Origin: Candidatus Latescibacterota bacterium | GTDB lineage: Bacteria > Latescibacterota > UBA2968 > GCA-2709665 | NCBI GenBank assembly: GCA_965248435.1 | Contig: OZ252100.1 | Coordinates: 4,512,001-4,576,000, forward strand | Length of the DNA: 64,000 nt | Reading direction: 5' to 3' | Part shown: positions 1 to 64,000 of the stretch, in pieces | Layout of the letters: the number at the start of each line of letters is the position of its first letter | How positions within the stretch are numbered: position 1 is the first letter of the stretch | Translations under genes and position numbers: made by a program | The notes under the pieces: model-generated | Seen by the model: the letters and a program-made list of their open reading frames with translations, nothing else | The model's database searches: none | What the model was told of the DNA's origin: nothing

Positions 1-118
1 GCGGATGATAGCGGTGTCTGAGGCAGGTCGCTCAGTCTTGAGAAATCCTTTTGACTCGATGGCCTGCCTGTCGAAGAAAAACCTGGCCTTCAAAGGAGGC
101 CAAGAAGGAGGTGCCACC

Positions 119-1465
119 ATGAAACTCTCAAATGTAGACCATGCGAAGGCCTCAGCTGCCAGCGATCCAGGCTCGCAGATTAGGGGGCACGCCGCTCGTT
201 GGGTCCGTCAGTTCAAAGTCGGGGTGGTTATGATGTTGATTCTCGGTCTGGGATGGTCAGGGACGCAAGCCTGGGCCCAAACCCATAATTATAAATCGGA
301 TAAAGGCATCAAGATTTCAGAATTCGACGGAATGAAACTTTACATGGATTTAAAGACCGTCGGAAGGTTCCAGTCGTTGGACCACGAAGGGGTATTTGTT
401 GGTGGGAAAGAAACGCTGGGACTCCCGTCCGGATTTCAGACGGCCTGGGGAAATCTGGGGTTTCTGGCGGATTATGACGGTAAGGTCGAGGTCTTCTTCG
501 AACTCTACCTGAGCAGCCGGCCACATCCCGAAAAGGTTTATGGACACGAGGGCTATCTGCTGATCCGTGGTATACCGGAGAACCTCACCACCGGACCTGT
601 TGCGTCCCTGTTCAATGCGGTTGATTTCAAGGCGGGTCACTTCGAGATCGATTATGGAGATCACCGCTACCGGCGATCGGACAATGCGCGGGTGCAGAAA
701 AACCCATTGATCGGAAACTACATCATAGATCCGAAGACGGTAGAAATCGGGGTAGAAGTGGCCACGGAACCCAACCGTTTCAATCTTCTGATGGGTGTTG
801 GGAGTGGAGGTACCACAGAGAAATTCAAGAAGGGAACAGGCCTAAGTTTTCACGGCAAGCTCTGGGGTGATATTACTAAGTCCCTTAGGGCTTCAGGGTC
901 CTTTTACCGCGTGGATCACTCCGGAAACAAGGTCCAATTTACTGGGAGCTGGAGCAATCTCTTTTCCGGACACCGGAGTGGAGGGCCCTATAGCGGTGTT
1001 CTCGCTGGTGGAAACGCTCCTGGGCAGGTGATGCCCGGTGCTGGACAGAAGGTCACCGCAACCCAGTTTGATGTGACGTGGGGTGTGGGTTCGTTGGAGC
1101 TCTACAGCCATTACGGGTGGATGCGAGACGCTGACATCAACGGCTCGGATTCCGGGTCACCCGAGGAAAGCTGGGCATACTACGCGGCAGAATCCACTTA
1201 CCGTATTACGTCGAACCTCCATGCCGCCATCCGTTATAGCGGGGCCGACGCGAACAAACTCAACGGGATTTCCTCCAAAGGCCGCATTGAGCGGATTCAG
1301 ATTGGCGGCGGATTCTGGCTGACGGAAAACATGCTTGCCAAAGTGGAATATGTGCATCAGAGATGCAACAATTTCACGGACTCAGACGGCAAGGTCGGCG
1401 GCGTAGATATCTGGATGGATCCTGTTTTTAGCGGCGCGATCTCGGAGGTATCCTTCGCCTTCTAG
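119..1465 (+). CDS. Outer-membrane beta-barrel (porin-like) protein
   Basis: ORF 5..1465; likely ATG at 119 after AAGGAGGT. Hydrophobic signal-like stretch ending AWAQ, Gly/aromatic-rich amphipathic strands and a C-terminal Phe (SEVSFAF), the typical BamA signal. Confidence 0.7.
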   Translation: MKLSNVDHAKASAASDPGSQIRGHAARWVRQFKVGVVMMLILGLGWSGTQAWAQTHNYKSDKGIKISEFDGMKLYMDLKTVGRFQSLDHEGVFVGGKETLGLPSGFQTAWGNLGFLADYDGKVEVFFELYLSSRPHPEKVYGHEGYLLIRGIPENLTTGPVASLFNAVDFKAGHFEIDYGDHRYRRSDNARVQKNPLIGNYIIDPKTVEIGVEVATEPNRFNLLMGVGSGGTTEKFKKGTGLSFHGKLWGDITKSLRASGSFYRVDHSGNKVQFTGSWSNLFSGHRSGGPYSGVLAGGNAPGQVMPGAGQKVTATQFDVTWGVGSLELYSHYGWMRDADINGSDSGSPEESWAYYAAESTYRITSNLHAAIRYSGADANKLNGISSKGRIERIQIGGGFWLTENMLAKVEYVHQRCNNFTDSDGKVGGVDIWMDPVFSGAISEVSFAF

Positions 1466-1576
1466 ATCTCCTTGGTCTGCGGAGTCTGTGCAGAGTTGCT
1501 GGATGCCGCAGACCACATTCGGATAGGTCTTTTCAAACCGCCTTGACGATGATGAGAAGGGCGTCATCAAAAGGAG

Positions 1577-2275
1577 ATGATCGTGATGAAAAGACACAAT
1601 GTCGAGATGGTCGGCGTATTCATTCTGCTTCTTACCCATTCCTTACAGGCACAAACCTGGATCAGGTTTGAAGGGGTACCGGAAGAAAGCAGGGTCACGA
1701 TTGAGGGGACGTCTACTCTACACGACTGGACCGTCGAAAGCGAGAGCATCAAGGGGTTCTTGGAAATCCAGAAGGATGCTGATGACGACGCACTGTGGAA
1801 AGGGGAATCTGGACCAATGCGTGTGAAGATGCGCGCTAATGTTCACGTAGAGATCGTGGTCCGTTCCCTGAAAAGCGGCAAAGGGGACATGGACAAGAAG
1901 ATGTACAAAGCCTTGAAAGATAGCGAACATCCCAAAATCGAATACCGTCTAACCGAGGCGATATGCAAGGGGAGCAAGAAGATACGAGATGCCCGATTGT
2001 CATCAGTTGAGTTTGACACCAGGGGTGAATTGACAGTGGCGGGAGTAACTCTGCCGATCGAGATGGCCGTGATAGTAGACCGTATAGGCAAAGATCAATT
2101 GATAACCAAGGGGGAGACTTTTCTGAAGATGAAGGACTTCAAGATTAAACCACCCAAGGCCATGCTGGGCATGATCCGAACAGGTAATGACATCAAAATA
2201 TCCTTTGAATGGATGACGAAGTTGCCCGTGGAAACCACACAAACGGTAGGAATATCTCAGTCGGGAGACGCATAA
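1577..2275 (+). CDS. YceI-family periplasmic lipid/polyisoprenoid-binding protein
   Basis: Signal peptide (LQAQ); motifs 'IEGTSTLHDW', 'GELTVAGVT', 'LKMKDFKIKPP' typical of YceI. Confidence 0.85.
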   Translation: MIVMKRHNVEMVGVFILLLTHSLQAQTWIRFEGVPEESRVTIEGTSTLHDWTVESESIKGFLEIQKDADDDALWKGESGPMRVKMRANVHVEIVVRSLKSGKGDMDKKMYKALKDSEHPKIEYRLTEAICKGSKKIRDARLSSVEFDTRGELTVAGVTLPIEMAVIVDRIGKDQLITKGETFLKMKDFKIKPPKAMLGMIRTGNDIKISFEWMTKLPVETTQTVGISQSGDA

Positions 2276-2276
2276 A

Positions 2277-2966
2277 GTGAGAAATCCCAAACGCGTTCTG
2301 GAAGGGTTCATCATCCTGCTGGCATCTTTCCCTCTGCTGGCAATGGCATCTGAGCAAAACCTATTTGTGATTGGGTCCGATAGTGAGATGCATCTGCAAG
2401 GGCGCGCGACGCTTCGCAAATGGCGATTCGAAAGTCACGAGGTGACGGGATTTGTAAAACTCGAAGCGACTCCTGAGGATCTCAAGCTGATGATTCAAAG
2501 TGTTGAAACGGCTCTCCGAAGCGGGGTGGAAGTAATCTTGCAAGACTTGGGCCTACAGATGTGCAACTCTCCTCGGGCCTTAGTGACCGTTCCAGTGGGG
2601 TCTCTTGCGAACCGAAGTTCTGCAATGACACGAGATATGTACAAAGCCCTGAAGAAGGAGCAATTTCCAGTTATAAAGTACACATTTTCCAGATTGATAG
2701 ACGTCAGGGTGATACCGGGTGCCGATACGTCCATCACTCGTCTTAGTCTGACTACGGAGGGTGTTCTGGAGATCGCCGGGGTCCGAAAGTTCATAGAGAT
2801 GGATGTTCTGGTCGAACACGATAAGAACCGATTCAAAGTATTTGGTGAGAAACGTGTGAAGATGACTGATTTTGGAATTGATCCGCCATCACAATTCTTC
2901 GGTCTGATCCGTGTGCGCGACGAGGTGGATGTGATCTTTGACCTGGTCGTGGGGACGGATTCTTAA
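2277..2966 (+). CDS. YceI-family protein (paralog of upstream gene)
   Basis: GTG start 1 nt after the upstream stop; signal peptide; 'GVLEIAGV', 'VKMTDFGIDPP', 'MYKALK' shared with the upstream paralog. Confidence 0.8.
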   Translation: MRNPKRVLEGFIILLASFPLLAMASEQNLFVIGSDSEMHLQGRATLRKWRFESHEVTGFVKLEATPEDLKLMIQSVETALRSGVEVILQDLGLQMCNSPRALVTVPVGSLANRSSAMTRDMYKALKKEQFPVIKYTFSRLIDVRVIPGADTSITRLSLTTEGVLEIAGVRKFIEMDVLVEHDKNRFKVFGEKRVKMTDFGIDPPSQFFGLIRVRDEVDVIFDLVVGTDS

Positions 2967-3005
2967 TGAAGTTGCATGATGTTCCAGTGGAGGAGGGAGT
3001 CTCCA

Positions 3006-4634
3006 ATGAGATGTGCAGTGCGTACCAGACCCGCAGGAGGAAAGTTACTTCTTTATAGCGGCATCTTACTTGGTCTGTCCCTGCTTTGTGTACAGACCTC
3101 CACCGGGGAGGGACGTTCTCTACAGCCTTCAAAGGATCTGAAAGCCTCTACTCGAGCCGTAGAATTGGGCAAGGCCACTTACCAGAGACAATGCGCTGCC
3201 TGTCACGGGCTGGAGGGGCGGGGTGACGGCGAAGCGGCCTTCCTGCTCTATCCCAAGCCCCGGGACTTCGTCGCGGCTCGCTACCGTCTCGTCTCGACGT
3301 GGGAGCGTGTGCCGACGGATGAGGACCTCTTCACCACCATCTCCCGCGGGATGCCAGGGTCGGCAATGCCGTCCTGGGCCCACCTGCCCGAGGAGACCCG
3401 ATGGGGGCTGGTTCACTATGTGAAATCTCTTGCCGAGAAGTCCTGGGCAGTGAAGCCGGCGACCGAACCAAAAGAGGAAGGTGCGTCGGGGACCGGTGTC
3501 ATCGCTGTTCCGCCCGAGACTGCTTACACGGCGGAGACGAAGAAGCAGGCCGCCTACTTTTTCAAGGAGGCCTGTGCGGGGTGCCACGGGCTGGAAGGTC
3601 GGGGCGACGGTGTGCAGCGCCAGGTGGACAGTGAAGGGTATGAAACGCGGCCGAGGGATCTGACGCGCGGGATCTACAAGGGTATCCCGGACCCGGAGGC
3701 GGTTTACCGCAGGATTGTCGCGGGGCTGCCCGGTACGCCGATGCCGATGAGCGACTGGGCCTACGGGAAAGATGCCTGGGACCTCGTCCACTACGTAATG
3801 AATATGTCCAGTGATCGGGAGCGCTCACGCAACGAAATGTTCAAGTTTGAAATCCACGCCGCGAGGGTGGCCAAACTCCCGGACCATCCCGATTCGTGGA
3901 TCTGGAATCGCGCCACGCCGGTCAACCTCCATCTGATGCCGCTCTGGTGGCGGGACGACCGGACCGAGGAGGTGACGGTGCGCGCACTGCACGACGGCAG
4001 GGAACTGGCCCTGCTCCTGGTCTGGCGGGATGAGACGCACGACCATACGACCATCCGCCCGCAGGACTTCAGAGACGCCGCTGCCGTGCAGTTCTCCCTG
4101 GATTCGGATCCACCCTTTTTCGCGATGGGGGAGCGGGGGAAGTTCGTGAACATCTGGATGTGGAAGTCTGAGCGGCAGGCGGACCTGCAGCCGGCGTATC
4201 AGGACCTGGAGAAGGTCTATCCGAATATCGGGATCGATTCCTACCCCAACTTCCAGAGGTCGCCCCTGGAACAGCCGATGCGACACGCGCTGACGCTGGA
4301 ATCGGATTCGACCTACGTGACGGGATGGGGGGCGGGAAACATCGTTTCGGACCCGACGTGGAAGCGAGCCGCGGAGGACCTCCGGGCCCAGGGCTTCGGC
4401 ACCCTGAAGGCCCGACCTCGGTTCGACCAGGCCGTGGAGGCCGATGGGGTCTACCGCGCGAACGCCTACAGGGTGGTTTTCCGCCGTGCGTTCAAACCGA
4501 AGGGGAAGGGGGCGGCGGCGCTGAAGAAGGGGACGACAGTGCCGGTGGCCTTTGCGGTTTGGGACGGGAGCGCGGGGGACCGGGACGGGAAGAAGTCGGT
4601 GACGATCTGGCAGGATTTGAAGATTTCGCCCTGA
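3006..4634 (+). CDS. Diheme cytochrome c fused to an ethylbenzene-dehydrogenase-gamma-like heme-b domain (candidate NXR gamma subunit)
   Basis: ORF 2976..4634; ATG 3006 follows GGAGGGAG. Sec signal; two CxxCH motifs (CAACH, CAGCH) each followed by PRD and a GxPG(S/T)xMP Met-ligand motif. C-terminal 'DAAAVQF..FFAMG..VNIWMWK..AFAVWDGS..RDGKK' EB_dh signature. Confidence 0.8.
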   Translation: MRCAVRTRPAGGKLLLYSGILLGLSLLCVQTSTGEGRSLQPSKDLKASTRAVELGKATYQRQCAACHGLEGRGDGEAAFLLYPKPRDFVAARYRLVSTWERVPTDEDLFTTISRGMPGSAMPSWAHLPEETRWGLVHYVKSLAEKSWAVKPATEPKEEGASGTGVIAVPPETAYTAETKKQAAYFFKEACAGCHGLEGRGDGVQRQVDSEGYETRPRDLTRGIYKGIPDPEAVYRRIVAGLPGTPMPMSDWAYGKDAWDLVHYVMNMSSDRERSRNEMFKFEIHAARVAKLPDHPDSWIWNRATPVNLHLMPLWWRDDRTEEVTVRALHDGRELALLLVWRDETHDHTTIRPQDFRDAAAVQFSLDSDPPFFAMGERGKFVNIWMWKSERQADLQPAYQDLEKVYPNIGIDSYPNFQRSPLEQPMRHALTLESDSTYVTGWGAGNIVSDPTWKRAAEDLRAQGFGTLKARPRFDQAVEADGVYRANAYRVVFRRAFKPKGKGAAALKKGTTVPVAFAVWDGSAGDRDGKKSVTIWQDLKISP

Positions 4635-4646
4635 GGAGACAGTGCC

Positions 4647-7600
4647 ATGGCTGATGATGCGAAGCTGGAATCGGGCGGCGTTCCAAGGCGTGAGTTCCTG
4701 CGCTGGCTGGGTCTCGGCACCGGTTCGGCCGTGATGGGCGTGGGCGTGCCGTTCAGGCTGCTGGCCGCCGCCCGTCCCGACGAAAATCCACTCGCCGGTT
4801 CCATCGACCGGGGCTGGGAAGGGATCTACCGCGATCAATACCGCTACGACCGACACTTCGACTGGGTCTGTTCGCCCAACGACACCCACGCCTGCAGGGC
4901 CCGGGCCTACGTGCGGAACGGCATCGTGACCCGACTGGGGTCCACCTACGACTATCAGGACTATGCTGATCTCTACGGCAACAAGGCCACGTCGAACTGG
5001 AACCCCAGGCAGTGCGCAAAAGGCTACACCTTTCATCGTGTGCTCTACGGGCCCTACCGGCTGCGGCACCCGATCGTGCGCAGGGGCTGGAAGGCTTGGG
5101 CCGATGCCGGGTTTCCTGATCTGACGCCTGAGCTCCGGTCGAAGTACAAGTTCGACAGCCGGGGAGAGGACGAGTTTGTTCAGATCTCCTGGGATGACGT
5201 ATCCCACGACATCGCAAAGGCGCTGGTATCAATCTCTACGCGATACAGCGGGGAGGAGGGCAAACGGCGTCTGCTGGAACAGGGCTACCAGCCCGAGATG
5301 GTGGACGCCATGCACGGGGCGGGCACACGGAGCATCAAGATGCGGGGGGGGATGGGGCTTCTGGGGGTCATCGGGAAGTACGGGATGTATCGGCTGAACA
5401 ACTCGCTGTCTCTGCTCGACTCCAGGATCCGGGGCGTGTCGCCGGACAAGGCCCTCGGGGGTCGCAACTGGTCCAACTACACGTGGCACGGAGACCAGGC
5501 CCCGGGACACCCCTGGGTGCACGGGTTGCAGACGTCTGACTGCGACTTCAACGATCTTCGCTTCTCGAAGCTGATCATCATGGATGGAAAGAACCTGGTG
5601 GAGAACAAGCTGCCTGATTCCCACTGGTTCATCGAGTGCATGGAGCGGGGGGCGAAGATCGTCGTGATTGCCCCGGAGTACGGGCCGCCTTCCACCAAGG
5701 CCGACTACTGGATCCCGATTCGTCCGGCCACGGACACGGCGCTCTGGCTGGGCATTACGAAGCTGATGATCGACCGGAAGTGGTATGACGAAGCGTTCGT
5801 GAAAGGGTTCACCGACTTTCCCCTGCTTGTGCGAACGGATACACTCAAACGCCTGAGGGCCCACGAGGTCTTCCCCGATTACAAATCGACCCTTTCGCCC
5901 GACGGGCCTTCCGTGAAGATCCAGGGCCTCAAGCCGGAACAGCACGAAAAGCTGGGGGATTATGTGATCTGGGACGAAGGCCAGGACGGTCCACGGGCCA
6001 TCACGCGAGACGAAGTCGGAAAGCGCATGGCTGAGAACGGACATCGTCCGGCGCTTTCAGGAAAGTTCAAGGTCCGGCTGGTAAACGGCGAGGAGGTCGA
6101 GGTCGGGACGCTGTGGACGCTATATCAGACGCACTTGAAAGACTACGATCTGGATACCGTGGTCGACATCACCCACACCCCGAAAGAGCTGGTGGTACAG
6201 CTTGCGAAGGACATCGCAACGATGAAACCGGTGGCCATCCACCAGGGAGAGGGGATCAATCACTGGTTCCACGCCACGGAGATGAACCGATCGGCCTACC
6301 TGCCGTTGATGCTGACCGGGAACATCGGGAAGCCGGGCGCGGGAGGCCACACTTGGGCAGGCAATTACAAGGCCGCGCTCTTCCAGGGGTCGCCCTGGAC
6401 GGGGCCCGGATTCAAGGGGTGGATCGGCGAGGATCCGTTCGAGCCGAACCTGAATCCGGATGCCCCCGGGAAAGAGGTTCCGGTGCGCCTGACCTGCAAG
6501 GATGAGGAACCGGCCTACTGGAATCACGGGGATCAGGCCCTGATCGTGGACACGCCAAAGTTCGGGCGGAAGAACTTCACCGGCAACACCCACATGCCCA
6601 CGCCGACGAAGGCCATCATCTTTAACAATGTGAACCTGATCAACAATGCCAAGTGGGCCTACGGGATGATCAAGAACGTAAACCCGAACATCGAGATGAT
6701 CGTCTCGATGGACATCCAGATGACGGCCTCGATCGAATACGCCGATATCGCCCTGCCGGCCAACTCGTGGCTCGAGTTCGAGGGACTGGAAGTCACAGCC
6801 TCCTGCTCCAACCCCTTCCTCCAGATCTGGAAGGGCGGCATCCCCCCGGTCTTCGACAGCAAGGACGACCTGAGGATCCTTGCGAACATTGCCAAGGCCC
6901 TGGGTTCAGTGACCGGCGACCGGCGCTTCATCGACTATTTCAAGTTCGAGCATCAGGGAAAGCGTGACATCTATCTGCAGCGCCTCCTCGACACCTGCAC
7001 GACCACGCGGGGATACAAACTCAGCGACATCATGACGGGCAAATTCGGGCCGCCGGGCGGCTGCTTGATGAACTTCCGAACCTACCCGCGCATCCCGTTC
7101 TACGAGCAGGTACACGACGACGAGCCCTTTCACACCGACACGGGACGGATGCACGCCTACTCCGACGTGCCAGAGGCCATCGAGTACGGAGAGAACTTCA
7201 TCGTCCACCGGGAAGGCCCGGAGGCCACGCCCTACCTGCCGAACGTGATCGTGAGTTCCAACCCCTACATCCGGCCGGAGGATTACGGCATCCCGCAGGA
7301 CGCGGAGCACTGGGACGATCGCACGATCCGAAACGTGATGCTCCCCTGGTCCAAGGTGAAGAAGACGAAGAACTTCCTATGGGAGAAAGGGTTCCAGTTC
7401 TACTGCCTGACACCGAAGACGCGCCACCGGGTGCACAGCGGCTGGTCGAACGTGGACTGGCACATGCTCTACGATTCGAACTTCGGTGACCCCTATCGGC
7501 TGGACAAGCGGGCGCCCTCAGTGGGCGAACACCAGCTCCACATCAACCCTCAGGCGGCGCGGGATCTCGAGATCAACGACGGAGATTACGTCTACCTGGA

Positions 7601-8117
7601 CGCAAACCCGGCGGACCGGCCCTACCTCGGGGCGAAGCCTGACGATCCCTTCTACCGTGTGGCGCGGTGCATGCTGCGGGTCAAGTACAACCATGCCTAC
7701 CCCTACAACATCGTGATGATGAAACACGCGCCCTATATCGCTACGGAGAAGAGCGTAAAGGCACACGAAACCCGGCCGGACGGCCGGGCGCTTTCTGCGA
7801 ATACGGGTTACCAGGCCAACCTTCGCTACGGGTCCCAGCAATCGGTCACGCGTAACTGGCATATGCCGATGCATCAGACCGACAGCCTTTTCCACAAGGC
7901 GAAGGTGTATATGAGTTTCATCTTCGGGGGCGAGGCGGATAACCACGCCATCAACACGGTGCCGAAGGAGACGCTTGTCCGCGTCACGAAAGCGGAGGAT
8001 GGAGGAATGGGGGGTGCGGGTATCTGGGCGCCGGCGACCACCGGACGTACCCCTGACAATGAGAATGAATTCACCAAGCGCTACCTGGTCGGCGAGCTGG
8101 TGCAGGTCAGGTCGTAG
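4647..8117 (+). CDS. nxrA: Periplasmic nitrite oxidoreductase/nitrate reductase alpha subunit (Mo-bisPGD, type II DMSO reductase family)
   Basis: 1156 aa; Tat motif RREFL; FS0 motif CSPNDTHAC...WNPRQCAKG with Asp in place of a Cys; 'NYTWHGDQ' Mo-ligand Asp region; 'TPKTRHRVHS' molydopterin-binding domain. These match Nitrospira/anammox-type NxrA; direction of catalysis cannot be read from sequence. Confidence 0.85.
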   Translation: MADDAKLESGGVPRREFLRWLGLGTGSAVMGVGVPFRLLAAARPDENPLAGSIDRGWEGIYRDQYRYDRHFDWVCSPNDTHACRARAYVRNGIVTRLGSTYDYQDYADLYGNKATSNWNPRQCAKGYTFHRVLYGPYRLRHPIVRRGWKAWADAGFPDLTPELRSKYKFDSRGEDEFVQISWDDVSHDIAKALVSISTRYSGEEGKRRLLEQGYQPEMVDAMHGAGTRSIKMRGGMGLLGVIGKYGMYRLNNSLSLLDSRIRGVSPDKALGGRNWSNYTWHGDQAPGHPWVHGLQTSDCDFNDLRFSKLIIMDGKNLVENKLPDSHWFIECMERGAKIVVIAPEYGPPSTKADYWIPIRPATDTALWLGITKLMIDRKWYDEAFVKGFTDFPLLVRTDTLKRLRAHEVFPDYKSTLSPDGPSVKIQGLKPEQHEKLGDYVIWDEGQDGPRAITRDEVGKRMAENGHRPALSGKFKVRLVNGEEVEVGTLWTLYQTHLKDYDLDTVVDITHTPKELVVQLAKDIATMKPVAIHQGEGINHWFHATEMNRSAYLPLMLTGNIGKPGAGGHTWAGNYKAALFQGSPWTGPGFKGWIGEDPFEPNLNPDAPGKEVPVRLTCKDEEPAYWNHGDQALIVDTPKFGRKNFTGNTHMPTPTKAIIFNNVNLINNAKWAYGMIKNVNPNIEMIVSMDIQMTASIEYADIALPANSWLEFEGLEVTASCSNPFLQIWKGGIPPVFDSKDDLRILANIAKALGSVTGDRRFIDYFKFEHQGKRDIYLQRLLDTCTTTRGYKLSDIMTGKFGPPGGCLMNFRTYPRIPFYEQVHDDEPFHTDTGRMHAYSDVPEAIEYGENFIVHREGPEATPYLPNVIVSSNPYIRPEDYGIPQDAEHWDDRTIRNVMLPWSKVKKTKNFLWEKGFQFYCLTPKTRHRVHSGWSNVDWHMLYDSNFGDPYRLDKRAPSVGEHQLHINPQAARDLEINDGDYVYLDANPADRPYLGAKPDDPFYRVARCMLRVKYNHAYPYNIVMMKHAPYIATEKSVKAHETRPDGRALSANTGYQANLRYGSQQSVTRNWHMPMHQTDSLFHKAKVYMSFIFGGEADNHAINTVPKETLVRVTKAEDGGMGGAGIWAPATTGRTPDNENEFTKRYLVGELVQVRS

Positions 8118-8142
8118 AAGACTTCGTCTGAAGGAGCCGAAA

Positions 8143-8469
8143 ATGCCTTACGATGAACCCGATGTCACCGACCCGATGATGGGTGTGGGCGTTGTGTTGC
8201 CGGGCGGCGAGGAAGCCACGCGGGACATGGCTTACGTCTTTGCTGAGGAGTTCGCCAGGCTGGGCCATTCCGAAGAAAAGATCCTGCGTCTGTTCCAGAC
8301 ACCCTTTTACCGGGCCGCACACGGCGCCTATTCCGCACTGGGCGAGGCTGTCATCCTACGGATCGTCCGGGAATGTGTCGGCGTCTGGGGACGCGTGCGG
8401 TTCGTGGATCTGGATGCGGAAAGAGAAGCAGAGGGGCTCATTCAAGTGGAACCGTGCAGGACCGAATAG
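8143..8469 (+). CDS. Small hypothetical protein between nxrA and nxrB
   Basis: ATG 8143 after AAGGAG, within ORF 7975..8469; 108 aa (MPYDEPDVTDPMMGVGV...FAEEFARLG); fills the alpha-beta gap. Confidence 0.7.
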   Translation: MPYDEPDVTDPMMGVGVVLPGGEEATRDMAYVFAEEFARLGHSEEKILRLFQTPFYRAAHGAYSALGEAVILRIVRECVGVWGRVRFVDLDAEREAEGLIQVEPCRTE

Positions 8470-8508
8470 GGATCTCGAATCGAAACTGGCCACGAGGAGG
8501 GGAGTGCG

Positions 8509-9777
8509 ATGGCACAGGTCTACAACTGGAACCTCGGACGCAAGATGGCCTATCCGTACGAGGCCGCATATCCGAAGGAGCAGTTCGCCTTCGTGTTCAA
8601 CATCAACCGGTGTATCGCCTGCCAGACCTGCACCATGGCGTGCAAGTCGACCTGGACTTTCAACAAGGGGCAGGAACACATGTGGTGGGCGAACGTTGAG
8701 ACGAAGCCCTACGGGGGCTACCCTCAGTTCTGGGACATGAAGACCCTGCAACTGCTGGAGGAAGGTAACCCGGACGGGCAGGTCTGGGACGGGTTGACTT
8801 CAGACGACCCGAAGCGGCCCTACGGTCAATTCGAGGGCCAGACGGTCTTCGAGGCGGGAAAAAAGACGCTGAAGCCCGACAGCTCGCGCGTGCTCGGCTA
8901 TCTGCCCACGGACGAGGAGTGGAACTCTCCGAATATCTATGAGGACAACCCGGTGGGCAAAAAGGGGGTGCGGGGCGAGTTCTATCCGGACGGGGTGGAG
9001 CTGCCGGTGCACAAGACCTGGTTTTTCTACCTGGCGCGCATCTGCAATCACTGCAGCTATCCGGCCTGCTTGGCGGCCTGCCCCCGAAAGGCGATCTACA
9101 AGCGCCCCGAGGACGGGATCGTCCTGGTGGACCAGAAGGAGTGCCGGGGCTACCGGAAGTGTGTCGAGGCCTGTCCCTATAAGAAGGTGATGTATCGGGG
9201 CAATACCCGGATTTCCGAAAAGTGCATCGCCTGCTATCCCCGAGTCGAGGGTAAGGACCCGGAGACCGGAGGGGAGCCGATGGAGACGCGGTGCATGGCG
9301 GCCTGTATCGGTCAGATGCGGATGCAGGGGCTCGTGAAGATGGATCCCGAAGGGACCTGGACCCGAGATCGGCAGCATCCGCTCTATTATATGGTTCACG
9401 TCGCCAAGGTGGCCCTGCCGCTCTACCCTCAGTTCGGAACGGAGCCCAACGGCTACTACATCCCACCCCGATGGGTACGTCGCGATTACTTGCGGCAGAT
9501 GTTCGGGCCGGGCGTGGACCGGGCGATCGAGGCCTATTCCCACCCAGACCGGGAGCTCCTGGCCGTGTTGCAGCTCTTCCGGCGCTCCAACCGGATCATC
9601 TACCGGTATGAGATCGAGGAGGGCCCGTTGATCTACGAAGCGGAGCTGCGAGGACGGCCGATCACTATTTACAACGACACTGTGATCGCGTTCGGTAAGG
9701 GGGGGAAAGAGATCTTCCGGACGACGGTGGAGGAGCCCATCTACGAGCGGCCCTCCGAGCACGCGAATTCGATATAA
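8509..9777 (+). CDS. nxrB: Nitrite oxidoreductase/nitrate reductase beta (Fe-S) subunit
   Basis: N-terminus MAQVYNWNLGRKMAYPY; four Fe-S Cys groups (CIACQTCTMAC; CNHCSYPACLAACP; CRGYRKCVEACP; CIAC..CMAAC); 'ALPLYPQFGTEPN'; no signal peptide. Confidence 0.9.
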   Translation: MAQVYNWNLGRKMAYPYEAAYPKEQFAFVFNINRCIACQTCTMACKSTWTFNKGQEHMWWANVETKPYGGYPQFWDMKTLQLLEEGNPDGQVWDGLTSDDPKRPYGQFEGQTVFEAGKKTLKPDSSRVLGYLPTDEEWNSPNIYEDNPVGKKGVRGEFYPDGVELPVHKTWFFYLARICNHCSYPACLAACPRKAIYKRPEDGIVLVDQKECRGYRKCVEACPYKKVMYRGNTRISEKCIACYPRVEGKDPETGGEPMETRCMAACIGQMRMQGLVKMDPEGTWTRDRQHPLYYMVHVAKVALPLYPQFGTEPNGYYIPPRWVRRDYLRQMFGPGVDRAIEAYSHPDRELLAVLQLFRRSNRIIYRYEIEEGPLIYEAELRGRPITIYNDTVIAFGKGGKEIFRTTVEEPIYERPSEHANSI

Positions 9778-9789
9778 GCGGAGAGAGAG

Positions 9790-10557
9790 ATGACCGAACT
9801 GAGAATCGAAGCGGAGGAACTCGCCCTGTGCCGGGCGACCCTGTACGAGGCGCTGGCGCTGGGGTTTCGCCCCCCTACGGAGGAAACGCTGGCTCGTCTG
9901 GTGGCCGTGGAGGGGGTGAGCGCACTCGCCGATGCAGCCGCGCCGCTGGACCCCGATCTGGCTGAAACGGTCAGGAGCCTGGCCAAGGCGAATCGGACGG
10001 ACGGCACGTCGGTCCTGTCCGGGCTCTACCGAACCCTCTTCGGGCATACTGCAAGGGGCGCCGTGCCGCCTTACGAGACGGAGTACGGCGTGGATGGACT
10101 GTTCCAGCAGCCCCAGGAGATGAGCGACATCGGCGGGTTTTTCGGTGCCTTCGGTCTTGCGGTGGATCCATCGAGTCACGAACGGATCGACCACATCAGC
10201 TGCGAGTGTGAATTCCTCCGTTTTCTTTGCGAGAAGGAGGTCTACGCCGCGGAGGCGGGGGATGAGGACATGCTGGAGGAAACCCGCAAGGCGGAGCGGC
10301 TCTTCCTGAAGGATCACCTGGGTCGGCTCGCGCCCGCCTTCGGACGGCGGCTGGTGCTCGAAGACCGAGGCGGCTTCTACGGTGCGCTGGGCGAATTGTG
10401 TGCCGGCTTTATCGAGGCCGAATGCCGGCGCGCCGGTGTTTCGGCCGGACCGGAACAGCTTCAGCTTCGACCGGCCCTGCCCGACGACGTGCCCATGGCG
10501 TGCGATTCGGGTGAAGACCTCCTGCAGATCGACGGGGAGTCGGAGGAGGTTGGATGA
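9790..10557 (+). CDS. TorD/DmsD-family molybdoenzyme maturation chaperone
   Basis: 'PPYETEY' and 'ERIDHISCECEF' (E-x-x-DH motif), 'FLKDHLG'; directly after the beta subunit. Confidence 0.85.
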   Translation: MTELRIEAEELALCRATLYEALALGFRPPTEETLARLVAVEGVSALADAAAPLDPDLAETVRSLAKANRTDGTSVLSGLYRTLFGHTARGAVPPYETEYGVDGLFQQPQEMSDIGGFFGAFGLAVDPSSHERIDHISCECEFLRFLCEKEVYAAEAGDEDMLEETRKAERLFLKDHLGRLAPAFGRRLVLEDRGGFYGALGELCAGFIEAECRRAGVSAGPEQLQLRPALPDDVPMACDSGEDLLQIDGESEEVG

Positions 10558-11516
10558 GAAGAGATCCCGAGGGATTTCGGCTGAACTTCGACCACCGCCT
10601 CGTGGAAGAATCGGTGTTGCTCGCCATCCCGGGCCGGGCCGATGAGGGCCGATTCCGAAGCGTGCGAGATCGGATTTACGACGAGCCTGACCTCGACGCG
10701 CGGGATGTGGCCTTCCAGAAGCTCCACGCCGAGTGGTTTGTGTTTCTCGGCCTGGGGGATCCCCTGGAGCAGGCTCTGGATGAGCGCTCCCTGTTGAAAG
10801 CCGCGACCCGTCAATGCGTCGTGGCCCCTGCACGGTCGAAGAAGGAGGAGGGAGCAGATCTTTTCGTGTCTCCACCCTTAGAGGGTAGGGATGAGGTGGA
10901 CAGGCGGTCGATCGGCTGCCGACTGAAGACCGAGTCGTTCCTGGAGCCTGACGCCCTGCTTGCAGTGCTTCGTCACGAGTTTCTACACATCTTCGACATG
11001 CTCGATCCGGCGTTCGACTACGAGCCGGAACTGCCCCAGTCGGAGGGAGGGGCCATGGCCAAGCGCCTCCTTCAGGATCGCTATCGGGTGCTTTGGGGTG
11101 TGACGATCGACGGACGTCTCGTGAGGGAAGGTCGGGCATTGGCCGGAGTGCGTGGACGCAGAGAACACGAATTTTTCCGGACCTTTCATTTTCTAGGCGC
11201 GAACACCCAAGACGCCTTCAGCAGGTTCTTCGACCACCCCTTCCGCACCCACGGCGAACTGGTCGCCTTTGCGCAAGCTCCCCATTTGGCCTTTGGCGAC
11301 TCATCCCGTCCTGATATGCGCTGTCCTTTATGCGGTTTCCCCACGCACGCCTTTGAGCCGAACCCACAACGGATCCCTGCCGAGGTGCTTACCCGGATCG
11401 CGAGTGATTTTCCGACCTGGCGCCCTGCGCAGGGACTCTGCCCGCAGTGTGCCGATCTCTATCGGGCCTCCCCGCTCTCCAGCGCGGCAGAGGCCGTCCT
11501 TCCGAAGATTTCATGA
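10554..11516 (+). CDS. Hypothetical protein with HExxH zinc-binding motif and C-terminal CxxC...CxxC
   Basis: ATGA overlap with the chaperone stop; 'LRHEFLHIFDMLDP'; CPLC ... CPQC. Confidence 0.7.
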   Translation: MRRDPEGFRLNFDHRLVEESVLLAIPGRADEGRFRSVRDRIYDEPDLDARDVAFQKLHAEWFVFLGLGDPLEQALDERSLLKAATRQCVVAPARSKKEEGADLFVSPPLEGRDEVDRRSIGCRLKTESFLEPDALLAVLRHEFLHIFDMLDPAFDYEPELPQSEGGAMAKRLLQDRYRVLWGVTIDGRLVREGRALAGVRGRREHEFFRTFHFLGANTQDAFSRFFDHPFRTHGELVAFAQAPHLAFGDSSRPDMRCPLCGFPTHAFEPNPQRIPAEVLTRIASDFPTWRPAQGLCPQCADLYRASPLSSAAEAVLPKIS

Positions 11517-11940
11517 GTTCTATGACCTCCCGAGAACGAATTCAGAGGGTGTTGGCAGCGAGGTGCCCGACCGTGTGCCGTTTCACGACGCCTACTGGGC
11601 GACGACGATCGAGCGGTGGCGTCGCGAAGGCATGCCGCCAGACAGATCTCCTGAAGAATACTTCGGGAGTGAAATCGTGCAGATCGCGGGCGACTATTCG
11701 CTGCAAGTTCCATTTCAGATGATCGAGGAGACGGATCGATATCGCGTCGGGAATATCGATGTTCGAAACCTGGCTGGAAGCCGTGAGGCGATCGAATCGG
11801 AGATCCGGTCGAAGGTGACCGCGGGGGGAGCTGGGGGCGGATACATCTATCATTCAGATCACTCCGTCCCCAAAGATGTGTCGTTGGAGAACTATCGATT
11901 CGCGCTGAAGATGCTCGAGAAGTACGGGCGTTACGATTGA
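11513..11940 (+). pseudogene. Frameshifted, internally deleted URO-D/MtaA-family (methyltransferase-like) gene remnant
   Basis: N-terminus MTSRERIQRVL (frame of ORF 11447) shifts into EVPDRVPF (frame of ORF 11269), then joins directly to C-terminal 'GNID...GGGYIYHSDHSVP'. About 140 codons against roughly 350 for the family. Confidence 0.7.
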
Positions 11941-11957
11941 GGCGTGAGGAGGACCGT

Positions 11958-12599
11958 ATGGACGACGTCGAGCGCTGTACTTGCGCAGACGAGGGCCCGC
12001 CCGTTATCGCGGTCACAGGCTACCGGGACAGCGGAAAGACGACCGCTATCGAGGCGATCGTAAAGGCGTGTTCTCTCCGGGGCACCCGTGTAGGGGTCTT
12101 CAAGCATTGCTGCCACGGCTACGATCTGGACCAACCCGGGAAGGACTCCTGGCGTATCCATCAGGCAGGCGCGGCCGGGACCGTCGTGATGGGCCCCAAG
12201 GGATTCGCGTTCCTCGGGGGATCCTGCCCTGACCAGGATCCACGGCGACTTGCGTCCTGGCTGTTCCCGAACGTGGACTTGATCCTTGCCGAGGGGTTTC
12301 ACTGGATCGGCCTTCCCCGGATCGAGATTGGAGATCGCGATGGAAGGACCCGCCCGGGGCATCCGGAAGGGGAGGTGCTGGGCCGTCTGCCTTTTAAGTT
12401 CGGTTCGAGGGAGATCCGGGCGGTCTGCGATCTGCTCGAGGCGAGATACGTGGAGGGGCGACGTGAACGAGAGGTCGCCCGAAGGGCGATTCTATCCTCA
12501 GCTCAAACTTCGTCGGATATCCGTCGAGGGGACATCTTCGGCAGGAGGACGACTCCCCACGCGATTACTCCGATCAGCCAGAACGCTGCTCCGATGTGA
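11958..12599 (+). CDS. mobB: Molybdopterin-guanine dinucleotide biosynthesis protein B
   Basis: ATG after GAGGAGG; P-loop GYRDSGKTT, 'KH..HGYDLDQPGKDSWR..AGA', 'DLILAEGF'. Confidence 0.85.
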   Translation: MDDVERCTCADEGPPVIAVTGYRDSGKTTAIEAIVKACSLRGTRVGVFKHCCHGYDLDQPGKDSWRIHQAGAAGTVVMGPKGFAFLGGSCPDQDPRRLASWLFPNVDLILAEGFHWIGLPRIEIGDRDGRTRPGHPEGEVLGRLPFKFGSREIRAVCDLLEARYVEGRREREVARRAILSSAQTSSDIRRGDIFGRRTTPHAITPISQNAAPM

Positions 12600-13666
12600 A
12601 GCATCCCGAAATAGTAGAAGGGCAGGAAGTCGGAGATCACGCGGGCGATGAGGGCCAGGAGCGTACAGAGCGCGAGCGTGAGCATGGTTTTCGAGTTCTT
12701 CTGCCAGATCGCTTCGAATCCGCAGTGAGCCGCAGTGACACGTGTCGCGATGATGACGGTCAGCGTCGCGAACCCCCCGATGAAGGTCAGGTGGAGGGCC
12801 GGGATTTCGTAATCTGGAAAAAGGCCCGCCACCCAGAGGCCTGCGATTACAAACCAGAAGGAGAGCCAGAGAAGGCGCAGGTGCCAGAGCGGACTGGCGG
12901 GTCGCTGGAATAAAGGGAGTGTGCGCAGCAGGTGGACGGTGACGACAAAGGCCCGCAGGCTTCTACCCGCGGACTCTAAAACCCCCGACTCGATCCAGAA
13001 GCTGACGAACAGTGCGAGTGCCAAGAGCAGGTTGATGCCGAGGGGTGTGTGTCTGTGGCGTGACGCGGCGTCGTTCGCACTAAGCAGACGCCCGCCGAGG
13101 TAGGGGCCGACCCCCATGATGAAGCAGAGAAGCATGCCCTGTTCCACCATGCGGTTTCCAAGCTTGACAAATCCATACAAGGGCCACAGGATGAGCAGGC
13201 CCCCGACCAGGGCGTGGATCAGGCCGGCCGGGACGAAGATGAATGTCGGGGGAGGATCGTGCTTTCGTTCGGGGAATCGACGGGCGGCAAAGAGGAGCAG
13301 GTGGAGCGCTAGAAGAAGGAAGCCGACTTCAGACATGCTCCAGTTCTCCACGTATAGCTCAGCCGCAGCGAACAGGAGCAGGGCCAGACCCAGGAGGAGC
13401 TCCCACGGACGGGCACGTCGAACTTCCATGAATCTGGGTAGGGCCGTCATCAGAAACCCGGTTGCGAACCCCATCTCAAACCCTTGGATCATCAGGAGGC
13501 CGTGGTAGTTGCAAGAGAAGGTCTCGGTTAGGCCCGAATAGTACCACAGCCAGTGCGATACACCGACAACGCCGCAGAGCAAGCCGGCAGGGAAAAAAAG
13601 CCGAAAGGGTTCATCACAGAGGACCTCCAGAAAGGGGGTCCTTTTCTCGTTCGAATGGGTGACCAA
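12503..13666 (-). CDS. nnrS: NnrS-family membrane protein (NO response)
   Basis: ORF 12503..13795; TTG 13666 has GGAG upstream. 'EPFRLFF', 'HGLLMIQGF..GFLMTALP', 'ALHLTFIGG', 'TRV..AH', about 12 TM segments. Confidence 0.8.
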   Translation of the reverse strand: MVTHSNEKRTPFLEVLCDEPFRLFFPAGLLCGVVGVSHWLWYYSGLTETFSCNYHGLLMIQGFEMGFATGFLMTALPRFMEVRRARPWELLLGLALLLFAAAELYVENWSMSEVGFLLLALHLLLFAARRFPERKHDPPPTFIFVPAGLIHALVGGLLILWPLYGFVKLGNRMVEQGMLLCFIMGVGPYLGGRLLSANDAASRHRHTPLGINLLLALALFVSFWIESGVLESAGRSLRAFVVTVHLLRTLPLFQRPASPLWHLRLLWLSFWFVIAGLWVAGLFPDYEIPALHLTFIGGFATLTVIIATRVTAAHCGFEAIWQKNSKTMLTLALCTLLALIARVISDFLPFYYFGMLHIGAAFWLIGVIAWGVVLLPKMSPRRISDEV

Positions 13667-13955
13667 GTGCGCTCCGAATGGCGAGGGATTTGAAGGTGCT
13701 GATGTGTCAAGATAACCGTTCCGGCGGTCCGCGGACAAGCGTTTGGGCCGACCAGCGGGTGGACAGACGACTGGGATTTGCCACAGGCAAATCAACCCGT
13801 TCCCTGGAAAGGGAGATTAGACCTGGGACACGCTCGCCCCACCGGTGCGACATCCACCTTACGATTCCCGCTTTCCAGTGAAGATTTCGCTTCTGTGCCT
13901 TGCCATAACTTATTTAATAACAAACTGATAATTAGTACGACGTCGGCGACGTCCG

Positions 13956-13971
13956 TGGCACGTCATTTGTA
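13956..13971 (+). promoter_or_regulatory. Near-consensus sigma-54 (-24/-12) promoter
   Basis: TGGCAC-GTCAT-TTGTA (consensus TGGCAC-N5-TTGCA, one mismatch at the -12 C), with an AT-rich IHF-like tract (ATAACTTATTT) at about 13905. Confidence 0.45.
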
Positions 13972-14041
13972 AGGTGTTCATTAGATGGGTTTCGAATTGG
14001 GGGGGGTCCGGGTCTTCAAGGCGCAAAACGAAGGAGATTCT

Positions 14042-14152
14042 ATGGCTGACCTCGTCGCGATTGCGGAAAGTGTCATCAAGGGAGAGGCGCCCAAGGTGGA
14101 GGCGCTGGTTCAGGAGGCCCTGGACAATGGCGTTTCCGTCGGAGACGTCCTG
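14042..14152 (+). pseudogene. 5' remnant of a corrinoid (B12-binding) protein gene, cap domain only
   Basis: AAGGAG then ATG; MADLVAIAESVIKGEAPKVEALVQEALDNGVSVGDVL resembles the B12-binding_2 N-terminus. Similarity stops there and no DxHxxG follows. Confidence 0.6.
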
Positions 14153-14211
14153 CCTGAGAAATCATCATCTCAAAAGACAGTCTTATTGGCTTGGAGAGGA
14201 GGTGAACAGGA

Positions 14212-14793
14212 ATGGTCACCGAGACCTACATCATTGTCGCCGCATTCATCCTCGGGGCGTTCTTTTTCTTATGGCGGAATGTCATCAAAACCTACCAGAG
14301 GTTTCGCGGCAAGATGCTGGTGATGTGTCCCGAGACGCATCAAGCAACCGGCGTTGAGGTAGATGAAAGACATGCCGCCCTATCTACCGCCCATGGTGGG
14401 CCGGATCTGAGATTAAAGGCGTGTACGCGCTGGCCGGAGCATGAAAATTGTGGTCAGGGGTGTCTGAATCAGATCGAACTCTCTCCAGACGGATGTCTGG
14501 TCCGGACGATGTTGACGGATTGGTACCAGGGGAAGTCTTGTATTTCTTGTGGAAGGGAATTCCCAAAGATTGACTCCTATGACCATAAAGCGGTTTTCGG
14601 ATATGACAAGAAGCCCGCGCTGAGGAGCCCCGAGGGTGCGATTGTGGAATGGCTCGAGGTGCCAGTGGAAACGCTTCCCGAAGTTCTCTCGACGCATAAA
14701 CCGGTATGCTGGAATTGTTTGATTGTGCACAGGTTTAGAAACGGGCACCCAGAGCTCGTGGTGGACCGCCCGTGGAAGCGAAGTCAATTCTGA
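14212..14793 (+). CDS. Membrane-anchored Cys-rich hypothetical protein
   Basis: GGAGGT RBS; N-terminal TM helix; CPET, CTRWP..CGQGC, CISC, CWNC motifs. Confidence 0.75.
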   Translation: MVTETYIIVAAFILGAFFFLWRNVIKTYQRFRGKMLVMCPETHQATGVEVDERHAALSTAHGGPDLRLKACTRWPEHENCGQGCLNQIELSPDGCLVRTMLTDWYQGKSCISCGREFPKIDSYDHKAVFGYDKKPALRSPEGAIVEWLEVPVETLPEVLSTHKPVCWNCLIVHRFRNGHPELVVDRPWKRSQF

Positions 14794-14923
14794 ATCGTAT
14801 TCTGTCGCCTCGGCCGCCAGAATGAACGCGCCCAAGGGCTTATCGGACTCCAACTGTCTGGAGTTGTGGTTGAACGTGAAGTACCAAGCGGTCGGTGTCG
14901 CAGGTTAAGGTAGGGAGGCGAAC

Positions 14924-15201
14924 GTGAAACTTTCCGTAACAGCACTGGCCCAAGTGCAGCCATCCTGTGGGGAGCAGTGGTCCTCTTCCTGGGGACCGCG
15001 AATGCTATCTGGCCAACCTATGCGAATGCGTTTCTGCAGATCATAGACTCGATCTATCCGGGGTATCACGCTGGAGATGGGGCCTGGAGCGTCGTGGTGG
15101 GCACGCTTTATGCAATTGTAGACGGGGGCATAGGCGGGTTCCTGTTTGCGTGGATCTACAACAGATTTGCGGTTGAAGGAGAGACCGTGAGCGTAAATTG
15201 A
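14924..15201 (+). pseudogene. Small two-TM membrane protein gene with a frameshift near 14950
   Basis: GGAGG then GTG 14924 (MKLSVTALA) is out of frame with SAAILWGAVVLFLG...SIYPGY...LFAWIYN; one base is missing. Could be a sequencing error. Confidence 0.55.
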
Positions 15202-15376
15202 TCCCCGATTTCCGGTGGATTCTGTCGATGTGTGAAAATCGAAGCGAAAATGTGTTTGTGCCAGGACAGTCCGAATAGGGACCTACGGAAAAACCGGAAT
15301 CGATTTCACCGAAGCGACAGAAGGCGTACACAGCAGGACGAAGTTATTCCCGTGTTCGTTCTAAGGAGCGTCTATC

Positions 15377-16267
15377 GTGCCCAAAGGAAAAGTGAAAGGC
15401 AGAAATGCTGGCCTGTCACCCTACTTTCGTGAGGTTCGGCGGACGGAACTATTGAGTCGGGAAGATGAAGTGCGATTGTCTGCCAGGATCCGCCGCGGAG
15501 ACACAGAGGCCCGAAATCAGCTTGTTATGGCGAACCTCCGATTCGCTTTGAAGATGGCCATGCGATATCAGGGATTTGGACTTCCCTTAGAAGATCTAGT
15601 CAGCGCCGCCAATTACGGGCTCCTGCGGGCAGCAATCAGGTTCGATGGCCTGAATGGCGTAAGGTTTATCACCTACACTGTCTGGTGGATACGGCAGTCA
15701 CTTCAGCAGGCTGTGGCTGCAGAGCCTCGTACCATCAGGTTGCCAGGACACGTCGTGGAATTACTTTCCAGGATCAACAAGGTTTCCGCGTCGCTGCAAA
15801 TTCAGTTAGAAAGACAGCCCTCGAGAGATGAGATCGCCTCCGGATTAGACGTCCCACGTCGAAACGTACAGCGTGCTATGGATGCGGCGCCGGAGCCGCA
15901 TTCACTGGACGAGGAGATCGGGAGTTCGTTCGACGGCAGCACTCGGTTGATAGAAGTCTTAAAAGACCCAGCGAGTAAGGACCCCTCTGAAGAACTGGAC
16001 CGTCTGCTCCTCAAGGAGGACGTTCGGAAGGCGCTGGAAGTTCTGAAGGGCCGGGAGGTGGAGGTGATCAAACGGTCTTATGGGCTGGACGGCAGGCCGA
16101 TGGTTAGCCTCGCAGAGATTGGACGAAGCATGCATCTGAGTCGAGAGCGTGTTCGGCAGATAAGAGTTGCGGCCCTGGAACGGCTTCGGAGGGAGTTCGA
16201 GTCAAATGGACTGGGCAACGATCTGGAACCAGAAGGACATGCTGAAGTAGCGCAGGGGGCGTGTTGA
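15377..16267 (+). CDS. RNA polymerase sigma-70 factor, RpoD/RpoS-like, lacking region 1.1
   Basis: 'LLSREDE', 'LVMANLRF', 'RFITYTVWWIRQ', 'RTIRLP', 'SRERVRQI'. Confidence 0.9.
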   Translation: MPKGKVKGRNAGLSPYFREVRRTELLSREDEVRLSARIRRGDTEARNQLVMANLRFALKMAMRYQGFGLPLEDLVSAANYGLLRAAIRFDGLNGVRFITYTVWWIRQSLQQAVAAEPRTIRLPGHVVELLSRINKVSASLQIQLERQPSRDEIASGLDVPRRNVQRAMDAAPEPHSLDEEIGSSFDGSTRLIEVLKDPASKDPSEELDRLLLKEDVRKALEVLKGREVEVIKRSYGLDGRPMVSLAEIGRSMHLSRERVRQIRVAALERLRREFESNGLGNDLEPEGHAEVAQGAC

Positions 16268-16383
16268 ACCGCGCCGACCGGATATTGACGGAATCCTGAA
16301 TTCTCCCCCTGTGTGTTCACCCATATCCTTGGATTTCGAGCGTCTAAATGGCGCTTCTTTTTTTGATGTAACTATACGATAAT

Positions 16384-17643
16384 ATGGGCCAACCTATATC
16401 CTCTTCTCACCAAGCGAGCTTCTACTACATGATCCGCCGTACCACGAATGGAGTGCGAGGAATCTTTTGGGCAGGTATATTTGGCTGTCTGTTGACTATT
16501 CTTGGTGGGGCGTGGGCCAAAGATGTGAAGTTCGGGGGGCAAGTAAGACCCCGCTTCGAGTTTCGCGATCCGGTCGCTCAGGGCCACGATACCTTTGTCT
16601 CGATGCGAGTCAGGGCACAGATCGAGGCGTTGCTGGATAGGGACGTCGGTGTCTTGATCCAGTTTGAAGACGTCAGGCTCTGGGGGGAGGAGACGAGCAC
16701 GCTTGGAGATTTCAGCGCGGACAATTTCGATCTGCATCAGGGGTATATGGACTTTAAGAAGAATGAGGGGTTTCGGGTTTCGACTAGGGTTGGGAGACAG
16801 GAGATTTCATTTGGAGGTCAAAGGCTGATCGGCGCAGTGGGCTGGGCGCAGCAGGGCCGGGCATTCGATGGCATTCGTCTTACCGCTTGGCCCGAGGGAG
16901 GAAAAGTAGACCTGCTGGCAATTAGGCTGGGGGATTCAACGGCCCCTACTTCCAGCGAAAACGCCTACTTGACCGGTGTCTATTATGTGGTATCCCGGTT
17001 CGAAGACACAACGATAGATCTCTACAGCTTTTACAACCGAGTTTCAGGGATGAGTGGTACCGATCAAATCACTTTGGGTTTGCGCACGGTCGGCAAGGGG
17101 GGCAATATCCCCTATCGGGTGGAGGGCAGCTATCAGTTTGGTGATCGAAGCGGAGAGGACGTCTCCGCTTTTATGTTCGGCGCTCGTGCCGGCCTTCCCG
17201 TTGGAGGTGGGAAAGGAATCGTCACCTTTTGGTATGACTATCTGTCTGGAGATGATGAACCTGGAGATGGAAAGGCAAATGTGTTCGACACACTATTCGG
17301 CACGAATCATAAATACTACGGGTTTGCAGATCTCTTCCGGAACATTCCCGTCCACACCGGGGGATTGGGGCTGCAGGACGCCGCAATCAAAACGCGGATG
17401 TCGCTCCAAAAGGATGTATCCCTCGGCGCGGACATTCACAGCTTCTGGGTCGCGACGAAAGGTGGATTGTCATCCAGCCGTCTTTGCGAGGAGCTTGATT
17501 TGACCCTCACCTATCGCTATAGCAAGGAGGTAACGTTCATGGGTGGTTTCTCATACGTCCTTGTTGGAGATGCACTCACAGACATCGGGAGGCTGACGAA
17601 GGATCTGAGTTTCGGATATTTGATGACGAATGTGGCGTTCTAG
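16384..17643 (+). CDS. Alginate-export-family outer-membrane porin
   Basis: 'GGQVRPRFE', 'VGRQEISFGGQRLIGAVGW..GRAFDG', 'SGDD..FDTLFGTNHKYYG'; C-terminal Phe. True start may lie slightly downstream. Confidence 0.85.
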   Translation: MGQPISSSHQASFYYMIRRTTNGVRGIFWAGIFGCLLTILGGAWAKDVKFGGQVRPRFEFRDPVAQGHDTFVSMRVRAQIEALLDRDVGVLIQFEDVRLWGEETSTLGDFSADNFDLHQGYMDFKKNEGFRVSTRVGRQEISFGGQRLIGAVGWAQQGRAFDGIRLTAWPEGGKVDLLAIRLGDSTAPTSSENAYLTGVYYVVSRFEDTTIDLYSFYNRVSGMSGTDQITLGLRTVGKGGNIPYRVEGSYQFGDRSGEDVSAFMFGARAGLPVGGGKGIVTFWYDYLSGDDEPGDGKANVFDTLFGTNHKYYGFADLFRNIPVHTGGLGLQDAAIKTRMSLQKDVSLGADIHSFWVATKGGLSSSRLCEELDLTLTYRYSKEVTFMGGFSYVLVGDALTDIGRLTKDLSFGYLMTNVAF

Positions 17644-17742
17644 AGGCAGACGGCAGACGACGGACGGTAGACCGCCTTGCGATATTCTCAGGTTATCTAC
17701 GGGGGTGAGCCGATTGGATCCCGTTGGTTGGAGAGGAGGGAG

Positions 17743-17847
17743 ATGCCCTACAAATTCGAGAAGCTGGAGGTTTGGAAACTGGCACTAGAGAACATCGACA
17801 AGATCTATGCTTTTTCAGACGAACTCCTGGCGCAGGTCATATTGTAG
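17743..17847 (+). pseudogene. Truncated four-helix-bundle (23S rRNA IVS protein-like) gene
   Basis: GGAGG then ATG; MPYKFEKLEVWKLA..IY is the family N-terminal signature; stops after 34 aa. Preceded by 7-mer repeats (GGCAGAC GGCAGAC GACGGAC GGTAGAC). Confidence 0.65.
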
Positions 17848-17874
17848 CCCGACTCTCAAACGATTCGAACAGGT

Positions 17875-17905
17875 AAGCCCCCGGAAAGGCATTGGGGGCT
17901 TTCTT
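17875..17905 (+). terminator. Intrinsic terminator-like hairpin
   Basis: AAGCCCCC-loop-GGGGGCTT followed by TCTT. Confidence 0.55.
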
Positions 17906-17979
17906 AATTTGTTGTAGTTTGAAAGTAAGCGAGTGGGGCTGGGGCCTTCGATTTAATTTCAAGCAATGAGGTTGGAAAG

Positions 17980-20397
17980 ATGCTAGAGGAACTGTCGGCG
18001 GACCGGGTCAGAAATATCTGCGATCCCAACCAATTGGGGCTCCAGACGACGAGGGATTGTCCGCCGCTCGAGGGGATCATCGGACAGAAGCGTGCCGTGC
18101 AGGCCCTTCAGTTTGGTCTGGAGATTCCTGAGCGGGGTTTCAACATCTACGTGGCCGGTCTGCCCGGCACGGGCAAGACCACTGCCGTGATCTCCTTTCT
18201 GGAGGAACGTGCTCGGAGCCGGCCGGTACCCCCAGACTGGGTCTATGTAAACAATTTCAAGGACCCGTACCAGCCGAAGGTGCTTAAGCTGCCGGCGGGC
18301 AGAGGGCGAGCCTTCCAGAGGGGAGTAAGGGCCTTCGTCGATCGGGCAAGGTCTGGACTTCAGCATGCCTTCGAAAGCGAGGAATACGAAGCGCGAAAAG
18401 CGGAAGTTCGGGCGGATACCGATGGGCGGCGAGATACGCTCTTCCAGGGCATGGCCGACAGGGCCAAAGAGGCGGGGTTTCTCTTCCAGGTCACGCCGAT
18501 GGGCATGGTCGTCGCTGCGTTGAAGGATGGAAAGCCAGTGGACGCCAAGGCTTTTGCGGAACTTGAGCCTGAGGTGAGGGAAGACCTCGAAGCGAAGCGG
18601 GAGACCCTTCAGGATGGGCTCAAAGAGGTGATTAAGGAGGCCCACAAGCTGGACAAGACAGCGCAGGAGCGGACCGAGGAAATGGATCGGGAGGTTGCCA
18701 TCTACGCACTCGGCCACCTGATGGAGGACCTCCTCGAGTCCTATTCCGACATTCCAGATATCACGGCATACTTGAAAGAGATGCACGAAGACATCCTGGA
18801 GAATATCGGCCTTTTCAGATCGAATCCTGACGAAAAGAAAGATCCGAGACTCGAGGCCCTTCTTGGGGAGGGGGCTGCGTTCCGAAAGTACGAGGTCAAC
18901 GTGATCGTGGATAACCACGGACGTGAAGGGGCGCCGGTGGTTTTCGAAAGAAATCCCACCTATCCGAACCTCTTTGGAAGGATCGAAAAGGAAGCTCAAT
19001 TTGGGGCCTTGCAGACCGACTTCACGATGATCCGCGGGGGCTCGATTCATCGAGCCAACGGTGGATACCTGGTGATCCCCGTGCTGGAGATGCTCAGAAA
19101 CCTCTACGCCTGGGACGGGCTTAAAGGAGCAGTGCGCAACGAGGAGGTCGTTATCGAGGAACTCGGAGAACGGCTTGGTCACATAACCACCCGCGGCCTG
19201 AGACCGGAGCCAAGTCCACTCGAAGTGAAAGTGGTCCTGATCGGAAACCCCATGTATTACCAGATTCTTTACAACCAGGACGAGGACTTCAACGAGCTGT
19301 TCAAGGTGAAAGCAGACTTTGACACACGCATGGATCGTTCGGAAGAGAACATTCGCGACTATCTTGCCTTCGTCTGTACGCTGTGTGAGAAAGAGGGCCT
19401 TAGACAGCTGGACAGCCGGGGTGCCGCAAAGGTCATAGAGTTTGGATCCAGACAGGCAGACGACCAGGAAAAGCTATCGACTCACTTCAGGTTAGTGGCC
19501 GATCTCATCCGGGAAGCGAATTTCTGGGCAGGGCGCGACGGGCAGGATGAGGTGGGCGCTCCTCACGTCCAGAAGGCCATCGAGGAGAAGGTCTACCGGT
19601 CCAATCTGATTCAGGAACGGATCCAGGAAATGATTCGGCGCGGCAGTCTGCTGATCGACACCTCGGGCCAGACCCCGGGCCAAATCAATGGGTTGGCGGT
19701 CCTGAATGTGGGCGATTATCACTTTGGCCGTCCAAGTCGGATCACGGCGAGCATCGGCCTAGGCCGGGGCGGAATTGTGGATATCGAGCGGGAAGCAAAA
19801 CTCGGGGGGCCGATTCACACGAAGGGGGTACTCATCCTGAGCGGCTACCTGGTGCAGCAGTACGCCCAGGACAAACCGCTCTCGCTCTCTGCCCGGCTGG
19901 TGTTTGAACAGAGTTACGAGGGCGTTGAGGGAGACAGCGCGTCGTGTGCCGAACTCTACGCGCTCCTTTCGGCCCTCTCTGACCTGTCGATCCGACAGGG
20001 GATCGCGGTAACCGGATCGGTCAATCAGAACGGGGACGTCCAGGCCATCGGGGGGGTGAACGAGAAGATCGAAGGATTTTTCGAGGTATGTAAGGCCGCG
20101 GGACTGTCGGGCGAACAGGGGGTGCTGATTCCGGACAGCAACGTCCAGAATCTCATGCTCAAAGAGGAAGTTGTAGAGGCCATCCGGGCAGGTAAGTTTC
20201 ATGTCTGGCCGGCGCAGACGATCGATGAAGGGATCGAGGTGCTTACCGGCGTGCCTGCCGGCGTTCGTGGCACAGATGGTACGTATCCCGAGGAGAGCGT
20301 GCACGGCCTTGTCATTGGCAGGTTGGACGAGCTGGCCAAACGGATGAAATCATTCGCACAGGACGAGTCACCAGAGAAGAGGTCAGAAGAGAACTAG
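17980..20397 (+). CDS. Lon-like (S16, LonB/LonC-type) ATP-dependent protease
   Basis: Walker A GLPGTGKT; 'NPTYPNLFG', 'HRANGGYL'; catalytic Ser in GDSAS and Lys in GGVNEKIEG. Confidence 0.9.
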   Translation: MLEELSADRVRNICDPNQLGLQTTRDCPPLEGIIGQKRAVQALQFGLEIPERGFNIYVAGLPGTGKTTAVISFLEERARSRPVPPDWVYVNNFKDPYQPKVLKLPAGRGRAFQRGVRAFVDRARSGLQHAFESEEYEARKAEVRADTDGRRDTLFQGMADRAKEAGFLFQVTPMGMVVAALKDGKPVDAKAFAELEPEVREDLEAKRETLQDGLKEVIKEAHKLDKTAQERTEEMDREVAIYALGHLMEDLLESYSDIPDITAYLKEMHEDILENIGLFRSNPDEKKDPRLEALLGEGAAFRKYEVNVIVDNHGREGAPVVFERNPTYPNLFGRIEKEAQFGALQTDFTMIRGGSIHRANGGYLVIPVLEMLRNLYAWDGLKGAVRNEEVVIEELGERLGHITTRGLRPEPSPLEVKVVLIGNPMYYQILYNQDEDFNELFKVKADFDTRMDRSEENIRDYLAFVCTLCEKEGLRQLDSRGAAKVIEFGSRQADDQEKLSTHFRLVADLIREANFWAGRDGQDEVGAPHVQKAIEEKVYRSNLIQERIQEMIRRGSLLIDTSGQTPGQINGLAVLNVGDYHFGRPSRITASIGLGRGGIVDIEREAKLGGPIHTKGVLILSGYLVQQYAQDKPLSLSARLVFEQSYEGVEGDSASCAELYALLSALSDLSIRQGIAVTGSVNQNGDVQAIGGVNEKIEGFFEVCKAAGLSGEQGVLIPDSNVQNLMLKEEVVEAIRAGKFHVWPAQTIDEGIEVLTGVPAGVRGTDGTYPEESVHGLVIGRLDELAKRMKSFAQDESPEKRSEEN

Positions 20398-20435
20398 CCC
20401 GAGGTTTGAGAATCGAGTAATGGAGGAGTCCAAAC

Positions 20436-21323
20436 ATGAACGCCGAACTCATCCGCGGGATCATCCCTGCGATGATTACCCCGATGACCGAGGAAGAGGA
20501 GCTGGACAGGGAGGGATTCAAACGGCTCATCGACCATATGATCGACCGAGGCGTGCACGGAATCTTCACGGTGGGAACGGCCGGCGAATTCTGGGCCCTG
20601 AGTGTGGAGGAGAAGCGACAGATCTACGGATGGACGGTGGAGGATGTGGATGGCCGCGTGCCCGTGTATGCAGGCACCTGTGCCAATACGACTCGCGAGG
20701 CGGTTCTGCTGGCCGAGATCGCCCAGGAGGCCGGTGTGGACTGCCTGTCGGTGCTGACGCCAAATTTTATTTTGCCGAATCAGGAGGAGATGTTCTCGCA
20801 CTACGGGGCGGTCGCGAAGGCGGTGGACCTCCCGATCCTGCTCTACGACAACCCCGCGCGAACGGGGAACAAGCTGTCCGTGGATCTGGTCGTCCGGTTG
20901 GCGGAGCGGTTCGAGAATATCGTCGGGATCAAGGACAGTTCAGGAGACTTCGCACAAACGCTGGAATACCTACGCCGCACCCCCGAAGGGTTCAAAACGA
21001 TCATGGGAAGAGATTCGCTGATCTACTCGTCTCTGACACACGGAGCCGCGGGCGCGATCGCAGCGACGGCGAACATCGGGCCCGACCTGGCTGTCGGGAT
21101 CTACGAATGCTACATCAAGGGGGACCTGGAGGGGGCGATGGCGTTCCAGCGGCGTCTCGCTCCCCTGCGTCTCGCGTTTTCAATCGGGACCCAGCCGGCC
21201 ATGTTAAAAGCCGGAGCCGAACTGGCCGGGCTTCCGGGTGGACCTCCGCGGAGTCCTGTCAGCCCCCTGACGGAGGATGAGCGCGAACAGCTTCAGAAGA
21301 TCATCGAGGGTGTAGAAATCTGA
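20436..21323 (+). CDS. dapA: Dihydrodipicolinate synthase-family lyase
   Basis: 'GTAGE', 'LYDNPART', Schiff-base Lys in 'GIKDSSG'. GTAGE rather than GTTGE leaves specificity uncertain. Confidence 0.7.
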   Translation: MNAELIRGIIPAMITPMTEEEELDREGFKRLIDHMIDRGVHGIFTVGTAGEFWALSVEEKRQIYGWTVEDVDGRVPVYAGTCANTTREAVLLAEIAQEAGVDCLSVLTPNFILPNQEEMFSHYGAVAKAVDLPILLYDNPARTGNKLSVDLVVRLAERFENIVGIKDSSGDFAQTLEYLRRTPEGFKTIMGRDSLIYSSLTHGAAGAIAATANIGPDLAVGIYECYIKGDLEGAMAFQRRLAPLRLAFSIGTQPAMLKAGAELAGLPGGPPRSPVSPLTEDEREQLQKIIEGVEI

Positions 21324-21488
21324 ATGCGAATAAAGTTCTCTTTAGGGACAGGCCCGTCCCAGGTGGGACGCCCCTTTCACAAAATGACACCAGCTCAGGG
21401 TTCTGATGGGCTCAATACAGTCCATATAAAACGTTGTTTTATAATATGTTAAAGCTAAAATGAGAAGATTTCATAAATGAAAAGGGCA

Positions 21489-21504
21489 CGGCATAGAGTT
21501 TGCC
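21489..21504 (+). promoter_or_regulatory. Possible sigma-54 promoter upstream of the metal-efflux locus
   Basis: CGGCAT-AGAGT-TTGCC (GG-N10-GC spacing correct), downstream of an AT-rich 8-3-8 palindrome at 21425-21443. Confidence 0.4.
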
Positions 21505-21598
21505 TGGAAACCTGAGGAGCTTTGATCTTCCTTGGGATCGTGTATATTCTGCTGGAATCACGTCACTTGCCGTTTTGTTTGAATGGAAGGAAGATGCG

Positions 21599-21943
21599 TT
21601 GATACGAGCCTCTTCAAGATACTTGATGGTTTTGGCCATCGTGCTCCCGGTCCTCAGCTGTTTCTGCTGGGTGCCGATCCAGGCAGAGGCCTGTCATTCG
21701 TCCGCAGAGATGGCCGATTGTTGCTGCAACGAACAGGGCATCTCCAAGGGTGGCACGACGGATCTGGTATATGTCCTCCCTTATCCCACGCCGAAGTTGC
21801 CCGAGCTCCAGAGTTTCGCTGTCCTTCAGAATTCCGTTTCTCTGCAAACCACCCTTTTCATCGATCGGGAGCCAACTGCATCCCACCTTCGTTCTCGATC
21901 CTTCCCTTCTTTATATCTCCTCAACTCCTCCTTCCTGCTTTGA
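21599..21943 (+). CDS. Small Cys/His-containing hypothetical protein upstream of cusCBA
   Basis: Within ORF 21500..21943, start uncertain (TTG 21599 or ATG 21626); signal-like N-terminus, ACH..DCCC, C-terminal 'SLYLLNSSFLL' of the kind often seen before heavy-metal efflux operons. Confidence 0.5.
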   Translation: MIRASSRYLMVLAIVLPVLSCFCWVPIQAEACHSSAEMADCCCNEQGISKGGTTDLVYVLPYPTPKLPELQSFAVLQNSVSLQTTLFIDREPTASHLRSRSFPSLYLLNSSFLL

Positions 21944-22206
21944 TCCTCTTCCAGTAGGGGAAGTGTGCACCTGGGTGGGGAGGGGGCGTTTCAGTCCCTG
22001 TCCCGCATCAGGAGTTTGCCAGGATAGGTGTGACACGCGTGTCGCACGTGATTGTCGAACCCTGCATCTATCCCCTACTCCCAACTCTCTTTTTCCAAAG
22101 TTCTCTGTTGCACAGTAGGATAACATCCAGGCCCAGGGTCTAATGGCTCTGGTACGCTATTCGTTTTGACTGGATGTTTGGACCTCAAAAATGGATGGAG
22201 ATGTCG

Positions 22207-23487
22207 ATGGGGACCAGACTGAAGCTTTTGAGATTACTGGGCGTCCCGTTGATCCTTGTGGTTTTGGGCTGGGAGCCGGCTCGCGCCCAGGAATTGGACC
22301 TGAAAGCACTCATAGACGAGGCGTTGACGAACAACCCGGAGCTGAGCGTGCTCGAGCATCAATGGGAGGCATTCGAGACACGGGTACCGCAGGCCGGGGC
22401 CCTGGATGATCCCGTGTTCCGGTTCGATGCCCTGAACCTGCCATCCAGCTCATTCGACTTCGACAGCACTCCGATGTCCGGGAAGATGTTCACGTTCAGC
22501 CAACAGGTCCCCTTCCCGGGCACGCTGGCGGCAAAGGAACAGGTGGCCCAGCACGCCGCCGCTACGGCCCTGGCCGCCTTCCAGGACCGGGAAGGGACGA
22601 TCGTCAGCCTGGTCAAGCAGGCCTACTTCACCCTGGCCTTCCTGGATCGGGCGATCGAGATCACAGCGAAGAACGAGGCGCTGCTGAAGGATTTTGTCCG
22701 GATCGCTCAGACGAAGTATGCGGTGGGGCGAGGGGTGCAACAAGATGTGCTCAAAGCGCAGGTGTCGCGTTCGGGGTTGATGGATCAGCTGTTGGTTCTC
22801 AAGAGTAAGCGTCGCATGACCGAGGCCAGGCTCAATCTCGTGCTGAATCGACCTCCGCAAGAGCAAGTGGGCATACCGGGCAAGGTCGCATTGACTCCGT
22901 TCCAGATGCCTTTGGAGGAAATCCAACAGGCCGCCCTGGACAATCGCCCCCTTTTGAAGGGGATCGACAGGACCATTCAGCAATGGGCAGCCTCGGAGAA
23001 TCTTGCGAGCCGACAATACTGGCCGAATTTCAACTTCAGCTTCGGTTATCGCCAGAGGGCGTTTATGCCGGGAGATCCTGTCGCGGGGAACGACTTTCTC
23101 TCGTTCGGGATCGGAATGAACCTCCCGATCTACCGCGGGCGAAAGCAGCGCCAGCAGGTGCTGGAGGCACAGGCAAAGTCACGGATGGCGGAGGCGCAGC
23201 GTCAAGCCGCGAGGCAGCGTGTCCTTTTCCAGGTACAGACGATCTATCTGGAGATCGAACAGCACCGGGAAGAGGCCGGGCTGTTCAAGACGGCGATTTT
23301 GCCCCAGGCTGAACAGTCTCTGGAATCGGCGATGGCGGGCTACCAGGTGGACAAGGTCGATTTTCTTACGTTGCTGAATAATCAACTCACGCTATTCAAT
23401 TTCGAGATCGACTACTTTCGACACGTAATCGGGCACGAAAAACGGCTCGCTGAGCTGGAGGCCGTGATCGGAAGGCGGTTGTTCTAG
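22207..23487 (+). CDS. cusC: TolC-family outer-membrane efflux protein (CusC-like)
   Basis: Signal peptide, 'ALTNNPEL', 'AGALDDP', 'SQQVPFPG', OEP repeats; first gene of the RND triad. Confidence 0.85.
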   Translation: MGTRLKLLRLLGVPLILVVLGWEPARAQELDLKALIDEALTNNPELSVLEHQWEAFETRVPQAGALDDPVFRFDALNLPSSSFDFDSTPMSGKMFTFSQQVPFPGTLAAKEQVAQHAAATALAAFQDREGTIVSLVKQAYFTLAFLDRAIEITAKNEALLKDFVRIAQTKYAVGRGVQQDVLKAQVSRSGLMDQLLVLKSKRRMTEARLNLVLNRPPQEQVGIPGKVALTPFQMPLEEIQQAALDNRPLLKGIDRTIQQWAASENLASRQYWPNFNFSFGYRQRAFMPGDPVAGNDFLSFGIGMNLPIYRGRKQRQQVLEAQAKSRMAEAQRQAARQRVLFQVQTIYLEIEQHREEAGLFKTAILPQAEQSLESAMAGYQVDKVDFLTLLNNQLTLFNFEIDYFRHVIGHEKRLAELEAVIGRRLF

Positions 23488-23509
23488 TCGACAGAAAGAG
23501 GCCGGTTTC

Positions 23510-24904
23510 ATGGATAAGAGACAAATCATTGCGGTCACGCTCGCCCTCGGGATTGGGATCGGGATCGGGGTCTGGATCGGTGGAGATGAGGGGACAGGTC
23601 AGGTGGGGGCGGAGGACGCGGTCTACTACTGTCCCATGCATCCCACCTACGTATCAGATAGGCCCGGATCCTGTCCGGTCTGCGGGATGGACCTCGTAAA
23701 AGAGAAAGCGCCGGCGGAGGCTCACGTGCACAAGGGCTCCACCGCCTCAGGAGAGCGGAAGATCCTCCACTGGCGCGCGCCGATGGACCCCAATTATACC
23801 TCCGACACGCCGGGCAAGTCCCCGATGGGGATGGAACTGATCCCGGTTTACGAGGACGAAGTGATGGGTGCCGGGGGAGGCGTCAGTATCGATCCCCAAA
23901 CGGTGCAAAACATCGGCGTGAAGACAGCGGTGGTGGAGCACCGGCCGCTGACCCGGATGGTGCGAACGGTAGGGCGCGTGGACTACGACGAGACCCGGAT
24001 CACGGACGTCAACACGAAAGTGATGGGATGGGTCGAAAAGCTGTTTGTGGACTATACGGGCCAATCGGTGAGCAAGGGACAGCCGCTTCTCGAGATCTAC
24101 AGCCCTGAGCTGGTCGCGGCCCAGGAAGAGTATCTGACGGCGCTGGACTACAACCGGCGTCTGGAGCAGGGTGCAGTCGAGGAGATTGCGACGGGCGCTC
24201 GGGAGCTGCTGAACTCGACGAAGCAGCGGCTGCTCTACTGGGACATCACAGAGGAGCAGATTGGCGAGTTGGAACGGACGCGCCTGGTGAAGCGGACGAT
24301 GATGATTCACTCGCCTCAGGAAGGCGTCGTAGTGCACAAGGCGGTGTTGGACGGGGCACATATCAAAGCCGGTCAGCACCTCTACCGGATCGCAGATCTC
24401 TCTCGCGTGTGGATCTATGCCGACATCTACGAGCACGAGCTGCCCTGGATCAAGGTGGGACAGGAGGCGGAGGTGACGCTTTCTTATGCGCCGGGCAGAG
24501 TTTTCGAGGGGAAGGTGACCAACGTCTATCCTTTTCTGGAGGAGAAGACACGAACCGTGAAAGTGCGGATGGTCTTCCCGAATCCTGAGATGGAGTTGAA
24601 GCCGCAGATGTACGCGAACGTAAAGATCAGGCCGGTAATCTCCAGGCACGCAATCGTCATTCCTACTCAGGCAGTGATCCACTCCGGGGAACGCAACGTC
24701 GTGATCCTGGATCTCGGGGAGGGACGCTTTCTGCCCAGGGAGGTCAAGCTGGGCGTCGAGGCGGAAGGGATCTATGAAGTGCTTGAAGGCCTTAAGGGCG
24801 GGGAACGGATTGTCACGTCTGCGCACTTCCTGATCGATTCGGAGAGCAACCTGAAGGCGGCGCTCGCCGGGATGGCCAATGGAGAGGAAGAGGAGGTCGA
24901 ATAA
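23510..24904 (+). CDS. cusB: RND efflux periplasmic adaptor with heavy-metal-binding domains (CusB-like)
   Basis: YYCPMHP..CPVCGMDL and WRAPMDP..GKSPMGMELIP domains; 'YSPELVAAQEEY', 'FLIDSES'. Confidence 0.9.
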   Translation: MDKRQIIAVTLALGIGIGIGVWIGGDEGTGQVGAEDAVYYCPMHPTYVSDRPGSCPVCGMDLVKEKAPAEAHVHKGSTASGERKILHWRAPMDPNYTSDTPGKSPMGMELIPVYEDEVMGAGGGVSIDPQTVQNIGVKTAVVEHRPLTRMVRTVGRVDYDETRITDVNTKVMGWVEKLFVDYTGQSVSKGQPLLEIYSPELVAAQEEYLTALDYNRRLEQGAVEEIATGARELLNSTKQRLLYWDITEEQIGELERTRLVKRTMMIHSPQEGVVVHKAVLDGAHIKAGQHLYRIADLSRVWIYADIYEHELPWIKVGQEAEVTLSYAPGRVFEGKVTNVYPFLEEKTRTVKVRMVFPNPEMELKPQMYANVKIRPVISRHAIVIPTQAVIHSGERNVVILDLGEGRFLPREVKLGVEAEGIYEVLEGLKGGERIVTSAHFLIDSESNLKAALAGMANGEEEEVE

Positions 24905-24948
24905 CCAGCGATGCCTGCCGGGCATCAGCATTAGCGAATCTCGCTAGA

Positions 24949-25053
24949 ACCGGGTACCGGGATAGGTAGATAGGTTACAGGGATCTTACGGTTTGGGGGC
25001 GACGCTGGGTCGCCCCGGGAAATCAAAACACGGGTACCGGGTACCGTAAAACC
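24949..25053. repeat. Composite interspersed repeat, copy 1 (ACCGGGT 7-mers flanking a GGGGCGAC/GTCGCCCC hairpin)
   Basis: Closely similar to 60886-60991 and partly to 46481-46575. Confidence 0.85.
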
Positions 25054-25092
25054 AGCTACCGGGACTCAGTACCAGAGATGGTCATGAGCCCG

Positions 25093-25116
25093 GTAGGGGC
25101 GAATCTTGTGTTCGCC
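25093..25116 (+). repeat. GTAG-type REP-like element
   Basis: GTAGGGGCGAA-TCTTGTG-TTCGCC: GTAG tetranucleotide plus imperfect palindrome. Confidence 0.6.
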
Positions 25117-25189
25117 TGTTAGGCCTGATTACGTGAATTGAGCGACCGCTGGGGTCGAACGTGTCAAGAGAAGGCCAGGGGATTTGATT

Positions 25190-28100
25190 ATGCTGGAAAA
25201 AATCATTGAAGCGAGTCTGCGGAATCGCTTTCTGATCGTGCTGGGAACGGCCTTCGCCATCGGGTGGGGACTCTACGCGATGTGGAATACCCCACTGGAT
25301 GCGATACCGGACCTGTCTGACGTACAGGTGATTATCTTCACAGAATTTCCGGGTCAGGCACCGCAGGTCGTTGAGGACCAGGTGACCTACCCGCTGACCA
25401 CGGCGATGCTGGCTGTTCCGTATGCGAAGGTGGTTCGCGGATATTCCTTCTTCGGGCTGTCGTTTGTCTACGTCATCTTCGAGGACGGAACGGATATGTA
25501 CTGGGCGCGCAGCCGGGTGCTGGAGTACCTCAACTTCGTCGCAGGTCGGCTGCCGAGCGGCGTGACCCCCACGCTTGGACCGGACGCGACCGGGGTGGGA
25601 TGGGTCTACGAGTACGTGCTGGAGGATACAACAGGGGCGCACGACCTGTCGGAACTGCGGTCGATTCAGGACTGGTACCTGCGATATGAACTCACGAGTG
25701 TGCCTGGCGTGTCGGAGGTGGCCAGCATAGGGGGTTTTGTCAAGCAGTACCAGGTGACCGTAGACCCCAACCGGCTTCTGGCGTATGACATGCCCCTGCA
25801 AAAGATCAAGACTGCGATCCGCAGGAGCAACAACGATGTGGGCGGGCGGCTGATCGAGATGGGCGAGACGGAGTTTATGGTGCGAGGGCTTGGCTACATA
25901 AAGTCTCTGGATGACATCCGGAGCATCCCGGTGGGGGTGGATGCCAACGGGACACCGGTCCGAGTCAGAGACGTCGCGACCGTAGAGTTGGGGCCGGAGA
26001 TGCGGCGCGGACTGGCCGACTGGAACGGCGAGGGAGAGATCGTCGGAGGGATCGTTGTGATGCGGTATGGGGAGAACGCCCTGGCCGTGATCAATCGGGT
26101 GCACGAGAAGCTGGAGGCACTCAAGCCCGGGCTTCCCGAAGGGGTCGTGATTCAGACGGCCTATGACCGGTCGGCCCTGATCCTTCGCGCAATCGACAAC
26201 CTGACGGAGAAGTTGATCGAGGAGAGCGTCGTTGTGGCGCTCGTGTGCATCATTTTCCTTCTGCACTTTCGGAGCGCGTTCGTTGCGATCTTCACGCTCC
26301 CGGTGGGCATCCTGATCTCCTTTACTGTGATGCTGAATCAGGGAATCAATGCAAACATCATGTCCCTGGGTGGGATCGCGATCGCGATCGGCGCCATGGT
26401 TGATGCAGCCATTGTGATGATCGAGAACGTTCACAAGCATATTGAACGCGACGGGGGGAAGAAGGAACACTGGGCGATCGTTCTGGATGCCTCCCGAGAG
26501 GTAGGTCCGGCGCTGTTCTACTCGCTGTTGATCATCACGCTTTCGTTTCTTCCGGTCTTTACGCTTCAGGCCCAAGAGGGACGGCTCTTCAAACCCCTGG
26601 CCTTTACAAAGACCTACGCGATGGCTGCGGCCGCGTTTCTCTCGATTACGATCGTCCCGGTGCTGATGGGCTACCTTATTCGCGGCCGGATTCTTCCCGA
26701 ACGGAAAAACCCGGTCAACCGGTTCCTGATCTGGGCCTATCGGCCGATGATCGATTGGGTGCTGCGCAATAAGGTGAAGACGATCGTTGTGGGCGGGGTC
26801 GTTCTGTTCGTGACGGTTTTCCCCTTTTCCAGCACGGTGCTGTCCCGGTTTTCGGAAAACCCTAGAAGCCTGAGCTACCGGGCGCTCGTAAACGTGGACC
26901 GGCTCTTTCCCCTGGAGAAGCTCGGTTCGGAGTTTATGCCACCGCTCTACGAGGGAGACCTGCTCTACATGCCGACGACGCTGCCCGGGATTTCGATCAC
27001 GAAGGCGAGGGAGCTCCTGCAGCAGACAGACAAGATCATCCGGACATTCCCTGAGGTCCACCACGTGTTCGGGAAGATCGGCCGAGCCGAGACGGCCACC
27101 GACCCGGCACCGCTGTCGATGATCGAAACGACGATTACGCTCAAACCGGAGAAGGAATGGCGTCCTGGAATGACACCAGGAAAGCTGGTGGATGATTTGA
27201 ACGAGGCCCTCCAGTTTCCGGGCTTGACGAACACCTGGACGATGCCGATCAAGACTCGAATCGACATGCTCTCGACAGGAATCAAGACCCCGGTGGGCAT
27301 CAAAGTCGTGGGGGACGATCTGGAGATCCTTCAACGTCTCGGGAGACGGATCGAGAAGGTGATGCGAAGGGTACCGGGGACACTGAGTGTGTATGCCGAG
27401 CGCGTGGCAGGGGGAAACTACCTGGACTTCGAAATCAACCGGGAGGAAGCCGCACGCTACGGGCTGACCGTCGGGGATGTACAGGACGTCATCATGTCGG
27501 CGGTCGGAGGGATGAACATCACCTACACGGTGGAGGGTCTGGAACGGTATCCGGTGAACCTGCGCTACGGGCGCGAACTGCGCGACAACCTGCCAGCGCT
27601 CAGACGCGTCCTGGTGCCAGCGCCGACCGGGGCCCAGGTGCCGATCGGTCAGCTGGCCGACATTCGGTTCAGAAAAGGGCCGCCGGGGATCAAGAGCGAA
27701 AACGCCCGTCTGAACGCGTGGGTCTATGTCGACATAAAGGGCATCGACGTTGGCACGTATGTGAAGCGCGCGCAGCAGGCCGTGCTGGAGGGCGTCGCCA
27801 TGCCGCCAGGCTATACGGTGATCTGGAGCGGACAGTATGAATACATGCAGCGGGCAGAGAAACGGCTGAAGGTCGTGATGCCCCTGACCCTGGGGATTAT
27901 CTTCCTGCTGCTGTTCCTGAATTTCCGAAATGTGATCGAAAGCCTCATCGTTATGCTCTCGCTGCCTTTCGCGCTCGTTGGCGGGATCTGGCTTATCTAC
28001 CTTCTCGATTACAACATGAGCATAGCTGTGGGCGTGGGCTTTATCGCTCTGGGAGGCGTAGCTGCAGAGACTGGCGTGGTCATGCTGATCTATCTTGACC

Positions 28101-28447
28101 ACGCCTACGAAGAGATGCGCCGAGAAAAGGGGGTCGGAATGGGCCTGAGTGACATCTACAGCGCCATCATGATCGGGGCGGTGGATCGGGTGCGGCCCAA
28201 GATGATGACGGTGACGGCGATTATGGCGGGACTGCTGCCGATTATGTGGGGCCACGGGACCGGCTCGCAGGTGATGAAGCGCATCGCCGCACCGATGGTG
28301 GGCGGGATGATCTCGTCTACTGTCTTGACGCTACTGGTCATTCCGGCGATCTATGCACTTTGGAAGGGGTGGGAACTGGGCAGGAAACCAGGGCAAGACA
28401 GAAGCGTGAAAGGAGAAGAGGGAGATGCGCAAGGCACATCCCGATAG
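25190..28447 (+). CDS. cusA: CusA/CzcA heavy-metal (Cu/Ag) efflux RND transporter
   Basis: 'LDAIPDLSDVQVII', 'GAMVDAAIVMIEN', Met motifs 'LYMP', 'PAPLSMIET', 'WTMPIKTRIDM', and 'RVRPKMMT'. Confidence 0.95.
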   Translation: MLEKIIEASLRNRFLIVLGTAFAIGWGLYAMWNTPLDAIPDLSDVQVIIFTEFPGQAPQVVEDQVTYPLTTAMLAVPYAKVVRGYSFFGLSFVYVIFEDGTDMYWARSRVLEYLNFVAGRLPSGVTPTLGPDATGVGWVYEYVLEDTTGAHDLSELRSIQDWYLRYELTSVPGVSEVASIGGFVKQYQVTVDPNRLLAYDMPLQKIKTAIRRSNNDVGGRLIEMGETEFMVRGLGYIKSLDDIRSIPVGVDANGTPVRVRDVATVELGPEMRRGLADWNGEGEIVGGIVVMRYGENALAVINRVHEKLEALKPGLPEGVVIQTAYDRSALILRAIDNLTEKLIEESVVVALVCIIFLLHFRSAFVAIFTLPVGILISFTVMLNQGINANIMSLGGIAIAIGAMVDAAIVMIENVHKHIERDGGKKEHWAIVLDASREVGPALFYSLLIITLSFLPVFTLQAQEGRLFKPLAFTKTYAMAAAAFLSITIVPVLMGYLIRGRILPERKNPVNRFLIWAYRPMIDWVLRNKVKTIVVGGVVLFVTVFPFSSTVLSRFSENPRSLSYRALVNVDRLFPLEKLGSEFMPPLYEGDLLYMPTTLPGISITKARELLQQTDKIIRTFPEVHHVFGKIGRAETATDPAPLSMIETTITLKPEKEWRPGMTPGKLVDDLNEALQFPGLTNTWTMPIKTRIDMLSTGIKTPVGIKVVGDDLEILQRLGRRIEKVMRRVPGTLSVYAERVAGGNYLDFEINREEAARYGLTVGDVQDVIMSAVGGMNITYTVEGLERYPVNLRYGRELRDNLPALRRVLVPAPTGAQVPIGQLADIRFRKGPPGIKSENARLNAWVYVDIKGIDVGTYVKRAQQAVLEGVAMPPGYTVIWSGQYEYMQRAEKRLKVVMPLTLGIIFLLLFLNFRNVIESLIVMLSLPFALVGGIWLIYLLDYNMSIAVGVGFIALGGVAAETGVVMLIYLDHAYEEMRREKGVGMGLSDIYSAIMIGAVDRVRPKMMTVTAIMAGLLPIMWGHGTGSQVMKRIAAPMVGGMISSTVLTLLVIPAIYALWKGWELGRKPGQDRSVKGEEGDAQGTSR

Positions 28448-28588
28448 CTGCTTGCCAAATGCTCAGATACGAGATTGAATGTCGCTGCTTCACGGGTGAC
28501 GATATCTTTTGGTGAGGGGGAATTAATGGCTTTATTTAGTGGTTGAACTTACCTGCCTACGCAGGCTTATAACCCTACTGAGGGGACC

Positions 28589-29872
28589 ATGGGAAATTCA
28601 AATGCAGAAACAGCGGACAGGGAAGGGGAGCGTCTGAATCCCCTGGACATCGCCAAGCAGCAGCTCGACCTTGCGGCGGAACGGCTCCAACTGGACCAGG
28701 CCACCCACGAGCGGCTGCGGCATCCAAGGCGGTCCTTTACCTTTTCGATTCCAACAGAGATGGATGATGGATCGGTCCAGGTTTTCACCGGTCATCGGGT
28801 GCACCACAACCTCCTCAGGGGACCGGCGAAGGGGGGGATCCGATATCACCCCGACGTGACGCTGGACGAGGTGACCGCACTCGCGATGTGGATGACCTGG
28901 AAGTGCGCCCTTGTGAATATCCCTTTCGGGGGCGGGAAAGGGGGTGTGGTATGCAATCCGAAAGAGATGACTGAAAATGAGCTGAGGCGCATGACGCGCC
29001 GGATGACATCGGAGCTTATGATCATTCTGGGTCACGACAAGGATGTGCCGGCGCCGGATGTCGGTACAAACGCTCAGACGATGGCGTGGATCCTGGACAC
29101 CTACAGCATGAATGTGGGCCACACGGTTCCGAGTGTGGTCACCGGTAAACCGCTATTTCTGGGCGGCTCCCAAGGGCGCGAGGAGGCTACATCCCGTGGA
29201 TGCGTCTTTACGGTGATGGACGCGCTCGAGAATCTGGAAATCCCGACGGAGGGGATCCGGGTGGCCGTCCAAGGATTTGGGAATGTGGGGCGGATCGCGG
29301 CCCAACTGATTGAGCGAGAGGGGGCCAGGGTCGTGGCAGTAAGCGACTCGCAGGGCGGGATCTACAACCCTAAGGGGCTCGACATGGACGCTGTCGTGGC
29401 CCACAAGCAGGAATCGGGGCAAGTCAAAGACTACCGGTCTTCGGATGCGGTCACGAACAGTGAGTTGCTGGAGTTGGAATGTGATGTACTCATTCCCGCT
29501 GCCCTCGAGAACCAGATTACGAAATCCAATGCATCAGAAATCAAGGCAAAGATCGTAGCGGAAGGAGCCAACGGGCCGACAACACCAGAGGCAGACCAGA
29601 TTCTGTTCGATCGGGGTGTTTTCATGGTTCCGGATATCCTTGCGAATGCCGGGGGTGTGACCGTTTCCTACTTTGAGTGGGTGCAGGGGCTGATGGAGTT
29701 CTTCTGGGAGGAGGAGGAGGTCAACCGAAGACTTAAGCGGATTATGCAGAAGGCTTTCGCGGAGACGCTGGAGGTATCGCGCAAAGAGAAGGTCGATATG
29801 CGTACGGCCAGCTACGAGTTGGCCGTGTCGAGGGTGGGCGAGGCCGCTCGTACGTTAGGAGTGTATCCTTAA
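28589..29872 (+). CDS. gdhA: Glutamate (Glu/Leu/Phe/Val) dehydrogenase
   Basis: 'GPAKGGIRYHP', 'GGGKGG', 'DVPAPDVGT', 'QGFGNVG', 'EGANGP', 'NAGGVTVSYFEWVQ'. Confidence 0.95.
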   Translation: MGNSNAETADREGERLNPLDIAKQQLDLAAERLQLDQATHERLRHPRRSFTFSIPTEMDDGSVQVFTGHRVHHNLLRGPAKGGIRYHPDVTLDEVTALAMWMTWKCALVNIPFGGGKGGVVCNPKEMTENELRRMTRRMTSELMIILGHDKDVPAPDVGTNAQTMAWILDTYSMNVGHTVPSVVTGKPLFLGGSQGREEATSRGCVFTVMDALENLEIPTEGIRVAVQGFGNVGRIAAQLIEREGARVVAVSDSQGGIYNPKGLDMDAVVAHKQESGQVKDYRSSDAVTNSELLELECDVLIPAALENQITKSNASEIKAKIVAEGANGPTTPEADQILFDRGVFMVPDILANAGGVTVSYFEWVQGLMEFFWEEEEVNRRLKRIMQKAFAETLEVSRKEKVDMRTASYELAVSRVGEAARTLGVYP

Positions 29873-30036
29873 ATCACGGAGGCTATGGGGAAATCGGCAA
29901 ATACACGGAAGGGTCGGGTGAGGTATAAAGGCTGCGAGATGGCGCTAGATGAGAAGGACTCTGGTGTGCACGGAGGGCCACGGAAATTTCCGATTGCGGA
30001 ATGAAAGGCATCGTTTACCGCAAAGGAGTGCTCACA

Positions 30037-30246
30037 ATGTTTGGTTTCGGACACTGGGAAATTCTGATCATCGTGCTGGTCCTCGTGCTGATCTTCGGTG
30101 CCAGGCGGATTCCTGAGATGGCCAGGGGTGTGGGCAAGGGAATCATAGAATTCAAGAAGGCATTGGGTGAAGGCCGGAAAGAGGAAACTCCGAAAGAGAG
30201 TCCACAAGATCAGGCAGCCAAAGAGGAGGAAAAAGATGGAGAATGA
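30037..30246 (+). CDS. tatA: Twin-arginine translocase TatA/E subunit
   Basis: AAGGAG then ATG; MFGFGHWEILII..LIFGARRIPEMARGVGKGIIEFKK. Confidence 0.9.
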   Translation: MFGFGHWEILIIVLVLVLIFGARRIPEMARGVGKGIIEFKKALGEGRKEETPKESPQDQAAKEEEKDGE

Positions 30247-30569
30247 ACCTCGTCCCCCGAAGGTGCATCAGGAATTCATAAATCGGTTTCCCAAACTCCA
30301 ACTGGCGTGGGAATCTATCGCCGAGGCCGGAAAGCAAGGCCCATTGGATGAGCGTACGGCCTGGCTCGTGACAACTGGGGATCGCCATCGGGGCACTTAG
30401 AGAGGGTGCTGTAGACGCCAGTGTGCGTAAAGGCCTCTCCCTGGGCATCTCACAGGAAGAGATCGAGCAGGTCGTCGCCCTGGCTGCGGGGACGATCGGC
30501 CTGCCTTCAACGGCGGCGGCCTTTTCCTGGGTTCAGGACGTGGTGGTCAAGAACCAGACCCCGGCTTGA
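30236..30569 (+). pseudogene. Carboxymuconolactone decarboxylase (CMD/AhpD)-family gene with a frameshift at about 30371
   Basis: MENEPRPPKV..GPLDERTAWLV continues in another frame as QLGIAIGALREGAV..GISQEEIEQVVALAAGTIGLP; one extra base. Confidence 0.7.
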
Positions 30570-30623
30570 GGCACGCCGGGGCGTTTTAATTTCCGTCGCT
30601 TGGTTCAACGCAAGTGACTCGCC

Positions 30624-30911
30624 CTACATCGTAATCGTCAGCTTTCTCCTGCGATCCGCTCGCGTACTGCTATGTCGGTCCTGCAGGTCTTCGACCGCGT
30701 CCTTCATCCCGCTGACTCGAAATCGATGGACCTCTTCATTTTCCCGCGTAGCCTTAAGCCTTTCGCGCGCCTGCTCAAGGCTGTCTTTATCCCTCCGCCG
30801 ACCGACACGAAGGGATTCAATGCGTTTCACCAGGTTCTGGATCTCGAACGCGGTATAGTACTTGAATGTTGCGAGGATGGCAAACGCGAGAATGGCAAGC
30901 AACCACCACAT
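30624..30911 (-). CDS. Small membrane-anchored coiled-coil hypothetical protein
   Basis: 95 aa; hydrophobic N-terminus MWWLLAILAFAILA followed by a charged helix. Confidence 0.55.
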   Translation of the reverse strand: MWWLLAILAFAILATFKYYTAFEIQNLVKRIESLRVGRRRDKDSLEQARERLKATRENEEVHRFRVSGMKDAVEDLQDRHSSTRADRRRKLTITM

Positions 30912-30964
30912 AAGACCGTCCTATGAGGGTGGACCTTTCCTCCTAGAGAGCATCCGGCGTGCGA

Positions 30965-31201
30965 TCACGAATGGTACAGGAGTTGATCCAGGAACTGCCT
31001 GGACAACTGTGTTTCTTCTATCCTCGAGGAAAAATCCGTCCTGAACTTCTCTATGCCAGGGAAACGCCGGCCTGGCTTCACGATCACCAGCCAAAAGTAG
31101 AGAATCACCAGTCCAACGATCAGCGCCCCGATGATGGCATAACCAATGATTTTCCTACGCCTCAGGATCTTTCTTTGCCTCATTAAAGTTCCGCTTACCA
31201 T
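30965..31201 (-). CDS. Small single-TM hypothetical protein
   Basis: Within ORF 30965..31342; GAGGTG RBS before ATG 31201; basic stretch then one TM (IIGYAIIGALIVGLVILYFWLVIV). Confidence 0.5.
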   Translation of the reverse strand: MVSGTLMRQRKILRRRKIIGYAIIGALIVGLVILYFWLVIVKPGRRFPGIEKFRTDFSSRIEETQLSRQFLDQLLYHS

Positions 31202-31655
31202 AACAGGCATCACCTCTCTTCGATGCAGCACAAACGAGAATAGCCGCACCTGCCCAAAGTCTTCGGCAGTGCGGCTATATTTTGATTTTATGAGCCTCTT
31301 CTTCTGACCCCGTGTTTGACACCAGGCCAGATGAGGACACATGATTTTTCACGCCCAGACTTCTCTGCAGATGGCCCTTCTCTGAGGGCTTTTTACAAAC
31401 TAAACTGAATCATCCATAGGCGTCCTCCCCGACAGAGGAAAATCCGCCGGCACAATTCGCTAACCGCGCTTTACAATGATAAATGTACCAGGTTATGGTT
31501 CACCGTCAAGCTGTGGAGTCTTGAAAAGTGGCTGACCAGGGGCGCCGGCGGACTGCGGATAAGATTCCCTTCATGATAATTGGAAAACGGATGAGATTTT
31601 CTTATAACATAGCTTAAAATATGATGTTGCGATCGTCTTTTCTCGAAAAACGGTA

Positions 31656-31684
31656 TTGACATCTGTTGGGATGTAGGCTATAAT
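31656..31684 (+). promoter_or_regulatory. Perfect-consensus sigma-70 promoter
   Basis: TTGACA-17 nt-TATAAT. Confidence 0.85.
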
Positions 31685-31708
31685 TTAGGCAGAAGTTGAA
31701 AGTAAGAA

Positions 31709-31884
31709 GCGTGGGCGCACCATCCGAAATGATCTGTGTTCGACCGAGCGGCTTGCGCAGCACGGAAACCATGGATCGTCAGCGTAATTTCTGACCTGGA
31801 ATACAATATTCCGAAACGGCCCGAATGGCGCTGGCCAACGGTCTGAGTGAAGGGATCACGGATGTGAGTTGCGTGCCCAGACGC
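31709..31884 (+). ncRNA. ssrS: Candidate 6S RNA (rod-shaped ncRNA of about 175 nt)
   Basis: Follows the perfect promoter with no credible ORF. The ends pair in nested order (GGGCGCA with TGCGTGCCC, CATCCG/CGGATG, GATC/GATC, GACCG/CGGTC), with internal bubbles and an apical GTCAG/CTGAC stem. Confidence 0.55.
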
Positions 31885-31921
31885 AGTGCAGGAAAGGAGG
31901 CTACGTGGATTTCTGTCTAAC

Positions 31922-31978
31922 GTGGCCGTGAGCGGATAGCTTCTGATTGGTTTCTTGCTCGCGGCCGCGTTCTTTTTT
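31922..31978 (+). terminator. Terminator-like hairpin after the ncRNA
   Basis: GTGGCCGTGAGC ... GCTCGCGGCCGC followed by GTTCTTTTTT. Confidence 0.55.
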
Positions 31979-32090
31979 GTCCATATGATCTTACCTCTCA
32001 TCAGTGTTGAGAGGTTTTTTTGTTGTCAAATCAAGAATCCGAATTCTGTTATTCGCGGTCTGGAGACCGCTCCTACCGGACGTATTGGGC

Positions 32091-32127
32091 AAAAAGAAGC
32101 GCCCCCGGAAATCCTGTTCCCGGGGGC
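32091..32127 (-). terminator. Intrinsic terminator of the DUF151 gene
   Basis: GCCCCCGG/CCGGGGGC stem with an A-tract on the + strand (U-tract on the minus strand). Confidence 0.6.
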
Positions 32128-32149
32128 TGAAGGTCTCAGGCTCACCAGA

Positions 32150-32812
32150 TCAGTCTGTTTTTCCTTTGATGCGATCGATCTCCTTCTTGATGCGGGCCGC
32201 CTCCTCGTAACGCTCGAGTTTCGCCGCAATCTGCATCTCTCGACTCAAGTCTTCCAGTCTCCTTTTGCTCTCCCCTTTGCTCCCGTCTCTATTATCTGTC
32301 CGGTGAGTTTCCTTCAGGAGGTGTTCAATCGCGTCCTTGAGATCATCCGACCCAACCTGCACAGGGTCGGAGTGGGGTGGCTTGGCTTCAAATTCGAATC
32401 CCGCCTTTCCCTGCTTGACCATCAGTCCTGCCTTTGACAATACCTTTTCTGATATATATATGGGAGCACCACACCTGATGGCCAGGGCGATGCTATCGCT
32501 GGGGCGGGCATCAATGCAGATGGATTCCTGGACTGAAGAGATCACGATCTGGGCGTAGAAGGTCACATCTTTAAGGTCGACGATCTGAACCTCCTGCACC
32601 TTGGCACCGAGCTTTTCCATCAGGGCCACGAAGAAATCGTGAGTGGTGGGGCGGCCTGATCGATTTTTCGTCAGGGTGGCCAGGATCGATGCCGCTTCTG
32701 TCTCCCCGATGATGATCGGAAGCATCGTATCATCCCGGACGCTCTTCAGCCACACGATTGTCTGCTTCCTCAGCGCGTCTGAGGTCAGCCCCTTGACCTG
32801 CATTTCAATCAT
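32150..32812 (-). CDS. Bifunctional nuclease (DUF151) with C-terminal UvrB/UvrC motif
   Basis: 'LPIIIGETEA', 'RPTTHD', 'IDARPSDSIALA', 'ERYEEAARIKKEI'. Confidence 0.9.
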   Translation of the reverse strand: MIEMQVKGLTSDALRKQTIVWLKSVRDDTMLPIIIGETEAASILATLTKNRSGRPTTHDFFVALMEKLGAKVQEVQIVDLKDVTFYAQIVISSVQESICIDARPSDSIALAIRCGAPIYISEKVLSKAGLMVKQGKAGFEFEAKPPHSDPVQVGSDDLKDAIEHLLKETHRTDNRDGSKGESKRRLEDLSREMQIAAKLERYEEAARIKKEIDRIKGKTD

Positions 32813-32878
32813 TACGATCCCATCATCTCAGTGAAATCACAGTGCTACTAGGAGGGCACTCTTATGCTATTTAAACTC

Positions 32879-32894
32879 TGCAATCGCTGTGCCA
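32879..32894 (-). promoter_or_regulatory. Consensus sigma-54 promoter upstream of the DUF151 gene
   Basis: Minus strand reads TGGCAC-AGCGA-TTGCA, about 67 nt upstream of the ATG. Confidence 0.75.
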
Positions 32895-33505
32895 GTTCCA
32901 TCAGCCAACCAGGAATTGGCCTAATCTTCGCTAAATCAAACGGTTACTTATTCTGTTCTTTTTTGTAGAGGTTTCAGGGTGGGAAAGGACCGGCGCTAAG
33001 TGTGGCGGAAGTGCCTCAACGGCGGGCTGGCACGTGAAGCAATCCGCCGATCTCCGAGTCCTGGACTACAACGGGCACAATGTCTTTCACAGTTTCTCGT
33101 TTTCGGACCTGGGGGAACCGGTCTTCTACGAAGGCGAATCGTTTGACCCGTTTGTGCCTGAAGAGGTGGCGAAGGTTGAGAGAAGAACCGGGTCTCTTTG
33201 GGGCAGCAGGCACTTTCACGTGAACAACACGCTGTATTGAACATTTTCAAGGTGCATAAACTCCGCAGGGACAACCAACCTGACCACAGAACAGATGTTT
33301 CGACCGACGGCGTTTAGATAACAATTTATTTTTAAAACAGTTAGTCGCAAATCGCCTTTCGCTTGACATTCCCAATCTTTAAGGCCATGTTTGATATTAA
33401 GTGGGTCAGTTCTTGGGGTCCGATGAGGGGTTCCTCCGCCATTTCTGGTATTCTGCGAACTGTTGTTCGTTCCGGGCGTCATGGGTGGAGAGGGGGGATT
33501 GGAAG

Positions 33506-33687
33506 ATGCCGATCTATGACTACCACTGACTGAGTGCGATCATGCCTTTTCCGTAACAGAAAGGATCAGCGAGCATGCTTCGAAGAAGGTGAAGTGTAAG
33601 GCTTGTTGGAAGCACCGTTGTCGAGCGGGTTTTTGCTTCCTCCTTGCCAAAGCTTCAAAGAAGAGCATACGGAGCACCTATGTATAG
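33506..33687 (+). pseudogene. FmdB-family zinc-ribbon gene with several indels
   Basis: MPIYDYH then a frameshift; restored reading is C-TEC-DHAF...KVKCKAC-GS..VERVF, the FmdB signature. About three indels in 180 bp. Confidence 0.7.
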
Positions 33688-33753
33688 ATGACGCGTCCAT
33701 TCAAGCGGGAAAGTGAAGGACATTGTATGAAACTCCGAACAAGGAGGAGAGAC

Positions 33754-34098
33754 ATGGCCGAAGCGACTGAGAAACTTCAAGAGGTCGAAGAAGTAAGCTT
33801 GCTGGACCAGACGCGGAAGAGAATGAGGACAGGAGAGGTCGGGGATACGGAACGTCTGATCTCGACCGTGACGGGCGGGACGATCCTGCTGTTCGGCCTG
33901 GGGCTGATCCGACGGTTTTTGGGCGGAGCAGGGCTTGCGGCGGCTGGAGGTTATCTTCTCTACCGAGGGATGACGGGCAAATGCCCCGCGTCGAAGGTCG
34001 TGGAGGACCGGTTCACCGCACTGGAACAGGCCATACAGAAGGAGAAGGATCAGGCAAAATCGAACGGCAAAGGGGAAGTCGAGACTTCTGAAGCTTAA
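33754..34098 (+). CDS. DUF2892 (YgaP-like) membrane protein
   Basis: AGGAGG then ATG; 'VGDTERLIS..GG..LLYRGMTGKCP'. Confidence 0.75.
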   Translation: MAEATEKLQEVEEVSLLDQTRKRMRTGEVGDTERLISTVTGGTILLFGLGLIRRFLGGAGLAAAGGYLLYRGMTGKCPASKVVEDRFTALEQAIQKEKDQAKSNGKGEVETSEA

Positions 34099-34118
34099 GG
34101 GTTCGACAAATATAGACA

Positions 34119-34147
34119 AAGGGGGACCTCAGGTGGTCCCCCTTCTT
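34119..34147. terminator. Bidirectional terminator between convergent genes
   Basis: AAGGGGGACC-TCAGGT-GGTCCCCCTT with flanking A and T runs. Confidence 0.7.
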
Positions 34148-34182
34148 GCAGGTGGCCAAGAATGATCAGGCGGACGATCAGG

Positions 34183-35049
34183 TTACATCAAATCTTTGAA
34201 CGCGCCTGGTAGCCCGGACATTCGGCGTTCGAAATAGTCTTGCATCTGGCCCATGGCGTGGTTCCTGATCTGTCGCACCCGCTCCCGTGTAATTCCCAGC
34301 TCTTGGCCGATATTGTCTAGTGTGCGTGGGCGCTGCTCATCCAGGCCGAAATACTCACCTACAACATGCTTTTCCCTGTCAGTGAGGGAGGCCATAGACT
34401 TCTGGATGAACTCTCTTTGGTCCCTCTGAAGCACGACACTGTCGACCTCCTCTGCTTCTGCTTTGATCACGTCCAGAAGCGTTCGATCTCCCCGGTCCGG
34501 TTTTTCGTAGAGCGGTGTGTCCAGTGAAAGGATGGGTTTTACACTCTTCAACGCGCGCTCGGCCCTTTCACGGCTGATCTTGACGTCATTCGAAACCTCC
34601 TCGAGCGTTGGCGTCCGACCGAGTTCTTGAGTCATTCGGTTCTGGTGACGGAGGATTCGCCCCATGTCTTCCTGCCTATTTGCGGGCACGGAGACGATCG
34701 AGTTCTGCTTGAGGGCCTTTTGAATCGATTGATGGATCCACCAGACCGCATAGCTGATGAATTTGTTTCCGAGGGTTTCGTCGAACCGTTTCAAGGCCTG
34801 TATCAGCCCGAGGTTCCCGTTCGCGATGAGTTCTGAGAGGGGCAGACCCCGCCCTCTATAGTGCATTGCGACGCTGACCACAAACCTGAGGTTTGAGGTG
34901 ATCAGATGTTCAACGGCCTTCTGATCTCCTTTTCGGATCCGTAGCACGGTCTTTTCTTCTTCCTCCCGACTCATAGGAGGATATTTTCGAAGCTCTGCCA
35001 TGTAGCTCTGGACGGTACGCGTATCAGGTTCTTGGTGCAAAAATTTCAT
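34183..35049 (-). CDS. RNA polymerase sigma-70 factor, RpoD/RpoS-like, lacking region 1.1
   Basis: 'LITSNLRFVVSVA', 'KFISYAVWWI', 'SLDTP', 'GITRERVRQI'. Confidence 0.9.
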   Translation of the reverse strand: MKFLHQEPDTRTVQSYMAELRKYPPMSREEEEKTVLRIRKGDQKAVEHLITSNLRFVVSVAMHYRGRGLPLSELIANGNLGLIQALKRFDETLGNKFISYAVWWIHQSIQKALKQNSIVSVPANRQEDMGRILRHQNRMTQELGRTPTLEEVSNDVKISRERAERALKSVKPILSLDTPLYEKPDRGDRTLLDVIKAEAEEVDSVVLQRDQREFIQKSMASLTDREKHVVGEYFGLDEQRPRTLDNIGQELGITRERVRQIRNHAMGQMQDYFERRMSGLPGAFKDLM

Positions 35050-35445
35050 CTCGGGGCCTCTTTAGAGAACTTTAGACCCTCCCCTTCACTAAGACGATTC
35101 CTGTCCATAACTTATTGAAAATATACCAGTTTTTTAAGTGTTGGGAAGGGGTAGATAGCGCGGTACGTCGGTCATACGACAGCTTGGAGGGAACAACCGT
35201 TAGCTACTCTTACTTTTTTGTATAGGCTAAATAAACAATATCTTATCTCTGGTTCTGGTTGCCTGGTCATTATCCTACAGTTCCTGGCAACAGCAAAAAT
35301 TTCAATGCTTGAATTCAAAGCCCCCTGAACATTATATTTGTAGTATACCGGCCTTGCCACACATCGAAGGACCTCCAAACGCATCGGGTGACCGGGCGGT
35401 TATTCGGGGATTCGGACGATCCTTATTTCTTCAAGGGGAAAGAGC

Positions 35446-36120
35446 ATGGCGATCATAACCCTTTCCAGGGAGTACGGTAGCGGCGGCCGTAAAGTGGGTG
35501 CCAAGGCCGCTGAGGCCCTTGGGTACTTCCTGTTGGACAAAGACCTGATCCGGGGGGTTGCACTGGAGGCAAACGTACCGGTCTCGGAGGTTGAAAGCTT
35601 CGACGAACAACCCGAGCATCCCATAGCCCGGGCCGTCCGAAAATTACTGACCCCGACCCACCCAGGAGTCGTAACCGGTTTCGAGGGAGATTTGTGGGGG
35701 ACGATGGTGGGTGTTCCGGGCTTGGGCGATGAGGGCGAACTGCAGGAGAACCTGGATGAGGATGCTTATGTAAGCATGACGCAAAAGGTGATGCTTCACA
35801 TTGCGAATAAGGGAAATGTAGTCATAACCGGACGAGGCAGCCAGGCGCTGTTTTCCGACCGAGCAGATGTCCTTCACGTTCGGATTGTGGCGAATGAGGC
35901 GTTCAAGATCCAATACCTCATGGAGGAAGATGGTCTCCTCCGGGACGACGCGATTAAGCGTATCCGAAAAGTGGACGACCAGCGTCGTCGCTACATCAAG
36001 CGACACTTCGGTATTGTGTGGGATAGGCCAGAATATTATCACATGATCATTAACACCGAAAAGACAGCGGTAGACGGGGCATCTCACCTAATCGTGCAGG
36101 CCGTACGTAACCTTCAGTGA
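35446..36120 (+). CDS. Cytidylate kinase-like family protein
   Basis: 'IITLSREYGSGG', 'VVITGRGS', 'D..RRRY', 'YHMIINT'. Confidence 0.85.
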   Translation: MAIITLSREYGSGGRKVGAKAAEALGYFLLDKDLIRGVALEANVPVSEVESFDEQPEHPIARAVRKLLTPTHPGVVTGFEGDLWGTMVGVPGLGDEGELQENLDEDAYVSMTQKVMLHIANKGNVVITGRGSQALFSDRADVLHVRIVANEAFKIQYLMEEDGLLRDDAIKRIRKVDDQRRRYIKRHFGIVWDRPEYYHMIINTEKTAVDGASHLIVQAVRNLQ

Positions 36121-36349
36121 GGCAAAGACAGTCTCTCGAGGGAACAATAGCAGTATCGGTGTTCATTTTCGAATAACACGAGCTTTAATTCAGTAGGCGA
36201 CCAGTCGATCTTTTGATGCGCAATTGCATCAATCTAATCGTCTCCTCTGGAGCTGCTGCTGAGTGAAGCCTTTGAAACCGTCGTCAATGTCTGCTGCAGA
36301 GTGGCCGCATTGACGATTTTCTTTTTTCTTCAACCCTGCGAATCTCCTC

Positions 36350-37057
36350 ATGAGAAATGCACCTCTCATAGGTATGACGACTCATCACCGTGATGATCAA
36401 CACGGCTTTACCCTACCCGACAAGTACGTCGATGCGCTGCGCCGAGCAGGAGGCATCCCCTTCTTGATTCCGCCGGGTGAAAGACGCCTGGACCAGTTGC
36501 TGGTCCTTTTGGACGGGATGGTTCTGTCCGGCGGCGGCGACATCGATCCCGCTTCGTACGGAGGCCAGGATCACGAAGCCCTATACAACGTCAGCCCGGA
36601 AAGGGATGAGACCGAACTCGCTATCATCTCAAAAATTGTTAGCACGCGAATGCCGCTGATGTTCATTTGTCGTGGGATGCAAATGCTCAATGTGGCACTT
36701 GGCGGCACGATCATCCCACATTTGCCGGATGTCGTAGGAGAAAAGGTTAGCCACCGTGCTCCTCCCCGTAGCCCGATTCCTCATTCCGTTCAAATTCATT
36801 CGGATTCTCGGTTGGCTGAAATTATGCAAGCCGACTCTGTAGAAACGGCATCGTGGCACCACCAGGCGATCGAAAAACTTGCACAGCCGTTAAGAGTCGT
36901 CGCCCACGCACCTGATGGAACGATCGAGGCGGTAGAGTTACCTGACCATCCGTGGCTAGTGGCTGTTCAGTGGCATCCGGAAGTCACAGCAGCCGATGAC
37001 CCGACTCAACAGCGACTCTTCGACAGCCTGGTAGAATTTGCTACGAACGAGAAATGA
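36350..37057 (+). CDS. Gamma-glutamyl-gamma-aminobutyrate hydrolase family (peptidase C26, PuuD-like)
   Basis: 'LSGGGDIDP', nucleophile in 'ICRGMQ', 'SWHHQA', 'VQWHPE'. Confidence 0.9.
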   Translation: MRNAPLIGMTTHHRDDQHGFTLPDKYVDALRRAGGIPFLIPPGERRLDQLLVLLDGMVLSGGGDIDPASYGGQDHEALYNVSPERDETELAIISKIVSTRMPLMFICRGMQMLNVALGGTIIPHLPDVVGEKVSHRAPPRSPIPHSVQIHSDSRLAEIMQADSVETASWHHQAIEKLAQPLRVVAHAPDGTIEAVELPDHPWLVAVQWHPEVTAADDPTQQRLFDSLVEFATNEK

Positions 37058-37198
37058 TTCCAAGATTGAAGGAAGTGGGCAAGGGCGTTGTATTGCCCAA
37101 ACGACCAGAATCAGCTAGATTGATTGTAGTAACCATTTGATTTCAATCGTACTTGGGGAATCACAACTCAACTGATATCCCAAGGCGAAGGGTGAGCC

Positions 37199-38485
37199 AT
37201 GAAAGGATCTTACAGACGGATTCGCGCCCTCTTCCCGGATCAACTGGGTCTGGCACGAGGAAAGTACGTTCCCGCAGCCCTCGCCAAACAGGGGGTGCGG
37301 CAATGCATCACGCTGTTTGCCACGGCGCTGGACAGGACGTTGACACCTGCCCCAGGAGCCGGAATGTTGGAAGGTCTGCCGGATTGCGAGCTTACCTTTT
37401 CGGCGGAGGATGTCAAACCATCCTGGGAACAAGACACTGGCGTTGTGGTGGGCGATTTGCAATTCCAGGGTAAGCCGCTGGCCATCTCCTCGCGACTGGC
37501 GTTACGGAGAGCGGTCGACGATTGGCAGGCACTGGGTTACAAAGTGAAGATCGGCATTGAATTCGAAGCTTTCGTGCTTCAGCGTGATGGCAGCGGAGAG
37601 TGGACCGAATGGGACACACCCGGGGCTTACGTTTACGGCACGGGAACAGCCGTCGATCCGATCGGTCTGATGGACGAAATTATGCAAACTGCCGAGGCGT
37701 GCGAACTTCCCGTCGAGTCGGTAAATTCGGAGTACGAGACGCCCCAGTTCGAACTGACTTTGCGCTACGGTGATGCACTCGAAGCGGTTGACAATGCCTT
37801 TTTGTTCAAGTTGATGGCGAGAGAATTGGCGGCAAAGCACGGCCTGTTGCTCACGACCCTTGGCAAGCCCTTGGGAGATCGGGGCGGCAGCGGTCTTCAC
37901 ATCAATTTTTCGCTCGAGGACGGTAAGGGAAACAACCCGCTCTCTGATCCAAAATCTGCGGATGGTCTATCACAAATTGCTCACTACTGTATCGGTGGTC
38001 TTGTGGAGCATCACGAAGGCATGACGGCCTTGCTTGCGCCAACGGTCAACGCATACAAACGACTGTGTCCGGGACAGCTCGTTGGCTACTGGGCAAACTG
38101 GGGGTATGACCACCGCGTTGTGACAATCCGAGTGCCGGAAGAACGCGGTACTGCGACAAGACTTGAACATCGGATGGGTGACGGAGCTGCGAATCCGTAT
38201 CTCGCCACTGCCGCGGTGCTGCAGGCAGCGCGGTTGGGTGTGGCTAACGAGCTCCAGCCGTCGGCCGCCGAAGAACAGGACGGCCTTGAGAACGTGAGCA
38301 CAGATCGTCACGTTCCTGACGATCTTAACCTGGCGCTGGACGCACTCGAAAGAGACCGTGAATTGGTGGAGGCAATCGGTCAGGAGCTGGTCGATAACTT
38401 CGTCGCCAACAAGAGATTCGAGTGGGAAAAGTTCGCGGCCGCCGTAACGGATTGGGAACTGCGCTACTATCTGCCTTTCTATTAG
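37199..38485 (+). CDS. Glutamine synthetase-like gamma-glutamyl-amine ligase (PuuA-like)
   Basis: 'GLARGK', 'GIEFE', 'SEYETPQFE', 'GSGLHINFS', 'NAYKRL', 'RLEHR..ANPY'; adjacent to a C26 hydrolase. Confidence 0.85.
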   Translation: MKGSYRRIRALFPDQLGLARGKYVPAALAKQGVRQCITLFATALDRTLTPAPGAGMLEGLPDCELTFSAEDVKPSWEQDTGVVVGDLQFQGKPLAISSRLALRRAVDDWQALGYKVKIGIEFEAFVLQRDGSGEWTEWDTPGAYVYGTGTAVDPIGLMDEIMQTAEACELPVESVNSEYETPQFELTLRYGDALEAVDNAFLFKLMARELAAKHGLLLTTLGKPLGDRGGSGLHINFSLEDGKGNNPLSDPKSADGLSQIAHYCIGGLVEHHEGMTALLAPTVNAYKRLCPGQLVGYWANWGYDHRVVTIRVPEERGTATRLEHRMGDGAANPYLATAAVLQAARLGVANELQPSAAEEQDGLENVSTDRHVPDDLNLALDALERDRELVEAIGQELVDNFVANKRFEWEKFAAAVTDWELRYYLPFY

Positions 38486-38587
38486 AAAGTGATCCACGAC
38501 CGCAGACGGCGACATGAATGGCGTGATCATAGGGGTTAGCTGTCCGCGGTCTGTGGTCATGTATGCTGGTTTTGCACGACACAAGAG

Positions 38588-39865
38588 ATGCCTGCAGTGA
38601 AAACAACCCCTCCCAAATCCGACCTCGGCGATGCCTTCGCCGACATAACCGACCCTGACATCTACGTGCAGGGCGTTCCGCACGCCACATTCAAACGGTT
38701 GCGCCACGAAGACCCGGTAAGTTGGTGGGAGGAGAAAGAGGGTTCTGGATTCTGGGCCGTGACCCGCTATGAGGACATCATCACAGTGAGCCACGACCCG
38801 GGCCTGTTCTCTAGCGCCTCTGGCATTCGCCTAGAGGAAATGGATGAGGAAGAGCTGGAGGCGCGTTGTACGCTCATGGAGGTAGACCCACCCGAGCACT
38901 CGAGGTACCGGCGTCTGGTGCAGCCACAGTTCCTGCCCGATTCAGTAAATGCATATGAGGCTGCCATCCGTCTGCAGGCACGGGCGGTGATCGATGATGT
39001 GAAGGGAGAAAGTGAGTTCGACTTCGTGGAACGCGTTGCGACGCAACTCCCTATGCGGATGTTGGGGAAACTGTTAGGGGTCTCCGACAGCGACGGGGAT
39101 TGGCTCGTTAAAATGGGTGATGCGCTGATCGGCAACATGGATCCGGAGTTTACGACTCACCCTGTCGATCTGGTGGACACGGATGAATATCGACTGATGC
39201 CATTCCGAAGTCCCGTGAGCTACGAACTGTTCGAATACGCCGAGAACCAGGCCAGAGAACGCATGGCGAATCCTGCCGAAGATTTGATTACCCGCCTGCT
39301 CCAGCCGATGCGGGATGGGAATCGGCTTTCCGAAGAGGAGTTCAAAAACTTTTTCACCTTACTCGTCGCTGCAGGAAATGACACGACGCGCTACACAATG
39401 GCCGCGGGAATGCTGGCCCTGATCAACCACTCGGAACAGATGGCTGAGTTGAGGGACAACTTGACCTTGATGTCGTCCGCGACCGAAGAAATTCTACGCT
39501 GGGGCTCGGTGACGATGCATTTTCGTCGCACGGCGACACAGGACGCTGAACTGGGTCGCAGGCACATCAAGGCGGATGACAAGGTGGTAATCTGGTTCAT
39601 CTCCGGTGACTACGACGAGCAGCAGTTTCCCGATCCTTACCGGTTCGACATCAAGCGTTCGCCGAATAACCACGTCGCGTTCGGTCTGAGAGGTCCCCAC
39701 AAGTGTCTGGGTGAGCATCTGGCTCGCCTCGAAATTAAGGTGCTCTTCGAAGAGTTGCTACCTCTTCTGGCAGACATAAGACTGGGCGGCCCCATAGAGA
39801 GGCTGCGTTCAAATTTCATTTCGGGAATCAAGCACCTTCCCGTCAAAGCGACCTGGGTTCGATAA
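38588..39865 (+). CDS. Cytochrome P450
   Basis: I-helix 'AGNDTT', K-helix 'EEILR', heme ligand 'FG..GPHKCLG'. Confidence 0.95.
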   Translation: MPAVKTTPPKSDLGDAFADITDPDIYVQGVPHATFKRLRHEDPVSWWEEKEGSGFWAVTRYEDIITVSHDPGLFSSASGIRLEEMDEEELEARCTLMEVDPPEHSRYRRLVQPQFLPDSVNAYEAAIRLQARAVIDDVKGESEFDFVERVATQLPMRMLGKLLGVSDSDGDWLVKMGDALIGNMDPEFTTHPVDLVDTDEYRLMPFRSPVSYELFEYAENQARERMANPAEDLITRLLQPMRDGNRLSEEEFKNFFTLLVAAGNDTTRYTMAAGMLALINHSEQMAELRDNLTLMSSATEEILRWGSVTMHFRRTATQDAELGRRHIKADDKVVIWFISGDYDEQQFPDPYRFDIKRSPNNHVAFGLRGPHKCLGEHLARLEIKVLFEELLPLLADIRLGGPIERLRSNFISGIKHLPVKATWVR

Positions 39866-39878
39866 CCCAAGCGAGGGT

Positions 39879-40688
39879 GTGGATATGCCCATCAGTGGAT
39901 ACACGGCCCCCCTTTCGCCCGATGGAAGGGCCGGTATCGTGCCGCCTCCGCCGTGGCACTACTCGGGTGACTTCTTGATTGTCGAATACCGAACCGATCC
40001 GGAAGCCGTCACCGCCCTGTTGCCTCCGGAACTCCAACCGGCAGACGACCCGGGTGCGGTTGCCGCCATCTTCGCGGACTGGCAATCCTGCTCGGACGAT
40101 TTTCACGAACTGGTCGACCCGATTCAGTCTCAATACAAGGAGTTTTTCATCGTGGTGGGCTGTAAATACGACGGAAAACCGGCCAGCCGCTGTGTCTATA
40201 TCTGGGTCGATAAGGACTTCGCGATGTATCGGGGCTGGATTCAGGGTTTTCCGAAGAAACTGGGCTCCATCCACATGACACGCGTGTATCCAGTGGGGAA
40301 GGCCTTCCCGGCCATCGAGGCGGGTGCCCGTTTCGGTGCAACGTGCTGCGCGAACGACCGACAGATTGCACGCGCTGTGGTTACCCTTCAACGAATTTCT
40401 GAGACAGGCCCGACGGTCAATGATCCTCCGATGCACAATACCCGTCACTTCCCGGCCTACGACGGCCTGGTCCCCGACGTTTTCGAAATGGTCAAGGCCG
40501 GCGGGTTCGACCGCGAGGTCACGGAAATTTGGGAGGGGGATGCCGAGCTGACTTTTTACCCGGATACGATAGAGGACCTGAAGGCTATTGCTCCCGAAGA
40601 GATTATCATGGGCTATCGTTTTTCCTTTGCCTACACGGTGGAGGGTGGCGAGGTCCTTGCTCAACACGACAGGGTGGTGCATCAGTGA
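39879..40688 (+). CDS. Acetoacetate decarboxylase-like family protein
   Basis: 'PPPWHYSG', 'QYKEF', 'IWVD..RGWIQGFPKKLG' with the Schiff-base Lys region. Confidence 0.85.
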   Translation: MDMPISGYTAPLSPDGRAGIVPPPPWHYSGDFLIVEYRTDPEAVTALLPPELQPADDPGAVAAIFADWQSCSDDFHELVDPIQSQYKEFFIVVGCKYDGKPASRCVYIWVDKDFAMYRGWIQGFPKKLGSIHMTRVYPVGKAFPAIEAGARFGATCCANDRQIARAVVTLQRISETGPTVNDPPMHNTRHFPAYDGLVPDVFEMVKAGGFDREVTEIWEGDAELTFYPDTIEDLKAIAPEEIIMGYRFSFAYTVEGGEVLAQHDRVVHQ

Positions 40689-41548
40689 AACGTGCCCGGA
40701 TTCTCCATGGCGGGAAGCCAGTATGGGGCGTGGTCGAGGGCGGCGTGATCAAACTCGAGACCGGGGAGTCGGTTGACGAGGATAAGGCCAAGTATCGGCC
40801 GCCTGTGGCACCCTCGAAAATAATGGCCACTCACCTCTCTTACCGCAGCCGCTGTGTCGAATACAAGATGAAAAGCATTCCCCAGTACCCTTCTTACTTT
40901 ATGGTGCCGCCGACGGCCCTTTCTTACCATACCGCTCCGATCGCCCGACCTCGCGGATGCCACTTTCTGAATTACGAAGGGGAGGTCGCCGTCGTGATCG
41001 GAAAGCAATGCGTCAACGTGCCTGTCGAGGAGGCGCTGAGCTATGTAGCCGGGTACACGATCGCCAATGATTGGGGCGTTCACGACTTCCGGCACGCCGA
41101 CCGCGGTTCGATGTTTCGGGTGAAAGGCCAGGATGGGTTTTGCCCGGTCGGTCCGGTATTGGTGGACGCGGAAGATGTCGACCCCGATGACCTGACCCTG
41201 CGCACCACGGTAAACGGCGAGGTGGTCCAGGAGGGTCATACCGGCAGCGATCTCATCTTCTCTTTCGCTTACCAGATCGCGGACATCGCCCGACTGATCA
41301 CCCTGGAACCGGGTGACCTCTTGCTCACGGGCACTCCGGCCAACTCGAGGCCAGTAGAGATCGGGGATGTAGTTGCGGTGGAAGTCAGTGGAATCGGCCG
41401 CCTGGAGAATACGGTGGTCGAGCTGGACAGGGACCTGGTGCCGATTGGCGAGCAGCCTGCCGTTACCGGGGCCACACTTCACGTCGCACTGACCATACCT
41501 GAAGACGAAGCGGAACGACGTGCCTCTGAGTTTGGCGCGGATAACTAA
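40685..41548 (+). CDS. Fumarylacetoacetate hydrolase family protein
   Basis: GTGA overlap with the upstream stop; 'YEGEVAVVIG', 'GYTIAND', 'KGQDGFCPVGP', 'LEPGDLLLTGTP'. Confidence 0.9.
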   Translation: MKRARILHGGKPVWGVVEGGVIKLETGESVDEDKAKYRPPVAPSKIMATHLSYRSRCVEYKMKSIPQYPSYFMVPPTALSYHTAPIARPRGCHFLNYEGEVAVVIGKQCVNVPVEEALSYVAGYTIANDWGVHDFRHADRGSMFRVKGQDGFCPVGPVLVDAEDVDPDDLTLRTTVNGEVVQEGHTGSDLIFSFAYQIADIARLITLEPGDLLLTGTPANSRPVEIGDVVAVEVSGIGRLENTVVELDRDLVPIGEQPAVTGATLHVALTIPEDEAERRASEFGADN

Positions 41549-41564
41549 GAAGGAAGAACAGACG

Positions 41565-42482
41565 ATGAAACTCGTAACGGCTTTGCACCACGCTGCGCTA
41601 CGCGTGGCGGACCTGGCCGAGGCCTTTGAACGGTGGTCACACCTCTACGGCTTGAACGGAGCGTGCTTTGATGACCACGCCCGTCTGCGCTGCACACACG
41701 AAGACTTTTGTCTGTTGCTGCTTCCGTCACCAAAGGAACCAGGGCTCGAGTATGTCGCCTACGAGCTCATGCCGGGCCTGACCCTGGGCGAGGCTGCGGC
41801 GGAGCTCTCCAGGCGTGGGGTGGAGGCCCGAGAGATTGGGGTCCCTGTGCGGGACAAGGGTCTGCGGCTTTCTGATGCCGACGGAAATGGCATTGTTCTA
41901 CTGGAGCGCCAAACGTCCGAGGACACGCGCCCCGCTGAAATGATCTTAACTGGGGAGGTGCCCGGCTTCCACCCGCGTCGTTTGGGTCACGTGAACTACC
42001 TGACAGAGGACGTAAAACGGGCCGAAAAATGGTACGTGGAAAAACTCAGCTTCTCAGTAACAGACTGGATTGGCGATGAGGGATTGTGGCTGCACGTGAA
42101 CCCGATTCACCACGTAGCGGCCTTCTTGCAAAAGGGATTCAACCACATTCACCACATCGCCCTTGAGCTGGTCGACTGGGGCGAGATGCGCGTCGCGTTG
42201 GACCATCTGGCAAAAAACGAGAGAAGTGTAACGTGGGGACCGGGCCGTCATGGCATGGCCCGAAACATCTTCAGTTACTTGCGTATGCCCGAGGAAGACA
42301 TCTTTGTAGAACTATACTGTGACATGCAGCAGCTGGAGATTGACCACGTGCCGTTCCGGCATCCGGACGCGCCGCATTCATCGAATACCTGGGGCATCCT
42401 GCCGCCGCGTACCTATTTCCGTTTTGATGAAGAAGCGATCCAAATGGAACGGGACCAGACTTACGCATATGCCATGCCGTAG
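41565..42482 (+). CDS. VOC-superfamily extradiol ring-cleavage dioxygenase (catechol 2,3-dioxygenase-like)
   Basis: Two VOC domains; 'RRLGHVN', 'HH', 'HHIALE', 'WGPGRHG', Tyr and Glu in 'FSY..PE..FVELY'. Confidence 0.85.
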   Translation: MKLVTALHHAALRVADLAEAFERWSHLYGLNGACFDDHARLRCTHEDFCLLLLPSPKEPGLEYVAYELMPGLTLGEAAAELSRRGVEAREIGVPVRDKGLRLSDADGNGIVLLERQTSEDTRPAEMILTGEVPGFHPRRLGHVNYLTEDVKRAEKWYVEKLSFSVTDWIGDEGLWLHVNPIHHVAAFLQKGFNHIHHIALELVDWGEMRVALDHLAKNERSVTWGPGRHGMARNIFSYLRMPEEDIFVELYCDMQQLEIDHVPFRHPDAPHSSNTWGILPPRTYFRFDEEAIQMERDQTYAYAMP

Positions 42483-42704
42483 AAATGGGTTCTTCGCCGA
42501 GTCCGATCATACTTTTGCCGGCCATCGCTGTAGGACCGGTCTCCTGACCGGGAACTGGCTTCACATTCTTCTTCTAAGGCCAGAATGCAATGCCGGCAAT
42601 CTCAGCACCTTTAACCTCGGGCCCTAGTCAACGCAATCGCCCTGTTCCCCGACTGGAGTCGGATCCTACAGTTATCGGTGCCTATTCCCATGAGAGTGGT
42701 TTTG

Positions 42705-43013
42705 ATGCCAAAATTCGTCACAGTAGCTCAGAAATCTGAAATTTCCAGCGAATCGGGACGATGCGTCGAGGTTGAGGGCAAGCGCATCGCGCTGTTCAAT
42801 CTGGGGGGCGATTTCTACGCGATCGATGACTCGTGTCCCCACGAAGGCGGACCACTCAGCGAAGGTTTCATAGAGGGCGAGGAGGTGGAATGCCCCTGGC
42901 ACGGCGCCTGTTTCAACATTAAATCGGGGGCGGTTACTGCGCCGCCGGCCTTCGAGGACGTCACCAGATTCAACGTACGGGTCACAGAGAACGATATAGA
43001 AATCGAGGTCTAA
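42705..43013 (+). CDS. Rieske [2Fe-2S] ferredoxin
   Basis: CPH-x16-CPWH ('SCPHEGGPLSEG..ECPWHG'). Confidence 0.9.
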   Translation: MPKFVTVAQKSEISSESGRCVEVEGKRIALFNLGGDFYAIDDSCPHEGGPLSEGFIEGEEVECPWHGACFNIKSGAVTAPPAFEDVTRFNVRVTENDIEIEV

Positions 43014-43055
43014 CCGGGTTCAGAAATAGATTCAGCTGTCTGGCTGGAAAATGGC

Positions 43056-43084
43056 TTGACAGCACGATCACAATTTCTTAATCT
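43056..43084 (+). promoter_or_regulatory. Sigma-70 promoter of the aromatic operon leader
   Basis: TTGACA-17 nt-TAATCT, about 30 nt upstream of the leader peptide start. Confidence 0.65.
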
Positions 43085-43114
43085 TTATTACAGAGCATCA
43101 AAAGGAGACTGAAA

Positions 43115-43219
43115 TTGAACTTGCAAACGGGCAGCACGCTCTTTTGGCGCAACGCATACGATGGGTCCTTCTGGTATTACCGGCAAGGCGCGCGGGGAGC
43201 TGTATGCCCACCTGGTTAA
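43115..43219 (+). CDS. Aromatic-amino-acid leader peptide (34 aa; MNLQTGSTLFWRNAYDGSFWYYRQGARGAVCPPG)
   Basis: AAGGAG RBS then TTG; 2 Phe, 2 Trp and 3 Tyr clustered; overlaps the antiterminator upstream of trpE. Confidence 0.75.
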   Translation: MNLQTGSTLFWRNAYDGSFWYYRQGARGAVCPPG

Positions 43220-43274
43220 CGAGGTTCTGACCGACCGATTCAGGGGCCGTGGGCATACGCTCACGGCCCTTTTT
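43202..43274 (+). terminator. Attenuator: antiterminator and intrinsic terminator
   Basis: Terminator GGGCCGTGGGC-ATAC-GCTCACGGCCC-TTTTT (43244-43274). GTATGCCCAC (43202-43211) is the exact complement of GTGGGCATAC (43249-43258). Confidence 0.8.
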
Positions 43275-43331
43275 ACGTTCATCTAAAGGCCTTGACAATG
43301 TTTTCATTCGTTTTTTCCGTAATGCTAAGCC

Positions 43332-43360
43332 GTAGAGACGCCCCGCCGGGGCATCTCTAC
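43332..43360. repeat. GTAG-type REP-like palindrome
   Basis: GTAGAGACGCCCCG-CCGGGGCATCTCTAC, a near-perfect inverted repeat with GTAG/CTAC ends. Confidence 0.65.
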
Positions 43361-43386
43361 AGGACATTCAAGGATCGGGTTGGATC

Positions 43387-44856
43387 ATGATTTCCCTCGA
43401 AAACGTTCGCGGTTTGGCTGATCGCGGAGGGTTGGTTCCGGTGTCTCGTAAGATTCTGGCTGACACCGAGACGCCTGTCTCGGCCTACCTCAAGATTCGC
43501 TCCAAAAGCCCATACGCCTTCCTGTTCGAAAGCGTGGAGGGTGGCGAGAAGATCGGTCGCTACTCGTTCCTGGGCGTCGGACCCTTTCTCATCTTCAGGT
43601 CGCGGGGCGCCGAAATCCAGGTAGAGGATCTGGAAAAGGGCGAAAAGAAGACGTTCGAAGGAGATCCGATCTCCGAATTCCGAAAGCTGTTGAAGCGTTT
43701 TCGTTCGGTACACGTGGATGGCCTGCCGCGATTTACAGGCGGCGCCGTCGGCTACGTCGGCTACGATGCGATCCGCCTGATCGAGGACATTCCAGACCAG
43801 ACGGTGGATGACATGGAACTGGACGATATCCTCTTTCTGTTCTTCGATACGCTGCTGGCGTTCGACAACATCCAACACCAGATTCATCTCATTTCGAACG
43901 TTCACACGAGTGGAAATCTGGAGGCCAGCTACCGAAGAGCGGTGGACCGGATCATCTCTCTGGAGGAGACCTTGCAGCGTCCGTCCCTGGTTACGCTTTC
44001 TAAAGGGGGGAGCGCCTGCGATGTGCGGTCAAACACCGAACCTTCGGATTATCTGGACAAGGTTCGTCGTTGCAAGGAATATATCGTTTCGGGAGACGTG
44101 CTCCAGGTGGTGCTCTCTCAACGATTTGAAACAGAAGTAACGGTAGATTCCTTAGACGTCTACAGAATGCTTCGTGTCGTGAATCCTTCACCGTATATGT
44201 TTCACCTGGATCTCAAAGACCTGCAGATTGTCGGCACGTCTCCGGAGTTGCTCGTTCGCGTAGAGGAAGGGGTCGTTCAGGTGCGCCCTATCGCTGGAAC
44301 GCGATGGCGGGGTCAGACGGAGCAGGAAGATCGTCACCTGGCCGATGAGCTGCTCGCCGACGAAAAGGAGCGGGCCGAGCACATTATGCTTGTTGATCTC
44401 GGCCGAAATGACGTCGGACGTGTGTCAGAATTCAACACGGTTCGCGTGACCGATCAGATGGTGATCGAGCGCTATTCACACGTGATGCACATCGTTTCGA
44501 ACGTGATGGGTGAACTCCGTAAGGACGTGGATGCGCTCGACGCCCTTTTCGCGTGCTACCCCGCTGGCACGGTTTCAGGGGCCCCGAAGGTTCGTGCGAT
44601 GGAGATCATCGACGAGCTCGAGCCGACCCGGCGGGGACCGTATGCTGGTGCCGTGGGTTACATCGACTTTTCTGGAAACATGGACACCTGCATCGCGATT
44701 CGAACGATGATCCTGAAAAACGGCAAGGCATACGTACAGGCAGGAGGAGGTATCGTGTTCGATTCGGTCCCCGAAAACGAATACCAGGAAACTGTGAACA
44801 AATCCCGGGCACTATTCCGAGCGGTCGAGCTGGCGGAGCGCGGGGAACTCAGATGA
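43387..44856 (+). CDS. trpE: Anthranilate synthase component I
   Basis: '[16 protein letters not shown]', 'QVVLSQR', 'NPSPYM', 'RPIAGT', '[12 protein letters not shown]', 'GAPKVRAM'. Confidence 0.97.
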
Positions 44857-45416
44857 TCCTGATGATCGATAATTACGATTCCTTCACGTATAACCTGGTC
44901 CAGTATTTGGGAGAGCTGGGGGCCGAGTTGGAGGTCCATCGCAACGATCAGATCTCACTTCAGGAAGTGGAAAGCCTTGCGCCAGAAAAGGTTGTGATCT
45001 CGCCCGGCCCGTGTACGCCGAACGAGGCGGGAATCTCAGTGGAATTGATTCAGGTGTTTGCAGGCCGGTTTCCCATTCTGGGGGTCTGTTTGGGACACCA
45101 ATCGGTCGGTCAGGCCTTCGGGGCCGACATCGTCGGCGCACCCACAATTATGCACGGCAAGGTTTCGGAGATATACCACGACGACAGGACGGTTTTCAAG
45201 GGTCTTTCGCAGGGCTTCGTTGCCACCCGCTATCACTCCCTTGTCGTGGATAGAGAAACACTGCCGGACTGTATGGAGGTCTCGGCCGAAACGTCGGAGG
45301 GAACAATCATGGGCGTTCGACATAAAAAGCTGCCCGTCGAGGGCGTCCAGTTCCACCCAGAGTCGATCCTGACTGGTGAAGGGAAAAATCTCCTTCGAAA
45401 TTTCTTGGAGGCCTGA
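44853..45416 (+). CDS. trpG: Anthranilate synthase component II (glutamine amidotransferase)
   Basis: ATGA overlap with trpE; '[12 protein letters not shown]', 'SPGPC', 'GVCLGHQ', 'QFHPES'. Confidence 0.95.
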
Positions 45417-45426
45417 GGGGATAGAA

Positions 45427-46440
45427 ATGGACATGCAGGCAGCAATTGCTAAAGTGATAGAGGGTGAGGATCTCACTCGCGGAGAAACCGTCGCAGTGAT
45501 GGACCAGATTATGTCCGGGAAGGCGACCGAGGCACAGATTGGTGCGTTTCTGGTAGCGCTCCGCCTTAAAGGGGAGACGGTGGATGAGATCGTTGGCGCT
45601 GTTGAAGTGATGCGTGAAAAAGCAACTCCAATAGAGACAAGTCACGACATCGTCGTCGATACCTGCGGGACGGGTGGCGACCGTTCAGGTACATTCAATA
45701 TCTCCACAACGGCCGCCTTTGTGGTTTCCGGCTCAGGATTATGCGTAGCGAAACACGGAAACCGCGCGGCATCGAGCCAATGCGGAAGTGCCGACGTGTT
45801 GAAGGCGCTCGGTGTGAACATCGAAGCAACACCGGAGAAGGTTGGCGCGTGCCTGGACAAGGTAGGTATCGGGTTCTTGTTCGCGCCCGCGCTGCACGGA
45901 GCCATGAAGCACGCCATCGGCCCGCGCCGTGAGATCGGCATTCGCGTGATCTTCAATGTCCTCGGGCCGCTAACGAATCCTGCGGGCGCACGTCGGCAGC
46001 TGATTGGGGTTTACGACAGTGATTTGACCGAGACGCTGGCCGAGGTGCTTGGGCAGCTCGGATCTGAGCGGGCCCTCGTGGTACACGGTCTGGATGGGTT
46101 GGACGAGATTACGCTGACGGGTCCAAGCCGAGTATCTGAGCTAAAAGACGGAGACGTAAAGAGCTACGAGGTTGCGCCGGAAGATTTCGGGCTTTCGCGG
46201 AGCAGCGCGGAAGATCTAAAAGGGGGAGATGCCGAGACGAACGCCGATATCCTCCGGTCCGTGCTGGTCGGTCAGAAAGGTCCGACACGGGATGTCGTCC
46301 TCCTGAATGCTGCCGCGGCCCTCGTCGCGGGCGGGAGAGCAGAGGATATCTCAACGGGGGTCGAGATTGCTGCGGGAGCGATCGATTCTGGAATGGCTAT
46401 GCAGAAGTTGGAAGGCCTGATTGCGGAAAGTAACACTTAA
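45427..46440 (+). CDS. trpD: Anthranilate phosphoribosyltransferase
   Basis: 'DTCGTGGD', 'FNIST', 'KHGNR', 'GPLTNP', 'GLDE'. Confidence 0.97.
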
Positions 46441-46442
46441 TG

Positions 46443-46620
46443 CCGTGGATCGTGGATCGACGTTCGTGGATCGTGAAAAGACCGGGTACCGGGTATCATA
46501 AGAGATCGGCGGTGTAGGGGCGACGCACGCGTCGCCCGGGGGAAAGCAAAATACGGGTACCGGGGTTCGGGTAAGAGATCGCGGATCGCGGATTTCGAAT
46601 TGGGGATTGCGGAATCGAAT
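46443..46620. repeat. Composite repeat copy (REP hairpin within ACCGGGT 7-mers) with extra CGTGGAT/GCGGATT 7-mer runs
   Basis: GTAGGGGCGACGC-AC-GCGTCGCCC at 46514-46537, flanked by ACCGGGTACCGGG and AAAATACGGGTACCGGG as in the copies at 24949 and 60886. Confidence 0.75.
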
Positions 46621-46793
46621 GCAGAACAGATGGATCACTTTATCGACAACCCCCCTGAATCCCTGAGTGCGGAGGCTGTAAGTTCGTTTTGGATCGCGCG
46701 TCCGTATATCGAAGGGTCGGGCATAGCGAGCATTAGTCGTCAACTTCCGTGGATCGCGGGGGATGGCGGGCAAATTCCAGGAAGATTGATAAC

Positions 46794-47585
46794 GTGGGTG
46801 GAATTCTAGACGAAATTATCGAGTACAAGCGAGCGTTCGTCTCGGAGGCCCGCAAGCAGGTGTCGATCGAGGAAATGGCACAAACGGCCGCGAGTCGCCT
46901 GCCAGGTTCTTCTTTCGCGGGGAGCCTTACGGCCAGTGAGGACGTTGCAGTGATCGCCGAGGTGAAGAAGGCGTCGCCCTCCCGGGGGGTTATTCGGGCC
47001 GATTTCGATCCGGTGGCGATCGCGAAGACCTATGCGTCACAGGGGGCGTCGGCCATTTCTGTCCTAACAGACGAAAAGTACTTCCAAGGATCGGCGGGCG
47101 ACCTGAGCCTTGTGCGCAAAGCGGTCAATATTCCAGTGCTTCGTAAGGATTTCGTCGTTGACGCCTACCAGGTTTACGAGGCGAGGCATTTGGGTGCCTC
47201 TGCTGTCCTGCTGATCGTCGCCGCCCTATCGGCCGGCGAACTAGGGAATTTCATCGATCTGTGCAGGGAAGTCCGGATTGATGCCCTGGTCGAGGTGCAC
47301 ACCGAAGCGGAACTCGAGGTCGCTCTCAGGGCGGAGGCAAAGATCATCGGGATCAACAACAGAGATCTCAGGACCTTTGAGACCGATCTGCAGACGACGA
47401 TGACGGTCGTAAAAAAGATTCCCAGCGGGACGATTGTGGTGAGCGAAAGTGGGATCTTTACCAGGGATGACGTGCTTAAGGTGCAGGATGTCGGCGTGGA
47501 TGCGGTGCTGATTGGAGAGGGTTTGATGCGGGAGGCCGATATGGGTGCGAAACTTCGTGAATTGCTGGGACGGCAGGCCGCGTGA
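46794..47585 (+). CDS. trpC: Indole-3-glycerol phosphate synthase
   Basis: 'IAEVKKASPSRG', 'SVLTD..F.G', 'LRKDF', 'GINNRDL', 'VSESGI'. Confidence 0.97.
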   Translation: MGGILDEIIEYKRAFVSEARKQVSIEEMAQTAASRLPGSSFAGSLTASEDVAVIAEVKKASPSRGVIRADFDPVAIAKTYASQGASAISVLTDEKYFQGSAGDLSLVRKAVNIPVLRKDFVVDAYQVYEARHLGASAVLLIVAALSAGELGNFIDLCREVRIDALVEVHTEAELEVALRAEAKIIGINNRDLRTFETDLQTTMTVVKKIPSGTIVVSESGIFTRDDVLKVQDVGVDAVLIGEGLMREADMGAKLRELLGRQAA

Positions 47586-47592
47586 GGACGGT

Positions 47593-48213
47593 ATGGTTCA
47601 GGTGAAGATCTGCGGGATTACGAATCCGGAAGACGCCCTGTTCGCGGCTGAGCTTGGGGCTGACGCACTTGGGCTTATCTTCTATAACGAGAGCCCTCGC
47701 TATGTCAGCCCCGAATGCGCTGCTGAGATTGTGGCGGGATTGCCTCCGTTTGTTACCCCTGTAGGGGTTTTCGTGAATGAGGTTAAGGAGCGGACCGAAG
47801 AGATTGTGCGCCTCGTCGGCCTCAGGGCCATTCAGCTCCACGGCGATGAACCGCCCGAGGCCTGCAGCGGATACTCGATTCCTGTCATCCGGGCAGTACG
47901 CGTGGGTGACGAGCTCGATCTAGATGAGCTGAGCCGATACCCCGTTGAGACATTTCTGCTGGACACAGCCAGGGCGGGCTTGTATGGCGGCACCGGCGAA
48001 CCGTTCGACTGGTCAGTTGCGCGAAATGCTTCTTCGGCCAGGAGGATTATCCTGTCGGGTGGAATCGATCCTGAAAACGTTGCAGCTGCCATCGGGGCCG
48101 TCCAACCCTACGGGGTTGACAGCAGCAGTGGGGTGGAGGCTGCACCGGGACGCAAGGATCACCAGAAGCTGACGGCCTTCTTCGAGGCCGTTCGGTCTGT
48201 CGATGGTCGCTGA
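47593..48213 (+). CDS. trpF: Phosphoribosylanthranilate isomerase
   Basis: 'VKICGIT', 'SPRYV', 'QLHGDE', 'GGTG..FDW', 'VDSSSGVE'. Confidence 0.97.
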   Translation: MVQVKICGITNPEDALFAAELGADALGLIFYNESPRYVSPECAAEIVAGLPPFVTPVGVFVNEVKERTEEIVRLVGLRAIQLHGDEPPEACSGYSIPVIRAVRVGDELDLDELSRYPVETFLLDTARAGLYGGTGEPFDWSVARNASSARRIILSGGIDPENVAAAIGAVQPYGVDSSSGVEAAPGRKDHQKLTAFFEAVRSVDGR

Positions 48214-48225
48214 TTCTTGAGACGA

Positions 48226-49503
48226 ATGGGGAACACCCAAGTGGATATCATAGAAGACCTGGAATTCAGGGGATACGTTTCCCAGAATTCCGACCCCGAG
48301 GGGTTGAAGCAGAGGCTCTCCACTGAACCCGTGACGCTCTACGCAGGTTTCGATCCGACGGCGGACAGTCTGCACGTGGGGAGCCTGATCCCCATCCTGG
48401 GGCTCCGTCGCTTCCAGATGGCGGGACATAGACCGATTGCACTCGTCGGCGGGGGAACGGGTCTGATCGGTGATCCGAGCGGCAGGGCCTCCGAGCGACA
48501 GTTGAACACCAAAGAAGTCGTGGACGGGTTCGTGGAACAGCAGAAGAGACAGCTGGAACAGTTTCTGGATTTTGAATCGAAGGGCAACGCGGCAAGCGTC
48601 GTAAACAACTTCACGTGGCTCTCCGAGCTCGGGATGATCGAATTCCTGAGAGATATCGGGAAGCATTTTCCGCTGGGATACATGCTTGCCAAGGAGTCCG
48701 TGGCGTCACGACTCGAGGCGGGCATCTCGTTTACGGAATTCAGCTACATGGTCTTTCAGGCGTGTGATTTCCTGGAACTGTTTTCCAGGTTCGACTGCGA
48801 GTTGCAGATCGGCGGAAGCGACCAGTGGGGAAACATTACGGCTGGGATCGAGCTCATCCGGCGGAAACTCGGGAAGCAGGCCTACGGGCTGACCTTTCCC
48901 CTGCTCGAAAAGGCGGATGGGAGCAAGTTCGGAAAGACGGAGTCGGATAACGTCTGGCTTGATCCAGTGAAATCGAGCCCATACCAGTTTTATCAATTTT
49001 GGATCAATACAGACGATCGCGATGTTATCAAGTTCTTGAAGATCTTCACGTTCCTCTCGAAAAAGGAGATCCTGGATGTCGAGGCAGAGGTCCTGGATCG
49101 ACCTGAAAAGCGGACGGCGCAACGCGTTCTGGCGGAGAGCGTGACGGAGTTGGTGCACGGGGCGGGGGCTACTCAGCGGGCAGCGCACATATCGCAGTCC
49201 CTTTTTTATGGCGACCTGGATAAGCTTTCAGCAGAGGAGATCGAGGAGGGGTTCAGGGATGTGCCCTCCTTCGCGCTCCAGAAGATGGACGGCATTGGGC
49301 TGATCGATCTCCTGGTGACGGCCGGCGTTTCGCCATCCAAGCGTCAGGCAAGAGAGGATGCCGGAAATGGTGCGATCACGATAAACGGGGAACGCTGCAC
49401 AGACCTCAATCGCCAGTTCGTCCCCTCAGATCGTCTGGGCGGAACCTATCTGGTCGTCCGGAGAGGGAAACAGAAATATCACCTCGTCCGGTGGGATGTT
49501 TGA
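48226..49503 (+). CDS. tyrS: Tyrosine--tRNA ligase
   Basis: 'YAGFDPTADSLHVG', 'QIGGSDQWGNI', 'KFGKT', C-terminal S4 domain. Confidence 0.97.
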   Translation: MGNTQVDIIEDLEFRGYVSQNSDPEGLKQRLSTEPVTLYAGFDPTADSLHVGSLIPILGLRRFQMAGHRPIALVGGGTGLIGDPSGRASERQLNTKEVVDGFVEQQKRQLEQFLDFESKGNAASVVNNFTWLSELGMIEFLRDIGKHFPLGYMLAKESVASRLEAGISFTEFSYMVFQACDFLELFSRFDCELQIGGSDQWGNITAGIELIRRKLGKQAYGLTFPLLEKADGSKFGKTESDNVWLDPVKSSPYQFYQFWINTDDRDVIKFLKIFTFLSKKEILDVEAEVLDRPEKRTAQRVLAESVTELVHGAGATQRAAHISQSLFYGDLDKLSAEEIEEGFRDVPSFALQKMDGIGLIDLLVTAGVSPSKRQAREDAGNGAITINGERCTDLNRQFVPSDRLGGTYLVVRRGKQKYHLVRWDV

Positions 49504-49546
49504 ATAGCGGATTTTGGATTGCGGAATGAAAGGGAAGTGATTCGAC

Positions 49547-50761
49547 GTGTCGTCTGTAAAACACACAACAACGCTGCCTGACGAACAGGGTCGTTTTGGG
49601 CCATATGGTGGCCGGTTTGTGCCGGAGACGCTGATGTGTCTCCTGGAGGATCTGGAAGCGGCCTACGGGGAAGCCAAGGATGACCCAGAGTTCAAGCGCG
49701 AGCTAGACACCTACCTTCGCGAGTACGTCGGTCGGCCAACACCGCTCTACTTTGCGGAAAGGTTGACCAAAGCGCTGGGAGGTGCGAAGATCTACCTGAA
49801 GCGTGAGGACCTGGCTCATACCGGGGCCCACAAAATCAACAATACGATGGGACAGATCCTGCTTGCCAGGCGGATGGGCAAGAAGCGAATCATCGCGGAG
49901 ACTGGCGCGGGTCAGCACGGGGTAGCCACGGCGACAGTAGCGGCCATGTTCGGTCTGGAATGCGAGATCTACATGGGGACGGAGGACATGGACCGGCAGG
50001 CGCTCAACGTGTTCAGGATGCGCCTTCTGGGGTCCAAAGTGACCGGGGTCACCTCAGGAAGCAGAACACTCAAGGATGCGATCAACGAAGCGATCCGGGA
50101 CTGGGTGACCAACGTCGAAACGACCTTTTACATTTTTGGTTCTGTGCTCGGTCCGCATCCCTATCCTATGATCGTCAGGGACTTTCAGCGTGTAATTGGC
50201 GTGGAGACCAGGGAGCAGATTCTAAAAGCGGAAGGGAGGCTCCCAGACTGCCTGATCGCCTGCGTGGGGGGTGGAAGCAACGCGATTGGGCTGTTTCACG
50301 AGTTTCTGGATGACAAGGAAGTGAAGATGATCGGTGTGGAAGCGGGCGGGCACGGAATTTCGACGGGGGAACACGCGGCGCGGTTTCAGGGCGGGGATCT
50401 GGGCGTCCTTCACGGGGCGCGTATCTATCTTCTGCAGGACAAAAACGGTCAAATCGCCCTTACCCACTCTGTTTCGGCGGGGCTGGACTACTCGGGCGTC
50501 GGTCCGGAACACTGTTACCTCAGAGATGAGGGACGGATCGATTATACCTACGCGACGGACGAGGAGGCCCTCGAAGGTTTTGAGAGGCTAAGTCAAACGG
50601 AAGGAATTCTGCCTGCACTCGAGAGCGCACACGCGATCGCAGAGGTCAAAAAGGTCGCTCCCCGCATGGAGAAGGACAGCATCATCATCGTCAATCTTTC
50701 AGGAAGGGGAGACAAAGACGTTCAGCAGGCTGCAAAGTTCTTAGGGGGGATGGACGAATAG
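49547..50761 (+). CDS. trpB: Tryptophan synthase beta chain
   Basis: '[15 protein letters not shown]', 'AETGAGQHG', 'CVGGGSNA', 'SAGLDY', 'NLSGRGDKD'. Confidence 0.98.
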
Positions 50762-51582
50762 ATATCACGACCCGAATATCGAGGACCTTTCTCCGGCTCA
50801 AAGAGAACTCCGAGACCGGATTCATCGCCTACGTCACCGCAGGTGATCCTGACCTGAAGACGAGCGAAGCGCTCGTGCTCGAACTGGAGCAGCGTGGGGT
50901 AGATATCGTAGAACTGGGCGTTCCCTTTTCAGACCCGATGGCCGATGGGACGATCAACCAGGCCTCGGCTCAGAGGGCCCTTTTGCACAACGTCTCCCTT
51001 CTGGATGTTCTTGCCATGGCCGAACGACTTCGTGCTCGAACCGACCTCCCGATTGTCCTTTTCACATACTACAATCCGGTACACCATATGGGTCTTGAAG
51101 CCTTTGCGGATCGGGCCGCAGACGCAGGGGTCGACGGAGTTCTGGCACTGGATCTGCCTCCTGAGGAGGCCGGGGACTATAAGCGTCTCCTGAATAGAGG
51201 AGGTTTGGATACGATCTTCCTCGTAGCCCCGACCAGCAGGGAGCACCGGATCCGTTTGATCTCATCGGTTTCGACGGGATTCGTCTACTGTGTTTCTCGA
51301 ACGGGTGTTACTGGGGAACGCGAGGGACTTTCAGATAGAGTTCGGCCTCTGGTTGAAAGTGTGCGGTGCCACACGACTGAGCCGATCGCCGTGGGCTTCG
51401 GTGTGTCGCAACCCGATCAGGTCTCTGAGATCGCCGCCTACGCAGACGCAGTTGTCGTCGGGAGCGCAATCGTTCGGAAAATCGGGGAGGAGGCCGAGAA
51501 GGGCGGGAATCTGATCTCCAATGTGGGACAATTCGTGGAGACGCTCGTCGGGCCTTCAAAAGGGGTAACGCATGGACATTGA
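50758..51582 (+). CDS. trpA: Tryptophan synthase alpha chain (start uncertain, probably non-canonical)
   Basis: '[13 protein letters not shown]', '[10 protein letters not shown]', 'VGFG', 'VVGSA'. The conserved N-terminal 'RI..F....[10 protein letters not shown]' is in frame upstream of the first GTG (50875). Confidence 0.9.
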
Positions 51583-51847
51583 GGACTGGCGAAAGAAGAT
51601 CGATGAACTGGATGCGAAGTTGTTGGAACTGCTGAACGAAAGGGTATCCCTGGCGCTGGAGATCGGTAAGATCAAGGCCACAAATGCAAAGCCAGTCTAT
51701 TCACCCGATCGGGAAGCCTATATTCGAAACCGTCTCAAGACGCTGAATTCGGGGCCGTTGCCCGATGAAGCTGTCGATCGACTTTTTCAGATGATCATCG
51801 ATGAGTCTCGGCGCATGGAGGAGGAGGACAGCGGAGCGGAGGAGTAA
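51572..51847 (+). CDS. Chorismate mutase (AroQ type, monofunctional)
   Basis: 'R.KIDELD..LLELLNER..LA.EIG.IK....VY.PDRE'. Confidence 0.9.
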   Translation: MDIEDWRKKIDELDAKLLELLNERVSLALEIGKIKATNAKPVYSPDREAYIRNRLKTLNSGPLPDEAVDRLFQMIIDESRRMEEEDSGAEE

Positions 51848-51879
51848 AACCCTGGCCGGCAGGTAGGAGAGTTAGAGGG

Positions 51880-52908
51880 ATGAGTTTTACAGCGATTTGC
51901 GAGCTTCCGGGTCCCGAGGCCATTCAGGAGGCGATTCCCCTTTCAGAGGAGTTGAAGCGGATCAAGTCTGAGAGGGATCAGGAGATCCGGGCGATTTTCG
52001 AGCGGAAGAGCGAGAAATTTCTCGTTGTGATCGGGCCATGTTCGGCGCACGACGAAGATGCGGTTTGTGAATACGTAAGCCGACTCGCCAGGCTCCAGGA
52101 GGAAGTAAAGGAGCGGCTCGTTCTGATCCCGAGAATCTACACGAACAAGCCGAGGACGACAGGGGAAGGGTACAAGGGTATGGGGCACCAGCCGGACCCT
52201 CAGAAGGAACCCAATATTGCCGAGGGCATCAGTGCCATTCGGAGGATGCACGTGCGGGCCCTTGGGGAATCGCACCTGACGGCTGCGGACGAGATGCTCT
52301 ACCCTGGAAATACGCCTTATCTCGAAGATGTGCTGAGCTACGTCGCCATCGGGGCGCGGTCTGTAGAAAACCAGCAGCACCGGCTGACGGCCAGCGGCCT
52401 CGACGTGCCCGCTGGGATGAAGAACCCGACGGGCGGAGATCTGGACGTGATGTTGAACGCGATCTATGCTGCTCAGCTATCTCACGTTTTCAGTTACAAC
52501 GGCTGGGAAGTCGAGACGACCGGTAATCCTCTGGCACACGCCCTTTTGAGGGGCTTCGTAGATTCTTCCGGGAGGAGCATTCCGAACTATCACCACGAGG
52601 ATCTGATCCACATCGCTGAAGCGTATTTGAAACGCTCGCCTGCCAATCCGTCGATTATCGTGGACACAAACCACGCCAACTCGAACAAGCAGTTCCAGGA
52701 GCAGCCGAGGATCGGCATGGAAGTGATCCGAAGCCTCCAGAGTTCTGATCTTTTGAGAGGGATGATCCGGGGACTCATGGTCGAAAGTTATCTGGTGGAG
52801 GGATCTCAAGACGTAGATGAAGAGGTCTACGGAAAATCAATCACGGATTCCTGTCTGGGTTGGGAGGCGTCGGAAGATTTTGTGAGACAGGTCGCAGAGG
52901 TGTGCTGA
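51880..52908 (+). CDS. aroG: 3-deoxy-7-phosphoheptulonate (DAHP) synthase, class I-alpha
   Basis: 'IGPCSAHD', 'KPRTT..YKG', 'IGARS.ENQ.HR..ASG', 'KNPT.G', 'HANS', 'SITD.CLGW'. Isozyme name (aroF/G/H) is uncertain. Confidence 0.9.
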   Translation: MSFTAICELPGPEAIQEAIPLSEELKRIKSERDQEIRAIFERKSEKFLVVIGPCSAHDEDAVCEYVSRLARLQEEVKERLVLIPRIYTNKPRTTGEGYKGMGHQPDPQKEPNIAEGISAIRRMHVRALGESHLTAADEMLYPGNTPYLEDVLSYVAIGARSVENQQHRLTASGLDVPAGMKNPTGGDLDVMLNAIYAAQLSHVFSYNGWEVETTGNPLAHALLRGFVDSSGRSIPNYHHEDLIHIAEAYLKRSPANPSIIVDTNHANSNKQFQEQPRIGMEVIRSLQSSDLLRGMIRGLMVESYLVEGSQDVDEEVYGKSITDSCLGWEASEDFVRQVAEVC

Positions 52909-52930
52909 ATCCGATAAGGCGTGGTTTAAT

Positions 52931-53091
52931 TGCGGATTGCGGATCTGGGATTGCGGAATGGGAGGGAACGTATCTCGTATCAGGTATCTCGGCGTTAATG
53001 ACCTTCTTAGTACAACAGCGCGATTCGATTCTATCCTATTCGGAGAGCAAGATGTATCCGACGAGATACACTTCACGAGATACGAGATACG
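52931..53091. repeat. Intergenic 7-mer arrays, partly inverted (GCGGATT; GTATCTC versus GAGATAC)
   Basis: TGCGGATTGCGGATCTGGGATTGCGGAAT, then CGTATCTCGTATC..GTATCTCG and its reverse complement CGAGATAC..CGAGATACGAGATACG. Confidence 0.65.
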
Positions 53092-53106
53092 CTCGAAGAG
53101 TCGACT

Positions 53107-54219
53107 ATGTCGGATGATACCCAATTCGCTTCAGCCAGGATTACGATCGTTGGCGTCGGGCTGATCGGTGGATCGCTCGGGCTTGCCCTCAAGCGCTTTG
53201 GGATTGGACGAGAGATCGTCGGGGTCAGCCGACCCGAGACAGTTGAAGCCGCGAAAAAAATGGGGGCCATTGACACAGGATTTGACTATGATCAATTGAA
53301 AGCGGGTGTGGAGGAATCTGAACTTGTGATTCTCTCGACGCCCATTTCCCGGATTCTGGAGCTCTTACCCGAGGTTGTGTCCGGGGTTTCAGAAGGGACT
53401 CTGATTACCGACGTCGGGAGTACCAAGCGCGAAATCGTTGCTGTGGCATCTTCATTGAAGCGGGAAGGGGTCATCTTCGTCGGGGGGCACCCGATGGCGG
53501 GGTCCGAGCAGAGGGGCGTGACGGCCGCCGATCCCTTCCTTTTCGAGAACGCGATCTATATCGTTACCCCAGAGGATGACGTTCCCGAACTCTGGGTGAA
53601 TCGTTTGGTGAACCTGATCGGCCGCCTTGGTGCAAGGCCGATGCGGATCACTGCGCAGGCCCACGATCGTGTTGCTGCCGCGGTGAGTCACCTGCCCCAG
53701 TTGATGGCCACGGCTCTGGTTGGGATGATTGGACGGCTCCACGAGCAGGACGGGGTCCCGATCGAGATGGCAGCCGGGGGGTTCCGGGATCTGACGCGGA
53801 TCGCATCGAGCCCCTACGCAATGTGGCGCGACATCTGCAAGACAAATGTAGGACCGATCCGGGAGATGATCGATCTGTATCTCAGGGATCTGGGCGCCCT
53901 GCGAGATCGAGTGGATGACGACGAATTGGCGGGCAACTTCTCGTATGCAAATGAGATCCGAGGCAATATTCCCAAGGACTCGAAGGGATTTCTCCATACC
54001 CTACACGAGATCTTACTGATCGTCGAGGACCGCCCCGGAGTGATTGCAGGGGTTGCGACAGCGCTTTCGTCGGCAGGGATCAACATCGATGACATCGAAG
54101 TGCTCAAGGTTCGCGAGAGAGAGGGGGGTACGATTCGTATGGGATTCGATACGAAGGAAACCGCCGCGCGGGCCATTGCTATTCTGGATGAGGCGGGTTA
54201 CCGAGTTCGGATGAGGTAG
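53107..54219 (+). CDS. tyrA: Prephenate/arogenate dehydrogenase with C-terminal ACT domain
   Basis: 'GVGLIGGS', 'TDVGSTK', 'GGHPMAGSE', 'HD...A.VSHLP', 'GFRDLTRIA', ACT 'DRPGVIA'. Confidence 0.95.
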   Translation: MSDDTQFASARITIVGVGLIGGSLGLALKRFGIGREIVGVSRPETVEAAKKMGAIDTGFDYDQLKAGVEESELVILSTPISRILELLPEVVSGVSEGTLITDVGSTKREIVAVASSLKREGVIFVGGHPMAGSEQRGVTAADPFLFENAIYIVTPEDDVPELWVNRLVNLIGRLGARPMRITAQAHDRVAAAVSHLPQLMATALVGMIGRLHEQDGVPIEMAAGGFRDLTRIASSPYAMWRDICKTNVGPIREMIDLYLRDLGALRDRVDDDELAGNFSYANEIRGNIPKDSKGFLHTLHEILLIVEDRPGVIAGVATALSSAGINIDDIEVLKVREREGGTIRMGFDTKETAARAIAILDEAGYRVRMR

Positions 54220-54222
54220 AGA

Positions 54223-55551
54223 ATGGAGATGAGAGAGCTCGTTTCTGAGTCAATGGAGCAGACGGTCTCGCCGATCAAGGGACTTTCGGGTGAGTGCGAT
54301 CTTCCAGGGCATCCAGAGCTGTCCATGATGGCGCTGGCCCTGTCGGCCAAGGCCGAGGGGACGTCTATTATCCGCCGATGCTCGCGCCGGCCTGAGGTAA
54401 AGACCCTCGCAGGATACCTGGCCCAGATAGGGATAACGGTGGGCTGGGAGGCTGAGGAAGCCAGGGTCACGGGGGGCGTGCTTCAGGCCTCGAATGGTGC
54501 GTTTGATGTCGGGCGATCCGAAGTCCTCTTCGGGTGCCTGGCCGGGCTTGCCGCGGGGGCGGACCTTAGACTGACGTTTGAGGGAAGTCCAGCCGCCGAA
54601 ACCGGCGTGAAGCCCGTCCTGGAAGCGCTTCAATCGTTCGGCGCAAGGTTCACTCCATCCTTCGAAAGCGTCTTCCCCGTAGAGAGCGGGGGCAGCAAGC
54701 CGAGACCCGGTTCTTTCGGTGCCGGCAGGCCAAGCGCTGCAGTCAAAACAGCTGTTTTCCTGGCTACGCTGGATGTCGGCGGTGAGATCGAACTGCTTCA
54801 GGAGGCCGCAGGCGAAGAGGATCTCGAGGTCCTGCTGAAGGCAGCGGGAGGAGACCTTAGGAAGGCCAGGGTTCAGGGAGGGGAAGGCTATCGCCTCGTG
54901 CTGCGCGGACCGGTGTCGGTTCAGGCGACCGAGCAAGATCTTCCAGGGGACCCGGATGCCGCCTTGTTTCTTTTGTTCGCCGCATCCATGCATAAGACGT
55001 CCGACGTGACGCTGCTCGGTGTTGGAAATGACTGGAAGACCCGACGGCTGCTGGACCTGCTGCGGCGGATGAACGCACAGATCGAGATCAAGGTGACACG
55101 ATCCGCATCAGGATTTTCCACGCGCATCGTGCGCGCGACGGGATCGGAGCTTCGGCGTACGAAGATTTCGGGGGAGCAGTCGTCCCTCTTTATGGACGAG
55201 ATCCCGGTTCTGGCCGTGATGGGCGCGCGGGCGGCCGGCGAGACGGTCATTCGGGATGCCCGTGCTCTGCGCGATGGTCCCAACGACTGCCTTGCCTTGA
55301 TGGCGGAGAATCTTCGCAAGATGCAGGTCCGCGTCGGAGAGATTACAGACGGGTTGGTGGTCCAGGGGGGAAGGACGCTTCGCGGCGCGGATGTGGATGG
55401 GGGTGGGGATTCGCGCGTCACCCTGGCGCTTACGCTTGCAGGGCTTGTGGCAGAAGGAGAAACGAAGATCAAAAATCCGGGCCCCGTCGATCGAGACTAC
55501 CCCGGCGTTCTGGACCGCTTGTTGTCCCTGAGCGAAAAGAGAGGGGAGTGA
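54223..55551 (+). CDS. EPSP synthase (AroA)-fold protein with degenerate active site
   Basis: Length and scaffold match AroA ('PG', 'S..VK.A..LA', 'PGD', 'DEIPVLAV.GA.A.GET.I', 'YP'), but KS..HR, GNSGT, RPM, SAQ, KE.DR and DHR are substituted. Confidence 0.75.
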   Translation: MEMRELVSESMEQTVSPIKGLSGECDLPGHPELSMMALALSAKAEGTSIIRRCSRRPEVKTLAGYLAQIGITVGWEAEEARVTGGVLQASNGAFDVGRSEVLFGCLAGLAAGADLRLTFEGSPAAETGVKPVLEALQSFGARFTPSFESVFPVESGGSKPRPGSFGAGRPSAAVKTAVFLATLDVGGEIELLQEAAGEEDLEVLLKAAGGDLRKARVQGGEGYRLVLRGPVSVQATEQDLPGDPDAALFLLFAASMHKTSDVTLLGVGNDWKTRRLLDLLRRMNAQIEIKVTRSASGFSTRIVRATGSELRRTKISGEQSSLFMDEIPVLAVMGARAAGETVIRDARALRDGPNDCLALMAENLRKMQVRVGEITDGLVVQGGRTLRGADVDGGGDSRVTLALTLAGLVAEGETKIKNPGPVDRDYPGVLDRLLSLSEKRGE

Positions 55552-55553
55552 TT

Positions 55554-55694
55554 ATGAAGGTGTTACTCAGGTTGGCACTGTTGACGATTCTCACGGTTTT
55601 TGGGGCCGTCGCCTTTATTCGGTATACCTATGGCTGTTCCTGGAAGGAAAGTTTCGACATCGCGGACCGGTTCGTCGAGGACCTCCTAGGGTAA
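55554..55694 (+). CDS. Small (46 aa) membrane-anchored hypothetical protein
   Basis: GGGGAG then ATG; MKVLLRLALLTILTVFGAVAFIRYTYGCSWKESFDIADRFVEDLLG exactly fills the aroA-like/aroE gap. Not in the ORF track. Confidence 0.6.
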   Translation: MKVLLRLALLTILTVFGAVAFIRYTYGCSWKESFDIADRFVEDLLG

Positions 55695-55703
55695 GGATCC
55701 AGT

Positions 55704-56570
55704 TTGAAGATCCAGGCAACGAGTCAGGTGCTCGGTGTGATCGGGCACCCGATTTCTCATTCTTTTTCCCCAGACCTTCACAACGCCGCAATCGATGCCC
55801 TTGGCATCGATTATTGCTATGTGGCCTATCATGTCCTGCCGGATAGGGTTGGATCCGCGATCGAGGGATTGCGCGGCCTGAACATTCGGGGTCTAAACGT
55901 TACGATTCCCCATAAACTGGCGGTGATGGAACATCTGGACCAGATTTCGGAGGAGGCCCTGGCCGTCGGTGCTGTGAACACGATCTCGCACGAAGCGGAC
56001 GAGTTGATCGGCTACAACACGGACGTCTACGGAATTGAGGCCGCACTGGTGCGCGTGGCCGGTCTGGAACTGTTGCCAGAAAACTGCGTTGTCCTGGGTG
56101 CGGGTGGTGCCGCTCGGGCGGTTGTCTACGCCCTTGGGAATCGGAAGGAAGTCCAAAGGATCACGATCTTGAACCGAACCGCAAAGCGGGCCGAGGACCT
56201 TGCCAAGGACATGGAAAAGTTGACGGGGAAGACGATCGATGTTGGCGGAATGGACGCCGACGGCCAGGATCGGGCCTTTTCGGAGGCGGGACTCGTCGTG
56301 AATGCGACTTCACTGGGGATGGTTCCGAACATAAAAGATTCCCCCCTGATGAGCGAACGTGCGGTTCACTCAAACCTGGTACTCTACGACACCGTATTCA
56401 ACCCACTCGAGACCCGGCTTATGGGGCAGTTCCGTGAGGTGGGGGCTCAGGCCTTTGGCGGCCTGGATATGCTCGTCTTTCAGGGCGCGCGATCGTTCCA
56501 GATATGGACCGGTATCGAGCCCCCCGTCGATGTGATGAAGCAGGCTGTTCTCTCCAGTCTTAAGACTTAG
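55704..56570 (+). CDS. aroE: Shikimate dehydrogenase
   Basis: 'GHPISHSFSP', 'NVTIPHK', 'GAVNT', 'NTD', 'GAGGAARA', 'NATSLGM', 'GLDMLVFQG'. Confidence 0.95.
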   Translation: MKIQATSQVLGVIGHPISHSFSPDLHNAAIDALGIDYCYVAYHVLPDRVGSAIEGLRGLNIRGLNVTIPHKLAVMEHLDQISEEALAVGAVNTISHEADELIGYNTDVYGIEAALVRVAGLELLPENCVVLGAGGAARAVVYALGNRKEVQRITILNRTAKRAEDLAKDMEKLTGKTIDVGGMDADGQDRAFSEAGLVVNATSLGMVPNIKDSPLMSERAVHSNLVLYDTVFNPLETRLMGQFREVGAQAFGGLDMLVFQGARSFQIWTGIEPPVDVMKQAVLSSLKT

Positions 56571-56572
56571 CT

Positions 56573-57283
56573 GTGGGCCCGAACAGAGATGTGAAGCGGG
56601 TATTCGTGCGTGGAATGTTCGACCGGATCGCGGGGACGTATGACCTGCTCAACCACGTTCTCAGCGCGGGTATCGACATCCTGTGGCGCCGCAAGGCGAT
56701 TGACGGGCTTGGACCCGAGCCCGCCTGGCGGGTGCTTGATCTGGCGACCGGCACGGGCGATCTCGGGTTTGAGGTCTCGCGACGCGACTCGCACATCTCT
56801 GTGGTGGGAGTGGACGTCTCAATCCCCATGCTTCGGCGGGGGATCGAAAAGGCGGAGTCCAGACCAGGCCGCACAACCTTCTGCTGTGGCGACGCAGGGC
56901 ATCTCCCCTTGTCGAGTGGTCGGTTTGAAGGGGTGACGATCGGGTTCGGGATTCGGAACGTGTGGGACGTGGATGCTGCTCTGAAGGAGATCCATCGTGT
57001 CCTGCGCCCTGGAGGCAGGCTTGCTGTTCTCGAGTTCTCCCGCCCTCGACTGTTCCTGCTCAGGGACCTCTACTTCTTCTACTTCAAACACGTCCTTCCC
57101 ACGGTCGGCCGCGTAGTTTCTGGTGACCGCCGTGCGTATCAATACCTCTACGAGTCCGCGATGCAGTTTCCCGAGGGCCGGGATTTCTGTCGTCACCTCG
57201 AAAACGAACGATTCGTAGACCTGATCGAGAACCGTATGACGTTCGGGATTGCGACGCTCTACCTTGCCCGAAAGCCCGAATAG
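56573..57283 (+). CDS. menG: Demethylmenaquinone/ubiquinone C-methyltransferase (UbiE/MenG)
   Basis: 'MFDRIA..YDLLN..LS.G....WR', 'LDLATGTGD', 'FGIRN', 'LRPGG', 'LEFS', 'Y.YL.ES..FP'. Confidence 0.9.
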   Translation: MGPNRDVKRVFVRGMFDRIAGTYDLLNHVLSAGIDILWRRKAIDGLGPEPAWRVLDLATGTGDLGFEVSRRDSHISVVGVDVSIPMLRRGIEKAESRPGRTTFCCGDAGHLPLSSGRFEGVTIGFGIRNVWDVDAALKEIHRVLRPGGRLAVLEFSRPRLFLLRDLYFFYFKHVLPTVGRVVSGDRRAYQYLYESAMQFPEGRDFCRHLENERFVDLIENRMTFGIATLYLARKPE

Positions 57284-57303
57284 GAACGATCGGAGATTTT
57301 ATT

Positions 57304-59010
57304 TTGCCGAACCCCTTTGTAGATGAGATCGTGCAGCAACTGGCCCAGGCATCGGGTGTTTCATCTGAGGACTTCGTCCCCCTGATCGAAGTGCCCCCAA
57401 ATCCGGACCTGGGAGATTACGCGCTGCCCTGTTTTAGCCTGGCAAAGACGCTTCGGAAGGCCCCGAACCAGATCGCGCTGGAGTTGGCAGAGCAGTTGAA
57501 ATTCGGCGACAGGATCTCGGAGGTACGCGCGGCGGGACCCTATATCAATTTCTTCGTTCACCCGTCCAGCTTTGTCGAGGAGGTCCTCTCGAAGGTTCTT
57601 GCCCAGAGTCGAGAGTTCGGTCGTACAGATGTCGGGACTGGTAAGACGATCGTCATCGATTTTTCCCACCCGAACGTCGCCAAGCCTTTCGGGATTCATC
57701 ACCTGCGTTCGACAGTGATCGGGAATGCGCTCAGGAATATCTTCCGGGCGCTGGGATACGAGGTTGTGGGCGTCAACCACCTAGGAGACTGGGGTTCTCA
57801 GTTCGCCAAGCTCATTGTGGCCTGGAAGCGCTGGGGTGAAGGCGAGCTCACAGAAGAGGCCATCAACATCCAATCGCTTTTGGATCTCTACGTGCGAATC
57901 CACGAGGAGATCGAAGACGATCCTGCGGTAGAAGAAGAAGCCCGAAACTGGTTCCGACGCCTGGAGGACGGAGATGCTGAAGCCACGCGTATGTGGCAGG
58001 TATGCGTTAATGTCAGCTTCAAAGAGTTCAACCGCGTTTATGAAACGCTGGGGATCACGTTTGAATCCGTGGCGGGGGAGAGTTTTTATCAGGATAAGAT
58101 GCCGGCTACGCTCAAGCGGTTGGAGGAGATGGGACTTACCCGGATCAGCGAAGGGGCGACGATTGTAGACCTCTCCGAGTGGGATATGTCTCCCTTCATG
58201 GCCCTGCGAAGTGACGATGCCACGCTTTATGCCACGCGCGATCTGGCCGCGGTCGAATACCGCCAGGAAACCTACGGGTTTCATCAGATGCTCTATGTGG
58301 TAGACGTGGCGCAGTCTCTGCATTTCAGGCAGCTGTTCAAGGTCCTGGAGTTGATGGGCTATGAATGGGGCGAACGATGTGCCCACGTCGTGTTCGGCCG
58401 GCTTCGCTTCAAGGATGGAGCGATGTCTACGCGGCGGGGTCAGATTATCTTTCTGGAAGACGTGCTGAACAAGGCGGTGGATCTGACACGGGAGATCATC
58501 GAAGAGAAGAACCCGGATTTGCCGGACAAGGAGCAGGTGGCTCGAGATGTGGGGATCGGGGCTGTAATCTTCGCTGACTTGGATTCCCGTCGGGTTCGGG
58601 ACGTTGTGTTCGACTGGGACGAAGTCCTGAATTTTAACGGAGAGACCGGGCCTTATGTTCAGTATACACACGCGCGCTATCGTAGTGTGCTGCGGAACTT
58701 TGGACAAGCCCTGCCCCCTTCGGATGTCGATTTCTCTCTTCTGACCGAGCCTGAGACGCTTGCCGTTGTGAAATGCCTGGAACAGTTCCCGTCGCAGATT
58801 GAAAACGCGGCTGAGGAGTATGAACCCTCGCTCATCGCCACATATCTGATCGATCTGTGTAGGGTCGCGAACCGGTTCTACAACGCACACCGCGTGATTT
58901 CGGAAGAGGCACCGCTGACATCGGCGCGCGTGGCGCTCGTTTATGCCATCACGGAAGTGCTGGCCGCCGGGCTGGATCTTCTGGGCATGAAGGCGCCCGA
59001 GCAGATGTGA
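57304..59010 (+). CDS. argS: Arginine--tRNA ligase
   Basis: 'GDY', 'GPYINF', 'DFSHPNVAKP..HLRSTVIG', 'NHLGDWG', 'MSTRRG', 'GETGPYVQYTHAR', C-terminal 'PEQM'. Confidence 0.97.
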   Translation: MPNPFVDEIVQQLAQASGVSSEDFVPLIEVPPNPDLGDYALPCFSLAKTLRKAPNQIALELAEQLKFGDRISEVRAAGPYINFFVHPSSFVEEVLSKVLAQSREFGRTDVGTGKTIVIDFSHPNVAKPFGIHHLRSTVIGNALRNIFRALGYEVVGVNHLGDWGSQFAKLIVAWKRWGEGELTEEAINIQSLLDLYVRIHEEIEDDPAVEEEARNWFRRLEDGDAEATRMWQVCVNVSFKEFNRVYETLGITFESVAGESFYQDKMPATLKRLEEMGLTRISEGATIVDLSEWDMSPFMALRSDDATLYATRDLAAVEYRQETYGFHQMLYVVDVAQSLHFRQLFKVLELMGYEWGERCAHVVFGRLRFKDGAMSTRRGQIIFLEDVLNKAVDLTREIIEEKNPDLPDKEQVARDVGIGAVIFADLDSRRVRDVVFDWDEVLNFNGETGPYVQYTHARYRSVLRNFGQALPPSDVDFSLLTEPETLAVVKCLEQFPSQIENAAEEYEPSLIATYLIDLCRVANRFYNAHRVISEEAPLTSARVALVYAITEVLAAGLDLLGMKAPEQM

Positions 59011-59047
59011 GAGGCCGCGGCGCGCCGTCAGAGAGAGCAGTGATTGA

Positions 59048-59611
59048 ATGGACCCCGTTCCCGATCGTCAGATTTTCATCACCGGGTTTATGGCTACTGG
59101 AAAGAGCAAGATCGGCCCGATCGTCGCGAACTGTCTGGGACGGTCCTACGTGGATACTGACGATTTGATTCAAGAGGTGGCGGGGAAGACGATTCCAGAG
59201 ATTTTTGAGGAGGATGGCGAGGCGGCCTTTCGGAAGATCGAGCAGGACTGTGTCAGAAAAGCCTCCGGGATGCAGAATTCTGTGATCGCCTTGGGGGGTG
59301 GTGTGGTCACACACGAGGCCAACTGGGAGACGATTCGTTCTACGGGGATCTGTATCTGCTTGCGCGCCTCACCAGAGACGATCGACAGGCGAGTGGCACG
59401 AAGCCGTGAGCGGCCCCTGCTTGACGGATTGAATGACAAGACTCGAATGGAAAAGATTTGCGAGCTGCTCGCGGAGCGTGAGCCGTTCTATAGCAGGGCG
59501 GATCTGTTCGTGACGTCGACCGAAAACCGGAAGCCGGAAGGTACAGCGGAACTCGTTGTCGAGGCGTTGATGAAGTTTGCCCAAGAGACCGGGGACCGGG
59601 AAAGTAAATGA
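59048..59611 (+). CDS. aroK: Shikimate kinase
   Basis: 'GFMATGKS', 'DTD', 'IF..DGE..FR', 'ALGGG', 'RPLL'. Confidence 0.95.
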   Translation: MDPVPDRQIFITGFMATGKSKIGPIVANCLGRSYVDTDDLIQEVAGKTIPEIFEEDGEAAFRKIEQDCVRKASGMQNSVIALGGGVVTHEANWETIRSTGICICLRASPETIDRRVARSRERPLLDGLNDKTRMEKICELLAEREPFYSRADLFVTSTENRKPEGTAELVVEALMKFAQETGDRESK

Positions 59612-59758
59612 CGGGTACCGTGAAGCCGTCGCTCGTCGCTCGTCGTTCGCGGTTCGCAAACTAAAACCTTACCATATATGCCTGCCCCAGAAAATGCTTT
59701 TATTCCGGGGGCACAGAAGACACAGAGAAGATAGAGCGATGAAGAAAAGGCAGGATCG

Positions 59759-60862
59759 ATGCCAACCCTTCAAGTTAACTTAGGCGAGCGAAGTTACCCG
59801 ATCCGGATCGGACACGGCACGCTGACGGGCCTCGGGCAGGCCTACCAGGAGATGAATCTGGGGCGAGCGGCGGCGATCGTGACGAATCCGACGGTGGCCG
59901 AGCTCTACCTGGATGTGGTGAACGGCAGCTTGCGTGACTCTGGCATCGTCACCACGGTGGTGACCATTCCGGACGGGGAGGCTTACAAGACCCTTGAGAC
60001 CGCAGATGGGGTCTACGGTGACTTGATCACCGCGGGTCTCGACAGAGGTGCCTCGGTCGTGTCCCTGGGAGGGGGGGTCGTTGGAGATACTGCTGGCTTT
60101 GTGGCTGCGACCTATTTGAGAGGGGTCCCCTTCGTGCAGATCCCGACGACGCTGGAGGCGCAGGTCGATGCCAGCGTTGGCGGAAAGACGGGGGTGGATC
60201 ATCCACTGGGAAAGAACATGATCGGGGCATTTCACCAGCCCCGGATGGTATACATCGACACGGATACGCTTCGATCCCTTCCCAGACGGGAGGTGGTTGC
60301 AGGGTTGGCCGAGGTGATCAAACACGCGCTGATTCGTGATGCCGACCTGTTCGCCTTTCTGGAAGCGAGACTGGAGGAAATCATCGAGCTCGGTATTGAA
60401 CCGAATGATCTGGACTGGCTGATCTCGGAAAACTGTCGCATAAAGGCGGAGGTGGTGGAGGTCGATGAGACGGAGGATTCGGGGACGCGAGAGGTCCTGA
60501 ACTACGGGCACACCGCAGGGCACGCGATCGAGGCCTTGACCGACTACGGGAGATACCGGCACGGCGAGGCGGTCTGCCTGGGCATGCTGGCCGCCGGCAA
60601 GATTGCTCTAGACAGGTCGTTCTGGACACAGGTGGACTTCGATCGTCAGAATGCGCTGCTAAAGAGGCTGGGGATCCCACGGGGTGCAGCGGCACTGGAG
60701 CCGGCCGCCCTGGTGGAACAGATGGGGAGGGACAAGAAGGTCCGGGACGGCGTGATTCGCTTCGTGCTGGCCGAGGGGATCGGGCAAGCGGCGAGCTGCG
60801 ATTCCGTTACTCGCGGAGAGATCGACGCCGGGATCGCTTACATGCAGGAGTGCTCTTCGTAG
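59759..60862 (+). CDS. aroB: 3-dehydroquinate synthase
   Basis: 'DGEAYK', 'GGGVVGD', 'RG....PTT..AQVDASVGGKTG', 'KNMIGAFHQP', 'LNYGHTAGHAIE', 'HGEAV', 'DKK'. Confidence 0.97.
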   Translation: MPTLQVNLGERSYPIRIGHGTLTGLGQAYQEMNLGRAAAIVTNPTVAELYLDVVNGSLRDSGIVTTVVTIPDGEAYKTLETADGVYGDLITAGLDRGASVVSLGGGVVGDTAGFVAATYLRGVPFVQIPTTLEAQVDASVGGKTGVDHPLGKNMIGAFHQPRMVYIDTDTLRSLPRREVVAGLAEVIKHALIRDADLFAFLEARLEEIIELGIEPNDLDWLISENCRIKAEVVEVDETEDSGTREVLNYGHTAGHAIEALTDYGRYRHGEAVCLGMLAAGKIALDRSFWTQVDFDRQNALLKRLGIPRGAAALEPAALVEQMGRDKKVRDGVIRFVLAEGIGQAASCDSVTRGEIDAGIAYMQECSS

Positions 60863-60885
60863 ATCGTCGTTCGTGGATCGCAATG

Positions 60886-60991
60886 ACCGGGTACCGGGAT
60901 AGGTAGATAGGTTACAGAGACCTGACGGTTTGGGGGCGACGCCTGCGTCGCCCCGAGAAACCAAAACACGGGTACAGGGTACCGTAAGACC
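60886..60991. repeat. Composite interspersed repeat, copy 2
   Basis: ACCGGGTACCGGGATAGGTAGATAGGTTACAG...GGGGCGACGC-CT-GCGTCGCCCC...CAAAACACGGGTAC.GGGTACCGTAA; matches 24949-25053; flanked by CGTCGTT/CGTGGAT 7-mers. Confidence 0.85.
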
Positions 60992-61094
60992 GTCGTTCGT
61001 CGCTCGTAGATCGCAAACAATCAAAAAGGGAAGGTCGAATGACCTTCCCTTTTGTCATTCCACAACAGATTGTGGAATGTTATAAGCACGGCGC

Positions 61095-62507
61095 CTATTT
61101 TTTCTTGGGGATGTAGAGGTCTGTTGCCGTGCCGAGATAGATCTCTGCGGCGATGCCGATCGACTCCGAAAGCGAAGGGTGCGGATGAATGCTCAAAGCG
61201 AGGTCTTCGGCCACGGCGGCCATTTCCACGGCTACCACTCCTTCCGCAATCAGTTCTCCCGCGTGGGGGCCGGTAATGCCCACACCTAAAATTCGCTGCG
61301 TTTCCGGATCGACCACGAGTTTTGTGAGACCTTCGGTTCGCGCGATCGTGGCGGCTCGCCCCGAGGCCGCCCAGGGGAATCGGGCGACTTCGACCTTCCG
61401 GTTCTCCTGCTTGGCCTGCTCTTCGGTCAGCCCGCACCAAGCGACTTCCGGATCCGTGTAGACGACACTCGGGATGACGCTGTCGAACACGGAAGGCTCT
61501 CCGGCGAGCACTTCGGCGGCGACCTTGCCTTCGTGGCTGGCCTTGTGGGCGAGTCCAGGGCCCTCCACGACATCGCCGATCGCGAGGATGGTTTCGTCCC
61601 GGGTTCGCTGCCGTGCATCCACCAGTATGAATCCGCGCTCGCTGAGCTCCACCTGGGTGTTTTCGAGACCGATCCCCCGGCTGTTCGGGACCCGACCCAC
61701 AGAGACCAGGATGCGATCGAAGGTCTGTTCTGCCTCTTTGACCTCTCCCTCCAACGTAGCAGTGATTCCCTTCTGGGATTCTTTCGTCGACGTGACCTTC
61801 GTGTTGAGGTGGATGGCTTTGAAGATCTTTTCCATTCGATTTTGCAGGGGTCTCACCAGATCGCGGTCGGTGCCCGGGAGCAGTCCGTCCAGGAGCTCGA
61901 CGACCGTGACCTCGCTGCCGAGTTCGGCGTAGACCGTGCTGAGCTCCAGGCCGATGATGCCTCCTCCGACCGCAAGCAGCCGTTTGGGCACGTCTTCGAG
62001 CTCGAGGGCCGAGGTGGAGTCCAAAATGCGAGTGCTGTTCGAGTCGAAGATCGGGAGTGTACCGGGACTCGAGCCGGTCGCCACGATGGCGTGGCCGAAC
62101 TCGATGGATGAGACCTTGCTGTTTCCCTCGATCCGAACAGACCGTGAGCTCTCGAAGGCGGCACGCCCCTGGATGTGATCCACTTTTCGCTGCTTGCAGA
62201 GACCGGATAGGCCCCCCGACAGCCGGCTGATGATACCGTCCTTCCAGTTCCTCATCACATCCAGGTCGATCTCAGGTTTCTGAAACCTGAGACCCCAGCC
62301 CTCCGCCTCTCGCGATTCAGAGATGAGACCCGCGACGTGGAGCAGGGCCTTGGACGGGATGCAACCTCTCAAGAGACACGTGCCGCCGAGTTGTTCGTCC
62401 ACTTCGACGATGGTTGTCTGTAACCCCAGGTCGGCTGCGCGGAAGGCTGAAGCGTATCCACCGGGTCCGCCTCCGATGACAAGGACATCCGTCTTATTCG
62501 CCGGCAT
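61095..62507 (-). CDS. lpdA: Dihydrolipoyl dehydrogenase (E3)
   Basis: 'GGGPGGY', redox 'GGTCLLRGCIPSK', 'GGGIIGLE', 'HPHPSLSE'. Confidence 0.97.
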   Translation of the reverse strand: MPANKTDVLVIGGGPGGYASAFRAADLGLQTTIVEVDEQLGGTCLLRGCIPSKALLHVAGLISESREAEGWGLRFQKPEIDLDVMRNWKDGIISRLSGGLSGLCKQRKVDHIQGRAAFESSRSVRIEGNSKVSSIEFGHAIVATGSSPGTLPIFDSNSTRILDSTSALELEDVPKRLLAVGGGIIGLELSTVYAELGSEVTVVELLDGLLPGTDRDLVRPLQNRMEKIFKAIHLNTKVTSTKESQKGITATLEGEVKEAEQTFDRILVSVGRVPNSRGIGLENTQVELSERGFILVDARQRTRDETILAIGDVVEGPGLAHKASHEGKVAAEVLAGEPSVFDSVIPSVVYTDPEVAWCGLTEEQAKQENRKVEVARFPWAASGRAATIARTEGLTKLVVDPETQRILGVGITGPHAGELIAEGVVAVEMAAVAEDLALSIHPHPSLSESIGIAAEIYLGTATDLYIPKKK

Positions 62508-62582
62508 TTCGAATCCAGATCAGGTTAAGTAAAAGAGGAGGGTGGTATATAGATGTTTTGGAAGAGCGATCTCGCGTCCGTT

Positions 62583-63878
62583 CTACCCACCGAGGAGCAT
62601 CTGCTCCGGATTTTCTAGGGAATCCACGAGGTGTTTCGTAAAGCGGGCACCGTCCGCGCCGTCGATGGCACGGTGGTCGTAGGAAATACAGATCGGCATC
62701 ATCAGGCGGACTTCAATCCGCCCGTCCCGAACGATCGGTTCCTGCTGGCTGCGAGAGATCCCCATGATGGCCACCTCCGGAGCGTTCACGATGGGGGTGA
62801 ATCCTGTTCCTGTGATGGTCCCGAGGTTCGTGATCGTGAAGCAGCCTCCTTGAAGATCGTTCGGGCTCACCTTGCCTGTCCGGGTACGCTCTGCGATGTC
62901 GGAGAGTTCAGCGGCAAGTTGGAAAAGGTCTTTTCGATCCACGTCTTTGACGACGGGTACGAGCAGTCCTCGCTCTGTGTCCACCGCAATTCCGACGTTG
63001 TAGTAGTGCTTTAAGATCATTTCCTCCGACTTCAGATCGAGGCTGGCATTGAACGCGGGGAAGGCCTTCAGCGCGTTGACGACGGCCTTGAGGATCAGGA
63101 CGGTGGGCGTGAGCTTTCCGCCTTTTGCCTCGGCTTCAGCCTTATGACGCTGGCGGAAGGCTTCGAGTTCAGTGACGTCGGCCTTGTCGAACTGCGTGAC
63201 GTGCGGGATGGTTCCCCATGCCAGGGCCATGTGCTCGGCTGTTTTCTTTCTGACCACGTTGAGCGCGACCCGTTCTGTCTCACCCCATTTGGAGAAGTCC
63301 GGCAGATCAGCGGTTGTTGCGACCATCTCTCCGGCTGCAGGACCGGCCGACATCGTGCCCTTCACGTACGCCTGGACGTCGTCACGTGTGATGCGGCCCC
63401 CGGATCCAGTTCCGCGAAGCTGATGCAGGTCGACGCCGAGCTCTCGGGCCATACGCCGGACACTTGGCGCAGCAGGTACCGGGGCCGCGGTCTCTTCTGG
63501 AGGAGAGGGCGGCGGTGCAGCCGCCGCTTCTGGCTCGGGTGCCTCCGGCTCTGCGATAGGTTCCGGCTCTGTCGGCTGCTCTGGCGGTTGCTCGGGCTCG
63601 GAGGGCGCTTCCGCTTCCGAAAGTGCCTGTTCACCATCGGTGTCCTCCTCGATGGTGAACAGCAGGGTGCCAACCGGTACCTTGTCGCCCTGCTTGACTT
63701 TAATCGATATAACCTTACCCGCGTGGGGCGATGGGACCTCGATCAGCGCCTTGTCGGTCTCCAGCTCGAGCAGCGTCTGATCCGCTTGAACCAGGTCGCC
63801 TTCAGATACAAGGACACGCGCCACGTTCCCTGATTCGATGCCTTCCCCGAGGTCGGGGAGCTTAAACTCCTTTGCCAC
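62583..63878 (-). CDS. aceF: Dihydrolipoamide acyltransferase (pyruvate dehydrogenase E2)
   Basis: One lipoyl domain 'ETDKA', E3-binding 'PSVRRMARELG..GSGGRI', catalytic 'DHRAIDG'; lies between aceE and lpdA. Confidence 0.9.
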   Translation of the reverse strand: MAKEFKLPDLGEGIESGNVARVLVSEGDLVQADQTLLELETDKALIEVPSPHAGKVISIKVKQGDKVPVGTLLFTIEEDTDGEQALSEAEAPSEPEQPPEQPTEPEPIAEPEAPEPEAAAAPPPSPPEETAAPVPAAPSVRRMARELGVDLHQLRGTGSGGRITRDDVQAYVKGTMSAGPAAGEMVATTADLPDFSKWGETERVALNVVRKKTAEHMALAWGTIPHVTQFDKADVTELEAFRQRHKAEAEAKGGKLTPTVLILKAVVNALKAFPAFNASLDLKSEEMILKHYYNVGIAVDTERGLLVPVVKDVDRKDLFQLAAELSDIAERTRTGKVSPNDLQGGCFTITNLGTITGTGFTPIVNAPEVAIMGISRSQQEPIVRDGRIEVRLMMPICISYDHRAIDGADGARFTKHLVDSLENPEQMLLGG

Positions 63879-63895
63879 GCTTCCTCCTGTATTCC

Positions 63896-64000
63896 TCAGC
63901 CTATGAACTGTGCCACGATTGGGCCGGCAGCGACGGGGTCGGCCTTCTCGGGGTCGATGTCGAGATCCCGGATGGCCTTTTCGACAAGTTCCTTCTCTAC
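63896..64000 (-). CDS. aceE: 3' end of pyruvate dehydrogenase E1 (AceE type), partial at window edge
   Basis: Minus strand reads VEKELVEKAIRDLDIDPEKADPVAAGPIVAQFIG*, resembling the AceE C-terminus; directly upstream of E2. Confidence 0.65.
   Translation of the reverse strand, partial: VEKELVEKAIRDLDIDPEKADPVAAGPIVAQFIG

What the first reader, a model, noticed from the sequence alone, without database searches (positions are those of the whole stretch)
119..12599. Complete periplasmic NXR-type molybdoenzyme cluster with an unusual accessory gene set
Seen: a co-directional run porin-yceI-yceI-gamma-alpha-ORF-beta-chaperone-HExxH protein-relic-mobB, with a convergent nnrS. The alpha subunit has a Tat motif, CSPNDTHAC and NYTWHGDQ. 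Established: these motifs characterise the periplasmic NXR clade of Nitrospira, Nitrospina and anammox bacteria rather than cytoplasmic NarG. Inference: the neighbouring genes (aromatic ring cleavage, PDH, URO-D and corrinoid relics) point to an organotrophic host that may not be a known nitrifier. The cluster could therefore mark an unrecognised nitrite oxidiser or a nitrate reducer using an NXR-like enzyme. Catalytic direction cannot be read from sequence.
Basis: partly seen in the sequence, partly recalled or inferred. Interest (0 to 1): 0.85.

Follow-up and report, generated by a model that had tools for sequence, protein, structure and literature searches.

The report
Periplasmic nitrite/nitrate oxidoreductase operon, non-nitrifier host
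This is an intact operon for the same kind of periplasmic nitrite/nitrate-converting molybdenum enzyme that nitrifiers and anammox bacteria use, sitting in an uncultured bacterium from another lineage; hundreds of sequenced environmental genomes carry near-identical operons, so it is a new member of a known but functionally unresolved group.

Summary
Window 2976-11516 (+) encodes gamma, alpha, a small protein, beta, a NarJ/TorD-type chaperone and an HExxH protein. Two YceI genes and a probable outer-membrane barrel precede them; a URO-D relic, MobB and convergent NnrS follow. Alpha carries the Tat motif, CSPNDTHAC and NYTWHGDQ. It matches solved Kuenenia NxrA over its full length (1789 bits, against 192 for PcrA, 165 for EbdA, 115 for NarG). 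The refuting outcome (SerA/EbdA-like) did not occur.

The host is not an obvious nitrifier: the nearest named ArgS is Latescibacterota (71%), and Brocadia is 53-55%.

The cluster is not rare, and its core is not unusual. 554 species genomes encode a relative. The best 80 (74-84% identity, 16 phylum labels) share the same order gamma-alpha-X-beta-chaperone-HExxH. Only the porin and two YceI genes (0 of 80 loci), the relic and NnrS (1 of 80) are host-specific. Papers already describe such putative NXRs in non-nitrifier genomes.

Catalytic direction remains open; I lean towards a reversible, cytochrome-c-linked enzyme used mainly for nitrate respiration.

Two conserved core proteins have no family and no solved fold: the 108-aa protein and the HExxH/zinc-ribbon protein.

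Verdict: new member of a known kind; modest interest.

The parts
119..1465 (+). Probable outer-membrane beta-barrel ('porin'). The ORF is open from base 5, and the likely start is at 119.
   Evidence: No Pfam family. Weak OmpF C-terminal hit, E 0.006. Signal-like hydrophobic segment and terminal Phe. No homologue in 0 of 80 related loci.
1577..2275 (+). YceI-like periplasmic protein 1, with a signal-like N-terminus.
   Evidence: PF04264, 47.7 bits against a cut-off of 23.7. Sequence. 0 of 80 loci.
2277..2966 (+). YceI-like periplasmic protein 2. It lies 1 nt after YceI-1 and 9 nt before gamma, so it is probably co-transcribed.
   Evidence: PF04264, 36.3 bits. Sequence. 0 of 80 loci. 0 YceI among 115 ORFs upstream of gamma in 58 loci.
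2976..4634 (+). Gamma subunit: N-terminal hydrophobic signal or anchor, two c-type haem domains (CxxCH at 73 and 200), and an EB_dh haem-b domain.
   Evidence: Pfam EB_dh 89 bits and Cytochrom_C 71 bits. PDB 6h5l_B dihaem cytochrome 135 bits (residues 61-279) and 7b04_C NxrC 89 bits (residues 333-548). Two CxxCH in 63 of 63 gamma proteins, the window's included.
4647..8117 (+). Alpha (catalytic Mo-bisMGD) subunit with Tat signal, 1156 aa.
   Evidence: Matches 7b04_B at 1789.5 bits over residues 13-1154. Carries the CSPNDTHAC and WHGDQ motifs.
8143..8469 (+). Conserved 108-aa cytoplasmic protein of no known family, sitting between alpha and beta.
   Evidence: A homologue lies in the same gap in 70 of 75 loci. 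No Pfam or NCBIfam family. Model pLDDT 80 with no PDB fold match at E<=0.001.
8509..9777 (+). Beta (Fe-S) subunit, 422 aa, 15 Cys.
   Evidence: Fer4_11 84.9 bits. 7b04_A NxrB 604 bits. Cys positions.
9790..10557 (+). NarJ/TorD-type assembly chaperone.
   Evidence: PF02613, 67.9 bits. TIGR03482, 84.3 bits, below its cut-off of 152.3. Present in 64 of 80 loci.
10554..11516 (+). HExxH protein with a C-terminal four-Cys (zinc-ribbon-like) motif. No signal peptide and no known family.
   Evidence: E142, C257, C260, C296 and C299 are invariant in 39 sequences, and H145 is conserved in at least 90%. Present in 58 of 80 loci. Model pLDDT 94.6 with no PDB match at E<=0.001. All 120 listed of 337 profile hits lack a Pfam family, and the source names shown read 'hypothetical protein'.
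11520..11940 (+). Degraded URO-D-family remnant (listed ORF 11269-11940).
   Evidence: PF01208 C-terminus, E 8e-4, below cut-off. The three-frame read shows the N- and C-terminal pieces in different frames. 0 of 80 loci.
11937..12599 (+). MobB (molybdopterin-guanine dinucleotide synthesis adaptor).
   Evidence: TIGR00176, 94.7 bits against 76.2. A MobB homologue lies downstream in 8 of 80 loci. A FmdE-zinc finger-MobB fusion cluster occurs in 7 loci.
12503..13795 (-). NnrS (haem-copper membrane protein of N-oxide stress regulons; that role is recalled). It is convergent and overlaps the 3' end of MobB by 97 nt.
   Evidence: PF05940, 110 bits. 1 of 80 loci.
14212..14793 (+). Membrane-anchored Cys-rich protein. 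Its N-terminal half resembles a small gene placed inside or near nxr clusters of Methylomirabilota-type loci.
   Evidence: tblastn 28-35% identity over 41-47% of the query in 7 of 80 loci. Sequences. No Pfam family.

Best explanation
Window 2976-11516 is an intact operon for a periplasmic nitrite:nitrate oxidoreductase of the Nitrospira/anammox type.

Assembly (inferred from family knowledge). Alpha receives Mo-bisMGD and its FS0 cluster in the cytoplasm with the help of the NarJ/TorD-type chaperone, and MobB supports cofactor supply. The two conserved unknown cytoplasmic proteins (the 108-aa protein and the HExxH/four-Cys protein) probably take part in this step. Alpha is then exported by Tat, with beta riding along. 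Gamma is exported separately.

Electron path. Gamma provides one haem b and two haems c, so electrons run from Mo through five Fe-S clusters, haem b and two haems c to the periplasmic cytochrome c pool, not directly to quinone.

Direction. The enzyme class is reversible. In this apparently organotrophic host I judge the main use to be respiratory nitrate reduction to nitrite, fed from cytochrome c via a bc1-type or alternative complex III. Nitrite oxidation to a terminal oxidase remains possible when oxygen and nitrite are present.

Host-specific additions. The two YceI proteins and the outer-membrane barrel upstream probably serve substrate access or membrane association.

What is shown and what is inferred. 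Shown: gene content, motifs, homology and conservation. Inferred: assembly roles, electron partners and direction.
For: Family assignment:
- Alpha 1789.5 bits to Kuenenia NxrA over residues 13-1154.
- Beta 604 bits to NxrB.
- Gamma C-terminus 89 bits to NxrC, and its N-terminus 135 bits to a Kuenenia-type dihaem cytochrome c.

Catalytic features:
- Tat motif, the FS0 motif with Asn and Asp, and the Mo-ligand Asp are present in the window. They correspond to Asn70, Asp71 and Asp275 of the solved enzyme (PMC8387239, passages read).
- The FS0 and WHGDQ motifs are kept in 77 of 77 alphas. The Tat motif is kept in 75 of 77; the two without it lack the N-terminal residues where the motif lies.

Intactness: lengths equal the medians of relatives. 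Alpha is 1156 against 1155, beta 422 against 421, gamma 552 against 547.5.

Operon: gaps of 1-40 nt between genes. The order is colinear in 56 of 56 loci that hold all five searched genes.

Cytochrome c wiring: two CxxCH in 63 of 63 gammas.

Reversibility: Kuenenia NXR reduces nitrate at 1.5 umol/min/mg and oxidises nitrite at 61 nmol/min/mg in vitro (PMC8387239).

Lean towards nitrate reduction:
- Neighbours tied to N-oxide sensing or stress: NnrS here; an Rrf2 regulator cluster in 16 of 80 loci, 13 of them directly upstream of gamma; hemerythrin in 7 loci.
- The hosts of the clade carry labels of mostly non-nitrifier phyla.
- Thermogutta terrifontis grows by nitrate respiration. Its genome paper annotates one Nar with a bc1 complex beside it (PMC5673643), and two later papers place that enzyme in the wider NXR clade (PMC10732223, PMC12758564).
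Against: Against the lean on direction:
- Every biochemically or physiologically characterised member of the close clade comes from organisms that oxidise nitrite in vivo (nitrite oxidisers, comammox, anammox; PMC8387239, PMC3578206).
- Cytochrome oxidase genes lie next to the cluster in 3 of 80 loci.
- nxrAB was among the most transcribed gene sets in floodplain soil (PMC8141241, passages read).
- A high-potential haem b / haem c chain suits electron delivery to an oxidase just as well.
- The NsrR-like reading of the Rrf2 regulators is by family only.

Gaps in the evidence:
- Only 64 kb of a 5.66-Mb contig was available, so carbon fixation, oxidases, complex III and nir/nor genes were not examined.
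- The roles of the small protein and the HExxH protein are guesses from position and conservation.
- No tree with named nitrifier NxrA could be built.
Confidence: 0.45

Rival explanations
1. The host is a lithotrophic or mixotrophic nitrite oxidiser from a phylum with no known nitrifiers. The enzyme runs mainly from nitrite to nitrate and passes electrons through the dihaem-c gamma subunit to a terminal oxidase.
For: - Very high similarity to the solved nitrite-oxidising enzyme, with all of its active-site features.
- Characterised members of the close clade oxidise nitrite in vivo (PMC8387239, PMC3578206).
- Nitrospina has comparable 'alternative NxrC' proteins with 1-3 haem c sites plus a haem-b domain, proposed to pass electrons to the respiratory chain (PMC3578206, passages read).
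- COX1/COX2 genes lie beside the cluster in 3 of 80 loci.
- MAG studies propose this reading for Planctomycetota (PMC10732223).
Against: - The window shows organotroph-type metabolism and holds no carbon-fixation or oxidase gene.
- The same operon occurs under 16 phylum labels, including lineages labelled Syntrophobacteraceae, Omnitrophota and Hydrogenedentota. This makes a universal nitrifying lifestyle unlikely.
- The enzyme is reversible in vitro (PMC8387239).
Confidence: 0.3
2. The enzyme is used in both directions depending on redox state. It detoxifies nitrite or harvests supplementary electrons under oxic conditions, and it reduces nitrate under anoxia. Neither direction is the main one.
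For: Bidirectional kinetics of the homologue (PMC8387239). Wiring to the cytochrome c pool, which can donate or accept. Both oxidase genes and N-oxide-stress genes occur among neighbours in relatives.
Against: No direct evidence. Known organisms use their enzyme predominantly one way.
Confidence: 0.17
3. The enzyme acts on another substrate, such as chlorate, perchlorate, selenate or an organic compound, as other type II DMSO-reductase-family enzymes do.
For: NCBIfam places alpha, beta, gamma and the chaperone nearest the 'DMSO reductase family type II' models, all below their cut-offs. Substrate was not tested.
Against: Scores to PcrA (191.7 bits) and EbdA (165.5 bits) are about a tenth of the NxrA score. 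The substrate-side Asn and the Mo-ligand Asp of NXR are conserved in 77 of 77 alphas.
Confidence: 0.05
4. The cluster is a recently transferred, unexpressed or decaying passenger.
For: A URO-D relic lies inside the run. The alpha tree does not place the window with the two Latescibacterota-labelled loci.
Against: All six core genes are full length with medians matching relatives and all motifs are intact. GC of 0.60-0.63 in the windows covering 4,001-12,000 is only slightly above the window's range elsewhere. No integrase or transposase family matched any window ORF submitted; short ORFs and several gaps were not scanned.
Confidence: 0.03

Closest known systems
Kuenenia stuttgartiensis NXR-ABC (PDB 7B04; PMC8387239)
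   Same: Alpha, beta and the haem-b part of gamma are clear homologues (1789.5, 604 and 89 bits). The Tat signal, the FS0 Cys/Asn/Asp motif and the Mo-ligand Asp are shared. Kuenenia also has unknown ORFs (kustd1701, kustd1702) between nxrA and nxrB (PMC6423088, table read).
   Different: Here gamma lies upstream of alpha and is fused to a dihaem cytochrome c. In the Kuenenia gene table NxrC (kustd1704) follows NxrB, and several separate cytochromes are listed (PMC6423088). None of the window ORFs examined here was identified as a homologue of the tubule-forming NXR-T; no direct search for one was made. Whether kustd1701/1702 are related to the 108-aa protein could not be tested.
Nitrospira / Nitrospina periplasmic NXR with 'alternative NxrC' (PMC3578206)
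   Same: Periplasmic orientation and a TorD-like chaperone. Nitrospina has gamma-like proteins that combine 1-3 haem c sites with the haem-b domain. That paper reports a 'putative zinc finger' protein and proteins of unknown function conserved near nxr genes.
   Different: Those hosts are autotrophic nitrifiers with an nxrABC order or dispersed nxrC genes. The host here is from another lineage.
Putative NXR clusters of uncultured Methylomirabilota/Rokubacteria, Binatia, Acidobacteriota, Planctomycetota, KSB1 and others
   Same: 74-84% identical alpha and the same six-gene order. This is the group the window belongs to. The function is unknown and is debated in PMC10732223 and PMC8141241. PMC12823411 counted 665 periplasmic NxrA/NarG of the Nitrospira clade in 97,227 genomes.
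   Different: The window's alpha is a lone branch (end branch 0.21, best identity 84%). Its operon is preceded by two YceI genes and an outer-membrane barrel, seen in 0 of 80 relatives. The Rrf2 regulator family that forms a cluster in 16 of the 80 loci has no member among the ORFs of the window's first 24 kb.
Type II DMSO-reductase-family enzymes (EbdABC, PcrAB, SerABC)
   Same: Tat-exported alpha, Fe-S beta, soluble EB_dh-type haem-b gamma, a dedicated chaperone and cytochrome c as redox partner.
   Different: Only 165-192 bits to their alphas. The active-site motifs here are those of NXR.
Membrane-bound NarGHI
   Same: Distant homology of alpha and beta (115 and 170 bits) and a NarJ-family chaperone.
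   Different: No NarI was found. Alpha has a Tat signal and faces the periplasm. FS0 has the Asp-type motif rather than the His-type motif (PMC8387239).

Membership tests
Periplasmic NXR, Nitrospira/Nitrospina/anammox type | Twin-arginine signal on alpha (periplasmic orientation) | tested here: met
   RREFL at residues 14-18. Present in 75 of 77 alphas of the clade; the two without it lack the N-terminal residues where the motif lies.
Periplasmic NXR, Nitrospira/Nitrospina/anammox type | FS0 motif with three Cys plus Asp and the substrate-side Asn (Asn70/Asp71 of the Kuenenia enzyme) | tested here: met
   CSPNDTHAC at 75-83, aligned to the same motif of 7b04_B. Residue roles are taken from PMC8387239.
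Periplasmic NXR, Nitrospira/Nitrospina/anammox type | Mo-coordinating Asp (Asp275 of the Kuenenia enzyme) | tested here: met
   WHGDQ at 280-284, aligned to the identical stretch of 7b04_B.
Periplasmic NXR, Nitrospira/Nitrospina/anammox type | Full-length similarity to a characterised NXR well above that to NarG, EbdA and PcrA | tested here: met
   1789.5 bits against 191.7, 165.5 and 114.7. Beta scores 604 against 191, 188 and 170.
Periplasmic NXR, Nitrospira/Nitrospina/anammox type | Branching with reference NxrA of nitrifiers and anammox bacteria in a tree | tested here: inconclusive
   No named nitrifier sequence could be brought in. The tree of 82 rows holds only MAG sequences and distant outgroups. 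As a proxy, Kuenenia NxrA scores 1752-1834 bits to three subclades and 1590 to the basal representative.
Periplasmic NXR, Nitrospira/Nitrospina/anammox type | Nitrite oxidation activity | not testable with these tools
   Needs enzyme or culture work.
Periplasmic NXR, Nitrospira/Nitrospina/anammox type | Gamma subunit with an EB_dh-type haem-b domain | tested here: met
   PF09459, 89 bits against a cut-off of 33.3. 7b04_C, 89 bits.
Membrane-bound nitrate reductase NarGHI | Cytoplasmic alpha without Tat export, a NarI dihaem-b membrane subunit, and TIGR01580 above its cut-off | tested here: not met
   A Tat motif is present. No NarI family matched any ORF of the run. TIGR01580 scores 148.3 bits against a cut-off of 1084.
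DMSO reductase family type II (NCBIfam TIGR03479/03478/03477/03482) | Scores above the curated cut-offs | tested here: not met
   338.9 against 984.75; 251.8 against 480.7; 121.4 against 169.85; 84.3 against 152.3. These are the best-scoring models but all fall below cut-off: related architecture, separate branch.
YceI-like | PF04264 above the gathering score | tested here: met
   47.7 and 36.3 bits against 23.7.
MobB | TIGR00176 above its cut-off | tested here: met
   94.7 bits against 76.2.
Zincin-type metalloproteins (for the HExxH protein) | HExxH in a helix plus a recognisable zincin fold | tested here: inconclusive
   The motif sits in helix 132-150 of a confident model. The best PDB hits are HExxH-domain and putative metallopeptidase entries, but only at E 0.02-0.2 and TM <= 0.30.

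The most novel reading that the evidence does not exclude
The host, a lineage near Latescibacterota with no cultured nitrifiers, actually lives partly by nitrite oxidation. In that case the large MAG clade sharing this six-gene operon would be a hidden guild of nitrite oxidisers across many phyla. The 108-aa protein and the HExxH/four-Cys protein would then be dedicated, undescribed maturation factors of periplasmic NXR.
Probability: 0.2. Interest if true: 0.8.

Novelty: new member of a known kind. Interest (0 to 1): 0.3.

Why it matters
Nitrite oxidation is credited to a handful of lineages, yet this operon type is spread over many phyla in soils, aquifers and sediments. Gene-based nitrogen budgets change depending on whether these enzymes make or consume nitrate.

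This window adds one complete, intact, chromosome-embedded example from a long contig (5.66 Mb), which is a good template for expression or enrichment work.

It also highlights two strictly co-occurring proteins of unknown family that could be tested as NXR assembly factors.

By itself it does not open a new question. The question is already posed in the literature.

Tried and rejected
1. Wrong frame for the small ORF. My first scans used coordinate 8144 instead of 8143. The results 'homologue in 1 of 80 loci' and '45 loci' are artefacts of the overlapping frame. The correct frame gives 70 of 75 loci.

2. Naming the host. The closest ArgS clusters carry no names (10 clusters looked up; none of the names shown gives an organism).

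3. Getting named nitrifier NxrA for a tree.
- The 50%-identity library collapses the whole clade into one unnamed representative, P0285, at 63%.
- A cluster look-up named only outgroups: SAR202/Chloroflexota, Gaiellaceae, Halorussus, Ammonifex and others.
- The genome scan kept only the 80 closest loci, none from nitrifier phyla.
- The requested reference tree was therefore not built.

4. Plasmid search with alpha. The best hit is 36% (Natronococcus), and all 428 matching records are below 60%. No plasmid copy was found.

5. Fold searches. The HExxH protein and the small protein gave no PDB match at E<=0.001. The Atlas look-alikes shown (top three rows for each protein) are unnamed clusters.

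6. Complex prediction of chaperone + HExxH protein + small protein. It returned 'no answer', which is neither support nor evidence against.

7. RNA and signal scans. No Rfam family at gathering score in the window and no tRNA. Promoter and terminator scans were at or below shuffle expectation.

8. A FmdE-MobB fusion like that of 7 relatives was looked for in the window. Only the MobB part matches.

9. My greedy ORF caller picked antisense shadow ORFs in this GC-rich DNA (for example window 8800-11139 on the minus strand). Clusters built from these were ignored.

They may already list this clade or its accessory genes.

Full report
**What is in the sequence**

Between bases 119 and 12599 the plus strand carries a tight, co-directional run of genes.

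- 5/119-1465: an ORF with no Pfam family. It has a faint OmpF-like C-terminal match (E 0.006), a signal-like segment and a terminal Phe. A 'porin' is plausible but weakly supported.
- 1577-2275 and 2277-2966: two YceI-domain proteins with signal-like N-termini.
- 2976-4634: a 552-aa gamma subunit.
- 4647-8117: a 1156-aa alpha subunit.
- 8143-8469: a 108-aa ORF.
- 8509-9777: a 422-aa Fe-S beta subunit.
- 9790-10557: a NarJ/TorD-family chaperone.
- 10554-11516: a 320-aa protein with HEFLH and four C-terminal Cys.
- About 11520-11940: a degraded URO-D-family remnant.
- 11937-12599: MobB.
- 12503-13795, minus strand: NnrS, convergent.

Gaps between YceI-1, YceI-2, gamma, alpha, the small ORF, beta, the chaperone and the HExxH gene are -4 to 40 nt, so they probably form one operon.

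**Which family**

Against all solved structures, alpha matches Kuenenia stuttgartiensis nitrite oxidoreductase subunit A over residues 13-1154 at 1789.5 bits. The next best are perchlorate reductase PcrA (191.7), ethylbenzene dehydrogenase alpha (165.5) and E. coli NarG (114.7).

Beta gives 604 bits to NxrB, against 191, 188 and 170 for EbdB, PcrB and NarH. The C-terminal 216 residues of gamma match NxrC at 89 bits. Gamma residues 61-279 match a 'conserved hypothetical cytochrome protein' (6h5l_B) at 135 bits; from recall this is a Kuenenia dihaem cytochrome c.

The structure paper (PMC8387239, passages read) names Asp275 as the Mo ligand, Asn70 as the substrate-side residue, and an unusual FS0 cluster with three Cys and Asp71. 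The window has the identical stretches. Beta has 15 Cys, the number needed for three [4Fe-4S] clusters and one [3Fe-4S] cluster.

I could not build a tree with named nitrifier references (see the limits section). As a proxy, Kuenenia NxrA scores 1752-1834 bits to three subclades of the window's relatives and 1590 bits to the more basal representative P0285. This fits Kuenenia lying just outside the clade of the window and its relatives, not within any one part of it.

**How common it is**

The protein search found 2447 relatives. The best 120 are all 80-84% identical to the window's alpha. Where they are named, the names are Rokubacteria/Methylomirabilia, KSB1, Binatia, Acidobacteriota and Limnocylindrales.

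In one genome per species (185,579 species), 554 of 556 pattern matches encode a relative. The 80 closest loci are 74-84% identical and carry 16 phylum labels plus 9 unassigned. No locus is 100% identical, so the window's own genome is not in that collection.

In the library clustered at 50% identity, the whole clade collapses into one representative at 63%. The next full-length relatives are at 44% (named SAR202/Chloroflexota) and 43% (Gaiellaceae).

A quick maximum-likelihood tree of 82 alphas puts the window on its own branch (length 0.21). It sits in a weakly resolved group (support 91) with two Acidobacteriota loci and the Methylomirabilota and Binatia/Syntrophobacteraceae clades. It does not sit with the two Latescibacterota-labelled loci. 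Phylum labels are clustered on the tree (24 changes, against 43.6 in shuffles) but are not clean.

**The accessory set**

tblastn of the window's proteins against the 80 loci, counting hits that cover at least half of the query (many loci are cut by contig ends), gives:

| Protein | Loci with a hit |
|---|---|
| Alpha | 80 of 80 |
| Gamma | 70 of 80 |
| Beta | 68 of 80 |
| Chaperone | 64 of 80 |
| HExxH protein | 58 of 80 |
| MobB | 8 of 80 |
| NnrS | 1 of 80 |
| Porin, both YceI, relic | 0 of 80 |

All 56 loci that hold gamma, alpha, beta, chaperone and the HExxH gene have them in the same order and strand as the window.

My first scan for the small ORF used a coordinate one base off. It returned results for the wrong frame, and I withdraw them. 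In the correct frame the 108-aa protein has homologues in the alpha-beta gap of 70 of 75 loci that hold both flanking genes, with E-values down to 9e-41.

So the six-gene core gamma-alpha-X-beta-chaperone-HExxH is the rule in this clade, not an oddity. Every one of 63 gamma proteins has exactly two CxxCH motifs, so the dihaem-c/haem-b fusion is also standard here.

It has a published precedent. Lücker et al. (PMC3578206, passages read) describe 'alternative NxrC' proteins in Nitrospina with 1-3 haem c sites plus the haem-b domain. They also describe a 'putative zinc finger' protein and proteins of unknown function conserved near nxr genes of Kuenenia, Nitrospira and Nitrospina. Kuenenia also has two unknown ORFs, kustd1701 and kustd1702, between nxrA and nxrB (PMC6423088, table read). 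Whether these are homologues of the window's two unknown proteins could not be tested.

The parts specific to this host are the barrel protein and the YceI pair (no YceI among 115 ORFs lying upstream of gamma in 58 loci), the URO-D remnant, and NnrS.

Recurrent neighbours in relatives are:
- an Rrf2-family regulator, in 16 of 80 loci, 13 of them directly upstream of gamma;
- hemerythrin, 7 loci;
- a radical-SAM protein, 7 loci;
- a FmdE-zinc finger-MobB fusion, 7 loci;
- MoaA and MoeA, in a few loci;
- COX1/COX2, 3 loci.

One more link: window 14212-14793 encodes a membrane-anchored Cys-rich protein. Its N-terminal half resembles a small gene that lies between beta and the chaperone in L004 and matches in six further Methylomirabilota/Acidiferrales-type loci.

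**The two unknown core proteins**

The HExxH protein has no Pfam or NCBIfam family. In 39 sequences E142, C257, C260, C296 and C299 are invariant, and H145 is conserved in at least 90%.

Its AlphaFold model is confident (pLDDT 94.6, pTM 0.86) and mostly helical, with the motif in helix 132-150. No solved structure matches at E<=0.001. The top hits are an HExxH-domain oxygenase and a putative metallopeptidase at E 0.02-0.2 and TM <= 0.30.

A profile search found 337 relatives at E<=1e-5 among 7999 scored. None of the 120 listed has a Pfam family, and the source names shown read 'hypothetical protein'.

The 108-aa protein has a conserved N-terminal MPYxDPDPxDP stretch followed by four helices (pLDDT 80). 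It also has no fold match and only unnamed Atlas look-alikes.

Neither protein has a signal peptide. Their fixed place beside the chaperone suggests roles in cytoplasmic maturation of the Tat substrate. That is an inference from position and conservation only.

**The host**

The rest of the window encodes housekeeping and organotroph-type functions:
- tryptophan and shikimate pathway genes, TyrS and ArgS;
- PDH E2/E3 and glutamate dehydrogenase;
- a CusCBA-type efflux system;
- a P450, an extradiol dioxygenase and a FAH-family hydrolase.

ArgS is 82% identical to an unnamed protein from a 4.29-Mb contig. The nearest named hits are Latescibacterota (71%), Abditibacteriales (61%), Gemmatimonadota (58%), Zixibacteriota (55%) and Brocadia-type (53-55%). 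A cluster look-up added no names.

I read this as an uncultured lineage near Latescibacterota, not a known nitrifier or anammox lineage. It rests on one marker.

**How it probably works**

From the anatomy and family knowledge I infer the following sequence:
1. Cofactor insertion happens in the cytoplasm with the chaperone, MobB for MGD supply, and perhaps the two unknown proteins.
2. Alpha and beta are exported together by Tat.
3. Gamma is exported separately and its haems are attached.
4. Electrons pass from Mo through FS0-FS4, haem b and two haems c to the periplasmic cytochrome c pool.

Direction cannot be read from sequence. The Kuenenia enzyme oxidises nitrite (61 nmol/min/mg with ferricyanide) and reduces nitrate (1.5 umol/min/mg with methyl viologen) (PMC8387239).

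For this host I lean towards nitrate respiration (0.45). The reasons are the N-oxide-sensing or stress neighbours (NnrS, Rrf2, hemerythrin), the organotroph-type context, the spread of the operon under phylum labels that are mostly not nitrifiers, and Thermogutta terrifontis. That organism respires nitrate with an enzyme that later papers place in the wider NXR clade (PMC5673643, PMC10732223, PMC12758564).

Against this lean:
- all characterised close relatives oxidise nitrite in vivo;
- oxidase genes sit beside the cluster in 3 loci;
- nxrAB was highly transcribed in floodplain soil (PMC8141241).

I give nitrite oxidation as the main role 0.30 and true two-way use 0.17.

**Comparison with what is known, and novelty**

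The literature already holds this picture (passages read in each):
- putative NXRs in Planctomycetota and KSB1 MAGs, with the same open question of direction (PMC10732223);
- NXR-encoding genomes more common than ammonia oxidisers in floodplain soils (PMC8141241);

My six literature searches found no paper that characterises the 108-aa protein or the HExxH protein. Subscription journals and supplements were not searchable, so this is not proof of absence.

I rate the finding a new member of a known kind. The operon is real, complete and correctly classified, but it is neither rare nor newly puzzling.

**Limits**

- Only 64 kb of the genome was available.
- Metagenome contigs, viral contigs and paper supplements were closed.
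- No named nitrifier NxrA could be retrieved for a tree.
- The complex prediction gave no answer.

Noticed in passing
window 14212-14793 (+): A 193-aa protein with an N-terminal membrane helix and several Cys, and no Pfam family. Its N-terminal half resembles a 93-aa gene that lies between beta and the chaperone in L004 (8031-8312). It gives weak hits in 7 of 80 loci in all, mostly Methylomirabilota.
   Followed up: partly
window 16384-17643 (+): An outer-membrane barrel of the Alginate_exp family (109.7 bits) lies a few kb past the cluster. The same family forms a three-locus ORF cluster (representative L053) and also lies upstream of gamma in L070.
   Followed up: partly
window 8183-8740 (+), overlapping 8143-8469: The alternative reading frame over the small gene also gives weak 'homologues' in other loci (E about 1e-8, growing to 45 loci on iteration). 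This is a by-product of DNA conservation. It shows how an overlapping frame can mimic a conserved family.
   Followed up: yes
window 12503-12599: The 3' ends of MobB (+) and NnrS (-) overlap by 97 nt as called from the stop codons. The MobB domain covers only residues 23-133 of 220.
   Followed up: no
window 22174-28447 (+): A TolC-like outer-membrane protein, a CusB-like adaptor and a CusA/CzcA-family pump (1249 bits): a heavy-metal efflux system.
   Followed up: no
window 29900-34200: A stretch of lower GC (about 0.52) with few long ORFs. Only a bifunctional-nuclease/UVR-domain protein (32150-32812, minus strand) was recognised. RpoS/RpoD-like sigma factor genes lie at 34183-35049 (-) and at 15377-16267 (+).
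   Followed up: partly
L021:4512-7334 (+): One Methylomirabilota locus has a second, 940-aa protein with cytochrome c and EB_dh domains upstream of the normal gamma gene.
   Followed up: no
L077:6131-6958 (-): An integrase-core (rve) gene lies about 1.4 kb upstream of the gamma gene in an Omnitrophota locus. This hints at mobility of the cluster in that lineage.
   Followed up: no
L001/L005 and L079/L080: Nearly identical alphas occur under different phylum labels: Syntrophobacteraceae with Binatia, and Phycisphaerae with Pseudomonadales (end branches 0.007-0.018). This points either to recent transfer or to mislabelled or contaminated bins.
   Followed up: no

Follow-up and report, generated by a model that had tools for sequence, protein, structure and literature searches.

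A candidate arylethylamine catabolic gene cluster in a Candidatus Latescibacterota bacterium that may combine glutamylation, P450 oxidation and meta-cleavage

In the aniline systems (AtdA1-A5/TdnQTA1A2B), an aromatic amine is handled by a GS-like ligase and an amidotransferase-like hydrolase before the catechol undergoes meta-cleavage. The P450 of the isopropylamine (Ipu) pathway hydroxylates the masked amine, and tyramine and dopamine are reportedly degraded via an amine oxidase in the 'catabolon' of P. putida U. The annotated ipu genes of pTC1 are ordered amidotransferase-like gene, P450, ferredoxin, reductase and ipuC. Passages of PMC1713258 and PMC10832564 name both ipuC and the pathway. 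MppR-like genes of S. solfataricus adjoin a catechol 2,3-dioxygenase, are induced ~80-fold by phenol and have been proposed to encode a meta-pathway aldolase (PMC7820114, available part). No published description of a cluster like the one presented here was found in a literature search.

The window analysed was a stretch of 64,000 nucleotides of contig OZ252100.1. Seven closely spaced, co-directional genes were located at 36350-43013 (table 1), all at the places and on the strand given in a preliminary description; intergenic distances from C26 to Rieske were, in order, 141, 102, 13, -4, -29 and 195 bases. The FAH open reading frame spans 40529-41548, with a likely GTG start at 40685 overlapping the ADC stop codon. 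No convincing terminator was found inside the cluster; the sole strong hairpin lies 3' of the Rieske gene, between its stop codon at 43013 and the beginning of trpE at 43387, and forms a terminator-like close to the seven-gene unit. The downstream trp operon is a separate unit, and no Rfam match was found within 35000-44000. Pfam content agreed with the preliminary description in showing neither a transporter nor a regulator nor any reductase, ferredoxin reductase included, among the genes of the window cluster. None of their seven products reached a curated NCBIfam cut-off. The genes form an island that 30 relatives lack. On sequence comparison, we lean towards reading them as an operon gained by horizontal transfer that serves arylethylamine catabolism, tyramine and/or dopamine being the likeliest substrates.

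Table 1. Predicted features of the cluster and its 3' flank (window coordinates).
Feature	Position	Strand	Evidence
Peptidase C26/class I amidotransferase-like gamma-glutamyl amide hydrolase (putative)	36350-37057	+	PF07722, 204 bits
GS-like gamma-glutamyl-amine ligase (putative)	37199-38485	+	PF00120, 283 bits
Cytochrome P450 monooxygenase	38588-39865	+	PF00067, 92 bits
MppR/Sbi00515-like ADC-fold enzyme	39879-40688	+	PF06314, 201 bits
Single-domain FAH-family protein, HpaG-like	40685-41548	+	PF01557, 206 bits
Two-domain type I (VOC) extradiol catechol dioxygenase, HPCD-like	41520-42482	+	PF00903
Rieske [2Fe-2S] ferredoxin, pathway membership uncertain	42678-43013	+	PF00355, 70 bits
Terminator-like hairpin in trp operon leader	43242-43271	+	13-pair stem, 9 G-C pairs, then T run

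Of the NCBIfam models, PuuD scored highest with the C26 protein (116 bits, below the cut-off of 266). The protein carries ICRGMQ and WHPE motifs, which we take to be the catalytic triad, and is 35% identical to the amidotransferase-like product of the pTC1 ipu cluster. The GS-like ligase, 34% identical to annotated IpuC, scored under every curated cut-off (type III GS, 251 against 470; PuuA, 224 against 650; GlnA, 218 against 429), and two true GlnA genes (668 and 496 bits) lie at other genome sites. It is predicted to be a gamma-glutamyl-amine ligase and not a housekeeping GS. Best PDB matches of the P450 were CYP125MRCA (379 bits), CYP268A2 (265), CYP125 (249) and CYP124 (241), which places it in the CYP125/124/268/153 neighbourhood. 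The Cys loop FGLRGPHKCLG and the motifs AGNDT and EILR are present, and the homologues listed, at least 120, are 68-78% identical, those named coming from several phyla. The Rieske ferredoxin (111 aa) has the CxH...CxxH ligands and scored under the cut-offs for HcaC, AndAb and NirD. The suggestion that it feeds the P450 was not borne out, a homologue lying near the P450 orthologue in just 1 of 160 related loci; the loci of annotated relatives contain a small ferredoxin with an FAD reductase (S. canus) or 2Fe-2S proteins (others). The oxidants previously listed for such ligase-hydrolase pairs, a flavin oxidase and a Rieske dioxygenase, stand as an incomplete list. Because Ipu already joins a P450 to a GS-like ligase and an amidotransferase-like hydrolase, the P450 has more precedent than was stated; the new part is the coupling of the glutamylation/P450 front end to ring cleavage.

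Full-length similarity of the ADC-fold protein was found with PDB entries 4jm3 (MppR, 233 bits) and 4zbo (204 bits), and its K126, in a GxPK motif, aligned with MppR K156; the TIGR04460 score was 249 (cut-off 380). This protein is proposed as a candidate hydratase-aldolase of the meta pathway. The FAH protein (orthologues 284-291 aa) scored 212 with the HpaG C-terminal model (cut-off 276) and is proposed as a putative isomerase/decarboxylase. For the VOC protein HpaD was the best NCBIfam model (106 bits, cut-off 321), and a profile of six orthologues matched catechol 2,3-dioxygenases and homoprotocatechuate dioxygenases in the PDB. Invariant H157, N159, W190, H198, H212, H244, Y253 and E264 aligned with HPCD H155, N157, W192, H200, H214, H248, Y257 and E267; the predicted active site is intact and HPCD-like. 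An invariant Trp occupies the position of HPCD Arg243, presumably the contact to the substrate carboxylate.

Partners were counted by tblastn presence; the MAG contigs differed in length, and related genomes are not independent. In the P450-anchored set (64 loci, P450 at least 54% identical) the partners were ADC (41), GS (37), FAH (30), ALDH (23), MarR (21) and LigB (20), and more rarely C26 (13), a PLP decarboxylase (12) and VOC (8). On the same basis, 17 VOC-anchored metagenome loci with at least 4 kb on either side contained FAH (17), ADC (16), P450 (16), GS (15) and ALDH (15). Co-conservation of the GS/C26 pair with the P450-dioxygenase genes, on which the preliminary description depended, held with either anchor. 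Similar clusters were found in many phyla, with gene order differing and gene content kept, and this recurrence places the arrangement far beyond chance. Carriers in culture include S. canus NBC_00633, Novosphingobium sp. EMRT-2 and Desertimonas flava SYSU D60003. VOC and LigB occurred together in none of the 64 loci: a LigB dioxygenase, of unrelated fold, replaces VOC in loci without it, the nearest models being HpaD_Fe (118-130 bits) for LigB and HpaD for VOC. In Acidimicrobiia, ADC, P450 and LigB directly adjoin in that order, and at several loci the start of the LigB match is within ~30 bases of the P450 match end. A GS of at least 40% identity lay within 8 kb in only 5 of the 20 LigB loci. 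A second P450 was present in 6 of the 64 loci, and two aldehyde dehydrogenases in several related loci. Sagittula, Mesorhizobium and Ruegeria carry trios of GS, P450 and hydrolase without ring-cleavage genes; the trio of Ruegeria TM1040 (amidotransferase, P450, GS) adjoins paaABCD, which lies on the opposite strand beyond a GntR regulator.

Extra genes in related loci encode aromatic-type amino-acid decarboxylases, a permease, ALDHs (HpaE-like and aminobutyraldehyde-type), MarR and an aminotransferase. The decarboxylases form four divergent groups, none over a curated cut-off; the two compared with the PDB were nearest to aromatic amino-acid decarboxylases, that of locus L009 with 714 bits to 7xin ('DOPA decarboxylase') and 340-365 bits to plant Tyr/DOPA decarboxylases, and that of locus L017 with 4obu as best match. 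HpaE was the best model for the linked ALDH (479-518 bits) and PuuC for some others. At locus L100 the second ALDH, after VOC, scored 693 with the aminobutyraldehyde dehydrogenase subfamily model, above its cut-off of 615, and stayed below the cut-offs of the phenylacetaldehyde (465 against 850) and succinic semialdehyde (359 against 646) dehydrogenase models. The aromatic substrate class suggested earlier is supported by the aromatic-type decarboxylases, the replacement of VOC by LigB and the HpaE-, HpaG- and HpaD-like enzymes. The window cluster has no aldehyde dehydrogenase, the genome's nearest relatives of the linked ALDH being just 33-37% identical, and no orthologue of the linked decarboxylases was found in this genome; the pathway in the window's organism is incomplete or dependent on genes elsewhere.

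The best reading would join an Ipu-type front end (glutamylation, P450 oxidation, deglutamylation) to a homoprotocatechuate-type meta-cleavage back end, with an arylethylamine as substrate. Using ATP, the GS-like ligase would form an amide between the amine and glutamate's gamma-carboxyl and so mask the nitrogen, and the P450 would hydroxylate the masked amine, the favoured site being ring C3 (gamma-glutamyl-tyramine to the catechol gamma-glutamyl-dopamine). The VOC extradiol dioxygenase would open the catechol as homoprotocatechuate 2,3-dioxygenase does, the ring-fission semialdehyde would be oxidised by an HpaE-like ALDH (gene in most related clusters, not in the window), and the HpaG-like FAH protein would isomerise and decarboxylate the product. 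Through a lysine Schiff base, the MppR-like ADC-fold enzyme would hydrate and cleave the 2-oxo-3-enoate to pyruvate and (gamma-glutamyl-)4-aminobutanal, which would be oxidised and stripped of glutamate by the C26 hydrolase to yield GABA. Pyrroline formation is a dead end in the chemistry of L-DOPA seco products, and an acylated nitrogen would prevent such closure of the amine onto the new aldehyde. If true, tyramine, dopamine or a similar aromatic amine is probably degraded by the bacterium via glutamate masking, P450 oxidation and ring opening.

With the same substrates and front end, the P450 might instead hydroxylate the carbon beside the amide nitrogen (N-dealkylation), which we consider unlikely. 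The carbinolamide, alone or with the C26 hydrolase, would give an arylacetaldehyde and either glutamine or glutamate plus ammonia; dopamine would pass through 3,4-dihydroxyphenylacetaldehyde and, by an aldehyde dehydrogenase, homoprotocatechuate into the ordinary meta route, with pyruvate and succinic semialdehyde as its end products. The nearest solved P450s (CYP125/268/124 type) are aliphatic-terminus and not arene hydroxylases; such attack on aliphatic C-H bonds suits N-dealkylation and speaks against the favoured ring hydroxylation. The L009 decarboxylase, with its match to 7xin, also suits N-dealkylation; if the linked decarboxylase acts on DOPA alone, the catechol would pre-exist and no ring hydroxylase would be needed. 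The Ruegeria TM1040 trio beside paaABCD, with no ring-cleavage genes, fits side-chain oxidation better and is expected for conversion of phenethylamine to phenylacetate, although with the strand change and intervening regulator this adjacency may be chance. Proximity of both VOC and LigB to homoprotocatechuate dioxygenases and the paired aldehyde dehydrogenases of several loci also agree with N-dealkylation. However, the second ALDH passes the aminobutyraldehyde model and neither of the others, the Arg243 position holds Trp, the P450 and LigB genes abut though an ALDH step would separate their reactions, and the ATP cost is hard to explain when amine oxidases and transaminases already perform such deamination.

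Another aromatic amine is improbable as substrate; examples would be vanillylamine or another benzylamine (P450 O-demethylation), octopamine, tryptamine/serotonin, an aniline-type arylamine and phenethylamine, the last requiring two hydroxylations. Substrate identity is read only from the neighbouring decarboxylases, with their divergent groups and sub-threshold scores, second P450s do occur, and catechol formation by P450 O-demethylation is established chemistry; yet the HpaD-, HpaE- and HpaG-like enzymes suit a catechol whose position 4 carries a two-carbon side chain, the aniline systems require alpha and beta Rieske oxygenase subunits absent in the window cluster, and the L009 and L017 decarboxylases are nearest aromatic amino-acid enzymes. 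It is very unlikely that an Ipu- or Puu-like C26-GS-P450 module for an aliphatic amine merely neighbours an independent ADC-FAH-VOC module for another compound, as the free-standing trios and the aliphatic P450 relatives might suggest: P450 and GS recur in 16 and 15 of the 17 well-flanked VOC loci, Acidimicrobiia place ADC immediately 5' and LigB immediately 3' of the P450, and content is kept through changes of order between phyla. Least expected of all is biosynthesis, in which the MppR-like enzyme would serve as cyclase and turn the cleavage product of a DOPA- or dopamine-type catechol into a betalamic-acid-like compound, an alkylproline or a pyrroline. Several natural products do derive from extradiol cleavage of L-DOPA. 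The available part of bioRxiv 10.1101/2023.03.21.533663 describes MppR as a biosynthetic cyclase on a 4-hydroxy-2-keto acid. Against this, annotated loci showed neither NRPS nor PKS nor tailoring genes, and no PLP enzymes of the MppP/MppQ type, the partners are catabolic (HpaE-like ALDH, FAH, MarR, permease, aminotransferase), and glutamylation would prevent the cyclisation that the route needs.

Among described systems, Ipu (Pseudomonas sp. KIE171; Paenarthrobacter aurescens TC1 plasmids) likewise encodes a GS-like ligase, P450 and amidotransferase-like hydrolase together (ligase, P450 and hydrolase 34%, 31% and 35% identical to those of the window cluster), and as in the proposed pathway the nitrogen is masked, a remote C-H hydroxylated and the nitrogen unmasked; unlike the window cluster, it includes a dedicated ferredoxin and reductase, its substrate is a small aliphatic amine, and ring-cleavage genes are missing. 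Puu (PuuA, PuuB, PuuC, PuuD) shares with the proposal gamma-glutamylation, an aldehyde, an aldehyde dehydrogenase and a C26 hydrolase yielding GABA, the last steps being the same, whereas the window cluster falls short of the PuuA and PuuD cut-offs, has no PuuB-type flavin oxidase, and would use a P450 on an aromatic carbon skeleton. The aniline systems also combine a GS-like ligase and an amidotransferase-like hydrolase with meta-cleavage, but use a two-subunit Rieske oxygenase with reductase and lose the nitrogen on catechol formation; the window cluster has no oxygenase subunit, a non-conserved Rieske ferredoxin and a P450 instead. With the homoprotocatechuate (3,4-dihydroxyphenylacetate) meta pathway the studied clusters share HpaD-like dioxygenases of both folds, an HpaE-like ALDH and an HpaG-like FAH protein, and tyramine and dopamine are the substrates expected of the Hpa/amine-oxidase route and of the proposal alike. 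They differ in scores under equivalog cut-offs, in having neither amine oxidase nor HpaBC hydroxylase, in an ADC-fold protein in place of HpaH and HpaI, in the presumed glutamylated nitrogen and in the Trp at HPCD Arg243. The ADC-fold protein belongs with MppR, Sbi00515 and S. solfataricus Sso1221/1222 in the ADC superfamily and keeps the Schiff-base lysine of MppR; unlike MppR it has no MppP/MppQ partners, and the cluster is therefore not one for enduracididine synthesis. An ADC-superfamily aldolase role in meta-cleavage is proposed for S. solfataricus, as far as the available part of PMC7820114 goes, and for the window cluster alike.

The seven genes of the cluster were located from the ORF listing and Pfam; all lie on the + strand (table), and the preliminary description of a co-directional set with no reductase, transporter or regulator was borne out, the cluster in the window holding no permease, regulator or reductase gene. 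Intergenic spacings were, in gene order, 141, 102, 13, −4, −29 and 195 bases. The FAH gene was listed with a start at 40529; moving the start to a GTG within the overlap with the ADC stop codon yields a protein of 287 aa, a length typical of orthologues. The sole strong terminator-like hairpin was found 3′ of the Rieske gene (43242–43271). Promoter-like sites were no more numerous in the scan than in shuffled controls, with none in the gap 36121–36349, and an Rfam search of 35000–44000 returned 0 matches (no T-box and no other known leader). The stretch occurs in four sequencing runs, all from one study and none recorded as RNA. Neither an aldehyde dehydrogenase (ALDH) nor a decarboxylase was present among the window's own cluster genes; genome-wide, the best matches to the ALDH linked to related loci were 33–37% identical, and the only relative of the linked decarboxylases was 26% identical. 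Curated NCBIfam cut-offs were reached by 0 of the 7 cluster proteins.

Cluster genes (ORF listing, Pfam) and other features in the window, with NCBIfam models
Feature	Position	Strand	Model (score/cut-off, bits)	Remark
C26 hydrolase	36350-37057	+	best, PuuD (116/266)	
GS-like ligase	37199-38485	+	best, type III GS (251/470); PuuA (224/650)	
P450	38588-39865	+		
ADC-fold protein	39879-40688	+	best, MppR, TIGR04460 (249/380)	
FAH-family protein	40685-41548	+	best, HpaG C-terminal (212/276)	start re-placed
Two-domain VOC dioxygenase	41520-42482	+	best, HpaD, TIGR02295 (106.5/321.4)	
Rieske ferredoxin	42678-43013	+		111 aa
Sigma-70 paralogue	34183-35049	-		segment 29873-35445
Bifunctional-nuclease-domain gene	32150-32812	-		segment 29873-35445
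TyrRS-type tRNA synthetase	48217-49503			between trpF and trpB
Cytochrome c / EB_dh haem subunit	2976-4634			DMSO-reductase-family cluster
Molybdopterin subunit	4647-8117			1156 aa; DMSO-reductase-family cluster

The GS-like protein was ruled out as a housekeeping GlnA: it scored 209–218 bits against TIGR00653 (GlnA), below the cut-off of 429, which two other genes of the same genome passed (668 and 496 bits). The P450 has the motifs expected of a functional monooxygenase, namely the Cys loop FGLRGPHKCLG, ExxR as EILR and the I-helix acid–alcohol pair in AGNDT. Its nearest solved relatives were an ancestral CYP125 reconstruction (379 bits), CYP268A2 (265 bits) and natural CYP125 (249 bits), followed by CYP124 and CYP153, enzymes that act on aliphatic C–H bonds; the comparison with the CYP125 family was by bit scores, and CYP family names follow a rule that asks for 40% identity or more with a natural member already named. 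Among the 120 matches listed, P450 homologues were 68–78% identical, and the few named by source came from Chloroflexota and a Vicinamibacterales bacterium.

The Rieske ferredoxin had been suggested in the preliminary description to feed the P450. Of 160 related loci, a single one (L054, at 31% identity) had a homologue near the P450 orthologue, and the protein was therefore rejected as a conserved P450 partner; here it may serve the P450, reactivate the dioxygenase or be a bystander. A search of the window's genome for homologues of the redox partners of the Streptomyces canus, Ipu and Novosphingobium systems gave none at E ≤ 1e-6. At L005, another related locus, the orthologous P450 is directly followed (9236–10713) by a second, unrelated P450, with the cyclodipeptide-synthase-associated P450 as best model (177 bits), and then by a different Rieske protein; such an additional P450 was present at 6 of 64 loci.

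The ring-cleavage protein contains two VOC domains, with H157, N159, W190, H198, H212, H244, Y253 and E264 invariant in 6 of 6 orthologues of the profile. These align, residue for residue, with H155, N157, W192, H200, H214, H248, Y257 and E267 of homoprotocatechuate 2,3-dioxygenase (HPCD, HpaD), in a numbering that agrees with positions counted from printed chain offsets. With a 2-His-1-Glu metal triad (H157, H212, E264) and a second sphere of H198, H244 and Y253, the protein is a credible extradiol catechol dioxygenase. The position of HPCD Arg243, which contacts the substrate's carboxylate, is occupied by Trp239, invariant in the VOC family. By alignment and model score the protein is HPCD-like, yet not a member of the HpaD equivalog. 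The extradiol type at the P450 loci (n = 64) was VOC at 8, LigB, which has an unrelated fold, at 20, both at 0 and neither at 36. The LigB proteins had HpaD_Fe, the LigB-type homoprotocatechuate dioxygenase, as their single NCBIfam match (118–130 bits), and at several Acidimicrobiia loci the LigB match starts within ~30 bases of where the P450 match ends. The exchange of two unrelated ring-opening folds beside the same P450, each closest to its own homoprotocatechuate dioxygenase family, is strong evidence that the pathway includes extradiol cleavage of a 4-substituted catechol. Full-length alignments of the ADC-fold protein scored 233 bits with MppR and 204 bits with 4zbo, and its K126 coincides with MppR K156 in the GxPK motif; as the catalytic lysine is conserved, its chemistry may resemble that of MppR. 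PMC7820114 describes MppR-like proteins beside a catechol dioxygenase in S. solfataricus, proposed there as aldolases.

A P450 scan of species-representative genomes gave 80 loci, from Chloroflexota, Acidimicrobiia, Nitriliruptorales, Deinococcales, Acidobacteriota and Gammaproteobacteria. Co-occurrence was counted by tblastn at the 64 loci with a P450 at least 54% identical, where the genes found were ADC (41), GS (37), FAH (30), ALDH (23), MarR (21), LigB (20), C26 (13), PLP decarboxylase (12), other amidotransferase-like genes (11), VOC (8), 2OG oxygenase (8), class III aminotransferase (7) and permease (6). Because short contigs are common among these loci, the figures are minimum values; every count given here reflects sequence similarity on contigs that differ in length and come from related organisms. 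Since the 64 loci had been chosen through the P450, the reverse, VOC-anchored search was run on metagenome contigs with the VOC alignment as query, and gave 262 stretches, of which 203 encoded relatives and 80 were kept. At the 17 VOC loci with at least 4 kb on each side, FAH was present at 17, ADC and P450 each at 16, and GS and ALDH each at 15; at 50% identity or more, P450 was present at 9 and GS at 8 of these. Over all 80 VOC loci, short contigs included, the counts were FAH 57, ADC 45, ALDH 33, P450 24 and GS 23. Taken together, the P450- and VOC-anchored counts indicate that both halves of the cluster are co-conserved, and the co-conservation of the GS/C26 pair with the P450–dioxygenase genes, whose absence the preliminary description had named as a refuting result, holds from either anchor. 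The fetched relatives comprise MAGs and isolates from at least six phyla or classes.

Additional enzymes are encoded at related loci, among them group II PLP decarboxylases. That of L009 gave 714 bits to PDB 7xin ('DOPA decarboxylase') and 340–365 bits to plant tyrosine/DOPA decarboxylases, and that of L017 had 4obu as top match (222 bits); a paper describing the 7XIN decarboxylase was not found in the literature search. The commonly linked ALDH had HpaE, which oxidises the semialdehyde formed by ring fission of homoprotocatechuate, as top model (479–518 bits, cut-off 638). At L048 an ALDH had PuuC as top model, and at L100 a second ALDH, 3′ of VOC, scored 693 bits, above the cut-off of 615 for the aminobutyraldehyde dehydrogenase subfamily. 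A frequent gene order in soil was ALDH, GS, P450, beta-lactamase-fold hydrolase, ADC, FAH, VOC and second ALDH.

Two variants of the locus were observed. In an Acidimicrobiia subgroup (L006, L007, L008, L012, L013, L065 and L067, ~10300–13300 in each) a divergent GS-like gene (37–44% identity) comes after the ADC–P450 pair and adjoins a 2OG-Fe(II) oxygenase gene, with no VOC or LigB within 8 kb at these seven full-length loci; the 2OG gene was also present at L034, a short contig without a GS match. This subgroup may use a different oxidative route. Soil loci without C26 (L090, L093, L094, L098–L100, L105, L106, L115, L119 and others) encode a beta-lactamase-fold serine hydrolase between P450 and ADC, which may act as the amide hydrolase there.

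The cluster is read here as a candidate route for glutamate-masked arylethylamines such as tyramine or dopamine. The amine would be ligated to glutamate, oxidised by the P450 and subjected to extradiol cleavage; the aldehyde would be oxidised, the FAH protein would isomerise and decarboxylate, and hydration and retro-aldol cleavage by the ADC-fold enzyme would give pyruvate and an aminoaldehyde, which would be oxidised and then deglutamylated to GABA. Ring hydroxylation with the nitrogen masked through cleavage is the more probable course. It is favoured by the Ipu logic, in which nitrogen is masked to functionalise a remote C–H bond, by the abutting P450 and LigB genes, by the second ALDH of aminobutyraldehyde type, by the PuuD-like hydrolase and by the replacement of HPCD Arg243 by an invariant Trp. 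Masking through cleavage is also favoured because an unprotected amine would cyclise with the neighbouring aldehyde formed on ring opening, giving a five-membered imine, as occurs in L-DOPA seco products.

The P450 might instead hydroxylate next to nitrogen, giving an arylacetaldehyde and then homoprotocatechuate; this is less probable, and is supported by a Ruegeria trio that adjoins paa genes, by the DOPA decarboxylase link at related loci and by the aliphatic positions on which the nearest solved P450s act. It is possible, though rather unlikely, that ligase and P450 form an ATP-driven substitute for an amine oxidase, in which an N5-alkylglutamine is made and dealkylated by the P450, at the carbon bound to nitrogen, to aldehyde and glutamine, and that trios of GS, P450 and amidotransferase serve general assimilation of amine nitrogen. 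If so, amine nitrogen would be delivered directly as the glutamine amide, the cell's general nitrogen donor, and the trios before different downstream pathways (homoprotocatechuate meta-cleavage here, paa in Ruegeria) would constitute a general, previously unrecognised nitrogen route for alkyl- and arylalkyl-amines.

In the literature searched, which excluded most subscription journals and so is not proof of absence, no description was found of the catabolism of gamma-glutamylated tyramine, dopamine or phenethylamine, nor of a system combining GS-like ligase, P450 and extradiol meta-cleavage. There is precedent for each module and there does not appear to be any for the combination. The known tyramine/dopamine route, for which Arcos et al. 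(2010) is cited, runs through an amine oxidase to (di)hydroxyphenylacetate. If correct, the arylethylamine reading would define a widespread, uncharacterised bacterial route for biogenic aromatic amines, would widen the use of glutamate as a protecting group, beyond aliphatic amines and aniline, to arylethylamines taken through ring cleavage, and would give first functions to a GS-like ligase for arylethylamines, a highly conserved clade of P450s, a divergent homoprotocatechuate-like dioxygenase and an ADC-fold hydratase-aldolase of a meta pathway. As cultured carriers exist (Streptomyces canus NBC_00633, Novosphingobium sp. EMRT-2 and Desertimonas flava SYSU D60003), the proposal is directly testable.

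At E ≤ 1e-100 the P450 was found in 0 of 30 relatives, of which 1 shares the genus, 17 the family and 12 the order; the 16 of them with completeness of 90% or more and contamination of 5% or less likewise gave 0. In G001, the genome of the same-genus relative, AcrB, GDH, cmk and trpE are contiguous with a cmk–trpE gap of ~0.6 kb, so that the cluster (36.1–43.3 kb) and, likewise, the 29.9–35.4 kb segment were each inserted in the window or lost in G001. This contiguity, with the high identity to distant phyla, points to horizontal acquisition of the cluster. Segment 29873–35445, absent between GDH and cmk in G001, is lower in G+C (0.52), holds small ORFs without Pfam matches besides the genes in the table, and is probably a second insertion.

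A functional link between the cluster and the trp operon was rejected: trpE lay near the P450 at 1 of 64 loci (36% identity), cmk directly precedes trpE in G001, and a separate promoter-like site, leader and hairpin serve the operon. The leader region (43050–43386) contains a promoter-like TTGACA near 43057 and, ahead of a short ORF (~43115–43219) with two Trp codons, a Shine-Dalgarno-like AAGGAG; 3′ of the ORF lies the hairpin (13 bp, T run). The region may be a leader-peptide attenuator, a prediction with 0 Rfam family matches. A long aromatic amino-acid supraoperon follows (43387–60862: trpE, trpG, trpD, trpC, trpF, the TyrRS-type gene, trpB and trpA, then DAHP synthase, prephenate dehydrogenase, aroA, aroE, a ubiE-like methyltransferase, argS, aroK and aroB). 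A type II DMSO-reductase-family cluster at 1577–13795 also encodes two YceI-like proteins, an Fe-S subunit, a NarJ-like chaperone and MobB; NnrS is encoded on the other strand.

Cultured bacteria carry related arrangements. On a Streptomyces canus plasmid, genes for FAH, LigB (annotated 3,4-dihydroxyphenylacetate 2,3-dioxygenase), ALDH, ADC, an FAD oxidoreductase and a small ferredoxin are divergent from GS–P450, and transposase and integrase genes adjoin the cluster. Novosphingobium sp. EMRT-2 has MarR, a LigB dioxygenase, P450–GS–ALDH, ADC and FAH–ALDH–2Fe-2S ferredoxin. Ring-cleavage genes are absent from Sagittula stellata E-37 (GS, amidotransferase, P450), from Mesorhizobium loti NZP2037 (P450, 2Fe-2S reductase, permease, GS, PuuD-family hydrolase) and from the Ruegeria TM1040 megaplasmid (L164, 3499–11692), where an amidotransferase–P450–GS trio lies by paaABCD; this suggests that roseobacters use the same front end to supply the phenylacetate pathway. 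Genes for a 2Fe-2S protein and a GntR regulator also lie next to the L164 trio, and there are no meta-cleavage genes.

Compared with known systems, the cluster departs from Puu in that its GS-like and C26 proteins fall below the PuuA and PuuD equivalog cut-offs and no flavin oxidase domain corresponding to PuuB was found by Pfam. Aniline dioxygenase (Atd/Tdn) comprises large and small Rieske oxygenase subunits and a reductase, whereas the seven genes of the window include no oxygenase subunits. Relative to the homoprotocatechuate meta pathway (HpaDEFGHI), HpaH and HpaI domains are absent from the window and the ADC-fold protein stands in their place, HpaG is replaced by a single-domain FAH protein below cut-off, and there is no ALDH (HpaE). 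MppR of enduracididine biosynthesis has the PLP partners MppP and MppQ, whereas the cluster has no PLP oxidase or aminotransferase genes. The ipu cluster of pTC1 (amidotransferase-like gene, P450, ferredoxin, reductase, ipuC) has a dedicated ferredoxin and reductase, whereas no ferredoxin reductase is encoded here, and the window's proteins are 31–35% identical to the ipu proteins and were not taken as orthologues. The Ipu combination of GS-like ligase, P450 and amidotransferase-like hydrolase is found in the window as adjacent C26, GS and P450 genes; the annotated cultured examples place this front end in a wider family of Ipu-like modules, in which the back end sets which carbon skeleton is degraded.

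Follow-up and report, generated by a model that had tools for sequence, protein, structure and literature searches.

Leader-peptide attenuation is a textbook form of bacterial regulation, and nearly all of its documented examples are, to our knowledge, from Proteobacteria, Actinobacteria and a few Firmicutes. In Escherichia coli, trpL is a short ORF of 14 codons in which Trp codons are followed by Arg, and the 1:2, 2:3 and 3:4 pairings of its transcript decide the fate of a terminator before trpE. The enterobacterial ilvGMEDA (Leu/Val/Ile) and thr (Thr/Ile) leaders carry codons for several end products, and starvation for any one of these can relieve termination. In the Bacillus subtilis supraoperon aroFBH-trpEDCFBA-hisC-tyrA-aroE, the switch before trpE is set by TRAP, which binds (G/U)AG repeats. 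The aromatic leaders described so far are, as far as we know, Trp-only, Phe-only or, for aroR, Phe/Tyr. The initial annotation of the locus studied here started from the view that each classical leader responds to a single amino acid, which overlooks the multivalent ilvGMEDA and thr leaders, and aroR as well. The aroR leader of Corynebacterium glutamicum, with Phe-Tyr-Phe, lies upstream of aroF and controls the DAHP synthase operon by ribosome stalling (Neshat et al. 2014, as reported in PMC11802643), and in the account given by PMC11802643 it responds to Phe limitation and not to Tyr. No aromatic three-way multivalent leader was found in the open-access literature searched.

In the window, that is, the whole 64,000-nucleotide stretch of DNA analysed, positions 43056-43274 are, with high confidence, a genuine trpL-type ribosome-mediated transcription attenuator before trpE, judging by its parts and their arrangement. 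The leader and its switchable terminator very probably turn on an aromatic operon of about 18 kb when charged aromatic tRNAs are scarce, and a multivalent attenuator governing the 17 genes of this operon would be the best explanation of the locus, to which we give a probability of roughly 0.55. The leader is a new flavor of the textbook mechanism. Like E. coli trpL, it is a promoter-proximal short ORF led by a Shine-Dalgarno sequence, with Trp codons followed by Arg, four segments capable of alternative pairing, an intrinsic terminator ahead of trpE and a stop codon whose position lets a ribosome that terminates there mask segment 2. Unlike E. coli trpL, it has 34 codons and a TTG start, its Trp codons are interleaved with Tyr and Phe instead of standing in tandem, a spacer of 112 nt separates the terminator from trpE, and the genes downstream include tyrA, tyrS, argS and shikimate-pathway genes; sequence or covariance-model similarity is absent (no Rfam match to a leader at E <= 10). 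It shares with the ilvGMEDA and thr leaders the use of one leader with codons for several pathway end products but differs from them in amino acids, sequence and lineage. As in the B. subtilis supraoperon, trp genes are embedded with tyrA and shikimate genes behind a terminator/antiterminator switch before trpE, but a translatable leader takes the place of the (G/U)AG repeat chain. Compared by description only, aroR resembles the window leader in its mixed aromatic codons, whereas according to PMC11802643 it has no Trp codon and does not precede trp genes, C. glutamicum having a separate trpL. The features of the locus are collected in Table 1.

Table 1. Features of the putative attenuator and of the operon behind it (window coordinates).
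Feature	Position	Strand	Details
Promoter-like site	43056..43084	+	TTGACA 43056-61 (-35), 17-nt spacer, TAATCT 43079-84 (-10); read directly
Shine-Dalgarno AAGGAG	43102..43107	+	7 nt 5' of TTG start at 43115
Leader ORF, 34 codons plus TAA: MNLQTGSTLFWRNAYDGSFWYYRQGARGAVCPPG	43115..43219	+	ORF list; start TTG; TAA 43217-19
Segment 1, predicted anti-antiterminator 5' strand	43129..43144	+	MFE folds; partner 43194-43209
First Phe-Trp pair TTT TGG (F10 W11, codons 10-11)	43142..43147	+	TTT inside, TGG adjoining segment 1
Tyr codon 15 (TAC, Y15)	43157..43159	+	read directly
Core block TTC TGG TAT TAC (F19 W20 Y21 Y22)	43169..43180	+	ends 16 nt 5' of antiterminator strand
Segment 2	43194..43211	+	partners: segment 1 (via 43194-43209) or segment 3 (via 43197-43211, GAGC(T)GTATGCCCAC)
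Intrinsic terminator AGGGGCCGTGGGC-ATAC-GCTCACGGCCCTT plus T5	43242..43274	+	13-bp stem, 9 G-C, loop ATAC; two scans agree
Segment 3 GTGGGCATACGCTC, predicted antiterminator 3' strand	43249..43262	+	terminator upper 5' arm, loop, first 4 nt of 3' arm
Spacer terminator-trpE, 112 nt	43275..43386	+	contains hairpin 43332-43360 and small ORF 43298-43390
Controlled genes trpE, trpG, trpD, trpC, trpF, tyrS, trpB, trpA, chorismate mutase, DAHP synthase, tyrA, aroA, aroE, ubiE-like, argS, aroK, aroB	43387..60862	+	Pfam, NCBIfam
Bidirectional terminator hairpin closing the operon	61027..61050	.	two terminator scans

The promoter, AAGGAG and 34-codon leader with Phe, Trp and Tyr codons that the initial annotation had listed are all present at their places within 43056-43274. 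The -35 box is perfect and the -10 box is weak, matching TATAAT at only 3 of 6 positions, which is why the site is absent from the calls of a consensus promoter scan; comparable hexamer pairs with 17-nt spacers were read by eye upstream of two related leaders, L001 and L015, which are described below. The Rieske gene upstream stops at 43013. Within the 373-nt intergenic gap, the leader is the sole small ORF preceded by a Shine-Dalgarno-like sequence, and both this sequence and the start codon lie near the predicted transcription start, as in classical leaders. A cluster of end-product codons, another hallmark of a trpL-type attenuator, is likewise present, with 2 Trp, 3 Tyr and 2 Phe codons interleaved; 7 aromatic codons in 34 against a background of 6.75% gives P = 0.0068. 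In the six frames of the window, 2 of 127,996 codon positions have a run of four aromatic codons including W, and in related loci the count is 33 of 1,777,254 positions; from these frequencies about 0.006 such runs would be expected in the intergenic gap. A tRNA scan found none.

The GC-rich T5 terminator before trpE that had been proposed from the sequence was recovered as the sole terminator-like site in 42000-44500 (terminator scan). Alone it folds at -25.2 kcal/mol, and it stands in the classical place, 3' of the leader ORF and 5' of the first structural gene, as do the terminators of L001 and L015. The 3' end of the leader ORF forms segment 2, in which GTATGCCCAC (43202-11) is exactly complementary to GTGGGCATAC (43249-58). 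The pairing of this region with the 5' arm and loop of the terminator was part of the initial annotation and is confirmed by folding: 43197-43211 and 43249-43262 make an antiterminator helix of 14 bp with one bulged T, and this is the MFE structure of window transcripts that end before the 3' arm of the terminator is complete (-29.3 to -30.7 kcal/mol). An antiterminator that excludes the terminator by taking up part of it, as in classical systems, is the MFE structure of such truncated transcripts in L001 and L015 as well. Dinucleotide shuffles matched the antiterminator complementarity in 14 of 1000 cases for the window, 38 of 1000 for L001 and 30 of 1000 for L015. In the pre-terminator transcript, 43194-43209 prefers 43129-43144, with 13.9 of 15 expected pairs in a 15-bp helix. 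A different early helix, GCATAC (43154-59) with GTATGC (43202-07), had been suggested; the complementarity exists, but the helix is not favored, with about 0 of 6 expected pairs in the pre-terminator transcript and a cost of 7.4 kcal/mol when it is enforced.

These pairings suggest the following course of events. Transcription would begin a few bases 3' of the -10 box, and a ribosome would load at AAGGAG/TTG and translate the leader. With plentiful aromatic aminoacyl-tRNAs, it would reach the TAA, which begins 6 nt 3' of the antiterminator strand, and cover segment 2 (43197-43211), the terminator would form and RNA polymerase would stop before trpE; when a ribosome is placed at the stop codon in a masked fold, the terminator alone remains. 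If the leader is not translated, segment 1 would hold segment 2 and the terminator would again form. Under scarcity of a charged aromatic tRNA, the ribosome would stall on F10-W11, which sit on the segment 1 strand of the 1:2 helix, or on F19-W20-Y21-Y22. Whichever of the four adjacent core codons it stalls on, the position of the ribosome varies by no more than 9 nt, with its downstream edge probably just short of segment 2, and this ribosome or those queued behind it would keep segment 1 away. Segment 2, left free, could then pair with segment 3 once this is transcribed, giving no terminator and read-through into trpE. During a stall on FWYY, neither segment 1 nor segment 2 falls within the assumed ribosome footprint, which the two strands flank, and the exclusion of the 1:2 helix during this stall is best viewed as a steric or queueing argument; in L015, masked folding places segment 1 directly beneath the stalled ribosome. 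In full-length RNA with the stalled ribosome masked, the terminator reaches -37.9 to -42.1 kcal/mol versus about -30.7 kcal/mol for the antiterminator. Equilibrium favors the terminator even with a stalled ribosome, and antitermination must therefore be kinetic, as in the classical systems. The analysis shows the sequence elements, alternative pairings and conservation in this scheme, and the ribosome footprints, the kinetic competition and the responding amino acids are inferred.

Conservation of the aromatic codons and helices upstream of trpE in relatives had been proposed as a check on the attenuator, and a mixed aromatic leader with a terminator directly 5' of trpE was found in 2 of 80 related trpE loci, to which two database ORFs known as peptides add further copies. 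With the window included, the comparison covers 3 DNA sequences and 2 peptides, a small sample. L001 is a Latescibacterota MAG with the leader MRAHPLALLVGCFWYWRKNIGGDVCLSAGLVR and the core FWYW, and L015 is an Acidobacteriota MAG with the leader MIGGFRGNYWYWRGVLGFVRVRSLPVP and the core YWYW. Both leaders start with ATG preceded by GGAG or GAGG, and the distance from the last regulatory codon to the antiterminator strand is 20 nt in L001 and 21 nt in L015, compared with 16 nt in the window. Shortened transcripts fold into the antiterminator at -26.2 to -28.6 kcal/mol in L001 and -32.7 to -37.8 kcal/mol in L015, and the terminators alone give -18.3 and -20.7 kcal/mol, respectively. The antiterminator strands have diverged yet remain complementary (GAGCTGTATGCCCAC/GTGGGCATACGCTC in the window, CGTATGTCT/GGACATACG in L001 and CGAGTCCGTTCAC/GTGAACGACTCG in L015). 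The attenuator reading of the initial annotation is strongly supported by this recurrence of the layout in two distant MAGs with compensating changes and by the presence of the classical parts and geometry. The L001 contig ends after trpF, and the operon of L015 ends in DAHP synthase. The closest match of the window TrpE is to a Latescibacterota MAG.

When 1.84 billion representatives were searched with a profile, two matches reached E <= 0.001. One, P0001, is an over-extended ORF ending in ...GYWWYWRKDIGGDVCPSAGLV, and a follow-up search found a second ORF of this kind, P0003; both carry YWWYW, and the ORFs called for them are 100 and 110 aa long, respectively. The other match, P0002, was rejected as spurious; it is a repeat protein of 1053 aa that has SWWYQ-like motifs. 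A search for short (30 to 54 aa) relatives of P0001 residues 61-100 found none. All five leaders (window, L001, L015, P0001 and P0003) share M1, G17, W20, Y21 and R23 despite an overall identity of only 25 to 36%, and TGGTA is identical in all three sequences with aligned DNA. The core has two or three W residues in each of the four relatives; the window core has a single W flanked by F, Y and Y, its other W lying 9 codons upstream. From this alignment, the second core W appears to be replaced by Y in the window leader, with an F-W...Y stretch added upstream.

We think that the window leader senses Trp certainly, Tyr probably and Phe possibly, and from the codon arrangement the sensing of Tyr and Phe alongside Trp seems plausible, at close to even odds. 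We take the leader to be multivalent because each of its seven interleaved stall codons is at a position from which a stalled ribosome would leave segment 2 free. W, Y and F codons adjoin in one 12-nt block ending 16 nt before that segment, as multivalent placement demands. The invariant Tyr codon would favor multivalency given the low identity of the leaders, as would the apparent shift of the window copy from W toward Y and F, and an operon encoding tyrA, tyrS, chorismate mutase and DAHP synthase counts for it as well. Caution is called for by the W-richer relatives, by WWW leaders before operons with a downstream tyrA-like gene and, by analogy, by the insensitivity of aroR to Tyr reported in PMC11802643. 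It is also possible, if on the whole doubtful, that the mechanism is the same but that physiological importance is confined to the two TGG codons, with the Tyr and Phe codons kept by RNA structure or descent and their stalls never rate-limiting. Besides the two or three W residues in the relatives' cores, such a Trp-only attenuator would fit the trpEGDCF start of the operon and the rarity of TGG, which is the rarest aromatic codon here (5.8 per 1000), and the aroR case, where F-Y-F is described in PMC11802643 as giving no Tyr response. The invariant TGGTA nucleotides are compatible with it too, and together with the invariant G17, W20, Y21 and R23 they could reflect constraint at the RNA level instead of Tyr sensing. 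Among the same 80 loci, WWW or WWRW leaders lie 5' of trp operons similar to the present one in Syntrophales and Syntrophorhabdus MAGs (L077, L079 and L067), and in L077 and L079 a prephenate-dehydrogenase-like (tyrA-like) gene directly follows trpA; these leaders represent the usual Trp-only type within the same gene neighborhood. Like the window leader, they are short ORFs with intrinsic terminators and with R after or inside a W block, but they have Trp codons only, with no interleaved Y or F, and their terminators are in tandem. Against the Trp-only account stand the single W among F, Y and Y in the window core with the other W 9 codons away, a Tyr codon at the same core position in 5 of 5 leaders, four adjacent core codons at any of which a stall would put the ribosome at nearly the same place, and the Tyr-specific products of the operon, tyrA and tyrS.

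A switch that does not rely on the ribosome (a TRAP-like protein, a T-box tRNA or a riboswitch) or a trans-acting sRNA, with the ORF incidental, is improbable. Attenuator-derived RNAs can act in trans, as described for rnTrpL of Sinorhizobium meliloti, and the spacer with its extra hairpin could be taken in favor of such a reading, but Rfam gave no match at the gathering score in the whole window, its leader families (e.g., Trp_leader) included, and a good Shine-Dalgarno sequence, ideal spacing and an aromatic codon block kept in five leaders are unexpected for a factor-binding RNA. At E <= 10, the region 42500-44000 had six sub-gathering Rfam matches to snoRNA, miRNA and sRNA (isrO) families and none to a leader, T-box or riboswitch. 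The longest (G/U)AG triplet chain is 1, and the marks of a TRAP-type or T-box system are accordingly missing. Least probable of all is a chance juxtaposition of an ordinary terminator of the Rieske-ferredoxin cluster with an independent promoter for trpE, the small ORF between them having no meaning. The weak leader -10 box, the distance of 229 nt from the Rieske stop to the terminator and a TTGACA 3' of the terminator (43292-97) could be taken that way. However, this TTGACA has no acceptable -10 box at 16 to 18 nt, the joint chance estimates are very low, and the leader-antiterminator-terminator layout recurs in L001 and L015 beside different upstream genes (isochorismatase and LpxC on the opposite strand).

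Returning to multivalent attenuation, we tentatively put forward a wider idea: pan-aromatic attenuators may form an as yet undescribed family in phyla that have been little studied, seen here in the lineage of the window and in an Acidobacteriota MAG, in which an interleaved [F/Y/W]-W-Y-[W/Y] block might read the charging of tRNA-Trp, tRNA-Tyr and tRNA-Phe together. If this is true, one block in the window sets an operon comprising both the Trp and the Tyr branch, chorismate mutase, the greater part of the shikimate pathway and two aminoacyl-tRNA synthetases (tyrS and argS), the window copy is the most balanced one (2 F, 2 W and 3 Y), and the shift from W to Y and F occurred while Tyr and common-pathway genes were being taken up into the operon. 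A conserved Trp/Tyr/Phe leader before trpE in uncultured lineages would, if true, widen the phylogenetic range of attenuation, offer a naturally occurring system in which to test how multivalent attenuation is tuned by mixtures of codons and explain a single control point for a very large aromatic supraoperon with an embedded tyrS. The over-extended P0001 and P0003 also flag that small ORFs of this kind are missed or over-extended by gene callers.

Among other candidate leaders, L013 (MTAWWPR) and L060 (…NSWWE…) were rejected as lying inside or overlapping long genes, L018 (…RWWRNWLW…, 1.5 kb from trpE) is dubious, and L010, L025, L062, L012, L080, L047 and L050 were dropped as C-terminal or alternative-frame pieces without a W block and terminator.

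The gene content given in the initial annotation (trp, tyrA, chorismate mutase, tyrS and shikimate genes) was right by Pfam, and the operon is larger than had been stated. A tblastn search with the 17 operon proteins found tyrS inside the trp operon in 0 of the 80 loci. Our own scan found no plus-strand hairpin of at least 8 pairs with a T-run from 43244 to 61027, the only site being one of 7 pairs at 50111, and a second terminator scan of the operon gave only weaker plus-strand sites with 5 to 9 pairs and 3 to 4 G-C pairs. The spacer hairpin has 13 bp with one mismatch. It was rejected as a repeated element, since two of the four matches found at <=2 mismatches are its own arms; a count of four was attained in 1 of 100 shuffles. 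The small ORF in the spacer runs from an ATG at 43298 to a TGA at 43390, and its stop codon overlaps the ATG of trpE.

Judged from its sequence, the leader ahead of trpE is very probably (roughly 0.9) a genuine attenuator of the ribosome-mediated trpL type. The promoter, AAGGAG, 34-codon leader and terminator that the initial annotation had placed before trpE were all present when 43056-43274 was reread (see the table). The -10 hexamer shares 3 of its 6 bases with TATAAT, which is why a consensus promoter scan made no call at 43056-84. In the 373-nt gap between the Rieske ferredoxin gene and trpE (43014-43386), the ORF list and upstream bases revealed no Shine-Dalgarno-like sequence ahead of any other small ORF, and opposite-strand ORFs at the leader locus had no Pfam match. 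The terminator was the sole terminator-like site in 42000-44500, with trpE starting 112 nt past it at 43387. The leader matched no Rfam leader family and contained no TRAP-like triplet chain.

Features of the leader locus and operon, and leaders at related trpE loci (L numbers)
Feature	Position	Strand	Description
-35, TTGACA	43056-61	+	read from sequence
-10, TAATCT	43079-84	+	17-nt spacer from -35
Shine-Dalgarno, AAGGAG	43102-07	+	7 nt ahead of TTG 43115
Leader ORF	TTG 43115 to TAA 43217-19	+	34 codons; MNLQTGSTLFWRNAYDGSFWYYRQGARGAVCPPG; core GSFWYYR
Intrinsic terminator	43242-43271, T5 to 43274	+	13 pairs, 9 G-C; loop ATAC
Operon	43387-60862	+	trpE, trpG, trpD, trpC, trpF, tyrS, trpB, trpA, chorismate mutase, DAHP synthase, tyrA, aroA, aroE, ubiE-like methyltransferase, argS, aroK, aroB
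tyrS	48217-49503	+	between trpF and trpB
ubiE-like methyltransferase	56573-57283	+	between aroE and aroK, beside argS
argS	57304-59010	+	between aroE and aroK, beside ubiE-like gene
L001 leader (Latescibacterota MAG)			MRAHPLALLVGCFWYWRKNIGGDVCLSAGLVR; core GCFWYWR
L015 leader (Acidobacteriota MAG)			MIGGFRGNYWYWRGVLGFVRVRSLPVP; core GNYWYWR
Two database ORFs			core GYWWYWR in both
L077 leader region	5782-5962		NWWWR; two tandem terminator-like hairpins
L079 leader region	92-263		SWWWQ; then intrinsic terminator
L067 leader region	4385-4600		GWWRW; two tandem terminator-like hairpins

Across all six frames of the window, runs of four aromatic codons including Trp were found at 2 of 127,996 codon positions, and in the fetched loci at 33 of 1,777,254, and by our arithmetic about 0.006 would be expected in the leader gap. 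Aromatic codons make up 7 of the 34 in the leader against a background of 6.75% in eight operon proteins (P = 0.0068).

The alternative folds fit attenuation. GTATGCCCAC (43202-11) and GTGGGCATAC (43249-58) are exact complements within an antiterminator of 14 bp (43197-43211 with 43249-43262, counting GAGC/GCTC and one bulged T), a complementarity matched by 14 of 1000 dinucleotide shuffles; the whole-leader fold was equaled by only 3 of 200 (z = -2.44). In transcripts cut before the terminator 3' arm is complete, the antiterminator was the minimum free energy (MFE) fold at -29.3 to -30.7 kcal/mol, and the terminator folded alone gave -25.2 kcal/mol. In the pre-terminator transcript (43091-43241), the antiterminator 5' strand paired instead with 43129-43144, in a 15-bp helix for which 13.9 of 15 pairs are expected. 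For the GCATAC:GTATGC helix initially drawn, close to 0 of 6 pairs are expected and forcing it cost 7.4 kcal/mol; segment 1 had therefore been misplaced, and the switch logic is unchanged. With a ribosome set on the stop codon, the terminator was the only possible structure in the masked fold. The full-length RNA at equilibrium still favored the terminator when a stalled ribosome was masked (-37.9 to -42.1 kcal/mol), so antitermination must be kinetic, as in classical systems. The last regulatory codon ends 16 nt ahead of the antiterminator strand, compared with 20 nt in L001 and 21 nt in L015, which is about where the front of a stalled ribosome, of established footprint size, would sit.

A trpE-based scan with one genome per species yielded 80 loci. 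The best match to the window TrpE (43387-44856) was L001, at 62% identity, with none higher among these genomes. Ahead of trpE, 2 of the 80 (L001 and L015) have a mixed aromatic leader and then a terminator; another three have Trp-only leaders of WWW or WWRW type, again with terminators after them. The Trp-leader match at L018 is dubious, and candidates at L013 and L060 were dropped as both lie inside genes. In both mixed leaders the 3' part pairs with the upper 5' arm and loop of the terminator (CGTATGTCT with GGACATACG in L001, CGAGTCCGTTCAC with GTGAACGACTCG in L015). These antiterminators are unlike that of the window in sequence yet are still the MFE folds of truncated transcripts, and the duplexes were matched by 38 (L001) and 30 (L015) of 1000 shuffles. 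Compensating changes were seen by eye in the terminator stems (GCCGTG/CACGGC versus GCCACG/CGTGGC). At E <= 0.001, a profile built from the three leaders matched two of 1.84 billion representative proteins: a 100-aa over-called ORF ending in GYWWYWRKDIGGDVCPSAGLV and a spurious repeat protein. A follow-up search added another ORF, ending in MTALLFTLLVGYWWYWRKDISEDVCLSAGLV; both database ORFs were compared as protein alone. M1, G17, W20, Y21 and R23 were invariant in the five-leader alignment. The conservation of aromatic codons and helices upstream of trpE that the initial annotation proposed as a check is seen in a small sample, and the MFE antiterminator together with the recurrence of the architecture in L001 and L015 supports its attenuator interpretation.

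The ilvGMEDA and thr leaders are multivalent. This one leader may plausibly integrate Trp, Tyr and Phe. At only 25 to 36% identity to the window leader, all four relatives keep the core Tyr codon between its aromatic neighbors. Ribosomes stalled on different ones of the four adjacent core codons would lie at most 9 nt apart. The window leader has swapped the second core W for Y and gained an upstream F-W pair on segment 1, plus an extra Y. The products of its operon belong to the Tyr branch and the common pathway and include tyrS, and the last gene of the L015 operon encodes DAHP synthase. Against integration, the leaders of relatives are W-richer, the L001 operon is trp-only as far as the contig end, and the operons behind the WWW leaders of L077 and L079 have a gene resembling prephenate dehydrogenase immediately downstream. 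The invariant TGGTA with its flanking G and R could also be due to a constraint on the RNA. The single mixed aromatic leader known to have been studied by experiment, aroR of C. glutamicum (F-Y-F), reportedly responds to Phe and not to Tyr, which also counts against three-way integration here (review PMC11802643). Actinobacterial phe and tyr operons are reported to lack conserved upstream RNA regulatory structures (PMC1262725). Full-text literature searches turned up neither a described Trp/Tyr/Phe leader nor attenuation in these phyla, an absence that is weak evidence as most subscription journals lie outside the literature covered.

Pfam and NCBIfam named 17 consecutive genes downstream, among them all those initially listed (trp, tyrA, chorismate mutase, tyrS and shikimate genes). 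The chorismate mutase has 91 aa, the DAHP synthase is of the AroFGH type, and tyrA carries an ACT domain. tyrS lay inside the trp operon in none of the 80 related loci, within the DNA fetched. In our own scan, the next plus-strand hairpin of at least 8 pairs with a T-run was a bidirectional terminator at 61027-61050, preceded by just one 7-pair site (50111); a second scan gave weaker plus-strand sites before 61027 (5 to 9 pairs, 3 to 4 G-C). With no stronger terminator before it, a single control point could govern about 18 kb. The trpD-trpC gap (46441-46790, about 350 nt) is unusually long in this otherwise tightly packed operon and abounds in direct repeats of GGATCG type (GTGGATCG, CGCGGATCG and GGGTACCGGG, the last twice), with a GC hairpin, GGGCGACGC..GCGTCGCCC.

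The terminator-trpE spacer (fold z = -1.89) holds a second small ORF of 30 residues (43298-43390; alternative start TTG 43292), with three Phe among its first six codons and a weak AAGG 8 nt upstream. Its TGA overlaps the trpE ATG (ATGA), which suggests translational coupling. A 32-codon ORF in L001 (3558-3656) likewise ends in ATGA on the trpE start, with no sequence similarity and no Shine-Dalgarno sequence; L015 has no spacer. Just ahead of trpE lies a 13-bp hairpin with one mismatch and no T-run (43332-43360, GTAGAGACGCCCC-GCC-GGGGCATCTCTAC), which was not found elsewhere in the window.

Directly upstream of the leader, 36350-43013 encodes gamma-glutamyl hydrolase-like and glutamine-synthetase-like proteins, a cytochrome P450, acetoacetate decarboxylase and fumarylacetoacetate hydrolase family members, a glyoxalase/dioxygenase and the Rieske ferredoxin, and resembles a catabolic route in which breakdown of an amine or aromatic compound depends on gamma-glutamylation. 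Type II DMSO-reductase-family genes at 2976-8117 include a 1156-aa alpha subunit and a fusion of a heme-b gamma-like subunit with a cytochrome c part; both fall below equivalog cutoffs, the nearest families being ethylbenzene dehydrogenase and nitrate reductase. The window also carries mobB (11937-12599), a CusA/CzcA-type RND efflux set (22174-28447) and two RpoS/RpoD-like group sigma factors less than 20 kb apart (15377-16267, plus strand; 34183-35049, minus strand).
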